From Candidatus Dormiibacterota bacterium (lineage in GTDB: Bacteria > Chloroflexota > Dormibacteria > Aeolococcales > Aeolococcaceae): a DNA stretch of 64,000 nt. The stretch is from the NCBI GenBank assembly GCA_963718525.1, contig OY970355.1, forward strand, positions 3,136,001 to 3,200,000. Reading direction: 5' to 3'. Positions 1 to 64,000 of this stretch are shown here, piece after piece (positions within the stretch are counted from its first letter, which is position 1; each line of letters starts with the position of its first letter). The notes under the pieces were generated by a model. The model was given only the letters and a program-made list of their open reading frames with translations. It was not told where the DNA came from and searched no databases. A program made the translations under genes and the position numbers.

Positions 1-580
1 GGTAATGCTGCGCCTCGAGCGTCTCGAGCGAAACGGGACCGGTCGCAGCTGCCGTCCCCGATGCAAGAGGAAACGCACTCGACCCGAGGCGCAGCTCCAG
101 CTCGCCATCGACGCCTCGGACGACGCTCAGCTCCCCAGCAGCGAGCAGCTCGTCGAGCGGCGCACCCAGCACCGGCAGCAGGATTCGCCCGTGCAGGCCG
201 GGCGTATCCCAGTCGATGTCAAAGAACTGCGCGTGGTCACTGGCGCGGCCGTTGCGGAGGACATCCCACCACCATCTGTTCGCGCGATCGGCGATGCACA
301 TGTGGTTCGGCACGATGTCGAGAAGCTGCCCCATGTGCGCATTGCGGAGCGCGCGATCGAGCCGGCGGAGGCCGTCGTCGCCACCACGCGCCTGGCTCAC
401 CCGAGTCGGATCGACGACGTCATACCCATGGGGACTATGGGCAGCCGCCTCCATGTACGGTGAGCAGTAGAGGTGCGAAATCCCCAGTGCCGCAAGGTAA
501 GGGATGATGGCCGCGGCGGCATCGAAGTCGAACTCCTCGCGCAGCTGGACTCGGTACGTGGCTCGAGGATCCGTCCTCAC
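1..580 (-). CDS. treY: Malto-oligosyltrehalose synthase, 5' part (runs off the left edge)
   Basis: Not in the ORF track; translated by hand from GTG at 580: MRTDPRATYRVQLREEFDFDAAAAIIPYLAALGISHLYCSPYMEAAAHSPHGYDVVDP...LLDIVPNHM...WWWDVLRNG...FFDIDW, all TreY N-terminal motifs. Divergent from glgX/treX. Confidence 0.93.
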   Translation of the reverse strand, partial: MRTDPRATYRVQLREEFDFDAAAAIIPYLAALGISHLYCSPYMEAAAHSPHGYDVVDPTRVSQARGGDDGLRRLDRALRNAHMGQLLDIVPNHMCIADRANRWWWDVLRNGRASDHAQFFDIDWDTPGLHGRILLPVLGAPLDELLAAGELSVVRGVDGELELRLGSSAFPLASGTAAATGPVSLETLEAQHY

Positions 581-684
581 AGTCGTGACGCGGGAGACAT
601 CAATTTCCGTAGTATCAATGCAGCTATCAGCATGTATGCAAGTGATTCTATCAATTTCGGGCGTTGCTCCATGATTGCGTTCCC

Positions 685-2874
685 ATGAGCGCAACGACCC
701 GACGAACCGGAGTCCGATCTCTCGCACGCCACCAGGCGTGGCCAGGCAACGAGGCACCGCTGGGCGCCACCTGGGACGGAGAAGGCACCAACTTCGCCGT
801 GTATTCGGCGTCGGCCGATGCGGTGGAGGTGGTGCTGTTCAACGACGACGGCACCGCGGCAGCCACACATGAGCTGCTCGAGCGTACCGATCTGGTGTGG
901 CATGGGTACATCGACCAGGTGGGCCCGGGACAGCGGTACGGGCTGCGCGTCCATGGGCGATACGACCCGCTCCACGGGCTGCGCCACAATCCGAAGAAGC
1001 TGCTCCTCGATCCATACGCGCTGGCACTCGCGGGACGCTTCCGTCATGGCCCCGAGTTGTACGGCTACGCGTTCGGTGGCGACGATCTCCAACCAAGCAC
1101 GCTCAACTCCGCTGACGCGATGCCGAAGAGCGTTGTCGTCGACAACAGCTTTCCATGGGGCGACGACCGGCGGCCTGACACAGCGTGGGCCGACACCGTC
1201 ATCTACGAGCTGCATGTGAAGGGTTTCACCAAGCGCAATCCCGACATTCCCGAGGAGCTGCGCGGAACGTACGCAGGGCTGGCGCATCCGAGTTCTCTCG
1301 AGTACCTGCAGCAACTCGGGGTCACCGCGGTGGAGCTCATGCCGGTGCACCACTTCATCGATGCGGGCCATCTCGTCGACCGCGGCCTCGTGAACTACTG
1401 GGGCTACGACTCGGTCGGATACTTCTCGCCCGAAAGCCGCTACTCCGCGGGCGGCGGCAACGGCGACCAGGTGCGTGAGTTCAAGGCGATGGTGCGCGCC
1501 CTCCACGGCGCGGGGCTCGAGGTCATCCTCGACGTGGTCTACAACCACACCGGCGAGGGAAACCACCTCGGCCCGACCGTGAGCTTTCGAGGTATCGACA
1601 ATCCCTCGTACTACCGGCTCGTCGAGGACGAGCCTCGTTTCTACTTCGACGTCACCGGGACCGGCAACAGCCTCAACGTCAGCAGTCCGATCACCCTGCA
1701 GCTGATCACCGACAGCCTTCGCTACTGGGTGACCGAGATGCACGTCGACGGCTTCAGGTTCGACCTGGCAGCAGCGCTCGCACGCCAGTTCTACGACGTC
1801 GACCGCTTGTCGGCATTCTTCGACATCATCCACCAGGACCCGGTGCTCTCCCGCGTCAAGCTGGTCGCGGAGCCGTGGGACGTCGGGGAGGGTGGTTACC
1901 ACGTCGGCAATTTCCCGGTGCGCTGGGCCGAGTGGAATGGCGCGTACCGCGACACCGTCCGTGATTTCTGGCGAGGCAAGGCCGGCGGTGTTCGCGATAT
2001 TGCCAATTGCCTCACCGGGTCGAGCAGCCTCTACCAGTGGGACGGCCGCCAACCCTGGGCGAGCATCAACTTCGTGACCGCGCACGACGGCTTCACGCTC
2101 CGCGACCTGGTCACGTACAACGAGAAACACAACGATGCCAACGGCGAGGGCAACGACGACGGCGCCAACGACAACCGCTCATGGAACTGCGGTGTCGAGG
2201 GAGAAACCGACGACCCGAACATCAACGCATTGCGTGACCGCCAGCGGCGCAACCTCATCGCCACCGTGCTGCTCTCGCAGGGGTGCCCGATGATCTGTGG
2301 CGGCGACGAGATCGGCCGCACCCAGCGCGGCAACAACAATGCGTACTGTCAGGACAATGAGATTTCGTGGCTCGACTGGACGCGTGTCGATGAGGTGATG
2401 CTTCGTTTCGTGGAGCGCGTTGTCGCGTTTCGACGCGAGCAGCCGGTGCTGCGGCGGAAGCGCTTCTTCTCCGGTGAGGCCACCCGGCGCTCGGGGCGGA
2501 AGGACATCATCTGGCTGCTGCCGAATGGCGATGAATTCACGGACGCCGACTGGGACAACGATGCGGAGCGTTCCATCGGCATGATCCTGAACGGTGAGGA
2601 GATTCCCGACCGGGATCCGCGTGGACACCGTATCGTCGGTGACACGCTGATGGTCCTGCTCCACAGCGGTGATGTGCCGATCACCTGGACGATGCCGGCC
2701 GGCTGGAAGGGTGGCTGGCATCTCGTCCTCGACACCGACGATCCCGAAGGCCACCGGGGTTCCACCACGCATCACGAAGGCGACGAGGTCCCGATCCAGG
2801 CACACTCGCTCGTCGTGCTCAACCACCCCGTCGACGCGGCTCGCGACCACGCGGCCGGTTCCTCGAGAACCTGA
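685..2874 (+). CDS. glgX: Glycogen debranching enzyme / isoamylase (GH13)
   Basis: PLGATWDGEGTNFAVYS, IYELHVKGFT, NYWGY, DVVYNHTGEG, DGFRFDLA, AEPWD, FVTAHDGFTL and NNNAYCQDNE motifs. Confidence 0.97.
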   Translation: MSATTRRTGVRSLARHQAWPGNEAPLGATWDGEGTNFAVYSASADAVEVVLFNDDGTAAATHELLERTDLVWHGYIDQVGPGQRYGLRVHGRYDPLHGLRHNPKKLLLDPYALALAGRFRHGPELYGYAFGGDDLQPSTLNSADAMPKSVVVDNSFPWGDDRRPDTAWADTVIYELHVKGFTKRNPDIPEELRGTYAGLAHPSSLEYLQQLGVTAVELMPVHHFIDAGHLVDRGLVNYWGYDSVGYFSPESRYSAGGGNGDQVREFKAMVRALHGAGLEVILDVVYNHTGEGNHLGPTVSFRGIDNPSYYRLVEDEPRFYFDVTGTGNSLNVSSPITLQLITDSLRYWVTEMHVDGFRFDLAAALARQFYDVDRLSAFFDIIHQDPVLSRVKLVAEPWDVGEGGYHVGNFPVRWAEWNGAYRDTVRDFWRGKAGGVRDIANCLTGSSSLYQWDGRQPWASINFVTAHDGFTLRDLVTYNEKHNDANGEGNDDGANDNRSWNCGVEGETDDPNINALRDRQRRNLIATVLLSQGCPMICGGDEIGRTQRGNNNAYCQDNEISWLDWTRVDEVMLRFVERVVAFRREQPVLRRKRFFSGEATRRSGRKDIIWLLPNGDEFTDADWDNDAERSIGMILNGEEIPDRDPRGHRIVGDTLMVLLHSGDVPITWTMPAGWKGGWHLVLDTDDPEGHRGSTTHHEGDEVPIQAHSLVVLNHPVDAARDHAAGSSRT

Positions 2875-2881
2875 CTCTCGA

Positions 2882-2922
2882 CAACACAAAGCGGCCCGGC
2901 CGGGGCGAACCCGACCGGGCCG
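2882..2922 (-). terminator. Intrinsic terminator between convergent glgX and the DUF4386-like gene
   Basis: 13-bp GC stem (2892-2904 / 2910-2922; the single mismatch becomes G-U on the minus strand), followed on the minus strand by CTTTGTGTTGT. Confidence 0.7.
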
Positions 2923-2962
2923 ATGCGGTCCCACGGTGACCTTATCCGGCCACCGTTCGCGC

Positions 2963-3682
2963 CTAAGCCGCCAGCTCGTTGGCAAGGATGCGTCTCGCGG
3001 GCTTGACCGTCCGCACACCGATTACGAGCAGATAAATGACCATCCAGGGCTCCGCGATTGTCGGCACGATCGTGGTGAGGACGTGGATCTGCTTGTCAAA
3101 GCCGGGGAGCAGAAAGGCCGCGAGCATGTCCACCAGGTAGGAGGCGCTCGCCACTATCAGCACGATGCCCAGCGACTTGGGAAACCATCCGGACCTGTAG
3201 GCGAGATAGCCAAGTGGCGCCAGCCACAGGCCGAAGAAGATCTGCGCGGTCAGGAGCCCGTAGTGCTGGGCGTCGAGCAGGAGCAGGACGAGGGCGTTGG
3301 AACCGCCGATGCCCAGAGTGGCCGCGCTGACACCGCCGGTTGCGACCCTCAATCCCTCGAACTCGAACACCGCACTGACGCACGTGATGGCAGCAGCGAG
3401 TGCAACGAAGACGAGCATTGCCCTGGCCGCACTCTTGTGCACGTCCTTCAGGAGCATGTAGAGGGTGAGCGCCGTGAGTACAAAGAACGTCGCGTCGAGC
3501 AGGTCTGCGACGACGCCCAAGCGGACAAGTCCGGAGTTCGCGACCACATTCCCAGCGGTTGCGGCCGCATTGCCGGCTGCGTACATCTTGGGTTCCACAA
3601 ATCCTTCGGCGAAGCCGCCGAAGATGCCGACGAGCAGGTACAGGCCACCTGCGATTCTCGCGACGTGCTTTGGTGGGGTCAT
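2963..3682 (-). CDS. DUF4386-like multi-pass membrane protein
   Basis: ARIAGGLYLL start, about 6 hydrophobic segments, FFGLWLAPLGYL.YRSGWFPK motif; divergent from a TetR gene. Confidence 0.8.
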   Translation of the reverse strand: MTPPKHVARIAGGLYLLVGIFGGFAEGFVEPKMYAAGNAAATAGNVVANSGLVRLGVVADLLDATFFVLTALTLYMLLKDVHKSAARAMLVFVALAAAITCVSAVFEFEGLRVATGGVSAATLGIGGSNALVLLLLDAQHYGLLTAQIFFGLWLAPLGYLAYRSGWFPKSLGIVLIVASASYLVDMLAAFLLPGFDKQIHVLTTIVPTIAEPWMVIYLLVIGVRTVKPARRILANELAA

Positions 3683-3698
3683 CGAGGCTCTCCTTGAA

Positions 3699-3781
3699 CA
3701 TACACTGTAAGCTTAGGCTGTAAGCTACACTTACGCCGTAAGTTTGTCAAGTGCGGTATCGAGCCGAACTTACCTGGTACG
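3699..3781. promoter_or_regulatory. Array of four TetR-type operators, consensus CTTAC-N3-GTAAG
   Basis: CATACactGTAAG 3699-3711, CTTAGgctGTAAG 3712-3724, CTTACgccGTAAG 3730-3742, CTTACctgGTACG 3769-3781, in the divergent intergenic region. Confidence 0.75.
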
Positions 3782-3806
3782 TTGAAGTGATCTGCGGAGG
3801 GTGCCC

Positions 3807-4481
3807 ATGTCGACCGTGACTGACCCCAGCCTCAAACCCCGAGCCCGGTTGAGCCGGCAGCGGGTGCTGCGCGCCGCCCTGGAGCTCGCGGACGAGAGCG
3901 GGATCGAGGCCCTCACCATGCGGCGCCTCGGTGAGCGGCTTCAGGTCGAGGCGATGTCGCTGTACAACCACATCGCCGGCAAGGACGACATCCTTGATGG
4001 AATCGTCGATCTCGTCTTCAGCGAGATCGTTCTGCCCCAAGACGTGGCCGACTGGAGGACGGCGATGCGCCAGCGAGCGATCTCCGCACGGGATGCCCTG
4101 CTACGCCACCCGTGGGCCACGAGCCTGATGCAGTCTCGGTCCCAACCGGGTCCCGCGACGCTCCGCCATCACGATTCGGTGATCGGCAGCCTGAGGAGGG
4201 CAGGATTCACGATCGACGCGGCCGCCCATGGATTCTCTGTCATGGATGGTTACATCTACGGCTTCGCGCTGCAGCAGGTGAATCTGCCGTCTCACACCTC
4301 CGAAGAGAGTGCGGCGCTCGCGGAGAGCATCCTGCGTGACCTCCCAGCGGAGCAGTACCCGCATCTCGCCGAGATGATCGTCGAGTACGCGCTCAAGCCA
4401 GGCTACGACTACGCGAAAGAGTTCGAATTCGGACTTGATCTCATCCTGGACGGCCTCGAGGGACTTCGGGGAATCAACTGA
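3807..4481 (+). CDS. TetR family transcriptional regulator (TetR_C-type C-terminus)
   Basis: LSRQRVLRAALELADESGIEALTMRRLGERLQVEAMSLYNHIAGKDDILD HTH; C-terminal FEFGLDLILDGL; GGAGG RBS. Confidence 0.93.
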   Translation: MSTVTDPSLKPRARLSRQRVLRAALELADESGIEALTMRRLGERLQVEAMSLYNHIAGKDDILDGIVDLVFSEIVLPQDVADWRTAMRQRAISARDALLRHPWATSLMQSRSQPGPATLRHHDSVIGSLRRAGFTIDAAAHGFSVMDGYIYGFALQQVNLPSHTSEESAALAESILRDLPAEQYPHLAEMIVEYALKPGYDYAKEFEFGLDLILDGLEGLRGIN

Positions 4482-4483
4482 CG

Positions 4484-4990
4484 CTACTCTGCCAACGCCA
4501 CCGGCTCTTCCGGCATCCGCCCCTTGAACAATGGCGCCAGGTGCTCGCCGAAACGAACCGGCGAGAAATGCTCATTGCTCATCATGATCTCGTCGAACCG
4601 CCACCAACGATAGGTTCGGATGACCGCCGACTCGGCGGGCTCGAAACGGGTGCTGACTTCGTGCTTGTCGATGCTGAGCAAAAAGAACCGTTCAAGATGT
4701 CGCTCGAGTCGACCCTCCCATTGGAACAAATAGTCGCGGGTCCACACCGGCCCTCCGACTGTGGCGGCGTCGACCACAAGTCCCGTCTCCTCGAGCACCT
4801 CGCGAACGAGCGCTGCCTCATACGTCTCGCCCTCTTCGAGTCCACCACCCGGCGCGAACCACCAGGGATGACGGTCGGGTAGTTCGCCAAGAGAGAGCAA
4901 GACCCGTTGCTCGGCGTCGACGATGAGCGCACGAGCGACACGCCGGACCGCCGGCGTCGTGTCCGAAACCGCCGCAAAGTCCGTTCCCAT
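4484..4990 (-). CDS. NUDIX hydrolase
   Basis: Nudix box PGGGLEEGETYEAALVREVLEETGL; start codon uncertain. Confidence 0.88.
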   Translation of the reverse strand: MGTDFAAVSDTTPAVRRVARALIVDAEQRVLLSLGELPDRHPWWFAPGGGLEEGETYEAALVREVLEETGLVVDAATVGGPVWTRDYLFQWEGRLERHLERFFLLSIDKHEVSTRFEPAESAVIRTYRWWRFDEIMMSNEHFSPVRFGEHLAPLFKGRMPEEPVALAE

Positions 4991-5057
4991 GACAGCCAAC
5001 GGTACTGCGCCAATGGCTCGGTTCTTCGCCGAACTATTGACGGGATAGGCTTCGCCC

Positions 5058-6011
5058 ATGACGCGCGCCGTCGCCGACCATGCGATTCCCACCGGCGAGC
5101 GGCGCATCGCGCTCGCGGCGGCCATGACGACCGTCGTCCTCTGGGCCTCGGCGTTTGTGGGCATCCGTGCAGCCGGCCGTGTGCTCTCGCCGGGTTCCCT
5201 CGCCCTGGTCCGGCTGGTTGTCGGCAGCGTCGCCCTCGGGATCCTCGTCGTGGTGCGCCGGCAGCCGCCACCGCGGCGCGCAGATCTGCCCGGGCTTGTG
5301 GTGTGCGGTGTGCTCTGGTTCGGCGCCTACAACCTGCTCCTCAACCAGGCCGAGCGGACGGTCGACGCCGGCACGGCAGCGATGCTCGTGAACACCGGTC
5401 CGGTCTTCGTCGCCATCCTCAGTGGACTGTTCCTCGCGGAGGGATTCCCGCGGCGGGTGGTGCTCGGCTGCCTGATCGGTTTCGCGGGAGCGGTCGTCAT
5501 CGGATACGCCACATCAACGCGCGGATTCCAGGCTGGATCCGGAGCGGCGTTGTGCATCGCGGCGGCAGTTGCCTATGCCGGTGGAGTCACCGCCGAGAAG
5601 CCGCTGCTGCGGCGCAACTCCGCGCTCATCGTGACCTGGATCGCGCGCTCCATCGGCGCGATCGTGTGCCTGCCGTTCGCTCCCCAGCTGGTTCACGACC
5701 TCGGCAGATCAGACGTCGGGACCATCGCGTGGGCGGTATACCTGGGTCTCTTCCCCACCGCAATCGGGTTCAGCTTCTGGGCGTACGCGCTGGCCCGCAC
5801 CAGCGGAGGGCGGATGGGGTCGATGGGCTACCTCGTACCGCCCCTCGCGATCGCCATGGGGTGGCTCGTGCTCGGCGACGTCCCGCCGCTGCTGGCGGTC
5901 GGAGGCGGCATCCTCTGTCTCGCGGGAGTGGCGGTGACCAGGGGAGCTCGGTTGCCTCGCGGCCGCCTCGCCATCCGGCCCCAGGCCTTAGCATATGTCA
6001 TGTATAGTTGA
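5058..6011 (+). CDS. EamA/DMT family transporter
   Basis: About 10 TM helices in two EamA repeats (VVLWASAFVGIR...; YLGLFPTAIGFSFWAYAL). Confidence 0.9.
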   Translation: MTRAVADHAIPTGERRIALAAAMTTVVLWASAFVGIRAAGRVLSPGSLALVRLVVGSVALGILVVVRRQPPPRRADLPGLVVCGVLWFGAYNLLLNQAERTVDAGTAAMLVNTGPVFVAILSGLFLAEGFPRRVVLGCLIGFAGAVVIGYATSTRGFQAGSGAALCIAAAVAYAGGVTAEKPLLRRNSALIVTWIARSIGAIVCLPFAPQLVHDLGRSDVGTIAWAVYLGLFPTAIGFSFWAYALARTSGGRMGSMGYLVPPLAIAMGWLVLGDVPPLLAVGGGILCLAGVAVTRGARLPRGRLAIRPQALAYVMYS

Positions 6012-6017
6012 CATATG
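5992..6017 (+). promoter_or_regulatory. Operator inverted repeat enclosing a -10 box; probable leaderless promoter
   Basis: CATATGTCA-tgTATAGT-TGACATATG: a perfect 9-bp IR whose right arm ends in the ATG at 6015; TATAGT at 6003-6008. Confidence 0.65.
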
Positions 6018-6359
6018 GCCTACTCGGCATCGACGCCGACAGCGGACGCCGCCGTGTTCACTGTCCTCGATGTGCTCAACGCCCTCCCCACCGAGGATCG
6101 CCTGGTGGCGCTGCGCTCGGTTGCGGTGCTGCTCGGGTCGCGTCGGGCATCCACCGTCCTGGACGCCCGGGCCGAAGGCATGAGCTGGCAGGACATCGCC
6201 GACCGGCTCGGCATGTCGCGGCAATCCGTGTGGGACCGGTATGCCGCCGAGGACCGCAACCCCCCTCCACCTGCGCGTGGCCGGCACAGCCGAGCCAGAA
6301 GTGCCACCCACAACTTCTCGAACTGCGCCGCCTACAAAGCGGTGACCACTCGTCAGTGA
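6015..6359 (+). CDS. Small helix-turn-helix protein
   Basis: ARAEGMSWQDIADRLGMSRQSVWDRY HTH; lies directly upstream of thioredoxin. Confidence 0.75.
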   Translation: MAYSASTPTADAAVFTVLDVLNALPTEDRLVALRSVAVLLGSRRASTVLDARAEGMSWQDIADRLGMSRQSVWDRYAAEDRNPPPPARGRHSRARSATHNFSNCAAYKAVTTRQ

Positions 6360-6373
6360 TCAGGAGAATCCCC

Positions 6374-6703
6374 ATGGTCAAGACCGTCGACGACGCCAGC
6401 TTCGAGACCGAGGTCCTCACGTCCGGCGGGCCCGTGCTCGTCGAATTCGGCGCCACATGGTGCCCTCCCTGCCGGATGCTCGCTCCAGTTCTTGACGAAC
6501 TAGCTGCCGAGCGGTCCGGCAGCTTGCGCGTGCTCACGGTCGACGTGGATGCCAACCCGGTGACCCAGGGGAAATACGGGGTGATGTCGCTGCCGACCCT
6601 GCTCCTCTTCGTCGAGGGCAAACCCATCCGCCAGATGATCGGCTTCACGTCCAAGGGCAGGCTGCTGGCGTGGGTCGACGAGGTGCTCGCCACCGCCGCC
6701 TGA
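6374..6703 (+). CDS. trxA: Thioredoxin
   Basis: VLVEFGATWCPPCRML active site, VMSLPTLLLF; AGGAG RBS. Confidence 0.93.
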   Translation: MVKTVDDASFETEVLTSGGPVLVEFGATWCPPCRMLAPVLDELAAERSGSLRVLTVDVDANPVTQGKYGVMSLPTLLLFVEGKPIRQMIGFTSKGRLLAWVDEVLATAA

Positions 6704-6756
6704 CGGGTCTGCCAGCCGCACGACGCGAAGGTCCGGCGCGGCGGTACCGGTAGAGT

Positions 6757-7449
6757 TTGGTGGTGGAGACCACCTCGGGAGGGCCGGACGACAAGGTGGC
6801 CCCCCGACCCCGCGGTCGCCTCGAGCAGGCTGTGGACATCCTCGAGAACGGACCCAACTCTCGGCGCACCCCGCAGGTCATGGGCAACCTGATCCTCACA
6901 TCGCACGCGGGGCTGATCATCCTCTTCGCGCTGGTGCTCCTCTACCTGAGTGGACTCGCGTTCACGCCGCTGCGCCCGGTCCATTTCGCGCTCGGGTTTG
7001 CGTTGATCCCCATCCTCGCGGTGAAGCTTGCGAGCACCTCGTGGCGTGCCATCAGCTACTACCTCCGCCGCGGTGCGTATCGAGCCGCCGGTCCACCCTG
7101 GGTGCTCCCCCGCCTCATCGCCGCGCCGCTCGCGGTCGCCGCCGTGCTGGCAACCGTGAGTGGCGTGGTGCTGTGGAGCCAGGGCACCGACCACGGCGCC
7201 TGGGCGGGCGTCCACACCAACTCCGTGATCGCGCTCGGGGTCATTGTTCTCGTGCACCTGGCGGTCTACCTGCGCAAGGCGCTGAGGGCCTCAGCGAAGA
7301 GCCTCACGGCAACTGCCATCAACCGACCCGAGCGGGTGATCGTCTGGGCACTCCTTGCCGCGCTGGTCGCCGGAGCGATCGCGACCGGTCTCGAGCCCAC
7401 CTGGAATCCGTCGGCCGCAGCAACTCCGCCGCCGGCCACCCAGCCGTAG
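6757..7449 (+). CDS. Hypothetical membrane protein
   Basis: About 5 hydrophobic helices, several containing His (HFALG, VHT, VHL); start uncertain. Confidence 0.65.
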   Translation: MVVETTSGGPDDKVAPRPRGRLEQAVDILENGPNSRRTPQVMGNLILTSHAGLIILFALVLLYLSGLAFTPLRPVHFALGFALIPILAVKLASTSWRAISYYLRRGAYRAAGPPWVLPRLIAAPLAVAAVLATVSGVVLWSQGTDHGAWAGVHTNSVIALGVIVLVHLAVYLRKALRASAKSLTATAINRPERVIVWALLAALVAGAIATGLEPTWNPSAAATPPPATQP

Positions 7450-7454
7450 TTCCT

Positions 7455-10400
7455 CTATGGGACTCGTGTGGCCGGTGGAGCGTTGACGACGTCGTCGAAC
7501 ACAGCCCACATGGCCGCATACCTCCCACGCCTGGCGAGCAGGTCGTCATGGGTTCCGACCTCGACCACCTGCCCGCTGTGCAGCACCACCACGCGATCGG
7601 CAGCTTTCGCGGTCTGCAGCCGGTGAGCGATCACGACTGTGGTGCGACCCTCCGACACCTCGTGCATTGCTGCAGCGACGCGCGCCTCGGTCGCGAGGTC
7701 GAGGTTAGACGTCGCCTCGTCGAGCAACAGCAATACCGGATCAACCAGCTCGGCGCGGGCCAGAGCGATGAGCTGGCGCTGGCCCGACGAGAGCGAGCGG
7801 CCCCGCTCGGTCAGCTCGTGGTGATACCCACCCGCAAGCCGCGCGATGAACTCATGCGCGCCGACGGCTCGGGCCGCGGCCTCCACATGCGCGTCACTCG
7901 CCTCCGGGCGCCCATACGCGATGTTGTCCCGGATCGTGCCCGAGAACAGGAACGCCTCCTGCGGCACGTACCCGAGTTGGAGACGGAACTCATGCAGGTC
8001 GAGGGCGCGGAGGTCGTGACCATCGACGGTGACGCTCCCTTCATCGGGATCGTAGAAGCGAGCGAGAAGCTTCATCACAGTTGATTTGCCTGCGCCCGTC
8101 TCGCCGACGAGTGCGACAGTCTCCCCCGCCTCGATGCGCAGGTCGATGCCACGCAATGCCTCAGGCGGCTTGCGCCATGCGGCGTCTCGCGACTGCAGCA
8201 GCCGCGGATCCTGGGGTCCCCGCCGGTCGACTGGGCGGGCTCCGTCGAACCCGGGCCGGATGACCGGGACGGGGTAGGAGAACCGAACGTGATTGAGGTT
8301 GAGGTCGCCGTGGAGGCGACCCGTGTGCTCGGGGAGCGCCGGGCTGGGCGTGAGCGTCTCGAGCTGCATCAGCTCGGCGATGCGGCTCACCGAGACGCGT
8401 GTCTGCTGCCATGCATCGAAGACCTGTGAGAGCTGCTGTATCGGCGAGAAGAACAGATCGATGTACAGAAGGAACGCGATCAGCGCGCCTGGGGTGAGAT
8501 TCCCCGTCTGGATCAGGCGCGCGCCGACGCCGAGCACGATCGCGTCCGCGACAGCAGCCATGAACTGGACGAATGGGAAGTACGTCGCCACCAGTCGCTG
8601 AGCCGCGACACGAGTCTCGAGGTACGAGCGCCCGAGACGATGAAATTGGTGCATCGCGGCGCCTTCATGAACGAACGCCTGCAACTCGCGAACACCCGAC
8701 AGGCTCTCCTGGAAATCGGCGTTGACGATTGCGATGCGCTCGCGAGAAATGCTGTACAGGCGGGCCGCTTTCTGCCGGAAGATGACCGTCGCAATCGCGA
8801 GTGGGATCACCACCGAGAGCGTCGACAGTCCGAGCTCGGTATTGATGAGCACCAGCGCCACGCCGACGCCGACGAAGGTGACGATCGAGACCAGTGCGGA
8901 GAGCAGGCCGTTCTCGATCAGCGATTCGAACTGGTCGACGTCGGTCGTCATCCGGGTCATGATCCGGCCCGCCATCTCGCGCTCGTAGTAGTCGAGCGAC
9001 AGGCGTTGCAGCTGAGCCCAGATGCGGATCCGGAGGGACAGCATGATTCGCTGCGCGGTTCGCCCCGTGACGAACGTCTCGCCGATCTCGTCGATGAGGT
9101 CGACGAGCGTGACCAGCAGGAACACGCCGGCAGCGGCGAAGAGGACGACGGCCGACCCCCGCGAGACACCGTTGTCGAGTCCCGTCTTCACCAGGATGGG
9201 GCCTGCAAGGGTCATCAACCCGTCGATGATCACCAGCACGAGTCCGAGCAGCAGCGGGCGGCGGAATTCGCGCAGGAGCCGGAGAAGGCTGAAGCGCTTG
9301 TCCGGCCTCGATTCGCGCTCGAGGTCGACGACGGCGACGTCGCGAACCGGAGGCAGCCGCGCAACCCGCTCGAGCAACTCTGGGGTCGGAGCCAGGTTGA
9401 GCCGCCATCCCGACCCTCCCCCGCCGAGGCCGGGACCGAGGCTCGGTGCGCCAACTGTGCGGTTGGCAGTACGGCTGCCGGAACGCTGCCCGTCACCGGC
9501 CCACGCTGCCGCCGTGGTCCCGTCGGCGCCCACCCTCGACGCCAGCGTGGCGAGGGCTTCGATGAAGTCGCCGATCGCCGCACGATCCTGCTCCTCGAGT
9601 TCCTGACACGAGGGTCCGGTAGAGCCCGCTGCGGGCCATGAGCTGGTCATGGGTGCCCTGGTCCGCCACCAGGCCGGCGTCGAGCACCACGATCCTGTCG
9701 GCGAGATGCAAGGTTGACTGGCGGTGGGCGATCAGCAGCGTGGTGCGATCCGCCAGCACGTCGCGAAGACCGTGGTGTACGGCTGCCTCGATGCGCGCGT
9801 CGATCGCGCTCGTGGCGTCGTCGAGAATGAGGATGCGCGGGTTGTAGAGGATCGCACGCGCGAGCGCGATCCTCTGCCGCTGACCTCCTGAGAGCGTCAG
9901 CCCACGCTCACCGATGGCGGTGTCGTACCCGCGCGGGAGCTCGTTGATGAAGTCGTGTGCCTGGGCGACACGAGCCGCCGCCTCGACCTCGTCGTCAGTG
10001 GCGTCCGGACGGCCGTACGCGATGTTCGCCCGAACCAAGTCCGAGAAGAGAAAGCTGTCCTCGAAGACGACGCCGAGCTGCTGACGCAGCGATCCCAGCT
10101 TCACATGGCGCACGTCGTGGCCGTCAACGAACACGGTCCCCTCGGTTGGGTCGTAGAAGCGCGGCACGAGCATCGCCAGCGTCGACTTGCCACTCCCGCT
10201 CGGACCCACGATGGCAACGCGCTCACCTGGCGCAATGTGCAGATCGATCCCCCGGAGGACCGGGTCACCGTCACCGTAGCGGAAGTGGACATTTGAGAAC
10301 CGGATGTCCCCGCGGAGTTCGGGGAGGTCGACGGCATCGGCTGCGTCGGCGATGGCTGGCGGCAGATCGAGGAGCTGGAAGATGCGTTCGATCCCAGCCC

Positions 10401-11322
10401 GAGCCTGCTGGCCGATGGTCAGGACTCCCGCCAGCTGCCGCGCTGGTGCCATGAGCTGGGTCAGGTAGGTCGAGAACGCCAGGAACGTCCCCAGGGTGAT
10501 CTGGTGGTGCAGGGCCAGCCACCCGCCGAGCGCAAGGATGGCCACCTGCGCGAGCAGCGGGATCAACTCCAGCAGCGGCTGGTACCGCGACTGAAGGCGC
10601 ACCGCGCGCATCTGCGACCCGTAGACGCGCTTGGCCGCTGCAGCGACGCGTTCGACCTCGCGCTGCTCCTGGCCGAACGCCTTGACGACGCGCACCCCGT
10701 TCAGATCCTCATCGACAATCTGGACGAGGTCGCCCTCGCGCTGTTGCCCGTCCCACGTCGCCGGGAAGATCCGCCAGCGCATCCGGTAGGAGACGATCAG
10801 CAGGCTCGGCGCCACCACGAAGCTCACGAGCGCCAGCAGCGGCGACAGGTAGAGCATGACTCCGAGCGAGAGCAGGAGCAGCAGGATGTTGCTGCTCATG
10901 ATCGGGAAGAAGCTCAGGAGGCCCTGCACCAGCGTGGAGTCGGAGTTCGCGCGCGCGACCAGCTGGCCGGTCGGCATCCGGCCAAGGTTGTCGAAGTCCA
11001 GCGCCTGGAGGTGGTCGTGCATGTCGTTGCGCAGGTCGAACTGGACCTCGAGCGCCACGCGGCCGCCACGATAGCGGCGGACGTAGGCGAAGACCAGGCT
11101 CGCGGCTGCGAGCGCGACCAGCAGGAGAAGCCAGGGCCACAGCGCCGACGTCCTGGTGAGAATGACGCCGTCGACGATCTGACGGGCCACCAGCGGCACC
11201 GCCGTCTGGCAGACGCTGCCAAGCACCGCGGCTCCCACCGACAGCACGACATCACGTCGGTGCCGGAGCATGTAGCCCCAGAGACGCCGGACCCAACCGG
11301 GCTTGGCGGGAGCGTCGCTCAA
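7455..11322 (-). CDS. Fused double-module (TMD-NBD-TMD-NBD) ABC exporter, split by a +1 frameshift near 9600
   Basis: Two complete TMD+NBD halves (GPSGSGKST/LSGGQ/LILDD and GETGAGKST/LSSGQ/LLLDE). Removing one A from TCAGGAACTCGAG joins the frames as ...TLVSGLEEQD... Confidence 0.88.
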
Positions 11323-11405
11323 CCGCGTTCGTTGGTCGTTCGTTGATCCTCAGCCAGACGGACGGACGCGGTCAGCGTAGCGCAAGTCGCCTCAGCTGCC
11401 GCTCG

Positions 11406-11648
11406 TCACCCAGCTGCCGCCGACATCGACGGGGTGACTCGACGCCGGATGGCCGCGAGGATGCGGAGTGCGAGCTCAGGGCTGTCCGTCACGGTCAATC
11501 GGTACATGCCGGTCTCGTTGGTGCGCGGCTCGATCCTGATCACACGGAGGCCGGCATCCTGCAGCGCCGCCAGCATTCGGGGCACGCCGCCCTGACGGTG
11601 CGGCGTTGTCTCCATGATGTCACTGTCCCTGACGTCGATCGCGAGCAT
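11406..11648 (-). CDS. Small hypothetical protein, possibly ACT-like
   Basis: 80 aa; HRQGGVPRMLAALQDAGLRV resembles the ACT DrPG.l..i...l...giNI pattern; fills the gap upstream of the ABC gene. Confidence 0.45.
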   Translation of the reverse strand: MLAIDVRDSDIMETTPHRQGGVPRMLAALQDAGLRVIRIEPRTNETGMYRLTVTDSPELALRILAAIRRRVTPSMSAAAG

Positions 11649-11740
11649 TGCTCATTCCCCTATCGCGGTTGGATCACGGTCGCATCATGGCGGTCACTTC
11701 CTGTCGACTTCGTGAGCAACCTGCTGCAGAGGGATTCCAG

Positions 11741-12091
11741 ATGTACGTCGGATCAGTGGTGATCGATTGCAACGACTACGCCTCCATGTATGCCTTCTGG
11801 ACGGCAGCGCTGGGCTACGTCCCTCGCGATCCACCCGACGACGGATGGGCGGTGCTGTGCGATCCGGGGGGAAGGCGCGTCAACGTCTCACTCCAGCGAG
11901 TTCCGGAGCCGCGGGTCGGCAAGAACCGGCTCCACCTCGACCTGTACACCGACGATCCGGTGGGTGCGGTGAGGCGCCTGCTCGGCCTGGGGGCGACGCG
12001 CCATCCAAGAACACCGGAGCCGGGGGAGGACTTCGTGACGCTGCTGGATCCCGAGGGCAACGTCTTTGACGTGATCGACAAGTCCGGCTGA
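11741..12091 (+). CDS. VOC/glyoxalase family protein
   Basis: VVIDCND..FW, KNRLHLDL and LLDPEGNVFDV motifs. Confidence 0.92.
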   Translation: MYVGSVVIDCNDYASMYAFWTAALGYVPRDPPDDGWAVLCDPGGRRVNVSLQRVPEPRVGKNRLHLDLYTDDPVGAVRRLLGLGATRHPRTPEPGEDFVTLLDPEGNVFDVIDKSG

Positions 12092-12200
12092 AGGCGGGGG
12101 AACAGAACTTCCAACCTCGCGTGTGCGTTCAATGAAGGACGGCCCGGCGTCCCGGGGCCACGGGCAGCCGGGATTGGATGGGTATGCGTGCGGTGATCAT

Positions 12201-12914
12201 GTGGTGAGGCATGGCAAAGTCAGCGCCGGGTGTTCGGCGATCGCTCTGGCGGTTGCGCTCGCGTCCTGCAGCAGCGCACCAGCGCCCCCACCTCCGACGA
12301 GTTCAGCCCACAACACACCGTCCGCCGCGCCCCCGTCGATCGCTCCGACTGCGACGCCGAGCGCGGCGCCGACCCCAACATCCATCGCTCCACCGGTTGC
12401 GGCCGTCGTCACCTCCAACGAGCCGACGTGCGCGGGCGCCCAGCTGCAGATTGCTTATTGGCCGGGGCTCAGCGGCGGGGGCGCCGGCACCATCGGGATT
12501 TCGCTCGCGATCTGGAATCACGGCAAGCGCCCGTGCAAGCTCAAAGGCTGGGCGACACTGCAATTCCTGAACAGCGCAGGCGGACTCGTCCCCACCCACT
12601 GGGTGGAAACGACTTCGATCTTCACCGGAAGTTCCGACGTCCTGCCGATCGCTGTCAGCCTGGTCACCTGCACGCAGCCCAATTGCACGAACGCGGCTCC
12701 CGCCGCATACATCAGCTTCGACGGTGATGACGTCTTCAGCCCGTGCGAGACGGCCGACGGAATCCGCGTGAATACTCCGGGGTCGTCGACGCCCGTATTC
12801 GTGAATTTGCGCAGTGGGAACTGGCCCCATGGGCAGACGTTCTGTTCAGCCGGAAAGATATTCGTTCTGCCGGTTCAGTCCCCGGTCGAGGCACTCGGCC
12901 CCACGCTTTCCTGA
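12201..12914 (+). CDS. Lipoprotein with DUF4232-like domain
   Basis: Lipobox ALASC, Pro/Thr linker, then C..AQL...GGAG...IWNHG..PC.LKGW; start uncertain. Confidence 0.7.
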   Translation: MVRHGKVSAGCSAIALAVALASCSSAPAPPPPTSSAHNTPSAAPPSIAPTATPSAAPTPTSIAPPVAAVVTSNEPTCAGAQLQIAYWPGLSGGGAGTIGISLAIWNHGKRPCKLKGWATLQFLNSAGGLVPTHWVETTSIFTGSSDVLPIAVSLVTCTQPNCTNAAPAAYISFDGDDVFSPCETADGIRVNTPGSSTPVFVNLRSGNWPHGQTFCSAGKIFVLPVQSPVEALGPTLS

Positions 12915-13011
12915 TCCTGCGGTTCGGCTGGCTGGCCCTGCCCGTGGGAAACTCCGCACATGATAGTCTTACTATCAGATATAGGCCTAGCCTGATACGG
13001 AGGTCAGTACG

Positions 13012-13569
13012 ATGGCAGATTCGGACGAGGGCAGCCGCGAGCGGCGCGTCGCTTCCGGTTTTCCTGATCCTGACAAGGTCCCTGGCCCGACCGAGCGGCT
13101 GCGTGAGTTGCACGGCAACACCGCCACAGAGCCGCAGCCCCCGAGGTACGGGCGCGCGTCCGCTGCCACTGCGGCAACTGACGACTACGTTTCGATCGAC
13201 GATATGCTCGGCGGATCCGGAGGCTCCCCAGGAGGCGCCGCTGACCGGTTCGCCGCGTTCGCACGCCGAGTGGGCGACGAGGCCGCCGAACGTGTCAAGG
13301 ATGAGCTGGACCGGCGCGGCGTCGCCGGGAAGGCGAAGGCGGCGGAACTCGGCATCGGCCAGATGGGCATCGTGGGTGTTCTTGGACTGGCCGCAGTCGG
13401 CGCCACCGCCACCGCGATGGTCGCCGGGATGAGCCGGGTGATGCCATTGTGGGCATCGGCCCTCGTGACGGCCGGGGTATTCGGCATTCCCGCCGGGATC
13501 CTGACAGCCGATGGGCTCGGTCGCGTCAGCGCGAATGTCCGCGCGATGGGAACGCCGGCGACCTCCTGA
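13012..13569 (+). CDS. Membrane protein, holin superfamily III/YqjE-like C-terminus
   Basis: GGAGG RBS; disordered N-terminus, then two TM helices with MPLWASALVT. Confidence 0.6.
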   Translation: MADSDEGSRERRVASGFPDPDKVPGPTERLRELHGNTATEPQPPRYGRASAATAATDDYVSIDDMLGGSGGSPGGAADRFAAFARRVGDEAAERVKDELDRRGVAGKAKAAELGIGQMGIVGVLGLAAVGATATAMVAGMSRVMPLWASALVTAGVFGIPAGILTADGLGRVSANVRAMGTPATS

Positions 13570-13590
13570 TCCCCAGCGACGCCACGCGGG

Positions 13591-14532
13591 CTACTCGCTG
13601 CCGAGTGGAGTCAGCAGCAACTCGCGCCAGTCGGGGGTGTGCAGGAACGCTCGGAATGCGGTAGCGGCCGGGCTCAGAAGCCGGTCGTGAGCCCACGTCA
13701 CGTGCCACATCCGTTCCACCGGGAAACCCTGCACGTGTAGCGGCCGCAGCAACCCGAGTTGGAGTTCGAGCCGGACCGCGTAGGTGGAGAGGACGGTCAC
13801 GCCGAGTCCCCCCGCGACCGCGCGTTTCAACGCACCGTTGCTGGCCATCTCCATGGCGGCGATCGGTTCAGCACCCGCGTCCCGCAGGATCCGTTCCGCC
13901 GAATCACGAGTGCCGGAGCCGCGTTCGCGGAGGAGCAGCGGACCATCGAGGAGATCGCCCGGCTGGAGCGCTTCGCGCTCGGCGAGTGGATGACCGGGCG
14001 CACAGAAGCACATCAGTGAGTTCTCGAGGAAGGGCTCCGCCGCCAGCACATCGTCCTCCCAGAGCGTGCCGACGACTCCGATGTCGACGATGCCCTCGAG
14101 GAGCCGTTCGCGTACTTGAGCACGATTGACGACGTCGAGGCTGAGGGCGACGCCGGGATGGTCACGATGAAACGCAGCCACCGCGTCGGGGAGCACGTAG
14201 ATGCCCACGGTGGTGTCGCCGGCAACCCTGACGCGGCCGGCGCGCAGTCCGGCGACGTCCTCGATCGCCTCCTGCGCATCGCCGACCATCGCCAGGATCC
14301 GGCCGGCGCGCTCATGAAGCGCCTGACCGACCGCGGTGAGCACGGGTGCGCGACTCCCGGGGTCGAGCAGAGGCTGGCCCACTGCCCGGGCGAGCGCCTG
14401 CATCTGATGGGTCACCGCCGGCTGAGTCAGGGACAGTACCTCGGCAGCACGCGTGAAACTGCGGTGCTCGATCACGGTGATGAAGATCCGGAGCTGGCGG
14501 AGCGTGATGCCGCGTTCGAGGCTGGTTTCCAT
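13591..14532 (-). CDS. cbbR: LysR family regulator CbbR
   Basis: ITLRQLRIF...SFTRAAEVLSLTQPAVT HTH, LLRERGSGTR; divergent from prk-cbbLSX. Confidence 0.9.
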   Translation of the reverse strand: METSLERGITLRQLRIFITVIEHRSFTRAAEVLSLTQPAVTHQMQALARAVGQPLLDPGSRAPVLTAVGQALHERAGRILAMVGDAQEAIEDVAGLRAGRVRVAGDTTVGIYVLPDAVAAFHRDHPGVALSLDVVNRAQVRERLLEGIVDIGVVGTLWEDDVLAAEPFLENSLMCFCAPGHPLAEREALQPGDLLDGPLLLRERGSGTRDSAERILRDAGAEPIAAMEMASNGALKRAVAGGLGVTVLSTYAVRLELQLGLLRPLHVQGFPVERMWHVTWAHDRLLSPAATAFRAFLHTPDWRELLLTPLGSE

Positions 14533-14566
14533 TAGCCAATCTTATTGAAGGAATAACAAACATGCA
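14532..14566. promoter_or_regulatory. CbbR-type T-N11-A boxes
   Basis: TTA-N7-TTA at 14532-14544 and T-N11-A at 14554-14566, in an AT-rich stretch overlapping the cbbR start. Confidence 0.55.
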
Positions 14567-14641
14567 TTGGACTGCAGGAGACGCACGATCTATGGTCACG
14601 TGCATGGTTCGTCCGATCCAGTCAATCCACCAGCCAGGGCC

Positions 14642-17136
<2,495 letters not shown>

Positions 17137-17148
17137 AGGAAGAGATAC

Positions 17149-17571
17149 ATGCACATCACGCAGGGGACGTTTTCCTACCTGCCGCCGCTCACCAACTCGC
17201 AGCTGAGAGCCCAGGTGCAGTACGCCCTGGACAACGGCTGGGCAATGTCGGTTGAGTTCACCGATGATCCCCACCCCCGCAACTTCCTCTGGGAGATGTG
17301 GGGCCTGCCGATGTTCGACATTCGCGACCCGGCCGCGATCCTGCTCGAGGTGCAGCGCTGTCGGGACGCGTACCCAGCGCGCTACATTCGAGTCAACGCG
17401 TATGACCGGAGGCTCGGCCGTCAGACGACGGCACTGAGCTTCATCGTGCAGCGCCCCAAGGATGAGAAGGGCTTCCGCCTGGAACGCCAGGAGGGACCTG
17501 ATCGCCAGGTTCGCTACACGCTGCACCCGTATGCGCTGGAACGGCCCCCGGGAGAGCGCTACGAGCGCTGA
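17149..17571 (+). CDS. cbbS: RuBisCO small subunit (red-type)
   Basis: [22 protein letters not shown], red-type C-terminal hairpin FRLERQE...ERY. Confidence 0.98.
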
Positions 17572-17574
17572 GCG

Positions 17575-18609
17575 ATGAGCCAGGACAGTCACGTCGCCTT
17601 CGGGATGCCGCGTCCGCACGGACACGAGGTCGCGCTCGCGCCTGCGGCGGCTGCGAAGAACGGAACGTTCGAACCAGAGACGGTCGAACAACAGCTCGCC
17701 CCCGGAGAGAGCATCAACGTCGCGGCCGAGGCTCGCGCGTCGGGCGTGTTCGACGTCATCGAAGGCCTCGACCGCGAACTTGTCGGGCTCGATCCCGTCA
17801 AGACCCGTATTCGCGAGGTCGCCGCGCTCCTCGTCGTCGACAAGGCACGACGCCGCTTCGGGCTCGAGGCGGAACGCCCGAACCTGCACATGTGCTTTAC
17901 CGGCAGCCCCGGCACCGGTAAGACGACGGTGGCCATGCGTATGGCGACTGTGCTCCACCGGCTCGGCTACCTCGCCAAGGGGCACCTGGTCGCAGTGACT
18001 CGTGACGAACTCGTCGGTCAGTACATCGGTCACACCGCACCGAAGACCCGCGAGGTGTTGAAGCGCGCGATGGGCGGCGTGCTCTTCATCGATGAGGCGT
18101 ACTACCTGCACCGTCAGGAGAACGAGCGCGATTACGGCCAGGAGGCGATCGAGATCCTGTTGCAGGTCATGGAGAACCAGCGCAACGACATCGTGGTGAT
18201 CCTCGCCGGCTACAAGGATCGCATGGATCAGTTCTTCAGCAGCAATCCCGGGATGGGATCACGCATCGCTCACCATATCGACTTCCCCGACTACAGCCTG
18301 GATGAGCTGGTCGCAATTGCCGGGATCATGCTCGAGAAGCAGCGCTACGCGTTCTCGAGCGGCGCGAAGCCGGCCTTCCGCGAGTTGATGGCACGGCGCA
18401 TGCCCCAGCCGCGCTTCGCAAATGCCCGAAGCGTTCGCAATGCCCTGGAACGAGCGCGGCTCAGGCAGGCCAACCGGCTGGTCTCGGACGGGAAGCTCGT
18501 GACCCACGACGATCTGATGCGCATCGAGGCCGAGGACATCTATAAGAGCCGCTGGTTCACCGAGGCGCCCTCGGCGGAGATGCCCGACGCGAGCCCCGTT
18601 CCGGCCTAG
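17575..18609 (+). CDS. cbbX: RuBisCO activase CbbX (AAA+)
   Basis: [58 protein letters not shown]. Confidence 0.97.
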
Positions 18610-18821
18610 AAGATGACGTTGCGCTTGATCGACGGGTCGACGATGCCTGTGGTCATCCGCTCGCACCACTGGCACATGAATCGAAGGGTTCGCATCCCCG
18701 TCTGAATCCGGCAGGCGTTGGGCCAGCCACATCGACCGCACGCGACAGACTGGATGCGCACGCCCGCTTCCTGCGGGTCAGCGCCCTCGTGGTTCTGCTC
18801 TCTCCGGGCGTCGGGGTCCAT
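18606..18821 (-). CDS. Small hypothetical zinc-ribbon-like protein
   Basis: 71 aa with CGRC...CQWC pairs; same strand as and downstream of hypE; stop overlaps the cbbX stop. Confidence 0.5.
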
Positions 18822-18905
18822 GTGCGATCACGGCTCGTGTGGGGTTGTCCGCATCGAGAGCGTACGCCACCTCAGCCCGTACGTCAGTTCGCTTGCGGAC
18901 TGTCG

Positions 18906-20051
18906 TCAGCAGATGCGGGGCAGCGGGTCTCCGATCAGCATATCGACGACCCGGGTACCCCCAAACCCCGTGTGTATGAAGACCATGCCCTCCGGCTCGG
19001 CGATGACCTCGCCGATCACCGCGGCCTCCGTGCCCTCGGGCCTGGAGCGCATCAGCTCGAGCGCACGCGAGGCGTGCTCTTTGGACACGATCGCCACGAG
19101 CTTGCCCTCGTTCGCGATGTAGAGCGGATCGATGCCGAGGATCTCGGCAACCCCACGGACCTCGTCGTGCACCGGCAGCGACGCCTCGTCGATCGCGACG
19201 GCCACACCGGCGGATTGCGCGATCTCATTGAGGACGGTCGCCACGCCGCCACGCGTCGCGTCGCGCATGAAATGGACATCGACGCCGTCGTCGAGCAGCG
19301 CAGCGGTCAACCCGTGCAGAGCCATGGTATCGCTGCGCAGGTTGTCGGCCTCGAGGTCGACATCACCGCGGGCGAGCATGACCGTGCTGCCGTGGTCACC
19401 CATCGCACCACTCAACACCACGACGTCACCGGGCACGATCCGGGATATGGCCACACGTTGTGGGAGCGCGACGATACCCACGCCGGTGGTGGTGATGAAC
19501 AGCTGATCGGCCTTGCCGCGGGGGACCACCTTGGTATCGCCGGTGACAACGTTGACGCCGGCGCGGTCTGCGGCGCGACGCATCAACTCGACGACGCGAC
19601 GGAGCGTCGCAACGTCAAGGCCCTCCTCGAGGATGAACGCGGCAGCGATGCCGAGCGGAGTTGCGCCACCAACGGCAAGGTCGTTGATCGTTCCATTGAC
19701 CGCGAGCTCGCCGATGTCGCCACCCGGGAAGAAGAGCGGGCTCACCACGAACGAGTCCGTGGTCACGGCGATGCCGGCGTTGTCGGCGCCGGGGAGCGTG
19801 AGCACCGCCTGGTCTCCCATCTGGTCCAGCACCGGGTTGCTGAGGATGTCACCGAAGAGCGCGGTGACCAGGGTATGGCTGGCCTTGCCTCCCGCGCCAT
19901 GGCTCATCGTGATCGCGTCCTCGCGCAGCGACGGCTTGCGCTTGCGAATCTCGGCGATGCGCTCGAGCACGCGCTGTTCGGGATCGGCAATGCGCGCCGC
20001 TGCCGCCTTGATCGCAGCACCGCTGCCGGGTTGGACGACTGTGTCAGTCAT
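18906..20051 (-). CDS. hypE: Hydrogenase maturation carbamoyl dehydratase
   Basis: ITMSHGAGG, TTDSFVVSPLFFPGGDIG, GDTKVV, MRDATRGG, C-terminal LPRIC. Confidence 0.98.
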   Translation of the reverse strand: MTDTVVQPGSGAAIKAAAARIADPEQRVLERIAEIRKRKPSLREDAITMSHGAGGKASHTLVTALFGDILSNPVLDQMGDQAVLTLPGADNAGIAVTTDSFVVSPLFFPGGDIGELAVNGTINDLAVGGATPLGIAAAFILEEGLDVATLRRVVELMRRAADRAGVNVVTGDTKVVPRGKADQLFITTTGVGIVALPQRVAISRIVPGDVVVLSGAMGDHGSTVMLARGDVDLEADNLRSDTMALHGLTAALLDDGVDVHFMRDATRGGVATVLNEIAQSAGVAVAIDEASLPVHDEVRGVAEILGIDPLYIANEGKLVAIVSKEHASRALELMRSRPEGTEAAVIGEVIAEPEGMVFIHTGFGGTRVVDMLIGDPLPRIC

Positions 20052-21268
20052 CGTGTCTGCACCGGGATCGCTCGGAGCTCGTGCTCGGCGAGGGCTCCGT
20101 TGCTATGACCGTTGCCGTTGCCATTGCCGTTCGGCCGGTCACCCGACGCAAGCACGCGTTCGCGCTCGCGGGCTCGAGAGTACCGGCCGAAGTTGTAGTA
20201 CGCCGCGCATGCCCCTTCGGACGACACCATGCACGTGCCGATCGGCGTCTCGGGCGTGCACGCGGTGCCGAACACCTTGCACTCCCAAGGCTTGAGCACG
20301 CCTTTGAGCACCTCACCGCACTGGCATGCCTTGGGGTCGGCAACGCGAACACCGGGCACGGAGAACACCTTCTCGGCGTCGTAGTCGGCGAACTCGTCCT
20401 GGAGCTCGAGGGCACTCTGGCTGATGAATCCGAGACCGCGCCACTCGAAATGAGAGCGCAGCTTGAAGACGCGCGCGAGAACCTCGAGCGCCTTGGGGTT
20501 GCCGTCGTCGTGGACCACGCGCTTGTACTGGTTCTCCACCTCGCAGCGTCCCTCGTGGATCTGCTGGATGATCATATGCACGCCCTGGAGGATGTCGAGC
20601 GGCTCGAATCCAACCACGACCACCGGTTTGTGATAGGTGTTGGTCACGAACTCGAAGGGCCTGATCCCGACCACGGTGGAGACGTGTCCCGGGCCGAGGA
20701 ATCCGTCGAGCTGCAGATCCGGTAAGTCGAGGATGGCCTTCATCGGCGGGATGATCGTCACGTGGTTGCAGAACACGAACAGGTTGCGGATGCCCTCGGC
20801 CTTCGCGCGCATCAGGGTCAGCGCCGTCGACGGCGCGGTGGTCTCGAAGCCGATCGCGTAGAACACCACCTTTCGGTCGGGGTTCTGCTGCGCGATCTTC
20901 AACGCGTCAAGCGGCGAGTACACCATGCGCACGTCTGCGCCGGCAGCCTTGGCGTCGAGCAGGCTGCCGTCGCTGCCGGGGACACGCATCAGGTCGCCAA
21001 AGCACGTGAAGATGACTCCGGGCTCGTGGGCAACGGCGATGCCGTCGTCGAGGCGACCCATCGGGATCACGCACACAGGGCAGCCCGGGCCGTGCACCAG
21101 CTCGACGTTGCTCGGCAGCAGGTCCTCGATGCCGTACTTGAAAATCGTGTGCGTGTGCCCGCCGCACACCTCCATGATCTTCCAGTGCTTGTCGCCGGCC
21201 TCGGCGGCAATGCGGGCCCCCAGCGCCCGGGCAAGATCCGCGTCTCGGAATTCGTCTGCGAATTTCAT
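20048..21268 (-). CDS. hypD: Hydrogenase maturation scaffold
   Basis: MEVCGGHT, GPGCPVC, GFETT, PGHVS, CMVSSEGAC; NG-repeat tail. Confidence 0.98.
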   Translation of the reverse strand: MKFADEFRDADLARALGARIAAEAGDKHWKIMEVCGGHTHTIFKYGIEDLLPSNVELVHGPGCPVCVIPMGRLDDGIAVAHEPGVIFTCFGDLMRVPGSDGSLLDAKAAGADVRMVYSPLDALKIAQQNPDRKVVFYAIGFETTAPSTALTLMRAKAEGIRNLFVFCNHVTIIPPMKAILDLPDLQLDGFLGPGHVSTVVGIRPFEFVTNTYHKPVVVVGFEPLDILQGVHMIIQQIHEGRCEVENQYKRVVHDDGNPKALEVLARVFKLRSHFEWRGLGFISQSALELQDEFADYDAEKVFSVPGVRVADPKACQCGEVLKGVLKPWECKVFGTACTPETPIGTCMVSSEGACAAYYNFGRYSRARERERVLASGDRPNGNGNGNGHSNGALAEHELRAIPVQTR

Positions 21269-21594
21269 ACGCCGGCGGTCCCGTTGGCATCGCGATAGTT
21301 GGCGCCGACCAGCTCCTCCTCCATCGCCTGCCACTCGCGGATCTGCTGGACCTCGTCGTGGTACGCCGGGCCCATCTCCTCGAGGATGCGCAACGTCTCC
21401 GCGGCCTCGGTCTCGCTCACCCGGCTCAGCGCGAAGCCCACGTGCACGAGCACGTACTCGCCGGGCTCGGTGGCGTCCTCACCGACCAGCAGCGACGTGT
21501 TGATACGGCGGTGCACGCCGCCGAGCTCGACCTTGCCATACATACGGTCTGCGTCGACATACTCGACGAGACGGGCGGGAATCGCTAGGCACAT
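21265..21594 (-). CDS. hypC: Hydrogenase maturation chaperone
   Basis: MCLAIP N-terminus, YVLVHVGFAL. Confidence 0.97.
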   Translation of the reverse strand: MCLAIPARLVEYVDADRMYGKVELGGVHRRINTSLLVGEDATEPGEYVLVHVGFALSRVSETEAAETLRILEEMGPAYHDEVQQIREWQAMEEELVGANYRDANGTAGV

Positions 21595-22262
21595 GCCGGC
21601 TCTCCTTCAAGTGCACGTTGCACCAACTCGGTGAGGAGGTGATAGAGGGTCATCTGCACCTCCTGAATCCGGTGGATGCTGCTGGATCGAACGACGAAGC
21701 AGTGATCACTGACCTGTTCGCGAGCAAGCCGTCCCCCGTCGTAGCCACAGATCGCCACTGTGTACATGCCGCGACGACGTGCTTCGCCCAGCCCGCGAAC
21801 GAGGTTCTCGGAATTCCCGCTCGTCGACACGGCGACCACCACATCGTCGGTGCGTCCCAGCGCGATGATCTGACGCACGAAGACGTCGCCGAAGCCGACG
21901 TCATTGCCGATCCCCGTGACCACGGCGACATCGTTGGTCAGGCAGAGCGCCGGAATCGGACGGTGATTGCCCGACGGCACGAGCATCTCGGTCACCATGT
22001 CCGCGGCCGACGTGGCGCTGCCGCCGTTGCCGAGTCCCAGCAACCGTCCGCCTCGCTCGAATGCAGCGGCCATCCTCTGCGCAGCGACAAGGATCTCGTC
22101 ACCGAACTCGTCGAGCAACTCCAGACGGAGGCGGTTGCTCTCGGCTGATTTCTCGAGCGGAGCGCGAGCAAGCTCCAGGACGAGTTCAGCACCCGCCGCC
22201 GGTTGCGGGCTCAACATCGGATACAGGAGTTGCGAGAACGGATCGCGCCCGGATTCGGTCAC
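21585..22262 (-). CDS. GmhA-like SIS domain protein 1
   Basis: GNGGS, GND, STSGNS and RIQE motifs present; the DAQH His is absent (SAAD). Confidence 0.88.
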   Translation of the reverse strand: MTESGRDPFSQLLYPMLSPQPAAGAELVLELARAPLEKSAESNRLRLELLDEFGDEILVAAQRMAAAFERGGRLLGLGNGGSATSAADMVTEMLVPSGNHRPIPALCLTNDVAVVTGIGNDVGFGDVFVRQIIALGRTDDVVVAVSTSGNSENLVRGLGEARRRGMYTVAICGYDGGRLAREQVSDHCFVVRSSSIHRIQEVQMTLYHLLTELVQRALEGEPACA

Positions 22263-22486
22263 GAGCCGACCTCCACCGCCGCGGCGCGCTGGAGCGCCAC
22301 ACCGCCGTGGCAGAGCAGCACGTCACCGACCGCCACGCCGCCGAGCAGGTCGATGCCGATCTCGACCTCGGCATCGTCGATCGTGCAGCGCGCGATGCCC
22401 GCCGCCGTATCGACCTCCGTAACCACCACGCTCAGAAGCTGATCCGAACACGTGATGCAGACCTCGTCGTGGCACTCGGCACTCAT
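22259..22486 (-). CDS. HypC/HupF-like protein with a non-canonical N-terminus
   Basis: VAVGDVLLCHGGVAL HypC-type C-terminus; N-terminus MSAECHDEVCITCSD instead of MC. Confidence 0.82.
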   Translation of the reverse strand: MSAECHDEVCITCSDQLLSVVVTEVDTAAGIARCTIDDAEVEIGIDLLGGVAVGDVLLCHGGVALQRAAAVEVGS

Positions 22487-23118
22487 GAGACGTCTCCGAT
22501 GCCGCGGTGGTTGAGGACGATATGCACGAGCTCCCAGAGCATGTGGTACGTCGCCAGGTGCAATTCGTGCGCGCTGCTCCGGTCGCTCCCGCGCACGTGG
22601 AAGACGTAATCGGCCTGTGCCGTACCGTCGCCGCTGTCAGCCGATGTGAGCGCGACGGTGAGCATGCCCTGCGCGGTGCCCGCCTCGAGCCCCCTCGTGA
22701 TCGATGGGTGCGCCGGCGCATGCGCGAACGCCAGCGCGATATCGCCGGATCGGCCGAGAATGCGCAATTGGTGCGCGTAGACTTCCACAGCCGCGTTCCC
22801 CTGCAGGATCCCGGTGACCGTCGCCATGTCGTTGGTCAGCGACAGCGCGGGCAGTGCACGGCATCCCGGCAGCACGGGATGGACGAACTCCACCGAATTG
22901 TGCTGCGCGTCCGTCGCGTGCGCTCCCGAACCGAACACCAGCAGGGTTCCGCCGGCGAAGAAGCGGTCTGCCATCGCCGCGGCACAACCCGCGATGTCCT
23001 GCGCGTAACGGTCGAAATACTCTTCGCCCGAACGATTCGACGCCGCGACGCGCTCTGCAAGAAACGCACGACCGGTGGCGAGCATCGCGTCGCGGTCGGG
23101 TCGTACCTGCACCGTCAT
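22483..23118 (-). CDS. GmhA-like SIS domain protein 2
   Basis: ATDAQHNSVEF, ALPALSLTND and ELHLATYH present; GNGGS, STSGNS and RIQE absent. Confidence 0.85.
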   Translation of the reverse strand: MTVQVRPDRDAMLATGRAFLAERVAASNRSGEEYFDRYAQDIAGCAAAMADRFFAGGTLLVFGSGAHATDAQHNSVEFVHPVLPGCRALPALSLTNDMATVTGILQGNAAVEVYAHQLRILGRSGDIALAFAHAPAHPSITRGLEAGTAQGMLTVALTSADSGDGTAQADYVFHVRGSDRSSAHELHLATYHMLWELVHIVLNHRGIGDVS

Positions 23119-23119
23119 G

Positions 23120-25483
23120 TCACCTCACCTCGCGGGTCTGTGATGCCGCGACCAGCGCCTGGCCGAGGCTGATGCCACCGTCGTTGGCCGGGACCTGTTG
23201 ATTGGTATAGACGAAACGATCCCGCTCGCGCAACAGGTGCTCCACTCGAGACAGGAGCAGGGCATTCTGAAAGACGCCACCACTCAATGCGATGCGGTTC
23301 ACGCCCCATGCCGCAGCGAGTCGCACGCAGACGGCTGCGATGCCGCGTGCCAGGCTTTCGTGGAACATCGCCGCGAGCTCCTCCACCGCCCTGCCGCGCT
23401 GCCGCTCGCGGAAAAGGGTCCGAACCAGCGCGACGGTGTCGAGCACGACCGGATCGCCGCCGTGTCCGAAGTCGACGACGTCGAACGACGACGGGTCACC
23501 CGCCGACGATGCCAGCGCCTCGAGGCGCATCGCAGCTTCGGCCTCGAAGGTCGACTGATGGGCAACCCCGATCAGGCTGGCGACGGCGTCGAACAGGCGG
23601 CCCGCGCTGGTGGTGATCGGGGCGGTCTGTGAGGTGGCAAGTCGTGACACGAGCCGCCACTGGCGCTCATCCGGCGCACCCGACGCGCCGCCGAACCAGC
23701 CGGGCGCTCTGTCTCCGAGCTCGCCGGCCGCCGCCAGGTACGCGATCGCCATGCGCCAGCCTTCGCGGGCACAGGCGTCACCGCCTGGCTGGCGAACCGC
23801 CGCGATATGCCCGACACGGCGGTACGTGCGCTCGTCGCACAGGAGAAACTCACCGCCCCAGATGGACTGATCGGGCCCGAACCCGACACCGTCGAAAGCA
23901 ACTCCAAGGACCGAGCCGCGCAGGCCGTGCTCGGCGAGCACGCTGGCAATGTGCGCGTGGTGATGCTGGACGCGGATGGCGCGAGCACCCGAGTCCCACC
24001 ACCGCTCAGCCAGGCGGCTGGACGCGTAGTCGGGATGCAGGTCGGCCGCGACGGTGGCGGGGTGTGCACGGAACAGTCGAAGGTACGTCCGCAGCGCCTC
24101 GTCCTGGTGCTCCAGCGTCCGCGGGCTGTCGAGATCACCGATATGAGGGCCGGTGAACGCGTTGCCGCCATGCAGAATGCAGAAGGTGTTCTTCAGGTGC
24201 GCGCCCAAGGCGAGGACCTGCCCGCCCGGCGACTCGAGAGGTACTGGAAGCGGGCAGTAGCCGCGAGCGCGCCGGATCATGTGCGTGGTTCCGTCGACAA
24301 CGCGCACGACGGAGTCGTCATAGCGCGCGTAGATGTCCCGGTCGTGCAGGAGGAAGTGGTCGGCAATGCCACCGAGCCGCCGCAATGCTTCGCCGTTGTC
24401 CTTGGCGATCGGCTCCTCGCTGACGTTGCCACTGGTCATGACCAGCATCCCGCCGGTGGCATGCAGCAGGAGGTGATGCAGCGGCGTGTACGGGAGCATG
24501 ACGCCAAGCTCATCCAGCCCCGGAGCCACCGGGCCGGCGACAGAGACCGCGTCACGATCGCGCCGGCGCCGGAGCAGGACGATCGGCCTCGCCGACCCCT
24601 CGAGGAGAGCACCCTCGACGCCACTGACGACGCACAGGCTCCGGGCCGCCGCAATATCCGGGCACATCACGGCAAACGGCTTCGCCGGCCGGTGCTTGCG
24701 GTCCCTCAGGCGCATGACCGTGGCACCGTCGCGTGCGTCGCAGCAAAGCTGGAAGCCGCCCAATCCCTTCAGCGCGATGATCTCGCCGCGGGCAATCGCC
24801 GCCCCCGCGAGCTCGATCGCGTCCCCGGTAACCTCGGTCCCGCACGAGTCCGTGCACCAGAGGCGTGGGCCGCAGACGGGGCATGCGTTCGGCTGGGCAT
24901 GAAAGCGTCGATCCGCGGGGTCCTCGTATTCGCGCCTGCATGCGTCGCACATCGCGAAGTGGCGCATGGTCGTCAGCGGACGGTCGTACGGGATGTCCTC
25001 GATGATCGTGAAGCGGGGACCGCAATTGGTGCAGTTGGTGAACGGGTAGCCATGGCGTCGATTGCCGGCGTCCAGGATGTCGGCGTGGCACTCGGAGCAT
25101 GTCGCGGCATCGGGTGCAAGCGGCTGATAGTCGCCGTCGATCGCACGGCTCTCCACGATGCGGAACCCCTCATCTCCGACCGCTTCGAGCTTGGTCGCCT
25201 CGACGGCATCGATCCGAGCGAGGCGTGGCGCATCCTCGCGCAACGCGACGGCAAAGCACTCGAGCGCGCGCCGATCACCCTCGACCTCGATGATCACGGC
25301 GCCCGACGTGTTGCAGACCGAGCCGCTGAGCTCGAGACGGGTCGCGAGGTTCCAGACGAACGGACGGAAGCCCACCCCTTGAACCACACCATGCACGGCG
25401 AACCCCAGCCGCTCACGCGCGCAACCAGCGGATGCACCCGCATCCGCTGCGTGGGCCGTGGTGGGCTGGGTCGCGACGCTCAT
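23120..25483 (-). CDS. hypF: Hydrogenase maturation carbamoyltransferase
   Basis: GVVQGVGFRP acylphosphatase, CxxC zinc fingers, QHHHAH, FDGVG, PANDGGISLGQ. Confidence 0.98.
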   Translation of the reverse strand: MSVATQPTTAHAADAGASAGCARERLGFAVHGVVQGVGFRPFVWNLATRLELSGSVCNTSGAVIIEVEGDRRALECFAVALREDAPRLARIDAVEATKLEAVGDEGFRIVESRAIDGDYQPLAPDAATCSECHADILDAGNRRHGYPFTNCTNCGPRFTIIEDIPYDRPLTTMRHFAMCDACRREYEDPADRRFHAQPNACPVCGPRLWCTDSCGTEVTGDAIELAGAAIARGEIIALKGLGGFQLCCDARDGATVMRLRDRKHRPAKPFAVMCPDIAAARSLCVVSGVEGALLEGSARPIVLLRRRRDRDAVSVAGPVAPGLDELGVMLPYTPLHHLLLHATGGMLVMTSGNVSEEPIAKDNGEALRRLGGIADHFLLHDRDIYARYDDSVVRVVDGTTHMIRRARGYCPLPVPLESPGGQVLALGAHLKNTFCILHGGNAFTGPHIGDLDSPRTLEHQDEALRTYLRLFRAHPATVAADLHPDYASSRLAERWWDSGARAIRVQHHHAHIASVLAEHGLRGSVLGVAFDGVGFGPDQSIWGGEFLLCDERTYRRVGHIAAVRQPGGDACAREGWRMAIAYLAAAGELGDRAPGWFGGASGAPDERQWRLVSRLATSQTAPITTSAGRLFDAVASLIGVAHQSTFEAEAAMRLEALASSAGDPSSFDVVDFGHGGDPVVLDTVALVRTLFRERQRGRAVEELAAMFHESLARGIAAVCVRLAAAWGVNRIALSGGVFQNALLLSRVEHLLRERDRFVYTNQQVPANDGGISLGQALVAASQTREVR

Positions 25484-25487
25484 CGCC

Positions 25488-25682
25488 TCACGCTGCGCGC
25501 AGATGATCCGCCGTCGAGCTGAAGCGCTCCTCGAGGAAGCCGGTCGCCAGGCTCACCGCCATCTGCACCTCGTCACGTGCCGCGAACTTCTTCGCCGCCT
25601 CGACCAGTTCATCGAAACGCTCCTTGCCCGCGCGAGTTCCGAGCACGTATCCGATCCCGAAGATCACAAGTTTCTCAAGCAT
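25488..25682 (-). CDS. Small membrane-anchored protein (YtxH-like GYVLG.RAG motif)
   Basis: MLEKLVIFGIGYVLGTRAGKERFDEL...; 64 aa, lies in the operon between yceI and hypF. Confidence 0.75.
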   Translation of the reverse strand: MLEKLVIFGIGYVLGTRAGKERFDELVEAAKKFAARDEVQMAVSLATGFLEERFSSTADHLRAA

Positions 25683-25710
25683 GCCATTCCACTCCAAAAT
25701 GCCCTAAATG

Positions 25711-26223
25711 CTATGACTTCCCTACGGCCACGACGTGGACCTGCAGGTCAACCTCCGGTTCCACCTTCAGGATGATCAGACGCGGCGGGTCGATCCCAAA
25801 GTCCTTGACGTTGATCACCTGCTGCCCATCGATGGTCAAGGTGTTTCCGCTTGCCGTCAGTGTCACGTCCCCGGTGATGTCCTTGGTAATGCCGTGCAGG
25901 GTGAGCCGCGCCGTCACACGATACCGGCCGTCACCGTCGAGCGCCTCACCGTGGGTGACCACCGCGCTGATCGACGGGTATCGCGACGTGTCGAAGCGGC
26001 GCCGCATCTCCCGGTCCTGGAGACCGTTTCCCGACTTGATCGCCTCCACCGGCAACGTCAACTCCGCGCGGTACGGCTGATCGAGACGCGGCTTTCCCTG
26101 TTCGTCAAGCTCGCACTCGATGAACCCGGTGAGCGCGTTCGCAGTGATGTGCGACGGATGGAGGTTGACTCGGAGGCCGACCTGGACCGTCGTTTGAGCT
26201 GTGTCGACTTCAAATCGAGCCAC
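25711..26223 (-). CDS. YceI-like polyisoprenoid-binding protein, no signal peptide
   Basis: IKSGNGLQD..M....FDTSRYP, LTLHGITK and DFGI..P YceI motifs; N-terminus starts directly with a beta-strand. Confidence 0.88.
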   Translation of the reverse strand: MARFEVDTAQTTVQVGLRVNLHPSHITANALTGFIECELDEQGKPRLDQPYRAELTLPVEAIKSGNGLQDREMRRRFDTSRYPSISAVVTHGEALDGDGRYRVTARLTLHGITKDITGDVTLTASGNTLTIDGQQVINVKDFGIDPPRLIILKVEPEVDLQVHVVAVGKS

Positions 26224-26241
26224 AACGCGACCTCGTGCTTT

Positions 26242-26373
26242 CTACATCGACCGGATCTTGAGATACCGTTGAATGTCCTTCGAGTTGAGCACGGCACCGA
26301 CGAAGGCACCGAGGATCAACCACTGCGCAATCGTGCGCAGCGCACTCTTCTGACCGCCGAGCATGAGCCCCAT
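26242..26373 (-). CDS. 43-aa single-TM microprotein (DUF6893-like)
   Basis: Below the ORF-track cutoff; translated by hand as MGLMLGGQKSALRTIAQWLILGAFVGAVLNSKDIQRYLKIRSM. GGAGGA RBS; ATG directly follows the hypA TAG. Confidence 0.85.
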   Translation of the reverse strand: MGLMLGGQKSALRTIAQWLILGAFVGAVLNSKDIQRYLKIRSM

Positions 26374-26736
26374 CTAGATTCCTCCAGGTATGCGCGCTGA
26401 TGTGACCGGCGCCGTACTGGCGCCGTTGTGGCCGGCGTGTTCATGAGCGTGCGGTGGCTCGACCACCGGTGCCCCGGGGCGGCGAAGGATCGTGGGCGGA
26501 TCCCCGTCGAGCTCGACCTCATCGACGAGGACCTCGATCCCCGGGACGGCGACGCATCGCAGCGACGCACCTTCGCAGACCGTGCCTTCGGCGAGGAGCT
26601 GAAAGCCGAACTCGAGACTGTCGGGGACGATGCGCTGCTCGTCGCCGATTCGCACGACGATGCGAGTCACCGGTCGATCCCCCGCCATGTCGATTGCGAC
26701 GGTCATGATGCCTTCCGCGAGGCCGAGCTCGTGCAT
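26374..26736 (-). CDS. hypA: HypA-like nickel chaperone lacking the zinc-binding domain
   Basis: MHELGLAEGI Ni motif, IVPDSLEFGF, GTVCEGA; no CxxC pairs; His-rich tail HAHEHAGH; TGATG coupling to the protease gene. Confidence 0.85.
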   Translation of the reverse strand: MHELGLAEGIMTVAIDMAGDRPVTRIVVRIGDEQRIVPDSLEFGFQLLAEGTVCEGASLRCVAVPGIEVLVDEVELDGDPPTILRRPGAPVVEPPHAHEHAGHNGASTAPVTSARIPGGI

Positions 26737-27254
26737 CAGGATGCACTCGTGGCGGGAGCCAGGCGCGCAAGCAGCTGCTCGACAATCGCGACAGCCTCGG
26801 GCACCGCGCCGGCGACCGGCTCGCTGAGTCCCATGCACCCTTCGTTCTCCGGTCCAAAGGTGAGCGGTTCGCAACCGACGACCGTGACGTTGCGCGGACG
26901 TCCGCCAAGCGCGCGCACCAGGGCGAACACCGAGTCCGGTGTCATCGCGTGCCCCTGGAACGACCCGTCGGCGTGATCCGGCGACGACGGCGTCTCGTCG
27001 CCGTCGAGATCCGGCTGCAGGACGTAGACGGTGCCGGGGCGTTCGCCACGGGGCATGGCGTCCACAAGGATGGTGGCGGCCGGCTCATCCAGCAGAGCAA
27101 ATGCGAGGTCGAACCCGCGAATGCCGTAATCGGCGACGCGAACGCTCTCCGCATGCTGCCGAGACGCGAGCTGCTGCGCCACCTCGACACCGAAGCCATC
27201 GTCACCAAGGAAGATGTTGCCGATTCCCGCAACCAGGATCGTGCCCTCGCTCAT
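26736..27254 (-). CDS. Hydrogenase maturation endopeptidase (HupD/HybD family)
   Basis: LVAGIGNIFLGDDGFG, DYGIRG, GHAMTP, VVGCEP. Confidence 0.93.
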   Translation of the reverse strand: MSEGTILVAGIGNIFLGDDGFGVEVAQQLASRQHAESVRVADYGIRGFDLAFALLDEPAATILVDAMPRGERPGTVYVLQPDLDGDETPSSPDHADGSFQGHAMTPDSVFALVRALGGRPRNVTVVGCEPLTFGPENEGCMGLSEPVAGAVPEAVAIVEQLLARLAPATSAS

Positions 27255-27574
27255 CGCTCCTCCTCCGCGGGTGGGAGCCGCTCGAGGTCGTCGAGCCCGA
27301 AGAAGAAGCGGTGTCCCGGCTGTCGGAGCGCCCCGAGATCCTTGCCAGGGTCGTCGTCGACGAGCAACGCAACGTGGATGACATCCTCGTAGTCGCGTTC
27401 GATCGACTCGACGACGGCGGTGCGCCCGTGCAGCGCGATGTCCATGATGTCGGCGCGACGGCGCGGGCTGATCCGCACGCGGTCGCCGCGATGCAGACGC
27501 CCATCGCCCCAGCGGACCGATTCGGTGACCGAGCCCGCTTCCGGGTCCCATGCGCCGAAGTCGAAGCCGTTCAC
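27251..27574 (-). CDS. Conserved group 1h hydrogenase-associated protein (HhaC C-terminal-like)
   Basis: GDRVRISPRRRADIMD...DDDPG.DLG...PGHRFFF; overlaps both neighbours by 4 bp. Confidence 0.75.
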   Translation of the reverse strand: MNGFDFGAWDPEAGSVTESVRWGDGRLHRGDRVRISPRRRADIMDIALHGRTAVVESIERDYEDVIHVALLVDDDPGKDLGALRQPGHRFFFGLDDLERLPPAEEER

Positions 27575-28635
27575 CTGCGGTCTCCTATGACAGGCTTGAT
27601 TTCGCGAATGGTGCCGTGCAACCGCATCATGTCGTCGCCGGTGAGTGCTTCGGTGCGATCCAGGAGGGCCCGCGCACGTCCGTCGGCAGCGCGCATCTCT
27701 GCCTTCTCGTCATCGGTCAGGGCCAGGATTCGCAGGCTCAAGATCTCGTCGATCTCGGTGGCATCGAAGAGATCGCCCGAGGATTCCGGTGCGACCTGGG
27801 GATGGTCTTCAAGGATGATCGGTGAGGCGAGGATCGTGTCCGAGTCCGCCGGGTCCCCAACCAGCACCGGCCAGAGCCCGAGGTTCCGGCACGCCGCGGC
27901 GGCATCGACAGCATCCGCCGGCGGGTCGGCGAGTGAGAGCCATTCACCCTCCTCCGCGATGAGGATGGCATGCGTCGAGACCAGGGAGGAACGCAGCGCG
28001 CGTTCACGGTCATGAGTGCCATCCACCCTGAACGCACTCGCGTTGCGCACCACGACGCTCACCCGGACAAGATCGTTTCCGGCCGGTTCTGCAGTCACCG
28101 TCACCTCGGCCGCCAATGGCTGACGCTCACGCTGCAGGACGCCCGCGACGAGGCCGCCTGCATCGAGGAGCGGTTCCACCTCTTCGTGCGCGGGCCAGAT
28201 GTGATCGCTGACCACCTCGCGCTCGAGGAGCGACGGCAGGGCATGGGTGCCGCAGTCGATCGAAATCTCCGTCGCCTCTTCCCACCCACGGTGGTTGACG
28301 CCGGCGACGCGCAGCTCGGCCACTTCCTCGAGCCGCCCAACTGCTTCCGCGTCGAGCGTGTCGCCCGGAGGGTCGAGCTTCGCGACGGTTCTGGTCACCA
28401 GCTGCAGAAACCGGACGCGCACGGTGACCCGTGTGGCATCGGAGCCGCGCAACAGACACTGCGTCTGGGCAGTCCACGGATCGGTGCCACCCGATGCTTC
28501 GCTCCAGGCGCGCGGATGCACCCCGCCGAACGTCCAGCGCACCCGATTCTTCACCGACGATGGCCTGTACGGGTACAGGATGTACCCCTCATAGAGCGTG
28601 GCCGCGACGAGGCGGTCGAGCGTGCTCTGGCTCAC
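27571..28635 (-). CDS. Group 1h hydrogenase-associated protein (HhaC-like)
   Basis: LYEGYILYPYRPSS.KN..RWTFG and SPIILEDHPQVAPES.GDLFDATEIDEILSLR motifs. Confidence 0.8.
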   Translation of the reverse strand: MSQSTLDRLVAATLYEGYILYPYRPSSVKNRVRWTFGGVHPRAWSEASGGTDPWTAQTQCLLRGSDATRVTVRVRFLQLVTRTVAKLDPPGDTLDAEAVGRLEEVAELRVAGVNHRGWEEATEISIDCGTHALPSLLEREVVSDHIWPAHEEVEPLLDAGGLVAGVLQRERQPLAAEVTVTAEPAGNDLVRVSVVVRNASAFRVDGTHDRERALRSSLVSTHAILIAEEGEWLSLADPPADAVDAAAACRNLGLWPVLVGDPADSDTILASPIILEDHPQVAPESSGDLFDATEIDEILSLRILALTDDEKAEMRAADGRARALLDRTEALTGDDMMRLHGTIREIKPVIGDRR

Positions 28636-28637
28636 TC

Positions 28638-29294
28638 CTATGCGCTCCCCATCGGGGCAGAGCCGTCGGTGCCGGCAAGGAGGCGGGCCAGCGCCTCGTC
28701 CCAACCGGGCACTCCCGAGTGCGCCTTGTAGCGGTTGAGGCGATCGACGGTGTCACGGCGCAGGCAGAGCCACGCACTATCCGGGTCGTGCTCCTGCATT
28801 AGTGCGCGCCACGTGGATACGGGGAGCCGGAACGCCGCCTCCTTCGACCACGGAATCGGCGCAACCTGCAGGCTTCCATCCTCGTCGCGCCAGAAGATCG
28901 TCCCGCTGAACTGGAACATCAGGGGAACATCGCCCTCTTCGAGCGCGAAGAAGTACTTGCCGGCGGTGATGGTGAGATCGTGGGTGCACGGGACCGGGAC
29001 GATGGTTTCCGTCGACCCCACAAAGCCGACGACATCAGTGCTCGCGTGTGTCCAGAGCATCGTCTTCAGCGTCGTGCCCCAGCGCGAAGGCTGCCCAAAG
29101 AGATCGAGCAACGCCTCCTGCTCGCCGGGCGCGTACGTCCGTCGCGTCGCCTGGACCATGATCTGGCAGCGAAGGGATATCGAATCGATGCGGTGACCGC
29201 TGCGCTCGTGGATCCGCACCCGGAAGTTCAGTATGGGAATCAGCGTGTCCGGCTCGGCCCCCGCCGAGACGACCTCGAGGTCCAGATCAGGCAT
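28638..29294 (-). CDS. Group 1h hydrogenase-associated protein (HhaB/DUF6084-like)
   Basis: LRCQI....RR.Y, DLFG.PSRWG.TL..MLWTH, FQFSGTIF, IPWSKEA. Confidence 0.8.
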   Translation of the reverse strand: MPDLDLEVVSAGAEPDTLIPILNFRVRIHERSGHRIDSISLRCQIMVQATRRTYAPGEQEALLDLFGQPSRWGTTLKTMLWTHASTDVVGFVGSTETIVPVPCTHDLTITAGKYFFALEEGDVPLMFQFSGTIFWRDEDGSLQVAPIPWSKEAAFRLPVSTWRALMQEHDPDSAWLCLRRDTVDRLNRYKAHSGVPGWDEALARLLAGTDGSAPMGSA

Positions 29295-29916
29295 GGGTGC
29301 GGGCCATTTCCCTGGCTCCGCTGCGCAGTTCGCTGAAGAAGGTGTTGATGCGGTCCCAGACTTCCTGGCCACCGCTCAAACCTCGCCAGCTGATGCGGAT
29401 GAGTCCCACCAGCTCGAAGCATCGATCGATCGGCGCGATGTAGTGGTCGCGAGCCCCGCTGACGCGGTTGATCAGGAGCGCCTCGACGTCGGGTTCGAGG
29501 CTGCTCAGCACCGGGTTGTCAGCGACCAGCTCGTCCCACCCCTCGAGGCTGAGCATCGACTCCGTGGCCCCCGCGGGGCTCGGATAGAAAGCACGGACCC
29601 CCTCGATACTCGTGCTGGTGTGCAGGAATGCCATGTTCACCGGAATCGACAGCGACTCCCACTGCATGTCATTCATCGCGAAGTCGGTCAGGTACAGCAG
29701 CCGCCTCGAGACGCGACGGTAGCGCTTCTCCGCGTCGGACGGGAACAGCATCGCACAGGGCGTGCAGCTGCAGTGGATCTGCCGCGTCGACGGCTCGAAG
29801 AGATGCTCGTGATGTGGGTGGGGCGAGAGCTCGGCGCTGCAGAGCTCGCAGCGTTCCGCGGGGACGCGCTCGCGGATGAGGCTGCGCAGGCCGGGCAGCC
29901 GAGCGGCCGTGCTCAT
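29287..29916 (-). CDS. Group 1h hydrogenase-associated protein (HhaA/DUF5947-like)
   Basis: ERCELC, H.HL, CSCTPC, FYPSPAGATES, PIDRCFELVG, WRGLSGG. Confidence 0.82.
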   Translation of the reverse strand: MSTAARLPGLRSLIRERVPAERCELCSAELSPHPHHEHLFEPSTRQIHCSCTPCAMLFPSDAEKRYRRVSRRLLYLTDFAMNDMQWESLSIPVNMAFLHTSTSIEGVRAFYPSPAGATESMLSLEGWDELVADNPVLSSLEPDVEALLINRVSGARDHYIAPIDRCFELVGLIRISWRGLSGGQEVWDRINTFFSELRSGAREMARTHA

Positions 29917-30848
29917 GCGAGTCGCGCTGGGATCGCGATGCGCAGGATGCCCGACTCCTCGAGGAGTGGACGCGGCTCCATGCGGAAATCGGAACCGATG
30001 CCGGCACCGGCGCGCCGGATGTCGTACCGCGAGCCACAGCCGTCGCACACGAGCGCGGCTCCGTCGAGCACGGCATGCTCCATCGCCCCTTCGCACGCCG
30101 GGCAGTTGGCCACATACGCGTAGAACACGTTGCCCGTCCGCGCGATCAGAACCGCATCGCCGTCGGCCCTGGTCTTCAAGACGCTGCCGTTGTCGATATG
30201 TGTGCCACGAGCCGCGAGCGTGATCCACTCACCGGAGGGCGCGACAGCCGGACGCATGACCGGGGTGGGAGGCGCAGACGCGACGACGGGGAGGGCCACG
30301 AGACCGGCGATCTGCGGGGGTCCGGGTGCCGGAGTCTCGTCGGGCTGGACGACCTCGATTGCGGCGACATCGGGAGCCGCCTCGTAGATCGCCTTCTCGA
30401 CGGCGAGCTTGAGCGTGACCATCGACGACGGGCACCCCTGGCAGTGGCCCTCCAGCCGAATCTGCACGGTGTCGCCCGCGACACCGATCAGTTCGACACC
30501 GCCTCCGTGGGAACGCATATACGGTCGCACCGACTCGAGCGCGCTCTCGACGCGGCTTCGGAGATCCGTCGGGTGCAGACCGTGGAGCAGCAGGACGCCG
30601 CGGATGATGTCGTCGGCCGCCATTCGCTCGAGCAAGCGATCGGTCGCGGGCGCACCCCGAGGGCCGAGGGCGTCGAGCATCCGCGACAGCGCCTCGCCGT
30701 AAAGATCGAGCACGGTGGAGAGCAGCTCCTCGACCAGCGCGCGCAACGCAGGGTCGGGGAGCTGCTGCAGCTCCCCGACCAGCGTGTCGACATGGGCGAG
30801 ACGTTTCTGGAGCTCGCGCTCCTCAACAATACGAGCTGGCGCTGCCAT
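29913..30848 (-). CDS. NifU-domain / Rieske-like Fe-S protein (HhyE-like)
   Basis: LLLHGLHP, VRPYMRSHGGGV, GHCQGCPSS (NifU-C), then CPAC...CDGC Rieske-like domain. Confidence 0.88.
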   Translation of the reverse strand: MAAPARIVEERELQKRLAHVDTLVGELQQLPDPALRALVEELLSTVLDLYGEALSRMLDALGPRGAPATDRLLERMAADDIIRGVLLLHGLHPTDLRSRVESALESVRPYMRSHGGGVELIGVAGDTVQIRLEGHCQGCPSSMVTLKLAVEKAIYEAAPDVAAIEVVQPDETPAPGPPQIAGLVALPVVASAPPTPVMRPAVAPSGEWITLAARGTHIDNGSVLKTRADGDAVLIARTGNVFYAYVANCPACEGAMEHAVLDGAALVCDGCGSRYDIRRAGAGIGSDFRMEPRPLLEESGILRIAIPARLA

Positions 30849-32636
30849 TCATGGTTGCGGGCCGAAGTTCGGCGAGTGCCGAGTCTCCAGCACCTTGCCG
30901 TTGCCGAGGTACATGTGCACACCGCACGGCAGGCAGGGATCGAAGCTCCTCACCGCTCGCATGATGTCGATGCCCTTGAAATTGTCCGGCCCGTTCTCCT
31001 CGAAGATCGGCGTGTTCTGCACCGAGTCTTCGTACGGTCCCGGGGTGCCGTACATATCGCGGGGTGTCGCATTCCACGGCGTCGGCGGGTACGGATGGTA
31101 GTTCGCGATCTTGCCGTCGCGGATGACCACGTGGTGCGAGAGCACACCGCGGACGGCCTCATGGAAACCGCAGCCGATCGCCTCGTCGGGCACGGTGAAC
31201 GGGGTGAACGTGTCGGTTCGCCCCGCATTCAGCTCGGCGAACGCCTTGTCCAGGAAATGAAGGGCCGCGGCTGCCGCGTATGCCTGGAAGTACGTGCGCG
31301 CACGGTCGCGTTCAATGGCGTTGCTCCACTTGGGAACCTTCCACTCGAACTCGACTTCCGGCTTGGAAGCGGTTTTCGGCAGGTAGATCTTGGTGCTGTT
31401 GCCCGTGGCCTTGAGGTACCCGACATCGACGATACCCGCGAGCGACGTCGCCAGCAGACGAGCGAACGCGCCGCCGCCGGTGTCCATGGCGAGGTGCTCG
31501 CCCTCATGCAGGTATCTGGGGCACATGACCCAACTGTAGTTCTTGTCGAAGTCGCGCTTGCCCGGCTTCGGGATGGTCGTCTGGTTCCACGGATGGCGCT
31601 TGTCGATCGGGGCGCCCAATGGGTCCTTCTCGACGAACACCTCGCCGTCGTCCGCCCAGTCCTCGTAAAACGAATGCCCGAGCAGGATGCGGATGTTGCG
31701 GTTGATCTCGACCAGGTCTGTGGTCACCAGCTTGCCGTCGACGACGACCCCCGGGGTCACAAACATCGCCCGGCCCCAGTTGGTCATGTGCCGGTACGTG
31801 TAGTCGCACTCGTCAGGATCGTTGAACGAGCCCCAGCACACGGTGTCCATGCGCCGCCGGCCGACCTCCTCGTACCCGGGAAGCGCCTCATAGAAGAAAT
31901 CGAAGATGTCGTCGTGCAGCGGCACAACCTTCTTCATGAACTCCACGTAGCGCATCAGGCGAACGAGGTAATCCGAGAAGAGCTGCACCGTGGGCACCGT
32001 GCCGACACCACCGGGATAGAGCGTCGATGGGTGGACGTGACGTCCCTCCATCAAGCAGAACATCTCGCGGGTGTACCGGCTGACATGCAGAGTCTCCCGG
32101 TAGAACTCCCCGGTGAAGGGATTCAGCGCGCGCATGATCTCGGCGATCGTCCGGTACCCGTGGTCCGCCGCGTGTGGTGCGGGGGTGTTCTCAGCACGCG
32201 CGAGGACTGACGGGTTGGTCTCCTTCACCATCTGCTCGCAGAAGTCGACCATCAGCAGGTTGTCCTGGAAGATGTTGTGGTCGAACATGTACTCCGCGGC
32301 CTCGCCGAGGTTGACGATCCACTCCGCCATCGCCGGCGGCCGGATGCCGAATGCCATGTTCTGCGCGTACGTCGCGCAGGTCGCGTGGTTGTCGCCGCAG
32401 ATCCCGCAGATCCGGCTCGTGATGAAGTGCGCGTCGCGCGGATCCTTGCCCTTCATGAAGATGCTGTAGCCGCGGAAGATCGACGACGTGCTCCTGCAGT
32501 CGGCGACGACGCGGTTGGCAAAGTCGATCTTCGTGAAGATACCGAGGCTGCCGACGATCCTGGTGATCGGGTCCCAGGACACGTCGACAAGGACCGGATC
32601 CTTGGTCCGGGTTGGGTCCTTCTCAACGACTGTCAT
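30849..32636 (-). CDS. hhyL: Group 1h (high-affinity) [NiFe]-hydrogenase large subunit
   Basis: WDPITRIVGSLG; L1 motif TSRICGICGDNH; L2 motif SFDPCLPCGVH with a cleavable C-terminal tail. Confidence 0.97.
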   Translation of the reverse strand: MTVVEKDPTRTKDPVLVDVSWDPITRIVGSLGIFTKIDFANRVVADCRSTSSIFRGYSIFMKGKDPRDAHFITSRICGICGDNHATCATYAQNMAFGIRPPAMAEWIVNLGEAAEYMFDHNIFQDNLLMVDFCEQMVKETNPSVLARAENTPAPHAADHGYRTIAEIMRALNPFTGEFYRETLHVSRYTREMFCLMEGRHVHPSTLYPGGVGTVPTVQLFSDYLVRLMRYVEFMKKVVPLHDDIFDFFYEALPGYEEVGRRRMDTVCWGSFNDPDECDYTYRHMTNWGRAMFVTPGVVVDGKLVTTDLVEINRNIRILLGHSFYEDWADDGEVFVEKDPLGAPIDKRHPWNQTTIPKPGKRDFDKNYSWVMCPRYLHEGEHLAMDTGGGAFARLLATSLAGIVDVGYLKATGNSTKIYLPKTASKPEVEFEWKVPKWSNAIERDRARTYFQAYAAAAALHFLDKAFAELNAGRTDTFTPFTVPDEAIGCGFHEAVRGVLSHHVVIRDGKIANYHPYPPTPWNATPRDMYGTPGPYEDSVQNTPIFEENGPDNFKGIDIMRAVRSFDPCLPCGVHMYLGNGKVLETRHSPNFGPQP

Positions 32637-32649
32637 TGCTCAGTTCTCC

Positions 32650-33714
32650 TCAGTACGTGGTCGGCCTGTAGCCGGTGGTGAGCTCGGGCCGCGTGTGCCG
32701 CCATCTGGGCTCTTTGTTGACAGTCGTGTTGGTGACCTTGCGCAATGCGCGGATTGCGGTGCCGTAGACACCGATGACACCTGTCGAGAGGTGCGCCCCC
32801 GGCGGCTCGTCCATGAACGGCATGAACTTGTCCGGGAAACCGGGCATGGTGCAGCCGATGCAGATGCCGCCCACGTTCGGGCAACCACCGATGCCGGCCA
32901 TCCAGCCGCGTTTGGGGACGTTGCAGTTGACGACAGGCCCCCAGCAGCCGAGCTTGACCAGGCATCGCGGCGAGTTGTAGTCGGCGGCGAAATCGCCCTG
33001 CTCGTATGACGCGGCACGGTCGCAGCCGTCGTGGACGGTGTCCCCGAAGAGCCATTTGGGGCGCAGTTGATCGTCGAGCGGGATGATCGGTGCGAGGCCG
33101 GCAACCATGTACAGCAGGTAGAGCACCGTCTCCATGAAGTTGTCCGGTTGCACCGGGCACCCAGGGACGTTGACGATGGGCAAACCAGCCTTCGACTTCC
33201 AGTCCCAGCCGAGGTAGTCGGCCAGGCCCATGGCGCCGGTGGGATTGCCCTGCATGGCGTGAATCCCGCCGTACGTGGCGCAGGTTCCGCAGGCGACAAC
33301 GGCGAGGGCTCTGGGGGCGAGGCGATCGATCCACTCGCAGGTCGTGATCGGCTGACCCGTCGCCGCGTCGGTGCCGACCGCGGCCCAGTACCCCTCTTTC
33401 TTGATGGTCTCGTTGGGAATCGACCCCTCGATCACCAGCACGAACGGGTCAAGGTCACCGTTGGCGGCGGCGTGCCACGACTTGATGAACTCCTCCCCGT
33501 TTTCGTACGCGAGCACGGGGTTGTAGAGGTGGACCTTGGGCAGGCCTGGAATGGCTCCGAGGAGCACGTCCTCGATGCTTGGTTGGGTCGCTGCAGTGAT
33601 CGATACCGAGTCACCGTCGCACCCGAGTCCCGCGGTGATCCACACGATGTGGAGATCAGAGACCGGCGAGTCCCTCTGGGTCTTGCGCCCATACGGAACG
33701 GTATCCGTGGCCAT
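32650..33714 (-). CDS. hhyS: Group 1h [NiFe]-hydrogenase small subunit
   Basis: WITAGLGCDGDSVS (Cys-x2-Asp), GTCATYGGI, PGCP, HDGCDR, CIGCTMPGFPD; no Tat signal. Confidence 0.97.
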   Translation of the reverse strand: MATDTVPYGRKTQRDSPVSDLHIVWITAGLGCDGDSVSITAATQPSIEDVLLGAIPGLPKVHLYNPVLAYENGEEFIKSWHAAANGDLDPFVLVIEGSIPNETIKKEGYWAAVGTDAATGQPITTCEWIDRLAPRALAVVACGTCATYGGIHAMQGNPTGAMGLADYLGWDWKSKAGLPIVNVPGCPVQPDNFMETVLYLLYMVAGLAPIIPLDDQLRPKWLFGDTVHDGCDRAASYEQGDFAADYNSPRCLVKLGCWGPVVNCNVPKRGWMAGIGGCPNVGGICIGCTMPGFPDKFMPFMDEPPGAHLSTGVIGVYGTAIRALRKVTNTTVNKEPRWRHTRPELTTGYRPTTY

Positions 33715-33789
33715 CCAACCTCCTCCTTAGTGAGCGATTGGCAGCGACTGATGCTGGGGGATGCATCGCGCGACATCCGCCGGTCATCG

Positions 33790-33825
33790 ACTGTGGCCAC
33801 CTGAACACGGCCCGTCAATCCGTGT
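33790..33825 (-). promoter_or_regulatory. Putative hhyS promoter with an operator-like inverted repeat
   Basis: Minus strand TTGACG (33818-33813), 17-bp spacer, CACAGT (33795-33790); ACACGG-N9-CCGTGT (33805-33825) straddles the -35. Confidence 0.55.
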
Positions 33826-33834
33826 CTTGCGCAC

Positions 33835-34296
33835 CTATCCGCGTTGCGCGGGTATTGACAGGTGGCTTGCGCTGTTCGGTGCGTTCAAGGAACGCAAGCT
33901 CGGTCGGTGCTGTGGCTCATGGTCGGCGACATCCCGGACCTCGCCGACCTTGCGCATGTCGAGGAACTCCTGGGCGACCGCTCGAAGTCGCTCGACCGGC
34001 GCGACGTATGCGTCGATCATGTCGAGGCCCGGTTCGCTCAACTCGTATCGGCGGCGGCTCCTGCCGCCCGCGGTGCGTTCCCAGGTGGAGTGGAGCAGGC
34101 CATCCGCCTCCATCGTGTTGAGTGACCGGTACACGGTGCCCAGGTCGCATTCCACGCCGATCCCGAGGAGCCAATGGTGCAGCTCGTATCCGTAGACGGT
34201 CTGACCGCCAACGAGGTGGGCGAGGATGCACGGACGCAACAACCCGACCGTCAATGCGGCCGGGCGATCGGGCCGGGGGTCCCCGCTCACGTCCAC
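33835..34296 (-). CDS. PadR family transcriptional regulator
   Basis: LRPCILAHL...YGYEL...GTVYRSLNTMEADGLL.S.WE....GRSRRRYELS. Confidence 0.9.
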   Translation of the reverse strand: MDVSGDPRPDRPAALTVGLLRPCILAHLVGGQTVYGYELHHWLLGIGVECDLGTVYRSLNTMEADGLLHSTWERTAGGRSRRRYELSEPGLDMIDAYVAPVERLRAVAQEFLDMRKVGEVRDVADHEPQHRPSLRSLNAPNSASHLSIPAQRG

Positions 34297-34348
34297 ACCT
34301 CTAGCTGACCACCTGCTTCGACTTTACGAGTCGCGTACCCGATTTTCC

Positions 34349-34365
34349 CCAGGGTGTGACCCTAG
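34349..34365. promoter_or_regulatory. Inverted repeat at the LAL stop, upstream of padR
   Basis: CCAGGGT-GTG-ACCCTAG; resembles the CTVGGG..CCCBAG sites bound by actinobacterial LuxR-type HTHs. Confidence 0.45.
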
Positions 34366-37196
34366 TCTTTTGCGGCAAGGGCACCCTTGGCAGCGCTCGA
34401 TACCGTCCGTGGCTGCCGGCCCGTATCGATCGGTCCGAAGATCGGCACAAGCTCCTGGCGGGAGCGGATCCTCAGTTTTCCATAGACGTTGGCGAGGTGA
34501 TATTCGACCGTCTTGATGCTCACCACCAGCTCGTCCGCCACCTGGCGATTGGTCCGACCCGTGGCCACGAGGCGGGCCACGGATACCTCGTGGGGTGTCA
34601 GGCGCCAGCGAGCGCGTCCGCCTTCGGTGATCGGAGCCATGCCGCAACGGACGAGCGCCGCGGTGGACTCCGTGAGAAACGGCCGCGCATCGAGATCGGC
34701 GAAGCGCTCGCGTGCGGCCTCGAGCTGCCACACGGCCGCTCGGGTGAATCCCTCGCGCATCAGGAAGCGGCCGTATTCGAGTTCGGTCAGGGCCCGCTCG
34801 AACGGCAGATGGATGGCGTCAAGGATCGCGAGGCTGGAAACGAAGGCGACCTCGGCATCATCGGCGCGTCCAACCGCCGCGTCGAGCATGGCTCGAAGTC
34901 GTTCAGCGCCGGCGGTGGACTGGGCGCGGTTGCGCTCGCGAGCCAACCGGGAAAATCGTGAGACGACCGTCTCGGCATCCCGGAGGCGGTTGAGACCGAC
35001 CAGCGCCTCAGCGTAGAGGATGGGCCAGTCCAGGATCCCAGGCTCTCCGATGCCGCCGAGGTCCGCATGCGGCAGCAGCGGCTCCAGCGCGTGGATGACC
35101 AACTCATGATCACCGCGAGCTCGGGCGATGAGCGCCCCGGCCATTGCTGCCTGCGCAATCCCGGCGAACTCGGCGCCGACGAGGTCGGCCGCTCGACGGG
35201 CGGCATCCGCGTGCGCCTGAGCCGCCTCCCAGTCGCCGCGCGCGGCAAGCGGCGCGCAGGCGGCGCTGTGAGCTCCGGCGAGCAACCAGGTCTGATCGGC
35301 ATCCTCGGCGAGCGACGCCGCAAGCTGTCCGTGGACGGATGCGTCGTCCCAGGCGCCCACGCGGTACTCCGCGGTCGCAAGCATCGTGAGCGCCTCGATC
35401 GCCTGGTGTGCCGGACCGCGCCGCCTGAGCAGCTCGGCCACCGGCGCGAGGTCGTCGCGAGCCGCGGCCGGGTCGTCGGTGACACAGCGGACGTACCCAC
35501 GGCCGATGAAGCCGTCGAGCGACGCGTCGTCGCCGAGGAGGTGAGCGGCCGGGAGCTCGGCCACCGCGGCAGCGGCCTCGGAGGCACGCCCCGCAAAGAG
35601 CAGGCCGATCGCGAGCACTGACAGCGAGTCGGCGACCGGCGACGTGACGCGGTTGGCGTCGAGCGCTCTGGTCGCCCACAGCGCCGCGTCCGCGCCCTGC
35701 CCGCGTCCCATGTGCACTCGGGCGAGCTGCGCGGCGATCTCTTCAGCCAGCGGGTGATCGCGTGCACGATCGCATGCGGCGTACGCTCCGGCGAGCAACT
35801 CCTGGGCCTTGTCGTAGCGGCCGCCGGTCATCGCGAGGCTACCGAGCACGAAGCCCCTGCGCGCAGACGGTGGCTGCGCCTCGATCTCTCCGGCAAGCGC
35901 CAGCACATCGTCGACAGCCCCGCCGAGGAGCATGTACTCCACCGCCATGAGCGTTCGCTGGTCACGCTCCGGGCCGTCAGCCGTGAGGCGGCTCGCCGAC
36001 AGGAGCGCATCGGCCGCCGCGTCCCAGGCCCCGCGCCGTGCGACCTGAATTCCGAAGATGATCAGATCCGCGGCGAGCTGGGGGTCCACCCCGCGAGCGG
36101 CGGCCACCCGATGGCGAAGCGCAGAGGCCTCGTCGTTCACCAGCGTCGCGGCCCTTTCGTGGAGCTGCGCGCGGTGTGCCGGCCCGAGCGAGTGGTACGC
36201 CGCTGCTTGTACGAGCGGGTGGGGGAACGCAATGAGGCGGTCGGCCGGCGCCCCACGCTCCTCGAGGAGATGGGCGGACATGGCCCGCTCGAGTGGAACC
36301 AGCATCTCCCCGAGCTCGGCGAGCCGCCCCGCGATCGCAAGCCTGGAGTACAGGCCGAGCACCGAAGCAGCGCCAACCAGGCGTCGCGCCTCCGGGCTGC
36401 ACCCCTCGAGGCGGGACTGCACGAGTGCCTCGAAGTCAGCTGTCGATGGCAACGGCAGGTCCGACGGCTCGCGCAGGATCGAGGGCATGATCTCGTCAAA
36501 GATCGCGGTCGCATGCAGCGGGCTGCCACCGGTGTGGGATCGAATCCGATCCGCCGCCCGGGTCGAGAGGTGATCGACTCCCATCGATACGCCGAGGTCT
36601 CGGATCGAAGACACATCAAGACCGCGTACGCGGACCCATGCTCCGTGGCCATGCTCGACAAGGCGGTGGAACCCGGCGAGATGGCCTCTCGGTGACCCGC
36701 TCCGCGACACCATCAGGGTGAGCACGCGGTCCGCCTGCAGCCGCCGGAGGGCGAACACGAGCGCCTGGAGCGATGGGCGATCCGCCCACTGAGCGTCATC
36801 GATGAGCAGCAGCACGGGACCGGTTGTCTGCATCGTTCCGATGAGCTCGAGCAGGGCGGCGCCGACCCAGATCGGATCTCGAGCCTCGCCGTCCCGGGTG
36901 CCGAGATCGGAGAGCGCCGGTACACCCGTGGCAGGCGCGGCGCGCACGAGCTGTTCGATCACGCCGAAGGTGAGCAGCTGCTCTGCCTCCTCTCCGCTCG
37001 CTTCCCAGAGCTGGAACCCCTGCGCATGGCTCACGAAGTGATGTGCCAGCGCGGTCTTGCCGATCCCGGGCTCGCCGGTGAGGAGCGCGACACGTGGGTG
37101 CCCGAGGCGCACCTCGGCGGCCTGGGCGACCAGCCTGGCGAGCTCGTTCCGTCTCCCGACGAACACTACCTCGTTCCGACCGCCGTCGCCGCTCAC
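34362..37196 (-). CDS. LAL-type regulator (AAA ATPase plus C-terminal LuxR HTH)
   Basis: FVGRRNEL, GEPGIGKT, LIDDAQWAD, TGGSPL, FPHPL; LTPHE..VARLVATGRTNRQVADELVVSIKTVEYHL. Start uncertain. Confidence 0.92.
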   Translation of the reverse strand: MSGDGGRNEVVFVGRRNELARLVAQAAEVRLGHPRVALLTGEPGIGKTALAHHFVSHAQGFQLWEASGEEAEQLLTFGVIEQLVRAAPATGVPALSDLGTRDGEARDPIWVGAALLELIGTMQTTGPVLLLIDDAQWADRPSLQALVFALRRLQADRVLTLMVSRSGSPRGHLAGFHRLVEHGHGAWVRVRGLDVSSIRDLGVSMGVDHLSTRAADRIRSHTGGSPLHATAIFDEIMPSILREPSDLPLPSTADFEALVQSRLEGCSPEARRLVGAASVLGLYSRLAIAGRLAELGEMLVPLERAMSAHLLEERGAPADRLIAFPHPLVQAAAYHSLGPAHRAQLHERAATLVNDEASALRHRVAAARGVDPQLAADLIIFGIQVARRGAWDAAADALLSASRLTADGPERDQRTLMAVEYMLLGGAVDDVLALAGEIEAQPPSARRGFVLGSLAMTGGRYDKAQELLAGAYAACDRARDHPLAEEIAAQLARVHMGRGQGADAALWATRALDANRVTSPVADSLSVLAIGLLFAGRASEAAAAVAELPAAHLLGDDASLDGFIGRGYVRCVTDDPAAARDDLAPVAELLRRRGPAHQAIEALTMLATAEYRVGAWDDASVHGQLAASLAEDADQTWLLAGAHSAACAPLAARGDWEAAQAHADAARRAADLVGAEFAGIAQAAMAGALIARARGDHELVIHALEPLLPHADLGGIGEPGILDWPILYAEALVGLNRLRDAETVVSRFSRLARERNRAQSTAGAERLRAMLDAAVGRADDAEVAFVSSLAILDAIHLPFERALTELEYGRFLMREGFTRAAVWQLEAARERFADLDARPFLTESTAALVRCGMAPITEGGRARWRLTPHEVSVARLVATGRTNRQVADELVVSIKTVEYHLANVYGKLRIRSRQELVPIFGPIDTGRQPRTVSSAAKGALAAKD

Positions 37197-37207
37197 GGCG
37201 ACAGATG

Positions 37208-38536
37208 CTACATCCGAACCACTCCGGGTTTTTGGGCCGTGCCATCGCGGCCGGCCACGAGTGCAGCAACACGCGCCATCTCGTTTCCCACGATCATCAT
37301 TCCCTCGTCGACACCCATCCCCGGCTTGGCCAGGACCTGCGCCGCGCCGCACGCCATTGCGATATGCGCCGAGACCTGCGCGGAGCGATCGGTCTCGTTG
37401 CAGGTGCCGCCGCAATAGGCGGACAGGCCGTGGCCTGCAACGAGCAGGAGTGCCTGGATGGCGTTGTTGATACCACCGAGGTCCGGCGTCTTCACATGGA
37501 TCATGTCAGCTGCTCCCGCGCTGACGAACAACTCGATGTCCTCGAGCGTGTTGCACCACTCGTCCACCGCAATCTGCACGCCACTGCCACCGTTCCGGAG
37601 CACGCGTCGCAGCGCCGCGGAGACGCGAATCTGGTCGGCACGGTTGCCTGCGTCGATCACGTGTTCGACGCAGAGCGCGAACGGCTCGGCGGCCGTGCCG
37701 AGCCGCGCGAGGTAGGCGGCGACACGCTCGACATCGCCCTCAAACACAAGCCCGATGGTTCCGTAGACGTCGAAATGGAGACGTGGCGTGTAATCGGGGC
37801 GGCGCCGCAGCGCGATGATGCGATCCCGAACCCATGCCACGTACGCGAGCAGCAATTCACCCTCGCCGCCGAGTTTGGTCTCGACGTCGTTGATGAGCCC
37901 GTGCGGGAGAACGTCGGCCTCTTTGAGCACCATCTTGTCCACATTGGTATAGCGGTCATCTCCCGACTGGACGAACATCGGGACCGGCCGGATCGCAATC
38001 CCGGTGTCGTACTCGTCGCGCACGACTTCGGCCATGGTCAACCCCCGCATCTGGGCGACGGCATCGAGCAGCGCCTGGGTGACGCCGTACCTGATCGCGA
38101 CATGGAGTGGTTCCCCATCCACGACGAGCGCATCCAACTCCTGCGCTGGATCGCGGAAATTCCTGATGTTCCGGCCGCGCAGCAATGGTGCGATGTGATT
38201 CGCTATCGCATCCGCAGCGCGACCCGCCGAGAAGATGGGCGCACGTCCGCCAACACCTGAATATTGCACGGCCGCGCAGTCGCCGTGAGCAACCCGTCCG
38301 TCCTCCATGAGCAGCAGGACTGACACCGCTTCACCCGGTTGACGGATGGCATCAAAGCCCGTGGTCAGCGGCCTCCCGATATAGGTGAAGCCGTCGTGCG
38401 CGGCCCCGTCGCGAATCGCGGCCTGATCATCGGAGAAGAAACCGGTCCGCACCGGGACCGACAGCACATCGGCGATGACCATCGGCGCTCCGGAGCGATC
38501 CGGCGCCGTCGCCGCCAGGGGTTCAGCCTCCTGCAT
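37208..38536 (-). CDS. mal: Methylaspartate ammonia-lyase (enolase superfamily)
   Basis: TGFFSDDQAAI, GDCAAVQYSG, QSGDDRY, VLPHGLIN, HFDVYG, VDEW, KTPDLGG, YCGGTCNET, LAKPGMGVDEG. Confidence 0.93.
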   Translation of the reverse strand: MQEAEPLAATAPDRSGAPMVIADVLSVPVRTGFFSDDQAAIRDGAAHDGFTYIGRPLTTGFDAIRQPGEAVSVLLLMEDGRVAHGDCAAVQYSGVGGRAPIFSAGRAADAIANHIAPLLRGRNIRNFRDPAQELDALVVDGEPLHVAIRYGVTQALLDAVAQMRGLTMAEVVRDEYDTGIAIRPVPMFVQSGDDRYTNVDKMVLKEADVLPHGLINDVETKLGGEGELLLAYVAWVRDRIIALRRRPDYTPRLHFDVYGTIGLVFEGDVERVAAYLARLGTAAEPFALCVEHVIDAGNRADQIRVSAALRRVLRNGGSGVQIAVDEWCNTLEDIELFVSAGAADMIHVKTPDLGGINNAIQALLLVAGHGLSAYCGGTCNETDRSAQVSAHIAMACGAAQVLAKPGMGVDEGMMIVGNEMARVAALVAGRDGTAQKPGVVRM

Positions 38537-39215
38537 CGCCCGGTCGACCCTCCGCCCACACCTCGGCGATCTCTCCGGCGCTCGCCATGTCGAAACGGTG
38601 GCGCATCAGCAGCAACGATGCGTCGTGCTGTGCCCTGTCGTCGCTCGCCACGCAATCGACGGCGATCACGACGTACAGGTCGTTGAAGAGCGCGTCGCGC
38701 GCGGTGGACTCGACGCATCCCTCGGTGGTGCACCCACCGATCACCACTGTCTTGATCCCATTGCTGCGCAGCAACAGTTCGAGGTTGGTACCCCAGAACG
38801 CGCTGGACCGGTATTTGCGCACCACCAGCTCGTCGGCGAGCGGCGCCACCTCGTTGACGAATTCGTGACCCGGTGTTCCCAGGACCGAATATCGCAGCGG
38901 CGTCCCGTCATGGTGGTTGGTCGCGTGCATGCGCAGGTTGAAGCGAATCTGCGCCGGGGAGTCGCTCATCCGATCGGGCAGGGTCGTGTTCTGCACATGG
39001 ACCACCAGCACTGAAGCACGGCGTGCATCGACAAGCAGTCGCGCGAGCGCCGGCAGCGATTGAGCGTACATCGACAGGTCGACGCCCAGCGCCGCGAACG
39101 CGCCGTCAGCGCCGACAAAGTCGCGCTGCATGTCGATGAGCAGCAGCGCCGTGTGTTCGGGGTCGACGAGCTCGCTGAGCTCCGTGAAAACCTGCTTCCC
39201 TTCGACGGTGATCAA
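38523..39215 (-). CDS. Isochorismatase-like cysteine hydrolase
   Basis: Asp-Lys-Cys triad: LLLIDMQRDF, VRKYRSSAF, GCTTEGCVESTARDA; TTG start coupled to the upstream stop. Confidence 0.92.
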   Translation of the reverse strand: MITVEGKQVFTELSELVDPEHTALLLIDMQRDFVGADGAFAALGVDLSMYAQSLPALARLLVDARRASVLVVHVQNTTLPDRMSDSPAQIRFNLRMHATNHHDGTPLRYSVLGTPGHEFVNEVAPLADELVVRKYRSSAFWGTNLELLLRSNGIKTVVIGGCTTEGCVESTARDALFNDLYVVIAVDCVASDDRAQHDASLLLMRHRFDMASAGEIAEVWAEGRPGDAGG

Positions 39216-39553
39216 CGCGTGCTTCCCGCCGGGCCGGTCGAGGCCGGCGCCGCGGGTCTGCGTCGGTACAGGACGTGGATCGACGCCACTCGTCGCTGAA
39301 CCCTCCGGTCAAGGTGGCCGGTGACGCCGTTCGACGCTGCCGGAATCGTGACCCCGACGTGTGTCGGCGTCTCGTCCCTGGCGACGACCATGTACCCGAT
39401 TGCCAGGAGGGCAGCCTCATCCTTGGCATACTCGGCGCGGTCGAAGTAATGGCGCTCGAGCGGCTCCGGGAATGTCTGTCGACGAACCATGCGACGCACG
39501 TCGCGGACGTTGATCCAGTCTCGGATCGAACCGACAACTCTGATCGCCGCCAT
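39212..39553 (-). CDS. Hypothetical protein
   Basis: 113 aa, GGAGGA RBS; its stop overlaps the hydrolase start. Confidence 0.6.
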   Translation of the reverse strand: MAAIRVVGSIRDWINVRDVRRMVRRQTFPEPLERHYFDRAEYAKDEAALLAIGYMVVARDETPTHVGVTIPAASNGVTGHLDRRVQRRVASIHVLYRRRPAAPASTGPAGSTR

Positions 39554-39613
39554 GGGTTTCCTCCGCCTCCGAGTCCGTCGCCGCTGAGCATAGCGGGTGC
39601 TCCAGGCGACCAC

Positions 39614-40402
39614 CTATCCCGCGAACGGCCAGCGTGCGGCGCCGAGCTCGCGCGAGACGCCGCGCGCGGCCTCGACCACCGCGGCCGAGAGTCCGCGCGC
39701 CGGGCCGCGCGGATACACGCGATCCGTGTCTCCGACAACAGCGATGGCGCCCACCGCGTTGCCGAGGCGATCGAAGATCGGCGCCGCAATACTCGACTCA
39801 CCGAGCACGGCCTCGTCGCGTTCGGTGGCGATCGCCTGGAGCCGTATGGTGGACAGCTGAATGCGGAGGGCTGCCGCGGCTGGCGTGCGCTTGGTCAGAC
39901 GCTCGAGTGGCGCCGCCAGCATGTTGTCGATCATGTCGCCGGGGGCAAACGCAAGCAACGCCTTGCCCAGGGCGCTGGCATGCAACGGCAACTGCGACCC
40001 GACCTCGAGGATCTGAAGTGTCGCATCAGGGCGAAACACATGATGCACGACCACTGCGTTCGCGCCGTGCATGACCCCGACCCGCACCGCGAATTTGGTG
40101 CGCACCGAAAGCTGCGCCGCGAAGGTGATCGACCGCGAACGCAACTCGTTGACGTCGAGGTACGAGTAGCCCAGCTGGAGAAGCCCCGCGCCCAGCTGGT
40201 ATTTCTCCGACACGCGATCCTGCTCCACGAAACCCTGTGCAAGCAGTGTCTGCAGCAGCCCGTGCACCGTCGGACGCGCGAGCCCGAGCTTGTCAGCTAA
40301 CTCGCTGACACCCAACCTCCCAGGGCCACCGGCGAGCGCCTTGAGAATTGCAGCAGCGCGATCGACAGACTGGATCGTGGTCGGTCGCCGGTTATTCGGC
40401 AT
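39614..40402 (-). CDS. IclR family regulator (GylR-like) 1
   Basis: [45 protein letters not shown]. Confidence 0.93.
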   Translation of the reverse strand: MPNNRRPTTIQSVDRAAAILKALAGGPGRLGVSELADKLGLARPTVHGLLQTLLAQGFVEQDRVSEKYQLGAGLLQLGYSYLDVNELRSRSITFAAQLSVRTKFAVRVGVMHGANAVVVHHVFRPDATLQILEVGSQLPLHASALGKALLAFAPGDMIDNMLAAPLERLTKRTPAAAALRIQLSTIRLQAIATERDEAVLGESSIAAPIFDRLGNAVGAIAVVGDTDRVYPRGPARGLSAAVVEAARGVSRELGAARWPFAG

Positions 40403-40409
40403 TGCTGAA
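40395..40409. promoter_or_regulatory. IclR/GylR-type operator
   Basis: TTCGGCA-T-TGCTGAA near-palindrome overlapping the iclR start codon; matches the site upstream of dhaK. Confidence 0.65.
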
Positions 40410-40472
40410 TTATGGTCGAGGATGTAGACTAGTCGCTGGTTCGGCGCCGACCGCGTGACAGCGAGGGAAGTC

Positions 40473-40859
40473 GTGGCCGTCGGGATTGTACTGGTCTCAC
40501 ATAGCCCCCAGTTGGCTGCGGGGCTGACGCTTCTCGCCGGTCAGATGGCGGGGCCGGACGTGCATATCGAGCCCGCCGGCGGCGATCAGGATGGAGGTCT
40601 CGGCACTTCGGACACCCTGGTGCGCGCCGCCATCGAGCGTGCGGATCAGGGTGACGGCGTGCTGTTGCTGTGCGACCTCGGCAGTGCCATTCTCACCGTG
40701 CGCGAGGTGCTCGATGGCAACGGTAACGGCCACATCCGGCTCGTCGACGCTCCCTTCGTGGAGGGCGCCGTCGCGGCTGCGGTCATCGCGTCATCCGGCG
40801 CGGCGCTCGATGAGGTTGCGAGAGCCGCAGAGGAGGCACGCGATGCTCGCAAACTCTGA
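40473..40859 (+). CDS. dhaM: Dihydroxyacetone kinase phosphotransfer subunit (EIIA-type)
   Basis: VGIVLVSHS, AGG...GLGTS, LCDLGSA, DAPFVEGAV. Confidence 0.92.
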   Translation: MAVGIVLVSHSPQLAAGLTLLAGQMAGPDVHIEPAGGDQDGGLGTSDTLVRAAIERADQGDGVLLLCDLGSAILTVREVLDGNGNGHIRLVDAPFVEGAVAAAVIASSGAALDEVARAAEEARDARKL

Positions 40860-41112
40860 GGCGACGATGACGCTGCCGGAAGGCGTGGCGCTGCATGCAC
40901 GTCCGGCCGCGCTGTTCGTGCGCACCGCCATGCGCTTCCGCTCGAAGATCATCGTGGCCGCCAACGGACGCGAAGCCGACGCAAAGAGCATCCTCAGCGT
41001 GCTCGGTCTCGGGGCGACCGCCGGCACCACGCTGCTCGTACGCGCGGACGGCGAAGATGCCGCAGCGGCGCTCGACGCGCTCGCCGAATCGCTAGCCGGC
41101 GTCGTCGAGTAG
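40843..41112 (+). CDS. ptsH: Phosphocarrier protein HPr
   Basis: LHARPA (phospho-His) and ADAKSIL (regulatory Ser); GGAGG RBS. Confidence 0.93.
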   Translation: MLANSEATMTLPEGVALHARPAALFVRTAMRFRSKIIVAANGREADAKSILSVLGLGATAGTTLLVRADGEDAAAALDALAESLAGVVE

Positions 41113-42779
41113 CGAGCGGAGCGGGCGTTCCAGCGTCTCCACCTCGGCAGCCGACTCGGCCTCGAGTGCACGGCGCGCGATGTCGGCGGCCTCCTCGTAG
41201 TCGAGCGCTCGCACCCACGCTCGAACACGTGCGACGGCAGCTGCTCCGACGCTGAGCTCATCGACTCCGAGCCCCACCAGCAGGGGCATCACCACCGGGT
41301 TCGACGCCGCCTCGCCGCACACCTCGACAGGAATTCCGGCGGCGCGAGCTGAAGCGACCGTGTCCGAGATCAGCCGGAGGACCGCGGGATGATGCGCGGG
41401 GGCGCCGCCGGGCCGTGTCCGGTCGATACCGAGCTGGAAGCTGGTCAGATCGTTGGTGCCGATGCTGAACATGCCCACCTCGGGCGCGATGCGGTCGGAC
41501 ATCACGGCAGCGGCCGGGACCTCGACCATGGCGGCAACCAATGGAACACGACTCCCGCTTCGAGCGGCGATCGGCTCGATGGCCGCCCGCACCGCTCGCA
41601 CCTGGCCGGGCTCGGTCACCATCGGGATCAACACCCGGAGCTCGGTGGCGTCTCCGGCATGGAGGATGGCTTCCAACTGGGCCGAGAGCGCCTCGGCATC
41701 CTCGAGCAGCAGCTCAACGCCGCGTCCATGGACTCCTTAAGAAAGGGCGGCGTTTTATCGCCGCCAAAATCCAGGAGGCGAACGGTCGCGGTCAAGGACC
41801 TGAGCTGACGCAACGCCGGGTCCAGGATCCTGCGGTGTTCGGCGATTGTCGGCCAGTGCCTCGCCTCCAGGAACGCGAGCTCAGTGCGAAACAGGCCGAC
41901 GCCGTCGGCTCCTGCCTCAAGCGCCTCGCGCACCTCGGTGGCCGTGGCGGCGTTGGCGAGCACGCGCACCATCCGGCCGTCGCGCGTCACGGTCGGAAGG
42001 GCGCGTGACTTCATGGCGCGCGTTCGCGCCAGAGCGGCCGCCGCGATCGCGCTCCGCGCCGCCGCCACCCGATCGCTGTCTGGTGACGCGATCACGATGC
42101 TGCGGTCGGCGTCGACGATGCAGGGTTCCCCCGCCCCCAGCTCGAGTACGTCCGCACCCAGGCCGACGACCATCGGGAGCCCGAGCCCGCGAGCAACGAT
42201 CGCGGCATGCCCCGTGACGCCTCCAACGGCGAGGGCGATCCCTCGGATGTCGCCGTCGAGCTCGATGACGTCAGCCGGGCCGAGATCCGACGCCACGAGA
42301 ATGGAGTCGCCACCACGGCTTCGATCGGTGCGCCCCTCCTCGCCGGAGGCGAGCCGCGAGGCGCGCCGGGCGAGGCTGCGCACGTCAGCCGCTCGCGCGG
42401 CCAGTTCGGGGTCGTCGAGCATGTCCAGCTGCACCGCGAGGCCCTCGACCTCGGTGAGAATCGCGCTCGCCGGAGTGAGTCCGCGATCCACGACCGCGCG
42501 CTCGACCGCCGTGATGAGCACCGGGTCCTCCGCCATCATCGTCCCAGCGTCGAGGATGTCGGCCTCGTCGACGCGGCCGTCAGCTCGGAGCTTCACCGCG
42601 AGCGCCTCGAGCTCCTGCGCCGACCGCGCAAGTGCGTCAAGAGCCCGTGTCGCGGCGGCGGGTCGCGCACCCTCGTCGAGGACGGTGCCGTCGACCTCGC
42701 CGGAGGCGTCGAGACACCTCACCGCACCGAACGCGATCCCCGGTGATGCCGGAACGCCCGCGAGCACGCGCTCCGTCAT
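41092..42779 (-). CDS. ptsI: PTS Enzyme I, split by a 1-bp deletion near 41736
   Basis: GVPASPGIA, GGVTGHAAIVAR, GVGLFRTE, DFGGDK | LIPMV, MVEVP, SIGTNDL, VCGE. Adding one G (AAG GGA GTC) joins the frames. Confidence 0.88.
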
Positions 42780-42783
42780 CTTA

Positions 42784-43434
42784 TTAAGGAGTGCCCGCCA
42801 CCGTCCGTTCGAGGGCGCGGATGATCATCGCCGTCGAGGTCGCTCCCGGATCCTGATGACCGATTGAGCGTTCTCCCAGGTACGACGCACGTCCCTTGCG
42901 AGCCTGCATCGGGATCGTTGCCCGCATCCCCGCCTCCGCCGCCTCCGATGCGGAGCGAAGCATCTCTCCGCGCGACGCCCCCCGCGCCAGCCCCTCTCGC
43001 ATCGCGGTCACGGCCGGCTCCAGCGCATCGACCATGGTCTTGTCACCGGGCACGGCGGCACCGAGATCCTGGATCGATGCGAGCGCGGCGGCCATCGCAT
43101 CCACCAGCTGGGCGAGGTCGAACGTCGGTCCATCGCCGAGGGCGCGCCCTGCCTTGCGCAGCGCCGAGCCCCAGAGTGGGCCGCTGGCACCCCCGACCGT
43201 GGACACGAGGGTCTTGCCGGAGAGGATCAGCAACTTGCCGGGAGTCCCGTCCGGCTCCGTGCTCAGGGCGAGCGTCACGGCATCGAACCCTCGATTCAGG
43301 TTGATGCCGTGGTCGCCATCGCCGATCGCCGCGTCGAGCTGGACCAGGTAGTCCCGCTCGGCGCGGACCGACGCGGCGATCTCATTCATCCACGCGGTGA
43401 CGGTCTGCGCGTCCATTGCTATAGCGACCGCCAC
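42784..43434 (-). CDS. dhaL: Dihydroxyacetone kinase subunit L
   Basis: LDAAIGDGDHG.N..RGF, GGASGPLWG, GDKTMVDAL, KGRASYLGERS.GHQDPGA. Confidence 0.96.
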   Translation of the reverse strand: MAVAIAMDAQTVTAWMNEIAASVRAERDYLVQLDAAIGDGDHGINLNRGFDAVTLALSTEPDGTPGKLLILSGKTLVSTVGGASGPLWGSALRKAGRALGDGPTFDLAQLVDAMAAALASIQDLGAAVPGDKTMVDALEPAVTAMREGLARGASRGEMLRSASEAAEAGMRATIPMQARKGRASYLGERSIGHQDPGATSTAMIIRALERTVAGTP

Positions 43435-43441
43435 GATAGCA

Positions 43442-44463
43442 TCAGCCTCCCCAGCGCAGGGCTGCCGTGTGCACGGGCGCGTCCCACAGCGCTGTCAGGT
43501 TGTCGTCGAGCTCCACAACCGTCAACGACGCGCCCGCCATCTCGAGCGAGGTGATGTAGCTGCCGACCAGGTTTCGAATCGGGTTGAGCCCGGCGGCGCG
43601 CAGCCGCTTGTCCACCTCGCCGTACAGGAGGTACAGCTCGAGCAGCGGCGTGCCGCCCATGCCGTTGACGAAGGCGAGCACGTTTGCGCCAGACTTGGCA
43701 GCAAGGTCCGAGGTAACGGCCTCGACCATGATGTCGGCGATCTCCGCGGCGCTGCCGAGTGGGGCGCGACGGCGGCCCGGCTCGCCGTGGATGCCGATGC
43801 CCACTTCCATCTCGCCCTCGGGCAGATCGAAGATCGGAGTACCTGACGCCGGCGGGATGCACGACGACAATGCGATGCCGAAGGAACGACCGCGAGCATT
43901 GACCTGCTTGATGACGCTGACGACGGCTTCGAGCGAGTCCCCCGCTCGGCGGCAGCACCGCCGATCTTCTCGGCGATCACGGTCGCGCCGACGCCTCGGC
44001 GTCCGGCGGTATACAGGGAGTCCTGGACGGCGACGTCGTCGTCGATCACGATCGCCTCGACCTTGACGCCGTCGTCGGCGGCCTCGTCGGCGGCCATCTT
44101 GAAGTTGAGAACGTCACCGGTGTAGTTCTTGACGATGTGGATGACCCCTGCTCCACCATCGACAGCCTTGGTTGCGGCGAGCATCTGATCGGGAACCGGC
44201 GAAGTGAACACTTCGCCGGGGCAGGCTGCGTCGAGCATGCCCTTGCCGACGAAACCGCCATGCAGCGGCTCGTGCCCGGAGCCGCCGCCCGAGATCAGGG
44301 CGACCTTGCCTTTCACCGGCGCGTCCTTGCGAACCAGGATCTGGTTGGCGACGTCGTACCGGAGGATGTCCGGCACTGAGGCGGCGAGCCCGGCAAGCAA
44401 CTCTTTGACCACCTGGTCCGGCTCGTTGATGATTTTCCGCATGCGCCTGGTGGCTGTGGCCAT
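43442..44463 (-). CDS. dhaK: Dihydroxyacetone kinase subunit K, split by a 1-bp deletion near 43940
   Basis: [22 protein letters not shown] | [16 protein letters not shown]. Adding one G to the G5 run restores ERGDSLEAV. Confidence 0.93.
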
Positions 44464-44481
44464 GGCTCGACACTCCTGTTA

Positions 44482-44496
44482 TTCGACATTATCGAA
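44482..44496. promoter_or_regulatory. IclR/GylR-type operator upstream of dhaK
   Basis: TTCGACA-T-TATCGAA near-palindrome, similar to 40395-40409. Confidence 0.65.
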
Positions 44497-44629
44497 CGTT
44501 GGTCGGAAATTACTCTTTTCGCGAGGCTGCTGTCAATGGGTTTGTTGAGGCGGTCCGTGTGGGGCGTCTGACAATGCTCTCGGGCCGGCGCGATGGCCGC
44601 GGGGCTTGGCGGGGTAGGCTCGCTTCTGC

Positions 44630-45664
44630 ATGGCTGGCAGAGCTTTCGTCACCGGCGCGACCGGCTTCCTTGGACGGGCGATCGCCGAGGAGCTGCTTGC
44701 CGCCGGTCGGCCGGTGCGCGCCCTCGCCCGGTCCGGCGCGGCAGCTGAGCGGCTTGCTGCGCTCGGGGTGGAAGCGGTCCGCGGAGACCTCCGCGACCCG
44801 GGGTCGCTCGAGGCCGCATTCGGGGGATGCGAGGTGGTCTTTCATGCGGCGGGGGTCAACGCCTTCTGCCTGCCCGATCCCCGGCAGATGTTCGAGGTCA
44901 ACGTCGCCGGATCGAGAGCCGTGGTGCGCGCCGCTGCGACTGCGGGAGTCGCCCGGCTCGTGTACACCTCGTCGGCAGCCACCCTGGACGTGGCCTCCAA
45001 GGGCGGCGGAGGCCATCGCGGCGCTGGTCGGTTCCTCTCGAAGTACGCGCGGTCCAAGTACCTGGCCGAGCAGGCAGTCCTGGAAGCCTCCGCGAGCAGC
45101 GGCCTCGACGTCGTCTGCGTCAATCCGGCCTCGGTACAGGGGCCGGGGCGGACGAGCGGAACCGCGAGGCTGCTGATCGGCTACCTCAACGGCAAGCTTC
45201 CCGCGGCAGTCGACGGGCCGCTCAACGTCATCGATATCGCCGATTGCACGCGCGGCCACGTGCTCGCCGAGGCGCGCGGGGTGGCGGGGGAACGATATCT
45301 CCTGTGCGGAGCATCCATGACGCTGCGCTCCGGACTCGCGCTGCTGTCCCGGCTCACCGGACTCGAGGACCGCCCTCGATTCCTTCCGCCTCGGGTTGCA
45401 CTTGCCGCGGCCGCGTGCATCGAGGCCGTCGCCCGTGCACGCGGGAAGCACACGCGGTTCTGTCGCGAGATGGTTCGGACCCTGATCGAAGGGGCCTCAT
45501 ACGACGGATCGGCCGCAGCGCGAGACCTGGGGCTGGACTACACGCCGATCGAAACCACCATGCGCCGCACGATCAGCTGGTACATCGATCAGGGCCTGAT
45601 CCTGCGGCCGCTGCCGGGCTTCACCCCGCCGGCCGCAGAACCTCAGCGCACCGGCGGCGTCTGA
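44630..45664 (+). CDS. Extended SDR / NAD-dependent epimerase-dehydratase (HpnA/DFR-like)
   Basis: VTGATGFLG, VFHAAG, VYTSS, YARSK. Confidence 0.9.
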   Translation: MAGRAFVTGATGFLGRAIAEELLAAGRPVRALARSGAAAERLAALGVEAVRGDLRDPGSLEAAFGGCEVVFHAAGVNAFCLPDPRQMFEVNVAGSRAVVRAAATAGVARLVYTSSAATLDVASKGGGGHRGAGRFLSKYARSKYLAEQAVLEASASSGLDVVCVNPASVQGPGRTSGTARLLIGYLNGKLPAAVDGPLNVIDIADCTRGHVLAEARGVAGERYLLCGASMTLRSGLALLSRLTGLEDRPRFLPPRVALAAAACIEAVARARGKHTRFCREMVRTLIEGASYDGSAAARDLGLDYTPIETTMRRTISWYIDQGLILRPLPGFTPPAAEPQRTGGV

Positions 45665-46314
45665 TCAACCGCGGCCGCCGCAGCGACAGGTGCCGCAGGG
45701 CGACGACGCAGTCCCGGGAGGCGCAGCGTGAAACGGTTCTCCGTCCCCTGCATCAGCCGCTCGATATTGGCGCGATGCAGCACGATGATGGCGATCGCTG
45801 CGCCGACGGTGAACAGCACCTCCGCCCATGAGCCGCCGAACACCAGCACCAAAGGCGGCAGCGCGAGCGACGCCGTGATCGATGCCACCGAGGTGTATCG
45901 GGTGGCGAGCAGCACCATCCACCAGAGCACTGCCATGACCACCGATGCGAGCGGAGCCATGACGAGCACGACGCCGACTGTCGTCGCGACGATCTTGCCG
46001 CCGCGCTTGAAGCCGAGGAACAGTGGCCGCCAGTGCCCGATCAGGGCGCCGGCTCCGGCGACCACCGCACCGGTGCGCCCGCCGGCGGCGAGTCCGAGCG
46101 CCGCGGCGGCCGAACCCTTGCCGATGTCGAGAACGGCGACGGCGAAGAACATCTTGAAGCCGGCGTGACGCCAGACATTCGCCGCTCCTGTGCCTCTGCT
46201 CCCGACCTCGCGTATGTCCTTCCCGGTGAAGAACCTCGAGAGCCAGTATCCCCATGGGAGACTCCCGAGTGCGTATCCGGCCACCCCCAAAAGCACAATG
46301 GTCAGGAGGCTCAC
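45643..46314 (-). CDS. plsY: Acyl-phosphate:glycerol-3-phosphate acyltransferase
   Basis: YALGSLPWG, DIREVGS.GTGAAN, DIGKG, GH..P.FLGFKRGGK.VAT, HRANI.RL..GTE. Confidence 0.93.
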   Translation of the reverse strand: MSLLTIVLLGVAGYALGSLPWGYWLSRFFTGKDIREVGSRGTGAANVWRHAGFKMFFAVAVLDIGKGSAAAALGLAAGGRTGAVVAGAGALIGHWRPLFLGFKRGGKIVATTVGVVLVMAPLASVVMAVLWWMVLLATRYTSVASITASLALPPLVLVFGGSWAEVLFTVGAAIAIIVLHRANIERLMQGTENRFTLRLPGLRRRPAAPVAAAAAVDQTPPVR

Positions 46315-46371
46315 CCATCGATTCTAGAGGCAATTCCCGGGCCCTGCCGCTGACCGCCTGGAGGTGGTGGG

Positions 46372-46926
46372 ATGCACACTGACGCGGTGACGCGGCACCT
46401 CACGATCCCCAATCAGCTGACCATCCTGCGCATCCTCCTCGTGCCCGTCATCGGAGCCGTCCTCGCGATCGATTTCACCGACCATTTCCAGATCAGCGCG
46501 GTGGCCTATGTGACCGCCGCGGCGACCGACACCCTGGACGGGCGGATCGCCCGAAGCCGCAATCTCGTCACCGAGCTCGGCAAGTTTCTCGACCCGCTGG
46601 CCGACAAGCTGCTGGTGATCACCGTGCTGGTGATCCTGGCCACCCAGTCGCTGCTTCCGGCGTGGGTCGTCCTGATCGTCGCCGCACGCGAGTTCCTGAT
46701 CACCGGGCTGCGATCGGTGGCCGCCGCTCAGGGGGTCGTGGTCAGCTCAACGCCATGGGGCAAGTCCAAGACGCTCACGCAGAACTGCATGATCCTGCTG
46801 ATCATCCTGGCGCAGCCATATTCCTGGCTCAAACCCGCGGCGGTGGCCTTCATCTGGATCGCGGTGATCGCCACGGTGCTCAGCGGTCTCGACTACCTGT
46901 GGCGCTACCGGCGCTTCGTGATCTAG
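46372..46926 (+). CDS. pgsA: CDP-diacylglycerol:glycerol-3-phosphate phosphatidyltransferase
   Basis: PNQLTILR, TDTLDGRIAR...GKFLDPLADK, REFLITGLR, GKSKT. Confidence 0.93.
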   Translation: MHTDAVTRHLTIPNQLTILRILLVPVIGAVLAIDFTDHFQISAVAYVTAAATDTLDGRIARSRNLVTELGKFLDPLADKLLVITVLVILATQSLLPAWVVLIVAAREFLITGLRSVAAAQGVVVSSTPWGKSKTLTQNCMILLIILAQPYSWLKPAAVAFIWIAVIATVLSGLDYLWRYRRFVI

Positions 46927-46938
46927 GGGGGCCGGAGG

Positions 46939-48429
46939 TCAGTCGTCGTCGTCGACCCAGTCGAGGGTGCGCTGGACCGCCTTCTTCCATTTGCGGTAGC
47001 CCCGATCGCGTGCGTCCTGATCCATGTTCGGGACCCACTCCGCCGCCTTGTGCCAGTTTGCCCGGAGGCTCTCGACGTCCGGCCAGAATCCGACCGCGAG
47101 GCCGGCGGCATATGCGGCGCCGAGCGACACGGTCTCCGCAACGTTCGGGCGCACGACCGGCACCCCGAGCACGTCGGCCAGGAACTGCATTAGCAGGTTG
47201 TTGGCCGTCATACCGCCGTCGGCCTTGAGCGTGGTCAGCTCGATGCCGGAATCGGCATTCATCGCATCGACGACTTCGCGCGTCTGCCATGCGGTGGCTT
47301 CGAGCACCGCGCGAGCCAGGTGGCCCTTGGTGACATAGCCGGTCAGGCCGGCGATGACGCCCCGCGCGTCGCCGCGCCAGTGCGGAGCGAACAACCCGGA
47401 GAACGCGGGAACGAAATAGATGCCTCCGTTGTCGTCGACGGTGCGTGCCAGGGTTTCCACCTCGGGCGCGCTCCCGATGAGCCCGACCTTGTCGCGGAAC
47501 CACTGGACGAGCGCGCCGGTGACCGCGATCGATCCCTCGAGCGCGTAGCTCGCGGGCTCATCGCCGATCTTCGACCCCACCGTGGTGAGCAATCCATGCC
47601 CGGACAGCACTGGCCGCTCACCGGTGTTGAGCAGGAGGAAGCTCCCGGTTCCATACGTGCACTTGGCCTCCCCCGCCGAGAAGCACGTTTGACCGAACAG
47701 CGCCGCCTGCTGATCGCCGAGCGCCGCAGCGATGGGCACACCGCCCAGGGTGTCGCCGGCCTCACCGTAGATCTTCGACGAGGATTGGATCTCCGGCAGC
47801 ATGGCTCGAGGGACCCCGATCGCATCGAGCAGGGTGTCGTCCCAGTCGAGCGTCGTCAGGTTCATCAGCATCGTGCGGCTGGCATTGGTGACGTCCGTGA
47901 CATGGCGGCCGGTGAGATTCCAGACGAGCCAGCTGTCCATCGTGCCGAAGAGCAGGTCACCCTCCTCGGCGCGTCGTCGCAGGTCGGGTGCGCTGTCGAG
48001 GAGCCAGCTCACCTTCGGGCCGGAGAAGTACGTCGCGAGCGGGAGCCCACAGCGTTCGCGGAAACGATCCTGGCCGTGCTCAGCGGCGAGATTGCGGCAG
48101 AGGGCGTCGGTGCGCGTGTCCTGCCACACGATCGCGTTCTGCACTGGCTCCCCGGTGTGGGGGTCCCAGACGACGGTGGTCTCGCGTTGGTTCGCGATGC
48201 CGACCGAGACCAGGTCGCGCACATCGAGACCGCCGCTGTCGAGGGCGCCGTGGACGACCTCGATGACATTGCGCAGGATCTCGCGAGGGTCGTGCTCAAC
48301 CCAACCCGGACGCGGAAATATCTGTTCGTGTTCCTTCTGGCTGAGTGAAACGATGCGACCCTGGTGATCAAACACCAGGCAGCGCGACGAAGAGGTTCCC
48401 TGATCGATCGCAGCGACGTAGCTGTTCAA
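46939..48429 (-). CDS. glpK: Glycerol kinase 1
   Basis: [47 protein letters not shown]; TTG start inferred. Confidence 0.96.
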
Positions 48430-48466
48430 GCGCACTTCCCTCGTGCCGGCTGATGCAATGGAGAGT

Positions 48467-49231
48467 TCACCACGGAACCGCACCAAGGTCGCGGGATATC
48501 GTGCGCGCTCCCTCGCGGACGAACGCGACCAGCTCGCTGCGCGGTTGGTCGCCCTCGCAGAGTCGTTCCGTCGGTCCGGAGATGGCGATGGCGCCGACCG
48601 CGGCACCCTGCCGGTCGCGTATCGGCGCTGCGAATGACGTCTCACCTTCGATCAACTCTTCAGCCGACGACGCCCATCCCTGCTCCTGCACGCGCTCGAT
48701 CTCGATCGCGAGCTGTTTGGGGTCGGTGATCGTGCAATTGGTGAAGCGGGGCAGGGATCCGTTGCCCAGCTCGGCTGTCAGATAGGGGTGATATGCGAGC
48801 AGGACCTTGCCCATCGCGGTTGCATGCATCGGGAGCAGCGCGCCCACCTCGAGCACCTGGGGGCTGTTGTCCGGACGGAACACGTGGTGCACCAGCAGCA
48901 CCTGGCGGTCATGCAACGTCCCCAGGCGCACGCTCTCGTTGGTGCGTGCAGCCAGCCAGTCCGCCCAGTTGAGCGCACGGGTGCGCAGCTCATTGCCGTC
49001 GAGGTAGCTGCTGCCGAGGTGGAGCAGCGCCGCACCCATTCGGTACTTCCCCGACTCCGGGTCCTGCTCGACGAATCCGACGGACAGGAGCGTGCGCATG
49101 ATGCCGTAGACCGTCCCCTTGGGCAGCCCGAGCTCGCCCGCCACCTCGGCAAGGCTCAACCGGCGGGTGCGCCCGGACAGCAGGCGGAGGATCGCCGAGG
49201 CTCGTTCGATGGATTGGATCGGTTTGGGCAT
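48467..49231 (-). CDS. IclR family regulator (GylR-like) 2
   Basis: [38 protein letters not shown]; divergent from glpF. Confidence 0.93.
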
Positions 49232-49363
49232 CGGACCTAAGCCTAGCAATTCCTTAATAGGGCAAAAGGGCCATTTCCACAGGTGATTGACAATGCCCTA
49301 CGGACGAGGGTAGTGTCCGCACACCCAATCAGGGGTAGAAGATCGCCAAGGAGGTGGCACGTT

Positions 49364-50083
49364 ATGCCGAACCACATCTTTTTCTCGGAGGTCATAGGAA
49401 CAGGCCTACTGATCCTTCTCGGGGATGGCGTCGTCGCCGGCGTGCTGCTGTCCAAGTCGAAGGCCGAGAACAGCGGGTGGATCGTGATCACCTTCGGGTG
49501 GGCGATGGCAGTGGCGATGGCGGTGTACGCAGTGGGTCAGTTCGACGGCGCGCATCTCAACCCCGCGGTTACCCTCGGGCTGGCCGTGATCGGCGTGACC
49601 CAATGGTCCAACGTTCCCCAGTACATCGGCGGTGAACTGGTCGGAGCTTTCATCGGGGCGGTCCTGGTGTGGGTGCACTACAGCCACCACTGGAAGGAGA
49701 CCGAGGATCCAGGTCTGAAGCTCGCGGTCTTCTGCACCGGCCCTGCGATCCGCAACGTGGCCTTCAACTTCATCAGCGAGGTCATCGGCACCTTCGTGCT
49801 CGTCTTCGGGGTCGTCGCCATCACCTCCAAGGGCAATGGCCTGGTAGGTGGGCTCGCCCCGCTGATCATCGGCCTGCTGGTCTTCGCGATCGGCCTCTCC
49901 CTGGGCGGTCCGACCGGGTACGCGATCAACCCCGCCCGCGATCTCATGCCCCGAATCGCGCACTTCCTGCTCCCGATACCAGGCAAGGGAGGGTCCGATT
50001 GGGAATACGCGTTGATACCGGTTGTCGGGCCGATCGTCGGCGGCATTCTCGGCGCGATCGTTGCCCACCAGCTTCCCATCTAG
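49364..50083 (+). CDS. glpF: Glycerol uptake facilitator (aquaglyceroporin)
   Basis: GAHLNPAVT and GYAINPARD motifs; AAGGAGG RBS. Confidence 0.96.
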   Translation: MPNHIFFSEVIGTGLLILLGDGVVAGVLLSKSKAENSGWIVITFGWAMAVAMAVYAVGQFDGAHLNPAVTLGLAVIGVTQWSNVPQYIGGELVGAFIGAVLVWVHYSHHWKETEDPGLKLAVFCTGPAIRNVAFNFISEVIGTFVLVFGVVAITSKGNGLVGGLAPLIIGLLVFAIGLSLGGPTGYAINPARDLMPRIAHFLLPIPGKGGSDWEYALIPVVGPIVGGILGAIVAHQLPI

Positions 50084-50141
50084 GCATCGCCGCCGACCGC
50101 ACGGCGACACGTGAACGACGCATGGGCGAAAGGAGTTTTTG

Positions 50142-51632
50142 ATGGCCAAATACGCAGCAGCGATTGATCAGGGAACCACCAGCACGCGCTTCATGGTGTT
50201 CGATCACAGCGGCAAGGTTGTCTCTGTCGATCAGAAGGAGCACGAGCAGATTTTCCCGAAGCCGGGCTGGGTGGAGCACGACCCGCTCGAGATCTGGGAG
50301 CGCACCCAGGACGTCGTGCGCGCCGGACTCGGCAAGGTGGCGATCGCCGATCTCGCGGCGGTCGGCATCACCAATCAGCGCGAGACCACGGTTGTCTGGG
50401 ATCGTGGCACCGGCAAGCCTGTTTACAACGCGATCGTCTGGCAGGACACGCGAACCGACAAGATCGTCGATCAACTGTCGGCGGACGGCGGTCAGGACCG
50501 CTTCCGCGCGAAGGTCGGCCTGCCGCTCGCAACCTATTTCTCAGGTCCCAAGGTCAAGTGGATCCTCGACAACGTTGACGGAGCTCGAGCCAAGGCGGAT
50601 GCCGGCGATCTCGCCTTCGGCAACATCGACGCGTGGTTGATCTGGCTGCTCACAGGTGGCACGGACGGCGGCGTGCACGTCACCGACGTGACCAATGCGA
50701 GCCGGACGATGCTCATGAATCTCGAGACGCTTGATTGGGACGACGAGATTCTCAGCATCATGACGATCCCCCGGTCGATGCTCCCGGCGATCCGGGCGTC
50801 GAGCGAGACCTACGGCACTGCAAAGGGCGTGCTTGCCGGCATCCCCGTGGCAGGCGACCTCGGCGATCAGCAGGCAGCCCTGTTCGGGCAGACCTGTTTC
50901 GCGGTCGGCGAGGCGAAGAACACCTATGGCACCGGGAACTTCCTGCTCCTCAACACGGGCACGAAGCCAGTGCAGTCGAAGAACGGTCTGCTGACCACGC
51001 TTGCGTACAAGATGGGCAGCGCCGACGCAACCTACTGCCTCGAAGGTTCGATCGCGATCACGGGCGCGCTCGTGCAGTGGCTGCGCGACAACCTGGGCAT
51101 GATCGAGAAGTCCTCGGACATCGAGGTGCTCGCCAAGACGGTTGATGACAATGGTGGCGCATACTTCGTACCGGCGTTCTCGGGCCTCTATGCCCCCTAC
51201 TGGAAGTCGAGTGCTCGCGGCGTGATCGCCGGCTTGACTCGCTACGTCAACAAGGGCCACATCGCCCGCGCGGCGCTCGAGGCGACCGCATGGCAGACCC
51301 GCGAGATCGTTGATGCCATGAACGCCAACTCGGGGGTCGCGCTGACCTCCCTCAAGGTCGACGGCGGCATGGTCTTCAACGACACGCTGATGCAGTTTCA
51401 GTCCGACGTGCTCGGCGTCCCCGTGGTGCGCCCGACCGTTGCGGAGACGACCTCGCTTGGTGCCGCCTATGCCGCCGGCCTCGCCGTCGGATTCTGGGCC
51501 CAGGTTGAAGACCTTCGCGAGAACTGGGGCAAGGACAAGGAATGGACCCCGCGTATGGACAAGGCCGCCGTCGCCAAGGAGTACGCGCTCTGGAAGAAGG
51601 CCGTCACTCGGACCTTCGACTGGGCGGAGTGA
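50142..51632 (+). CDS. glpK: Glycerol kinase 2
   Basis: [45 protein letters not shown]. Confidence 0.97.
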
Positions 51633-51766
51633 GGGCCACTCCAAGGCCGATGTAGCAGACTGGAATCTGTTCTCCGAGGGAGCCCGGCGGCGCCGTCACC
51701 GCGGCGTCGACCGGGTCTCCGCCGGGTTCGAACGCGACCAGAGGCAGGCTCAAAAGGAGATCCATC

Positions 51767-52030
51767 ATGGGTGACGATCAGAAACCCGAAGGCGTCCCCG
51801 AGGAGGACGAGCATGGGCATCAGGGCTCTTTTGCCACGGGGCAAGAGGTGACCGAGCATCATCCCGAGCGTGAGGAGGAGGAAGGCGACTTCGCGACCGG
51901 CGAAGAACTCGCCAGAGATACCCATGAGGGCAGCTTCGCGGAAGGCCAGGAGACAACCGAGCATCATCCCGAGCTCCACAAGGGCGACTTCGCCGAGGGC
52001 CAGGAGGAGGAGCACACGCATCCGGGCTAG
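51767..52030 (+). CDS. Small acidic, His-rich repeat protein
   Basis: AAAGGAG RBS; four G[SD]FA[TE]G[QE]E motifs in two ~35-aa units. Confidence 0.8.
   Translation: MGDDQKPEGVPEEDEHGHQGSFATGQEVTEHHPEREEEEGDFATGEELARDTHEGSFAEGQETTEHHPELHKGDFAEGQEEEHTHPG
51851..51974 (+). repeat. Intragenic direct repeat with a 105-bp period
   Basis: ACCGAGCATCATCCCGAGC occurs exactly at 51851-51869 and 51956-51974. Confidence 0.85.
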
Positions 52031-52090
52031 ATCGAGGACTTCCCGGGTGATCGAGCGACCGGCGCGGACCGACTCGATACGCTCAGTTCA

Positions 52091-53662
52091 ATGGCAACCC
52101 ATAACCCGTCGATGAGCTCGCTCGAGGCTGACGTCCTGGTCATCGGAGGCGGCTCGACGGGCGCCGGCGTGGCCTGGGATGCTGCGCTCCGAGGCTTCTC
52201 CACCATCCTGGTGGAGCGCCGCGATCTGGCGGACGGGACCACCGGTCGATTTCACGGCCTCCTCCACTCGGGCGGCCGTTACGCGGTCAAGGATCCGTCC
52301 GCCGCCCGCGAGTGCATCGCGGAGAACCGGGTCCTGCGCGTGACTGCAGCCGATTGCATCGAGGATACCGGGGGACTCTTCGTGTCGACGCCGTGGGACG
52401 ACCCGGAGTACGGCGACCAGTTCCTCGAGGGGTGCAGGGCGACCGGCGTTCCCGCTGAGGAGATCCCGGTCGGTGAGGCGCTCCGTCGCGAGCCGCGTGT
52501 GAATCCCGACATCCGGCGCGCCTTCCTCGTCCCCGACGCGTCACTGGACCCGTGGAAGCTGGTCTGGGGATGCGCTCGGTCAGCTGAGGAGCACGGGGCG
52601 CGGATCCTTCCGTACCACCGCGTTCTCGATCTCGAGGTCGACGGTGACCGGGTCGTGGGCGCACGGGTTCGCAACGAGCACGGCGGCGAGGAATTCCGCA
52701 TTCACGCCACTGTTGTCATCAACGCCGCGGGTGCCTGGGCCGGACAGATCGCGGAACTGGCACATTGCAAGGTCAATGTCCGCGCCGGGATGGGTCTGAT
52801 GATCGCGATGAACCACCGGCTCGTGCAGATGTGCGTCAACCGATGCAAGCGGCCGGCGGACGGCGACATCCTGCTGCCGCTTCGCACCGCGTGCGTGATC
52901 GGAACCACCGATGTCTTTGTTCCGGATCCTGACCAGACCGAGATCCGCCAGGAGGACATCGACCTCCTCCTCGACGAGGGAGAGAAGCTGGTGCCTGGCT
53001 TTCGCCAGGCTCGGGCTCTGCACGCGTGGGCGGGCGTGCGACCGCTCTTCGAGGATACCGACACGGTTGCCGAGACACGGGATGTCACGCGCTCGCACGC
53101 CCTGCTCGATCATTCGGCGCGCGAAGGCGTCGCAGGATTCGTGACCATCACCGGCGGTAAGACGACGACATTCCGGTTGATGGCCGAGGCGGCTGTCGAC
53201 GCCGCGTGCCTGCAGCTTGGCGGACCCCGCGTCTGCCGGACCGCCGAGGTCCCCCTCGTGGGTTCCGAGAGTCACGTCGCGTACCAGATCGGCAGCCGGC
53301 TGGCCGAACGCGAACCGGTCCCGCAGGCCGACGAGATCATCTGCGAATGCGAGTTGATCACCAGGACGCGGCTCGAGGACACGATCCGACAGCGCGACAC
53401 GACGAGCCTCGACGACATCCGGCGTCTTCTCAGGCTGGGCATGGGGCCGTGCCAGGGTGGGTTCTGCATGTACAGGGTGACCGGCATCCTGCACGCCGGC
53501 GGGAGCGTCGACCACCTGAGTGCAAATCGCGCGCTGCTCGACTTTCTCGAGGAGCGATGGAAGGGGTTGCACCCCATCCTGCACGGCGACCAGCTGCGCC
53601 AGGCGAGGCTCGACGACTGGATCTTTCAGGGCATCCTCGACGTTGAGCACCTTCCCGCATGA
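52091..53662 (+). CDS. glpA: Anaerobic glycerol-3-phosphate dehydrogenase subunit A
   Basis: VIGGGSTG, GTTGRFHGLLHSGGRY, ITGGKTTTFRLMAE, BFD-like ICECE...GMGPCQGGFC. Confidence 0.95.
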   Translation: MATHNPSMSSLEADVLVIGGGSTGAGVAWDAALRGFSTILVERRDLADGTTGRFHGLLHSGGRYAVKDPSAARECIAENRVLRVTAADCIEDTGGLFVSTPWDDPEYGDQFLEGCRATGVPAEEIPVGEALRREPRVNPDIRRAFLVPDASLDPWKLVWGCARSAEEHGARILPYHRVLDLEVDGDRVVGARVRNEHGGEEFRIHATVVINAAGAWAGQIAELAHCKVNVRAGMGLMIAMNHRLVQMCVNRCKRPADGDILLPLRTACVIGTTDVFVPDPDQTEIRQEDIDLLLDEGEKLVPGFRQARALHAWAGVRPLFEDTDTVAETRDVTRSHALLDHSAREGVAGFVTITGGKTTTFRLMAEAAVDAACLQLGGPRVCRTAEVPLVGSESHVAYQIGSRLAEREPVPQADEIICECELITRTRLEDTIRQRDTTSLDDIRRLLRLGMGPCQGGFCMYRVTGILHAGGSVDHLSANRALLDFLEERWKGLHPILHGDQLRQARLDDWIFQGILDVEHLPA

Positions 53663-54942
53663 GCTACGACACCCTGGTTGTCGGCGCGGGACTCGCGGGG
53701 TTGACGGCAGCGCTTCGTCTCACCGAGCAGGGCCAGCGCGTGCTGGTCGCCGCTCGAGGGGTGGGTGCGACGCATCTCGCGCCTGCGACGGTCGATGTCC
53801 TCGGCTATGTCGGCGATGCGCGTGTCGACAGCCCGTCTCGGTCACTGGCGGCGCTGATTGCGAGTGCGCCCGACCACCCCTACCGCCATGTTTCCGCTGA
53901 CCGGCTCGCCACGGCTGTCGCGTGGTTCGGCGCACGCGCCGGCACCCTGGGTTATTCGGGCAACCTCGACGCGAACATGCTCCTCCCGACCGTGCTGGGG
54001 GTGCCGAAACCGTCGGCGCTGGCTCCGCAAACCATGACGGGCGGGGACCTTCGGGCTGGCGGGCGGTTCGCGTTTGTCGGCTTCAAGGGTTTCAAGGATT
54101 TCCATGCGCCGCTGATCGCCGACAACCTAGGCCGTGCCCGCCTTGAGGCCCCGATCAGCGCTCGGGCGATCGAGCTCGATCCGCCATCCAGCCGCCTCGG
54201 CGACCTCAGCGGACGGGTGCTCGCCGGCAGGTTCGACCACGGTGAACTCGCTGACTGGCTCGCCGCCGCGCTGATGGATCGCACCGACGCCGACGAACGC
54301 ATCGGTCTGCCCGCGGTCCTCGGGCTGCGCAAAGCCGTCGAGACCTGGCGCGACCTCGAGTCGAGGTTGGGGCGGAAGGTCTTCGAGGTCGCCCCGTTGC
54401 CGCCGTCGATGCCCGGTATACGTCTCTACGAAGCAATGGCTGCCGCACTGCGCGCCGGCGGTGCGCGCATCGTCCATGGGGTGAGGGTGTCCGGCGCCCA
54501 CGGGAGCAACCGCCGGATCGAGAGTGTCGATGTCATCAACGCGACCGGCGCTGTCTCGTACCCGGTCCAATCCGTGGTGCTCGCCTCGGGCGGCTTCGCC
54601 AGCGGTGGGCTCGAACTCGATTCGTTCGGCACGACGCGCGAGACGGTGTTCGACCTCCCTGTGACCGGCGTCCCGTCGTCCGATCGGGTTCGGTTCGCTC
54701 CTCGATACTTCGACGCGCAACCACTCGCAGCCGCCGGGGTGGCAACCGATGGTCTGCTGCGGCCCATCGACGCCGCGGGAGGCCCGGTGTACGCGAACCT
54801 GTATGCGGCAGGCGCGATCATCGGCGGCGCGGTCCCGTGGAAAGAGAAGTCAGGCACAGGGATCAGCATTGCCACCGGCTACGCCGCGGCCGAGGCGATC
54901 CTCGCACCAACGACGCTGCCCGCCACCGAGGCGGTCCGATGA
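53659..54942 (+). CDS. glpB: Anaerobic glycerol-3-phosphate dehydrogenase subunit B
   Basis: VVGAGLAGL, PAVLG, LPPSMPGIRL, VLASGGFASGGL, EKSGTG. Confidence 0.93.
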   Translation: MSYDTLVVGAGLAGLTAALRLTEQGQRVLVAARGVGATHLAPATVDVLGYVGDARVDSPSRSLAALIASAPDHPYRHVSADRLATAVAWFGARAGTLGYSGNLDANMLLPTVLGVPKPSALAPQTMTGGDLRAGGRFAFVGFKGFKDFHAPLIADNLGRARLEAPISARAIELDPPSSRLGDLSGRVLAGRFDHGELADWLAAALMDRTDADERIGLPAVLGLRKAVETWRDLESRLGRKVFEVAPLPPSMPGIRLYEAMAAALRAGGARIVHGVRVSGAHGSNRRIESVDVINATGAVSYPVQSVVLASGGFASGGLELDSFGTTRETVFDLPVTGVPSSDRVRFAPRYFDAQPLAAAGVATDGLLRPIDAAGGPVYANLYAAGAIIGGAVPWKEKSGTGISIATGYAAAEAILAPTTLPATEAVR

Positions 54943-56204
54943 ACGATGCCATCCGCGACTCGCTCGATCACTGCGTGAAGTGCACGATCTGCGAGACGTT
55001 TTGCCCTGTATCCCAGGCCACGCCGCTGTTCCCCGGACCCAAATACGCGGGACCGCAGGCGGAGCGATACCGCGGCGCCGGACCATCGCCGGACTCGTCG
55101 GTCGACTACTGCTCGGGATGCGGAATCTGCACGCAGGTCTGCCCCCAGGACGTGAAGATCGCCGAGATCAACTCGCGGGCACGCGCGCAACTGTGGGAAC
55201 GGCGCGGCATCCCACTCCGCAACCAGCTGATCGCCCGACCCACGGTGATTGGACGCCTAGGAGCCCCGGTGGCGCCCCTGGCGAACTGGGCACTCCACAA
55301 TCGTGTCGTTCGCAGTCTCGTGCAGAGCGTGATCGGCATCCACCGTGATGCGCCCATGCCGAGCTTTGCGGGGAGGACATTCCAGTCACGCGCTCGCCGC
55401 AATCGCGGGCCCGCCAGCGATGCACCTGCGGTTGTCTATTTCCACGGCTGCGGGACCAACTATTACGAGCCGCACGTCGGCGAGATGGTGGTGGCCGTCC
55501 TCGAGCACAACGGGTTTCGGGTCATCATTCCACCGCAGGATTGCTGTGGCCTCCCGCTGCAGTCCAACGGGAATTTCCGTGCGGCACGGACCTACATACG
55601 CCGGCTGGCCGGCAACCTCGCGCCGCACGCGCGCGCCGGGCTTCCAATCGTTTCGAACTCCACCAGTTGCGGGCTGATGCTCAAGCGCGAAGCGCACGAG
55701 ATCCTCGGCATCGACGACGCGGATCTCACGGTCGTGAGTGGCGCCATGTTCGATCTCTGCGAGTTCCTGTTCCGTCTGCACGAGCAGGGAAAACTGCGCA
55801 CCGACTTCGGATCACTGCCGCTGACCGTGCCGTACCACGCTCCGTGCCAGCAGCGCGGCCACGGCATCGGCAAACCGGCTCTCGACCTGCTCGCGCTCGT
55901 CCCCGACCTGCACATGATCGAGCTCGATGTCGACTGCTGCGGGATTGCGGGGACGTACGGGCTCAAGAAGGAGAAGTACGGGATCTCGATGGCGGTCGGC
56001 GAACGCCTTTTCAGCGACATCGCGGCAACCGGCTCCGACCTCGCGGCGTGCGACAGCGAGACGTGCCGCTGGCAGATCGCGCACGGCGCAGGCGTCACTG
56101 CGGTGCACCCGATCGAGCTGCTCTACCGGGCGTACAGGCTCGACGGGATGCCCCAACCTGGGGAGGTCAGAGCGGGCGCACAACACGCAACCGTGGACGC
56201 CTGA
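54939..56204 (+). CDS. glpC: Anaerobic glycerol-3-phosphate dehydrogenase subunit C
   Basis: CVKCTICETFCP, FPGPKYAGP, CSGCGICTQVCP, two CCG domains. Confidence 0.95.
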   Translation: MNDAIRDSLDHCVKCTICETFCPVSQATPLFPGPKYAGPQAERYRGAGPSPDSSVDYCSGCGICTQVCPQDVKIAEINSRARAQLWERRGIPLRNQLIARPTVIGRLGAPVAPLANWALHNRVVRSLVQSVIGIHRDAPMPSFAGRTFQSRARRNRGPASDAPAVVYFHGCGTNYYEPHVGEMVVAVLEHNGFRVIIPPQDCCGLPLQSNGNFRAARTYIRRLAGNLAPHARAGLPIVSNSTSCGLMLKREAHEILGIDDADLTVVSGAMFDLCEFLFRLHEQGKLRTDFGSLPLTVPYHAPCQQRGHGIGKPALDLLALVPDLHMIELDVDCCGIAGTYGLKKEKYGISMAVGERLFSDIAATGSDLAACDSETCRWQIAHGAGVTAVHPIELLYRAYRLDGMPQPGEVRAGAQHATVDA

Positions 56205-56206
56205 GC

Positions 56207-56434
56207 ATGTCCAGGCGCCGCAGACCACGACCCGTGGTCCAGGAATCTCCCAACGGTCAGGCGGTGATGCGCGTCGACGACGTGCTGCTCCTGCGCGGCG
56301 AGCGCGGGACATGGCTCATCGACATCAACGTCCGCTCCTCCCGCGGGTCCCGCTCACTGCAGATCCCGATCGGCAAGCACCGCGCCATCGACCGCCTGGC
56401 CTGGGAGCTCAGAAGGAGCGAGACCCCGTCCTGA
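56207..56434 (+). CDS. Small hypothetical protein
   Basis: 75 aa, ATG 2 bp after the glpC stop; fills the gap before the convergent tetR. Confidence 0.5.
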   Translation: MSRRRRPRPVVQESPNGQAVMRVDDVLLLRGERGTWLIDINVRSSRGSRSLQIPIGKHRAIDRLAWELRRSETPS

Positions 56435-56448
56435 GCGGTGTGGGTCGT

Positions 56449-57114
56449 CTAGCCGTGCGCCGGCGAGGACGAAGCCAGCTCTCCCAGCGGGAGCACGCTG
56501 CGCGCGCCAACGAGCAGGGAGTCGCAGACCAGCGCCACGCAGCGCTGCCGCTGCGGAGCGTCCATGAACAGCGGGTCGGCATGGCTGAGGCCGGCCATCA
56601 TCGCCGACACATCCGTGATGGTCACGTCGGGGCGGATCAGCCCGGCTTGCTGAGCCTTCTGGAGGAGCTCGGTGACAGCGTCAATCAGATCGCCGGAGAT
56701 CTCCTGCTTGGTCGCGCTGAGGTCGACGCCCGATGCGGCCATGGCGTCCGCGAGCGCCTTGAAATCCGCGAATTCATCACAGAGACGGCGAACAAAGCTG
56801 ACGAACGCCTCCCCCGGGTCGTCGGCAGCAGCTGCGGACCGAGCCGCGGCAACGAGCGGCGTGATCCGAGCCATCAGCAGCGCCTCGAACAGCGCACCCT
56901 TGGTCGGGAAATTCCGGTACACGGTGCCGACACCAACCTGCGCCCGCTGCGCGATCTCATCGACGGGGACGTCGATGCCGTGAGTGGCCATCAAGCTCGT
57001 GGCCGCCTCGAGGATCCGTTCCCGGTTGCGCTGTGCGTCGGCTCGAAGGTGCCGCTCAGACATCTGCGGCGCGGCCTCGACGAGCTGCTCTCCCTCGGTT
57101 GTCCCCGTGATCAT
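56449..57114 (-). CDS. TetR family regulator
   Basis: LRADAQRNRERILEAA...EIAQRAQVGVGTVYRNFPTK. Confidence 0.94.
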   Translation of the reverse strand: MITGTTEGEQLVEAAPQMSERHLRADAQRNRERILEAATSLMATHGIDVPVDEIAQRAQVGVGTVYRNFPTKGALFEALLMARITPLVAAARSAAAADDPGEAFVSFVRRLCDEFADFKALADAMAASGVDLSATKQEISGDLIDAVTELLQKAQQAGLIRPDVTITDVSAMMAGLSHADPLFMDAPQRQRCVALVCDSLLVGARSVLPLGELASSSPAHG

Positions 57115-57131
57115 CGGTCGTCCTACCTGGG

Positions 57132-57187
57132 TTGACAAACGGAACCATCGTTCCGTATAGTACTCCATAAGCGGAGCCCACGCTCCG
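57132..57187 (+). promoter_or_regulatory. sigma70-type promoter of the MFS gene with two TetR operators
   Basis: TTGACA 57132-57137, 18-bp spacer, TATAGT 57156-57161; IRs ACGGAAC-N4-GTTCCGT (57139-57156) and CGGAGC-N4-GCTCCG (57172-57187). Confidence 0.8.
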
Positions 57188-57215
57188 ATTCTACCCCAAA
57201 GTGAGGACGAACGCT

Positions 57216-58709
57216 ATGCAACCAAGACGCGTCAACCCCTGGGTCGTCCTCGTGATCGTGGGCATCGCGCAGTTCATGGTCATTCTCGACGCGACCATCG
57301 TCAACGTCGCGCTTCCCTCGATTCAGCACGGTCTGCACTTCTCGGCGCCCAGCCTGCAGTGGATCGTGAATGCGTACACGCTGGCGTTCGGCGGCTTCCT
57401 GATGCTCGGCGGTCGCGCCGCCGACCTTCTGGGACGTCGTCGTCTGTTCCTTCTGGGAATCGTGCTGTTCTCCGCCGCCTCGCTCATGAACGGGCTTGCG
57501 GGTTCGGCCGGGATCCTCGTCGCAGGCCGTGCGATTCAGGGCCTGGGCGGGGCGTTGGTGACGCCTGCGGCTCTTTCGGTGCTGACCACGACCTTTGCAG
57601 AGGGCCGGGAGCGGACGACCGCCCTTGGCGTGTGGAGCGCGATTGCCGTGGGCGGTGGAGCGATCGGCCTCCTGCTCGGTGGCGTGCTCACCAGCCTTCT
57701 CTCGTGGCAGTGGATCTTCTTCGTGAACGTTCCGGTGGGCGTGGTCGCATTCGTGCTCGCACTCCGATTCGTGCCCGAGAGCCGGGTTGAGAACGCACGT
57801 GGCGGTGTCGACATCGCAGGTGCGGTGTCGGTCACGGGAGGACTCGTGGTGCTCGTGTATGCCCTCGTCAACGCTCAGTCGGCCGGCTGGCTGTCAGCAG
57901 AGACCCTCGGCCTGGGAGCCCTCGCGGTGGCGCTTCTCGCCGCGTTCGTGGTGCTCGAGACGCGGCTCCGCCATCCGCTGATCCGGCTTGGCATCTTCCG
58001 GATGCGCTCGATCACCGGGGCTAACGCAGCGATGCTCCTCGTCGCGGGTGGCATGTTCGCGCTGTTCTTCTTCGCATCGATCTACGTGCAGGAAGTCCTC
58101 GGGTACAGCGCTCTCCGGGCAGGACTCGCCTTCCTTCCTGTGACGGCCGGCATCATCGCGGGCGCGGGCATCTCACAGCAGCTCATCCGGCGTGTGGGCG
58201 TTCGTGCGGTCGGGCTCACCGGCATGTCGATCGCTGCCGTCGGGCTCATCGTCCTGAGCCGGATCCCGGTGCACGGCACCTACCTTGGAGATCTGCTTCC
58301 CGGCCTGATGATCATGGCCGTCGGCATGGGCCTCACCTTCGTGCCCATCACGCTGATCGCGACCACCAACGTGGCTGCTGAGGACGCCGGACTTGCCTCG
58401 GGACTGCTCAACACCGCCCAGCAGCTCGGTGGTGCGATCGGGCTGGCGGTGCTGTCGACGCTGGCAGCAAACACCACCGCGAACACGCTCTCATCGCTGG
58501 GTCACGCGCCCAGTGCGGCGGACGGAGTCAGCGCACTTGTCGCCGGGTTCCACGTCGCGTTCCTGGTCGGCGCATTCCTCATGCTGTCCGGCGCGGTGAT
58601 CCTGGCGGCCACCGTGCGCCGTGGCGACGTCTCGCGAATCGACGACACCAACGAGCATCCAGAGGAGGGGCTGGATACCGAGCCGGTCGCCGAGCTGATC
58701 GCGAGTTGA
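57216..58709 (+). CDS. DHA2 (EmrB/QacA-like) MFS efflux transporter
   Basis: LDATIVNVALP, GGRAADLLGRRR, WIFFVNVPVG; about 14 TM helices. Confidence 0.95.
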   Translation: MQPRRVNPWVVLVIVGIAQFMVILDATIVNVALPSIQHGLHFSAPSLQWIVNAYTLAFGGFLMLGGRAADLLGRRRLFLLGIVLFSAASLMNGLAGSAGILVAGRAIQGLGGALVTPAALSVLTTTFAEGRERTTALGVWSAIAVGGGAIGLLLGGVLTSLLSWQWIFFVNVPVGVVAFVLALRFVPESRVENARGGVDIAGAVSVTGGLVVLVYALVNAQSAGWLSAETLGLGALAVALLAAFVVLETRLRHPLIRLGIFRMRSITGANAAMLLVAGGMFALFFFASIYVQEVLGYSALRAGLAFLPVTAGIIAGAGISQQLIRRVGVRAVGLTGMSIAAVGLIVLSRIPVHGTYLGDLLPGLMIMAVGMGLTFVPITLIATTNVAAEDAGLASGLLNTAQQLGGAIGLAVLSTLAANTTANTLSSLGHAPSAADGVSALVAGFHVAFLVGAFLMLSGAVILAATVRRGDVSRIDDTNEHPEEGLDTEPVAELIAS

Positions 58710-58843
58710 TGCCATGCGCACAGTCCTCGCCAACCAGATGTGTGCGCTGGGAACGAAGTTTCTCGACATGACTCCTGACACAGTTACTGACGATGACACC
58801 CATGCACACCGCCTTCCGTCGCATCGGCCTTGGAGCGAGTGAC

Positions 58844-59168
58844 ATGGCATCGAGCGCGATCCGCGACTCCGGCGGCGAGCCGGACGACCCCGCGCCGGTA
58901 ACGGCGCCGATCAATCAGGCCAGGTGGCGTAAGCGCATTCGCGCGACCGGCACCGTCCAGGCTCTGCGGGTCCAGGAGACGGAGACCGGGTCGAGCCTGG
59001 GGTGCGAGATCGGCGATGAGGCCGGCAGCCTTCTTCTGGTCTTTCCCGGGCGGAGGCGCATCCCCGGGATCGAATTGGGCGCCAGAGTCCTCGTCGAAGG
59101 GATGGTGGGACTTCTGGCGCCGCCAACTCGCAATCCTGAATCCGTACTACGAGCTGGTCAGCGAATAA
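58844..59168 (+). CDS. OB-fold nucleic-acid-binding protein with a +1 frameshift near 59110
   Basis: LVFPGRRRIPGIELG..V.VEG; removing one base continues into FWRRQLAILNPYYELVSE-stop, the expected NP.YEL ending. Confidence 0.7.
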
Positions 59169-59194
59169 GCCTCGAGGCGTCGGGCGCGCGGGGC

Positions 59195-60142
59195 TCAGGC
59201 GATGGCGCGTGCGTCGGCGCCGGCGCAACCGTCTGGGCCGAGCGCGGTCATCACCACTCGTTTTGTCGCGGTGAGCGAACCCGCGAACGGGGCGCGATAC
59301 GTCCCGGAAAGTGGGGCGACGTCCGCGTAATCGCGACCCACGGCGACGGTGATGTATTCGTATCCGGTCGCGCGACCGTGCGTGGGGTCGAGAGACAGCA
59401 CGCGAGCATGACCCGCACCGTCGGGCAGCAGCACCTCGACCCAGGCGTGAGACCCTCCGAACCCGAGCATCTGGCCTGACACGTACCTTGATGCAAGCCC
59501 GAGGCGATGGGTCAGCGCGAGCAGGACGTGCGCATAGTCCTGGCATACTCCGGCGCCTCGGGCCAGGGCTTCGGCCGCGGTGGTGTGGACCGACGTGGCG
59601 CCGTGCTCATACGTCAGCGAGTTGTGTACGCATTCGTTCGCCGCAGTTGCGAGCGCACCCCCGGTCAGGCCGCTCACTCGCAACTCCTCGACGAGACGGT
59701 CGATTGAGCCGCCGGCATCGGTGAGCCGTGTCGCGTCGAGCAGGCTGCGATCCTCGAGCATCGCTCCTGGGACGAGGTGGGGGCCATGGTGGGCGTCGCG
59801 CTCGACGACGGAGGAGGTGACGAAGGTGACCTCCTTCTCGACATGCGGGATGTTCAGCGTGACCACCGTGTTCCCGAACGAGTCCACGCTGGCGTCGATG
59901 CGACGAGGAATCGCGTCGAGGACGCTGAGGCGGCGGCTGATCCGGCGCTGATCACCATGCACGGTCCGCGGTTGGAGCACGAGCCGCTGCTGCAGCGAGC
60001 TGACCGGACCCTCATAGCGATACGTGATGCGTTGTTGAATCCTGTAGCGGGTCCTCTGCACGCGATTCCAGTCCAGCTGGAGCGGGTCCGATGACCAGCT
60101 CCGCCCCGAATCCGAGAGTGCGGACGGCGGCTTCAACGTCAT
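59195..60142 (-). CDS. Transglutaminase-like protein 1 (with N-terminal bacterial TGase domain)
   Basis: DSFGN, GVCQDYAH, RYVSG, SHAWVEV, LDPT, VAVGRDYADVAP. Confidence 0.92.
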   Translation of the reverse strand: MTLKPPSALSDSGRSWSSDPLQLDWNRVQRTRYRIQQRITYRYEGPVSSLQQRLVLQPRTVHGDQRRISRRLSVLDAIPRRIDASVDSFGNTVVTLNIPHVEKEVTFVTSSVVERDAHHGPHLVPGAMLEDRSLLDATRLTDAGGSIDRLVEELRVSGLTGGALATAANECVHNSLTYEHGATSVHTTAAEALARGAGVCQDYAHVLLALTHRLGLASRYVSGQMLGFGGSHAWVEVLLPDGAGHARVLSLDPTHGRATGYEYITVAVGRDYADVAPLSGTYRAPFAGSLTATKRVVMTALGPDGCAGADARAIA

Positions 60143-61047
60143 CCGATCGCCCCGGAAAATTCGCCGGCGAATTCGCCCACCACTGGGGGAATCGCACTCG
60201 ACCAGGGAGGCGCGTCGACCGGCTCCGCGACGACGCGCATGGAACGAAGTGGGGCGGCTCCGTAGTGGGTCATCATCGCGATGTCGAGGGCGTCACGGCC
60301 TCGTCCGATGAGCACCCGACCGGTACGCGGCGTGTTGTTGCGTGGATCGAACGTGTACCAGCGGTCGCCGACATACGCCTCGAGCCAGGCTGCGAAGTCC
60401 ATCGGCTCGTCCAGCGGCGGAACATCGATATCGGGCAGGTATCCGAAGCAGTACCGCGCCGGGATGTTCAGTCCTCGCAGGAAGGTGACCGCGAGATGGG
60501 CGAAGTCGCGGCAGACGCCGGCTCGCTGCAGGTAGACGTCGGTCGCACCTGTCGACGTGCCGCTGCTTCCGTGCCGGAACGTGATGTTCTCGTGCACCCA
60601 GTCGACAACCGCCTGGACACGCCCCCAACCCGGCGCGATGTCACCGAACAGTCGCCATGCGGTATTGCCAAGCGTGTCCGACTCGCAGTAGCGGCTCGCC
60701 AGGGTGAAATGGAGGGTCGAGTCGGGGAGGTCCGCCACCGCGGCCTGGACCGCCCTTTCATTGACCTCGTCCACGCCGCTATTCACCTCGACCTCCGCCT
60801 CATACCTGATCCGCGTGCTCCCGGGCCCGAGCACGAAGCGCTGGCACTTGTTCCCGTACAGGTCGGTGTATCCGTGCAGGTCGGTCGGGGGCCAGGTTGC
60901 GACTCCGGTGGCGCTCATCGCGAGAACCGCATCGGGGCGCGGCTCCACCTGGAGGACGAAGGTGACGGGCCACTCGAGGTCATGGAGAAATTCACAACCC
61001 ACGCGGAGCCTCCGACGGCTCGTGGGGGCCTCGATCACGATCCTCAC
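60139..61047 (-). CDS. Transglutaminase-like protein 2
   Basis: SRYCESD, GVCRDFAH, NIPARYCFGY, MDFAAWLE, FDPR, GRGRDA.D; start uncertain. Confidence 0.9.
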   Translation of the reverse strand: MRIVIEAPTSRRRLRVGCEFLHDLEWPVTFVLQVEPRPDAVLAMSATGVATWPPTDLHGYTDLYGNKCQRFVLGPGSTRIRYEAEVEVNSGVDEVNERAVQAAVADLPDSTLHFTLASRYCESDTLGNTAWRLFGDIAPGWGRVQAVVDWVHENITFRHGSSGTSTGATDVYLQRAGVCRDFAHLAVTFLRGLNIPARYCFGYLPDIDVPPLDEPMDFAAWLEAYVGDRWYTFDPRNNTPRTGRVLIGRGRDALDIAMMTHYGAAPLRSMRVVAEPVDAPPWSSAIPPVVGEFAGEFSGAIG

Positions 61048-61159
61048 TGTACCGCCGAATCGAGGCGTGTGAACCGCTCTGAATGCACAATCGCCGGCGC
61101 CACCCCTTGTGCACGGCGACCAATGACGATGTGCCGGATGCGGGGAGTACTGTCCGTGG

Positions 61160-62605
61160 ATGACGACGGAGGCCGGTACCGCGAGGGGGCTCGCCTTCGG
61201 AATGCCGCGAGCCGCCGACGAATGCGTCGACCTCGACGGCGTGGTTCGCCCGCCATACGCCGAGTTGCTGGCAACCCTCGAGCGTGCGGCGGGCACGCTC
61301 CCACAGGTCCGGCGCGATGCGCAGCAATGGTTTGCCGACCGTGGCGTCACCTTCGGCGTCCCCACCGAGGGTGTCGCCCCCATCTTCCCGTTTGATCCGG
61401 TCCCGCGCGTCCTCTCGTCAGCCGAATGGAGGTCGCTCAGCCGTGCGCTCTCGCAGCGCGCGATGGCGCTCGATCTCTTCGTCTCCGACTGTTACGGCTC
61501 GCAGCGAGCGATCCGCCACGGCGTCGTGCCAGGACGCCTCGTGTACAGCAGCACCGGGTATCTCCGCGACATCGTCGGCATCCGACCGCCTCGCGCGACC
61601 TGGTGTCACGTCTCCGGCATCGACGTGGTCCGGGTGCAGGGAACGTTCCACGTGCTCGAGGACAACGTGCGCATCCCGAGCGGCATCGCCTATGCGCTCG
61701 AGTCACGGCGCGCCATGGAGTCACTTGCTCCCGACTGGTTTGAACTGGCCCCGGTCCGGCCGATCCATGGCTACACCGGCAGGCTCCGTCGGATCCTGCA
61801 GCGGATCGCACCGAGACAATGGGATGCCGACATCGTCGTGCTCACACCCGGGCCGTTCAATGCCGCGTACTACGAGCACCGCCTGCTCGCCGATGAGATG
61901 CATGCAACTCTGGTCGAGGGACACGAGCTCATCGTCGTCGAGGACGAGGTGTACCGCCGCGATGCTGACGGCAACTCGCAGCGGGTTGACGTCATCTATT
62001 CGCGCGTCAACAGCGAGTGGCTCGATCCCCTGGTCTTCCGCCGCGATTCGATGCTTGGAGCGCCGGGGCTCATCGAGGCGTGGCGCCGCGGCAACGTCGC
62101 GATCGCCAACGCGCCGGGAACCGGCGTTGCCGACGACAAGGTGATCTACCCGTACGTGCCGGCGATGATTCGCTATTACCTCGGCGAGGAACCCCTCATG
62201 GACAACGTTCCGACGTTTGACCTCACCGATGACCAGCAGCGGGCATACGTTGTCGCCAACATCGACAAGATGGTGATGAAGCCGGTGGATGCCAGCGGTG
62301 GGTACGGGATCCATTTCGGACGGCTCATGGGGTCTGAAGAACGCACCGAGCTCCTTGACCGTGTCAAGGCCACTCCGCGGCAATGGCTCGCCCAGGAGGA
62401 GGTCGCGCTCAGCCGTGCCGTCTGCCTGCGCGCGGGCGGGGGCTTCGAGCCCCGCGTGGTCGACCTTCGTCCGTTCGTGCTGCTCGACGAGCGACCCTGG
62501 ATCGTGCCCGGCGGTCTGACCCGTGTCGCCGGTGACCCCGATGAACTCGTGGTGAACTCGTCACAGGGAGGCGGGAGCAAGGACACATGGGTGCTGACAC
62601 GCTGA
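61160..62605 (+). CDS. Circularly permuted ATP-grasp type 2 protein
   Basis: FPFDPVPR, VLEDNVRIPSG, LTPGPFNAAYYEH, NAPGTGVADDK, KPVDASGGYG, PGGLTRVA, VNSSQGGGSKDTWV. Confidence 0.94.
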   Translation: MTTEAGTARGLAFGMPRAADECVDLDGVVRPPYAELLATLERAAGTLPQVRRDAQQWFADRGVTFGVPTEGVAPIFPFDPVPRVLSSAEWRSLSRALSQRAMALDLFVSDCYGSQRAIRHGVVPGRLVYSSTGYLRDIVGIRPPRATWCHVSGIDVVRVQGTFHVLEDNVRIPSGIAYALESRRAMESLAPDWFELAPVRPIHGYTGRLRRILQRIAPRQWDADIVVLTPGPFNAAYYEHRLLADEMHATLVEGHELIVVEDEVYRRDADGNSQRVDVIYSRVNSEWLDPLVFRRDSMLGAPGLIEAWRRGNVAIANAPGTGVADDKVIYPYVPAMIRYYLGEEPLMDNVPTFDLTDDQQRAYVVANIDKMVMKPVDASGGYGIHFGRLMGSEERTELLDRVKATPRQWLAQEEVALSRAVCLRAGGGFEPRVVDLRPFVLLDERPWIVPGGLTRVAGDPDELVVNSSQGGGSKDTWVLTR

Positions 62606-63498
62606 CCTACTCGGTGTCGCACCGCACCGTCCTGCGCTACACCTCGACGGTGACCATCTCGTACAACGAGGTGCGCATGCGACCGCGCGACCGCGGCTCG
62701 CAGCGGACGCTCGCATTCTCATTGCTGAGCAAGCCATGGGCGGTACCGCGGAGCCGGCTCGATTACTACGGCAATTTCGTCCATCGACTGGACGTGACGT
62801 TCCCGCACGACGTGCTCGAATTCACGGTCGAGACCGTGGTCGAGAACAGCGAGCCGCGGCGGCGGCGGCTGTCCGAATGGGAACAGGACGCGCTCGCAAG
62901 CGATCCGCGTCTCGAGTTCGTGCTTCCGAGCCCGCGAGTGCCCCTCGCCGAGAACACACGGGCGCTCTGGCGTGAGTGGAATGGCGCGGACACCAGCTTC
63001 GACAGCGTCCTGGCAACGGCGCAGCGGATTCCGCGCGAGTTGCGCTATGTGAGCGGCGCGACGACCGTCGAGTTGAGCATCGACGATCTTCTCGCCGGAG
63101 GTGCGGGAGTGTGTCAGGACTTCACCCACCTGTTCCTGGCCATGGTCCGTGGGGCCGGGTGGCCGGCGCGATACGTGAGTGGGTACCTGGGACCGGTCGA
63201 TGAGGAGCAGGTCGTCGAGGGCGAGTCGCACGCGTGGGTTGAGGTGTGCGGGTCCGATGGGCGCTGGCTGGGGCTCGACCCGACGCTCGGACAGCACGTC
63301 GGCGCGCATCACCTCCGCCTTGCGGTTGGTCGCGACTACGGCGACGTGGCGCCACACCACGGCCTCTTCTTCGGAGCGGCGAGCGGAGCACCGCCGGAGG
63401 TCACGGTGCGGATTGCTCGGATGTCGAACCAGCAGGTCGAGCACGTGGAACACCACGCCGCGGTGCACTGGCAGCAGCAGCAGCAGCAACAGCAGTAG
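62587..63498 (+). CDS. Transglutaminase-like protein 3 with a poly-Gln C-terminus
   Basis: DYYGN, GVCQDFTH, ARYVSGY, SHAWVEV, LDPT, GRDYGDV; ends WQQQQQQQ. Confidence 0.92.
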   Translation: MGADTLTYSVSHRTVLRYTSTVTISYNEVRMRPRDRGSQRTLAFSLLSKPWAVPRSRLDYYGNFVHRLDVTFPHDVLEFTVETVVENSEPRRRRLSEWEQDALASDPRLEFVLPSPRVPLAENTRALWREWNGADTSFDSVLATAQRIPRELRYVSGATTVELSIDDLLAGGAGVCQDFTHLFLAMVRGAGWPARYVSGYLGPVDEEQVVEGESHAWVEVCGSDGRWLGLDPTLGQHVGAHHLRLAVGRDYGDVAPHHGLFFGAASGAPPEVTVRIARMSNQQVEHVEHHAAVHWQQQQQQQQ

Positions 63499-63504
63499 TC
63501 AGGG

Positions 63505-64000
63505 TCAGGTCCAGGGTCGCGCAGACCTCTCCGCCCAGTACTTCACGGCAGGCTCACCGAGATCCGGGAAGCTGGGAGCGGCGATGGTCATGGCACTCAG
63601 GTTGCTGGTCAGCTGCTCGACGCTCGCGGCGCCGCTGAGCACGACCGAAACCCAGGGTTGCGCGAGCACCGCTGCGATTGCAAGCGCGTCGGGCGTCACG
63701 CCCAGCGCAGCCGCGGCGCTGCCGAGAGCAGATTCCGTGCCTCCGTCGCCTCCGTCCACGGTCAGCCTGCCGTTGGCCAGCGCTTCCTTGACAATCACCG
63801 CCCAGCCGGCCGCCGACGCCTCCCCCAGCGCGGGACCGGCCGAGGGTTCGAGCAGGTTCCACGTTGCCTGCACCGACGAGAACAGCAGGGCGCCATCGAC
63901 CCGGACCTCGAGCGCACGCCGGATGGTCTCCGCCTGCTTCGGACCTGTGGTGGTGATGCCGACGAGCAGGCCGTCCTGGCGGATGCGCGCGAGCGCCGTG
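63505..64000 (-). CDS. Aldo/keto reductase, 3' part (runs off the right edge)
   Basis: VQATWNLLEPSAG, VIVKEALANGRL, VVLSGAASVEQL.SNL. Confidence 0.85.
   Translation of the reverse strand, partial: TALARIRQDGLLVGITTTGPKQAETIRRALEVRVDGALLFSSVQATWNLLEPSAGPALGEASAAGWAVIVKEALANGRLTVDGGDGGTESALGSAAAALGVTPDALAIAAVLAQPWVSVVLSGAASVEQLTSNLSAMTIAAPSFPDLGEPAVKYWAERSARPWT

Follow-up and report, generated by a model that had tools for sequence, protein, structure and literature searches.

Two soluble trace-gas oxidizing enzymes have been described to gain access to quinones through a dedicated additional protein. CoxG, an SRPBCC lipid-binding protein, extracts menaquinone for the soluble Mo-CO dehydrogenase and is described as conserved across Mo-CODHs (PMC12202499). 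Similarly, the cytosolic high-affinity group 2a hydrogenase Huc is reported to gain quinone access through a dedicated extra subunit, HucM (PMC10017518). For the group 1l hydrogenase, which has a cytosolic [NiFe] core, it has been proposed that the small transmembrane helices HylTM1-5 act as membrane anchors and provide quinone access (PMC13554262). Proteins of the YceI family are described as stress-induced and as binding octaprenyl chains, menaquinone and ubiquinone-8; among them are BcnA, which has a very low Ki for menaquinone, and GNA1030 of Neisseria, the ligand of which is ubiquinone-8 (PMC5350466).

For group 1h hydrogenases, a literature search of main texts returned no account of a coupling to the quinone pool and no paper on an association of YceI, microproteins and hhy genes; a search for the term DUF6893 returned no paper either. 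Here we have analysed a stretch of 64,000 nucleotides, referred to as the window, which carries the group 1h (Hhy) hydrogenase cluster of a member of Candidatus Dormibacterota. Three small genes within this cluster, coding for a DUF6893 peptide, a YceI barrel and a YtxH-like protein, are genuine and constitute an accessory set of the hydrogenase.

Three small genes within the hhy cluster

On the minus strand of the window, hypA is followed by the genes for the 43-aa DUF6893 peptide, the 170-aa YceI protein and the 64-aa YtxH-like protein, and then by hypF (Table 1). The initial annotation had described three co-oriented, closely spaced genes between hypA and hypF, and all of these ORFs are present: the start of the 43-aa gene abuts the stop codon of hypA, and gaps of 18, 28 and 4 nt separate the 43-aa gene from that of YceI, the latter from the ATG of the 64-aa gene, and the 64-aa gene from hypF. 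Based on Pfam matches, the cluster comprises HhyS, HhyL, the NifU-like HhyE, DUF5947, DUF6084, HupD, HypA, HypF, HypD and HypE. The large subunit, which carries a C-terminal DPCxxCxxH motif followed by a tail of 21 residues, was assumed to belong to group 1h based on the higher-identity match set, in which it is 73-82% identical to HhyL from samples of three other phyla. In line with this assignment, HhyE, DUF5947 and DUF6084 are present, inspection of the HhyS N-terminal sequence identified no twin-arginine (Tat) motif, and no Ni_hydr_CYTB match at cut-off was obtained anywhere in the genome, as had already been pointed out for the missing Tat signal and cytochrome b gene. The PadR regulator at the head of the cluster is without a YceI domain, and its gene is kept upstream of hhyS in Dormibacterota loci.

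Among Dormibacterota loci, the pN/pS values of 0.23 for the 43-aa gene (n=23), 0.15 for the 64-aa gene (n=21) and 0.22 for the YceI gene (n=22) indicate purifying selection, and the small ORFs are, thus, not due to chance. Three runs of soil metatranscriptomes yielded only short contigs of 90-95% likeness across positions 26025-26414; as these originate from relatives and DNA carry-over is possible, they do not constitute evidence of transcription.

Table 1. Features of the hhy cluster; positions are counted from the first letter of the window.
Feature	Position	Strand	Basis
HypF carbamoyltransferase	23120..25483	-	Pfam HypF_C_2, Sua5, zf-HYPF and acylphosphatase domains
64-aa protein, YtxH-like	25488..25682	-	ATG start; name from language-model lead only
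170-aa leaderless YceI-family beta-barrel	25711..26223	-	GTG start; Pfam YceI 66.7 bits
43-aa single-helix membrane microprotein, DUF6893	26242..26373	-	Pfam 25.3 bits, cut-off 24.6
HypA	26374..26736	-	Pfam HypA 37 bits, profile positions 3-69 of 112 only
HupD/HycI-type maturation protease	26736..27254	-	Pfam HycI 42.5 bits
Conserved Hhy accessory block	27251..30848	-	Pfam matches; all found by tblastn in related loci
107-aa ORF	27251..27574	-	accessory block
377-aa ORF	27571..28704	-	accessory block
DUF6084	28638..29372	-	Pfam; accessory block
DUF5947	29287..30228	-	Pfam; accessory block
NifU-like HhyE	29913..30848	-	Pfam; accessory block
HhyL, group 1h [NiFe]-hydrogenase large subunit	30849..32636	-	Pfam NiFeSe_Hases 214 bits
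HhyS small subunit	32650..33714	-	Pfam Oxidored_q6 and NiFe_hyd_SSU_C
PadR-family regulator, first cluster gene	33835..34296	-	Pfam PadR 43.6 bits

The maturation pathway in this genome is atypical, as HypA, the start of which overlaps the stop of the HupD/HycI-type protease gene by 1 nt, lacks the CxxC zinc-finger motifs in its translation, while the N-terminal MHE nickel motif and a His-rich tail are present, and as no HypB was found at the family cut-off in the genome. This would fit a scenario in which the trio, instead of taking part in electron transfer, helps Hhy to acquire its cofactors, to be processed proteolytically or to be assembled on the membrane side, and so would the location of the genes between hupD/hypA and hypF (hypC/hypD in other phyla). 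The same location among maturation genes (hupD, hypA, hypC, hypF), away from hhySL, argues against a function as quinone shuttle. However, most hhy clusters lack YceI and yet keep the same hyp set, and YceI is also found at loci whose HypA has a regular zinc finger, e.g., L036 and L058. In addition, [NiFe] maturation is not known to include a lipid-binding step, and we regard a function as maturation or assembly helper as rather improbable.

Properties of the encoded proteins

The 43-aa protein is, as previously annotated, a microprotein with a single hydrophobic helix (Kyte-Doolittle 15-residue maximum 2.12) and the C-terminal end DIQRYLKIRSM. Its match to DUF6893 (PF21833) is the only one above cut-off in the whole genome. 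The C-terminus follows the pattern R-Y-x-x-x-R-x-M up to the stop, in which R36, Y37, R41 and M43 are invariant in 27/27 sequences (alignment A2). The peptides encoded in hhy clusters comprise 33-45 residues, and double-length forms occur in Eremiobacterota and Acidobacteriota. DUF6893 is a family of unknown function in Pfam, to which the present analysis adds the group 1h context. HylTM1-5 are likewise described as small transmembrane helices encoded with a hydrogenase, which is of a different group; five helices are found there and a single one in group 1h.

The 43-aa gene of the window ends on a TAG that shares the reading frame of the YceI start. A read-through fusion of both proteins was rejected, as the genes are in the same frame in no more than roughly half of the related Dormibacterota loci and not in Acidimicrobiia, and the coincidence is thus taken as chance. 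Candidates for natural DUF6893-YceI fusions, i.e., long representatives of 212-383 aa, were explained by wrongly called starts, YceI tandems or fusions to PadR, and none of them was fused to DUF6893.

Residues 4-166 of the 170-aa protein match positions 1-150 of the YceI profile (PF04264), with a score well above the gathering score of 23.7. An in-frame TAG is located 18 nt upstream of the start codon, so that a longer N-terminus is impossible and no signal peptide can arise from an alternative start. Hydropathy analysis identified no hydrophobic stretch at the N-terminus, the domain begins at residue 2-4, and the first strand of the AF2 model begins at residue 2, unlike in a paralog (L002) with a hydrophobic N-terminus (hydropathy 2.33). 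Neither the signal peptide nor the membrane anchor of an exported (periplasmic) YceI was found, and the initial annotation of a YceI without signal peptide was therefore correct. The AF2 model (pLDDT 87.4, pTM 0.81) is an eight-stranded lipocalin-like beta-barrel. The top 21 Foldseek matches at E<=0.001 were all YceI-family structures, with TM values of 0.79-0.84 to BcnA (5ixh), TT1927b (1wub) and E. coli YceI (1y0g); structures of the family in this range were solved with octaprenyl ligands. START/SRPBCC-type structures reached TM values of only 0.19-0.24. The protein thus shares the Pfam family and the eight-stranded barrel with TT1927b, E. coli YceI and BcnA/BcnB (5ixh, 5ixg), but it is only 18-24% identical to the solved members, lacks an export signal and is encoded in a hydrogenase cluster right after DUF6893.

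In the phylogenetic tree, the window YceI is placed in a leaderless subfamily, at a clear distance from the canonical YceI of the genome; the grouping with ordinary housekeeping YceI that the initial annotation had considered was not observed. The statement that YceI proteins are usually exported requires qualification: the window protein is indeed leaderless, but this is not unusual in its branch, in which 123 of the best 150 representatives comprise 155-200 aa and are mostly aligned from residue 1-6. A single hhy-linked YceI clade, for which a test had been suggested, was not supported; the backbone of the tree, obtained by a quick method with SH-aLRT only, did not resolve.

For the 64-aa protein, a TTG at 25697 provides an alternative start (69 aa, 25488-25697); the ATG at 25682 appears likelier, since it is preceded by GGAG and relatives start there, and with this start the length and the hydrophobic N-terminus are as initially annotated. 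This short, Gly-rich N-terminus, followed by amphipathic helices, contains G11, G15 and G19, which are invariant in the 19 sequences of alignment A3. The hydrophobic stretch of about 13-14 residues is short for a membrane span, which counts against a shuttle function. NCBIfam gave no match for either the 43-aa or the 64-aa protein, and no Pfam family matched the latter at E<=0.01. An atlas search returned a language-model feature score of 0.90 to a cluster auto-named YtxH-like, which serves as a lead only. The protein resembles YtxH (PF12732) in size, Gly-rich hydrophobic N-terminus and amphipathic helices, but was not filed as a member as it had no Pfam match at E 0.01. When complexes of YceI with the two small proteins were predicted from alignments A1-A3, both runs gave a score of 0.00, which speaks neither for nor against binding.

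Distribution and linkage to hhy genes

DUF6893 is a general, near-constant gene of group 1h clusters across four phyla. Using our own HMM, it was detected in 14/14 hhy loci sampled from Chloroflexota, 26/40 from Actinomycetota and 7/8 from Acidobacteriota, irrespective of YceI; visual inspection of a divergent HhyL clade (62-67% identical; L123-L126, L130) revealed no DUF6893-like peptide. In contrast, YceI and the 64-aa protein are a joint but optional add-on of Hhy clusters, which occurs in Dormibacteria, some Actinomycetota (mainly Acidimicrobiia), Eremiobacterota and Acidobacteriota. In the same samples, YceI is present in 1/14, 3/40 and 5/8 loci, respectively. All four YceI-bearing loci of the Chloroflexota and Actinomycetota samples also carry the 64-aa protein, which was found once, and weakly (15.7 bits), among the 50 loci without YceI; a relaxed scan (E<=0.05) of these 50 other loci gave no YceI. 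Thus, the initial view of the trio as one set holds for YceI and the 64-aa protein, which travel together, but not for DUF6893, which is independent of them.

Of the Dormibacterota loci linked to hhy, 25/25 show the order DUF6893, YceI and 64-aa protein, as do two genomes of Actinomycetota (L091, L092), and YceI is located directly downstream of DUF6893 also in Acidimicrobiia, Eremiobacterota and Acidobacteriota. The hhy-linked YceI of Acidobacteriota, only 27% identical to that of the window, was missed by a profile of hhy-linked YceI only (A1, E<=1e-12) and was recovered only through fetched hhy loci and a relaxed threshold. The YceI-bearing loci fall into separate clades: in the HhyL tree they form four, with local support of 100, and the YceI label changes 4 times compared to a mean of 25.6 after shuffling.

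Among the loci with relatives of the window YceI, 63/65 have hhy/hyp genes within 10 kb. The previously proposed conservation of yceI near hhy is hence borne out in four phyla, but is restricted to certain clades. It also renders it very improbable that these genes are passengers unconnected in function to the hydrogenase, as might be suggested by L033 and L034, close relatives that persist in genomes with no HhyL found: the association is stable within the four HhyL clades, and purifying selection and tight gene spacing speak against it as well. These two loci and L080 represent close YceI relatives outside hhy clusters, and members of the leaderless subfamily at large are found in unrelated surroundings (L087-L090 and eleven Acidobacteriota loci, L132-L142), both of which weigh against a shuttle function.

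The occurrence of leaderless relatives in many unrelated contexts is in line with a role in stress or lipid protection, in which YceI, as a lipocalin of the cytoplasm, and the 64-aa protein, as a general-stress protein of the YtxH type, would be co-expressed with Hhy in dormancy and protect membranes or sequester lipids without direct contact to the enzyme. The resemblance of the 64-aa protein to YtxH-type small proteins (the language-model lead) and the stress induction of YceI proteins described in PMC5350466 fit such a role. However, co-expression alone poorly explains why, in four phyla, YceI proteins from widely diverged lineages occupy a fixed site directly behind DUF6893, and we give this possibility little credence.

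A PadR-YceI fusion is encoded divergently from hhyS at the hhy loci of Acidimicrobiia, as confirmed in 3/3 tested (Pfam PadR 48-55 bits, YceI 43-50 bits). The fusion genes form a clade of 18 rows (support 98) inside a larger clade (support 99), which additionally includes two PadR-YceI fusion representatives. Such a fusion of YceI and PadR next to hhyS suggests ligand sensing and weighs against a shuttle. It might be speculated that YceI binds a hydrophobic signal, such as the redox state of the quinone pool or another lipid, and tunes Hhy expression or activity alone or together with PadR, the gene of which heads the cluster in the window, too. However, YceI of the window is encoded as a protein of its own, 8 kb away from PadR and beside DUF6893 and hyp genes, and stand-alone YceI is accompanied by small membrane-type proteins and no DNA-binding domain. 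Moreover, Acidimicrobiia retain both the fusion and a stand-alone YceI, indicating that the two are not interchangeable. Sensing or regulation by the stand-alone YceI therefore appears unlikely, if worth keeping in mind.

A possible role in quinone handling

The linkage to hhy, the co-occurrence with the 64-aa protein, the barrel fold, the published precedents and the absence of cytochrome b and Tat signal argue for a function of the trio in quinone handling. As the initial annotation had suggested a quinone solution for Hhy, it should be noted that the linkage to hhy was observed and that none of three tests (conservation near hhy, grouping with housekeeping YceI, signal peptide from an alternative start) refuted this idea. 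Since YceI is absent from most sampled group 1h clusters, which are presumably coupled to respiration anyway, it can, however, not be the general route of Hhy to quinone. Thus, it might tentatively be hypothesized that YceI and its companion constitute an optional Hhy accessory that, in a CoxG-like manner, handles an isoprenoid lipid at the membrane, with menaquinone as the most plausible candidate.

From this we infer the following scheme. DUF6893, as the general hhy-encoded single-pass peptide, would orient its invariant basic C-terminus towards the cytoplasm and most likely serve as membrane dock for the otherwise soluble Hhy. The leaderless YceI and the 64-aa companion would be the optional add-on, recruited or retained in the carrier lineages. 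The barrel most likely holds a long isoprenoid lipid, with respiratory menaquinone as the most plausible ligand, and, at the cytoplasmic face of the membrane, may pass quinone to the hydrogenase or receive quinol. This role would functionally resemble that of CoxG for Mo-CO dehydrogenase, performed by a different fold.

Similar to CoxG, the window YceI is predicted to be a small protein with a hydrophobic cavity and is encoded with a soluble trace-gas oxidizing enzyme without membrane subunit, to which it would bring quinone. The YceI barrel is unrelated to the SRPBCC fold of CoxG. CoxG has its own membrane tether, while any tether of the Hhy YceI would reside in separate peptides, and the conservation of CoxG across Mo-CODHs described above differs from the optional YceI. 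HucM is reportedly a scaffold with a hydrophobic chamber; the candidates here are a monomer-sized barrel and micropeptides, and similarity is not expected.

Group 1h hydrogenases are a main biological sink for atmospheric H2 and support life in very poor soils, including that of Dormibacterota. In a broader and more doubtful form of the hypothesis, group 1h would reach the respiratory chain via overlooked small proteins, with DUF6893 as universal dock and YceI and its YtxH-like partner as a menaquinone extraction shuttle in four soil phyla; next to HucM and CoxG, a third solution would thus have arisen by convergence, with PadR-YceI controlling hhy expression in response to the same lipid. The trio provides concrete candidates for how soluble Hhy may reach the membrane and quinones: a near-universal DUF6893 peptide, frequently overlooked by gene callers, and an optional, predicted lipid-binding barrel with its small partner. 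DUF6893 would be the focus for a general mechanism and YceI that for a lineage-specific refinement, while the PadR-YceI fusion is a candidate for a dedicated regulator.

Gene content of the hydrogenase cluster

The group 1h [NiFe]-hydrogenase (Hhy) cluster of the source genome (3.34 Mb, 66% G+C) starts with PadR and extends through HypD and HypE on the minus strand. The nearest relatives of its YceI protein carry the name Candidatus Dormibacterota, a class placed under Chloroflexota by GTDB. In agreement with the initial annotation, which had noted that a cytochrome b gene and a Tat signal in HhyS are missing, Ni_hydr_CYTB had no match at the cut-off anywhere in the genome, and no twin-arginine motif was found in HhyS. 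HypA retains the N-terminal MHE motif, lacks the CxxC zinc-finger motifs and ends in a His-rich tail, and no HypB was detected at the family cut-off in the 88.9%-complete genome (best score 28.7 bits vs. 121.2). The two SIS-domain genes of the cluster are present in nearly all related hhy loci.

Features of the hhy cluster in the window and of related loci (L-numbers) in other genomes
Feature	Position	Strand	Remarks
PadR	33835-34296	-	first gene of the cluster
HhyS	32650-33714	-	
HhyL	30849-32636	-	
NifU-like HhyE, DUF5947, DUF6084, 377-aa ORF, 107-aa ORF	between HhyL and HupD	-	
HupD protease	26736-27254	-	
HypA	26374-26736	-	followed by the next three genes
43-aa ORF (DUF6893)	26242-26373	-	begins directly after the hypA stop
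YceI (170 aa)	25711-26223	-	GTG start, preceded by GAGG
64-aa ORF	ATG at 25682 (most likely start)	-	preceded by GGAG; Dormibacterota relatives begin at the same residues
HypF	23120-25483	-	follows the three genes
Two GmhA-like SIS-domain genes	21585-23118	-	between hypF and hypD
HypD, HypE	after the SIS-domain genes	-	
Long DUF6893 form	L048:9715-9969	+	
Long DUF6893 form	L057:9736-9999	+	
Long DUF6893 form	L146:7641-7892	+	
Long DUF6893 form	L148:11277-11546	-	
PadR-YceI fusion	L045:1912-2982	-	
PadR-YceI fusion	L058:1687-2844	-	
PadR-YceI fusion	L061:1876-3084	-	

The three genes which the initial annotation had placed between hypA and hypF are real, conserved and tightly coupled, with pN/pS values among Dormibacterota loci of 0.23 (43-aa gene), 0.22 (YceI) and 0.15 (64-aa gene). 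The 43-aa ORF, previously proposed as a microprotein gene, matches Pfam DUF6893 with 25.3 bits (cut-off 24.6). The YceI start lies 18 nt past its TAG stop codon and, as this TAG is in frame, a longer N-terminus, and thus the alternative start with a signal peptide that had been considered, is ruled out. Programmed read-through from the 43-aa gene into YceI (26223-26244) was rejected, since just around half of the Dormibacterota relatives share this frame relation and the match therefore looks like chance. The third ORF most likely yields a protein of 64 aa.

Association of the three genes with hhy loci

When 185,579 species genomes were scanned by pattern for YceI relatives, 65 loci were obtained, 63 of which contain hhy or hyp genes within 10-kb flanks; HhyS or HhyL is encoded in 49, and HupD, HypF, HypD or HypE in 62. 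A role of the trio in maturation may be considered in such a neighborhood and appears unlikely. The loci stem from Dormibacterota (67-88% identity to the window's YceI) and, at 29-40% identity, from Acidimicrobiia, other Actinomycetota and Eremiobacterota. The two unlinked ones, L033 and L034 (67-69% identity), belong to genomes in which no HhyL was found. Close relatives outside hydrogenase clusters (L033:9986-10510 (+), L034:9986-10510 (+) and L080:9996-10532 (-), all from genomes without detected HhyL) adjoin membrane-protein and transporter-like ORFs. L018, L033, L034 and L050 are labeled Saccharimonadales or Acidiferrales; the YceI/HhyL sequences of the first three cluster with Dormibacterota and those of L050 with Eremiobacterota, and these bins are probably mislabeled or mixed. 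Six metagenome-assembled genomes from long reads (L060, L064, L065, L066, L067, L072) contain a YceI gene, at about 10001-10515, that is interrupted by a frameshift or a stop codon, which may represent assembly error or real decay.

Because the pattern scan favors sequences sharing peptides with the query, a reverse survey of hhy loci was added. Among 151 Chloroflexota genomes (98 genera) sampled around that of the window, 22, including the unpublished genome G038, gave an HhyL-like match (E<=1e-50). YceI occurs in 1 of 14 loci, the window and 13 fetched ones (one unpublished genome and two fragments omitted). With the profile of hhy-linked YceI (A1), only two genomes scored at least 180 bits, that of the window and G053, which has a copy without hhy link and yielded no HhyL match; all remaining genomes scored at most 45 bits. 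In Actinomycetota, HhyL (E<=1e-100) was matched in 61 of 401 genomes (unpublished: G203, G275, G303), 45 of them at least 62% identical (unpublished: G173, G394); 3 of the 40 loci fetched from these 45, omitting two unpublished genomes and three fragments, contain YceI. A1 matches (E<=1e-12, nine candidates scored per genome) occurred in 9 of the 401 genomes: three on the HhyL contig (G151, G214, G480), two on other short contigs, one of which (L093) is an hhy fragment, and four without hhy link. A relaxed YceI scan (E<=0.05) of the fetched loci of both phyla revealed no further copies. HhyL of 75-82% identity is present in 10 of 201 Acidobacteriota genomes, and five of eight fetched HupD-containing loci possess a YceI gene, which comes directly after that of a DUF6893 peptide in all three loci inspected (L146-L148). 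Pfam scores are 55-81 bits in all six ORFs tested, and identity to the YceI of the window is only 27%. Thus, the expectation that yceI is kept near hhy held for relatives of this YceI, but most sampled hhy loci of Chloroflexota and Actinomycetota are without it.

DUF6893, detected by an HMM made from peptides of this analysis, is present in all 14 Chloroflexota, 26 of 40 Actinomycetota (26/32 of those containing HupD) and 7 of 8 Acidobacteriota hhy loci, and in 53 of the 63 hhy-linked loci of the pattern scan. All 27 aligned sequences share R36, Y37, R41 and the C-terminal Met. Long forms of 76-89 residues occur in Eremiobacterota, where each protein has two copies of the C-terminal motif and its gene is followed by a tandem pair of YceI genes, and in Acidobacteriota, where the motif is single and preceded by a transmembrane segment plus linker. 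The 64-aa protein is encoded in 25/25 hhy-linked Dormibacterota loci, 27/38 other loci and all four YceI-bearing loci of the Chloroflexota and Actinomycetota samples, in none of five Eremiobacterota-type loci with tandem YceI genes, and only once, weakly, among 50 loci without YceI (L073, 15.7 bits). The two microproteins hence differ: the 64-aa protein co-occurs with YceI, whereas DUF6893 is also found in loci lacking it. The 64-aa protein matched no Pfam or NCBIfam family, YtxH-like proteins being the sole lead. Its HMM matches of 19-37 bits in L037-L039, L042, L045, L058 and others (~1,400-3,300 (-)) were treated as spurious; they lie in or beside the ORFs of PadR-YceI fusions and are in different frames.

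Phylogeny and PadR-YceI fusions

FastTree analysis of 77 HhyL sequences groups the YceI-bearing clusters into four clades with support of 100, and YceI presence requires 4 changes compared to a shuffled mean of 25.6, which indicates that the association is stable within lineages. For L097 and L101, the score of YceI absence is due solely to truncated contigs. The pattern would imply either several gains or frequent losses. In hhy clusters of four phyla, YceI repeatedly occupies the position immediately following DUF6893. The trio is very probably functionally tied to Hhy; that these are passenger genes is highly improbable. A quick phylogeny of 194 YceI sequences, unresolved at its backbone, divides the hhy-linked proteins among distinct supported clades of Dormibacterota (within which the unlinked L033 and L034 are nested), Eremiobacterota (including the tandem copies) and Acidimicrobiia, besides a few unplaced Actinomycetota. 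All of them are far from the genome's canonical paralog, so that the clustering with housekeeping YceI, which the initial annotation had named as a possible refutation, is not the case.

A further clade (support 99) comprises YceI domains of Acidimicrobiia fused to a PadR winged-helix domain. These proteins of 357-403 aa are encoded divergently upstream of hhyS, with matching ORFs in 18 Acidimicrobiia/Actinomycetota loci, and may regulate the hydrogenase cluster as candidate lipid sensors. In the window, PadR lacks a YceI domain. Ligand sensing as the function of the hhy-linked YceI seems rather doubtful.

YceI fold and a possible role in quinone handling

Structural modeling by AlphaFold2 with a 27-sequence alignment (pLDDT 87.4, pTM 0.81) predicts that the window's YceI is a YceI barrel without leader; its Foldseek neighbors are BcnA, TT1927b, E. 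coli YceI and other YceI structures (TM 0.79-0.84, 18-24% identity). Among 1.84 billion representatives, 1995 hits were obtained at E<=0.001 and 282 at 1e-10; since 123 of the best 150 are 155-200 aa long, members of this branch generally lack a leader. The genome harbors two more YceI genes, a canonical one with a stronger family match, by eye also leaderless, and one with a hydrophobic N-terminal anchor. A function of the trio in stress or lipid protection is improbable.

The main texts searched contained neither the term 'DUF6893' nor, in work on Hhy structure and quinone, a description of an Hhy route to quinone. Nothing on YceI and hydrogenase emerged from titles or opening lines of abstracts, nor on 'polyisoprenoid-binding protein' together with 'NiFe'. 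Octaprenyl ligands are present in solved structures of the YceI family, of which BcnA is a tight binder of menaquinone and GNA1030 a binder of ubiquinone-8 (PMC5350466). Two further papers describe extraction of menaquinone by CoxG for the soluble CO dehydrogenase (PMC12202499) and small transmembrane helices proposed as anchors of the group 1l hydrogenase (PMC13554262), and Greening et al. (2014) refer in their title to the mycobacterial enzymes as membrane-associated. The most plausible, though far from certain, reading, in line with the quinone shuttle initially suggested, is that DUF6893 would dock Hhy at the membrane, where YceI together with its small partner would handle menaquinone.
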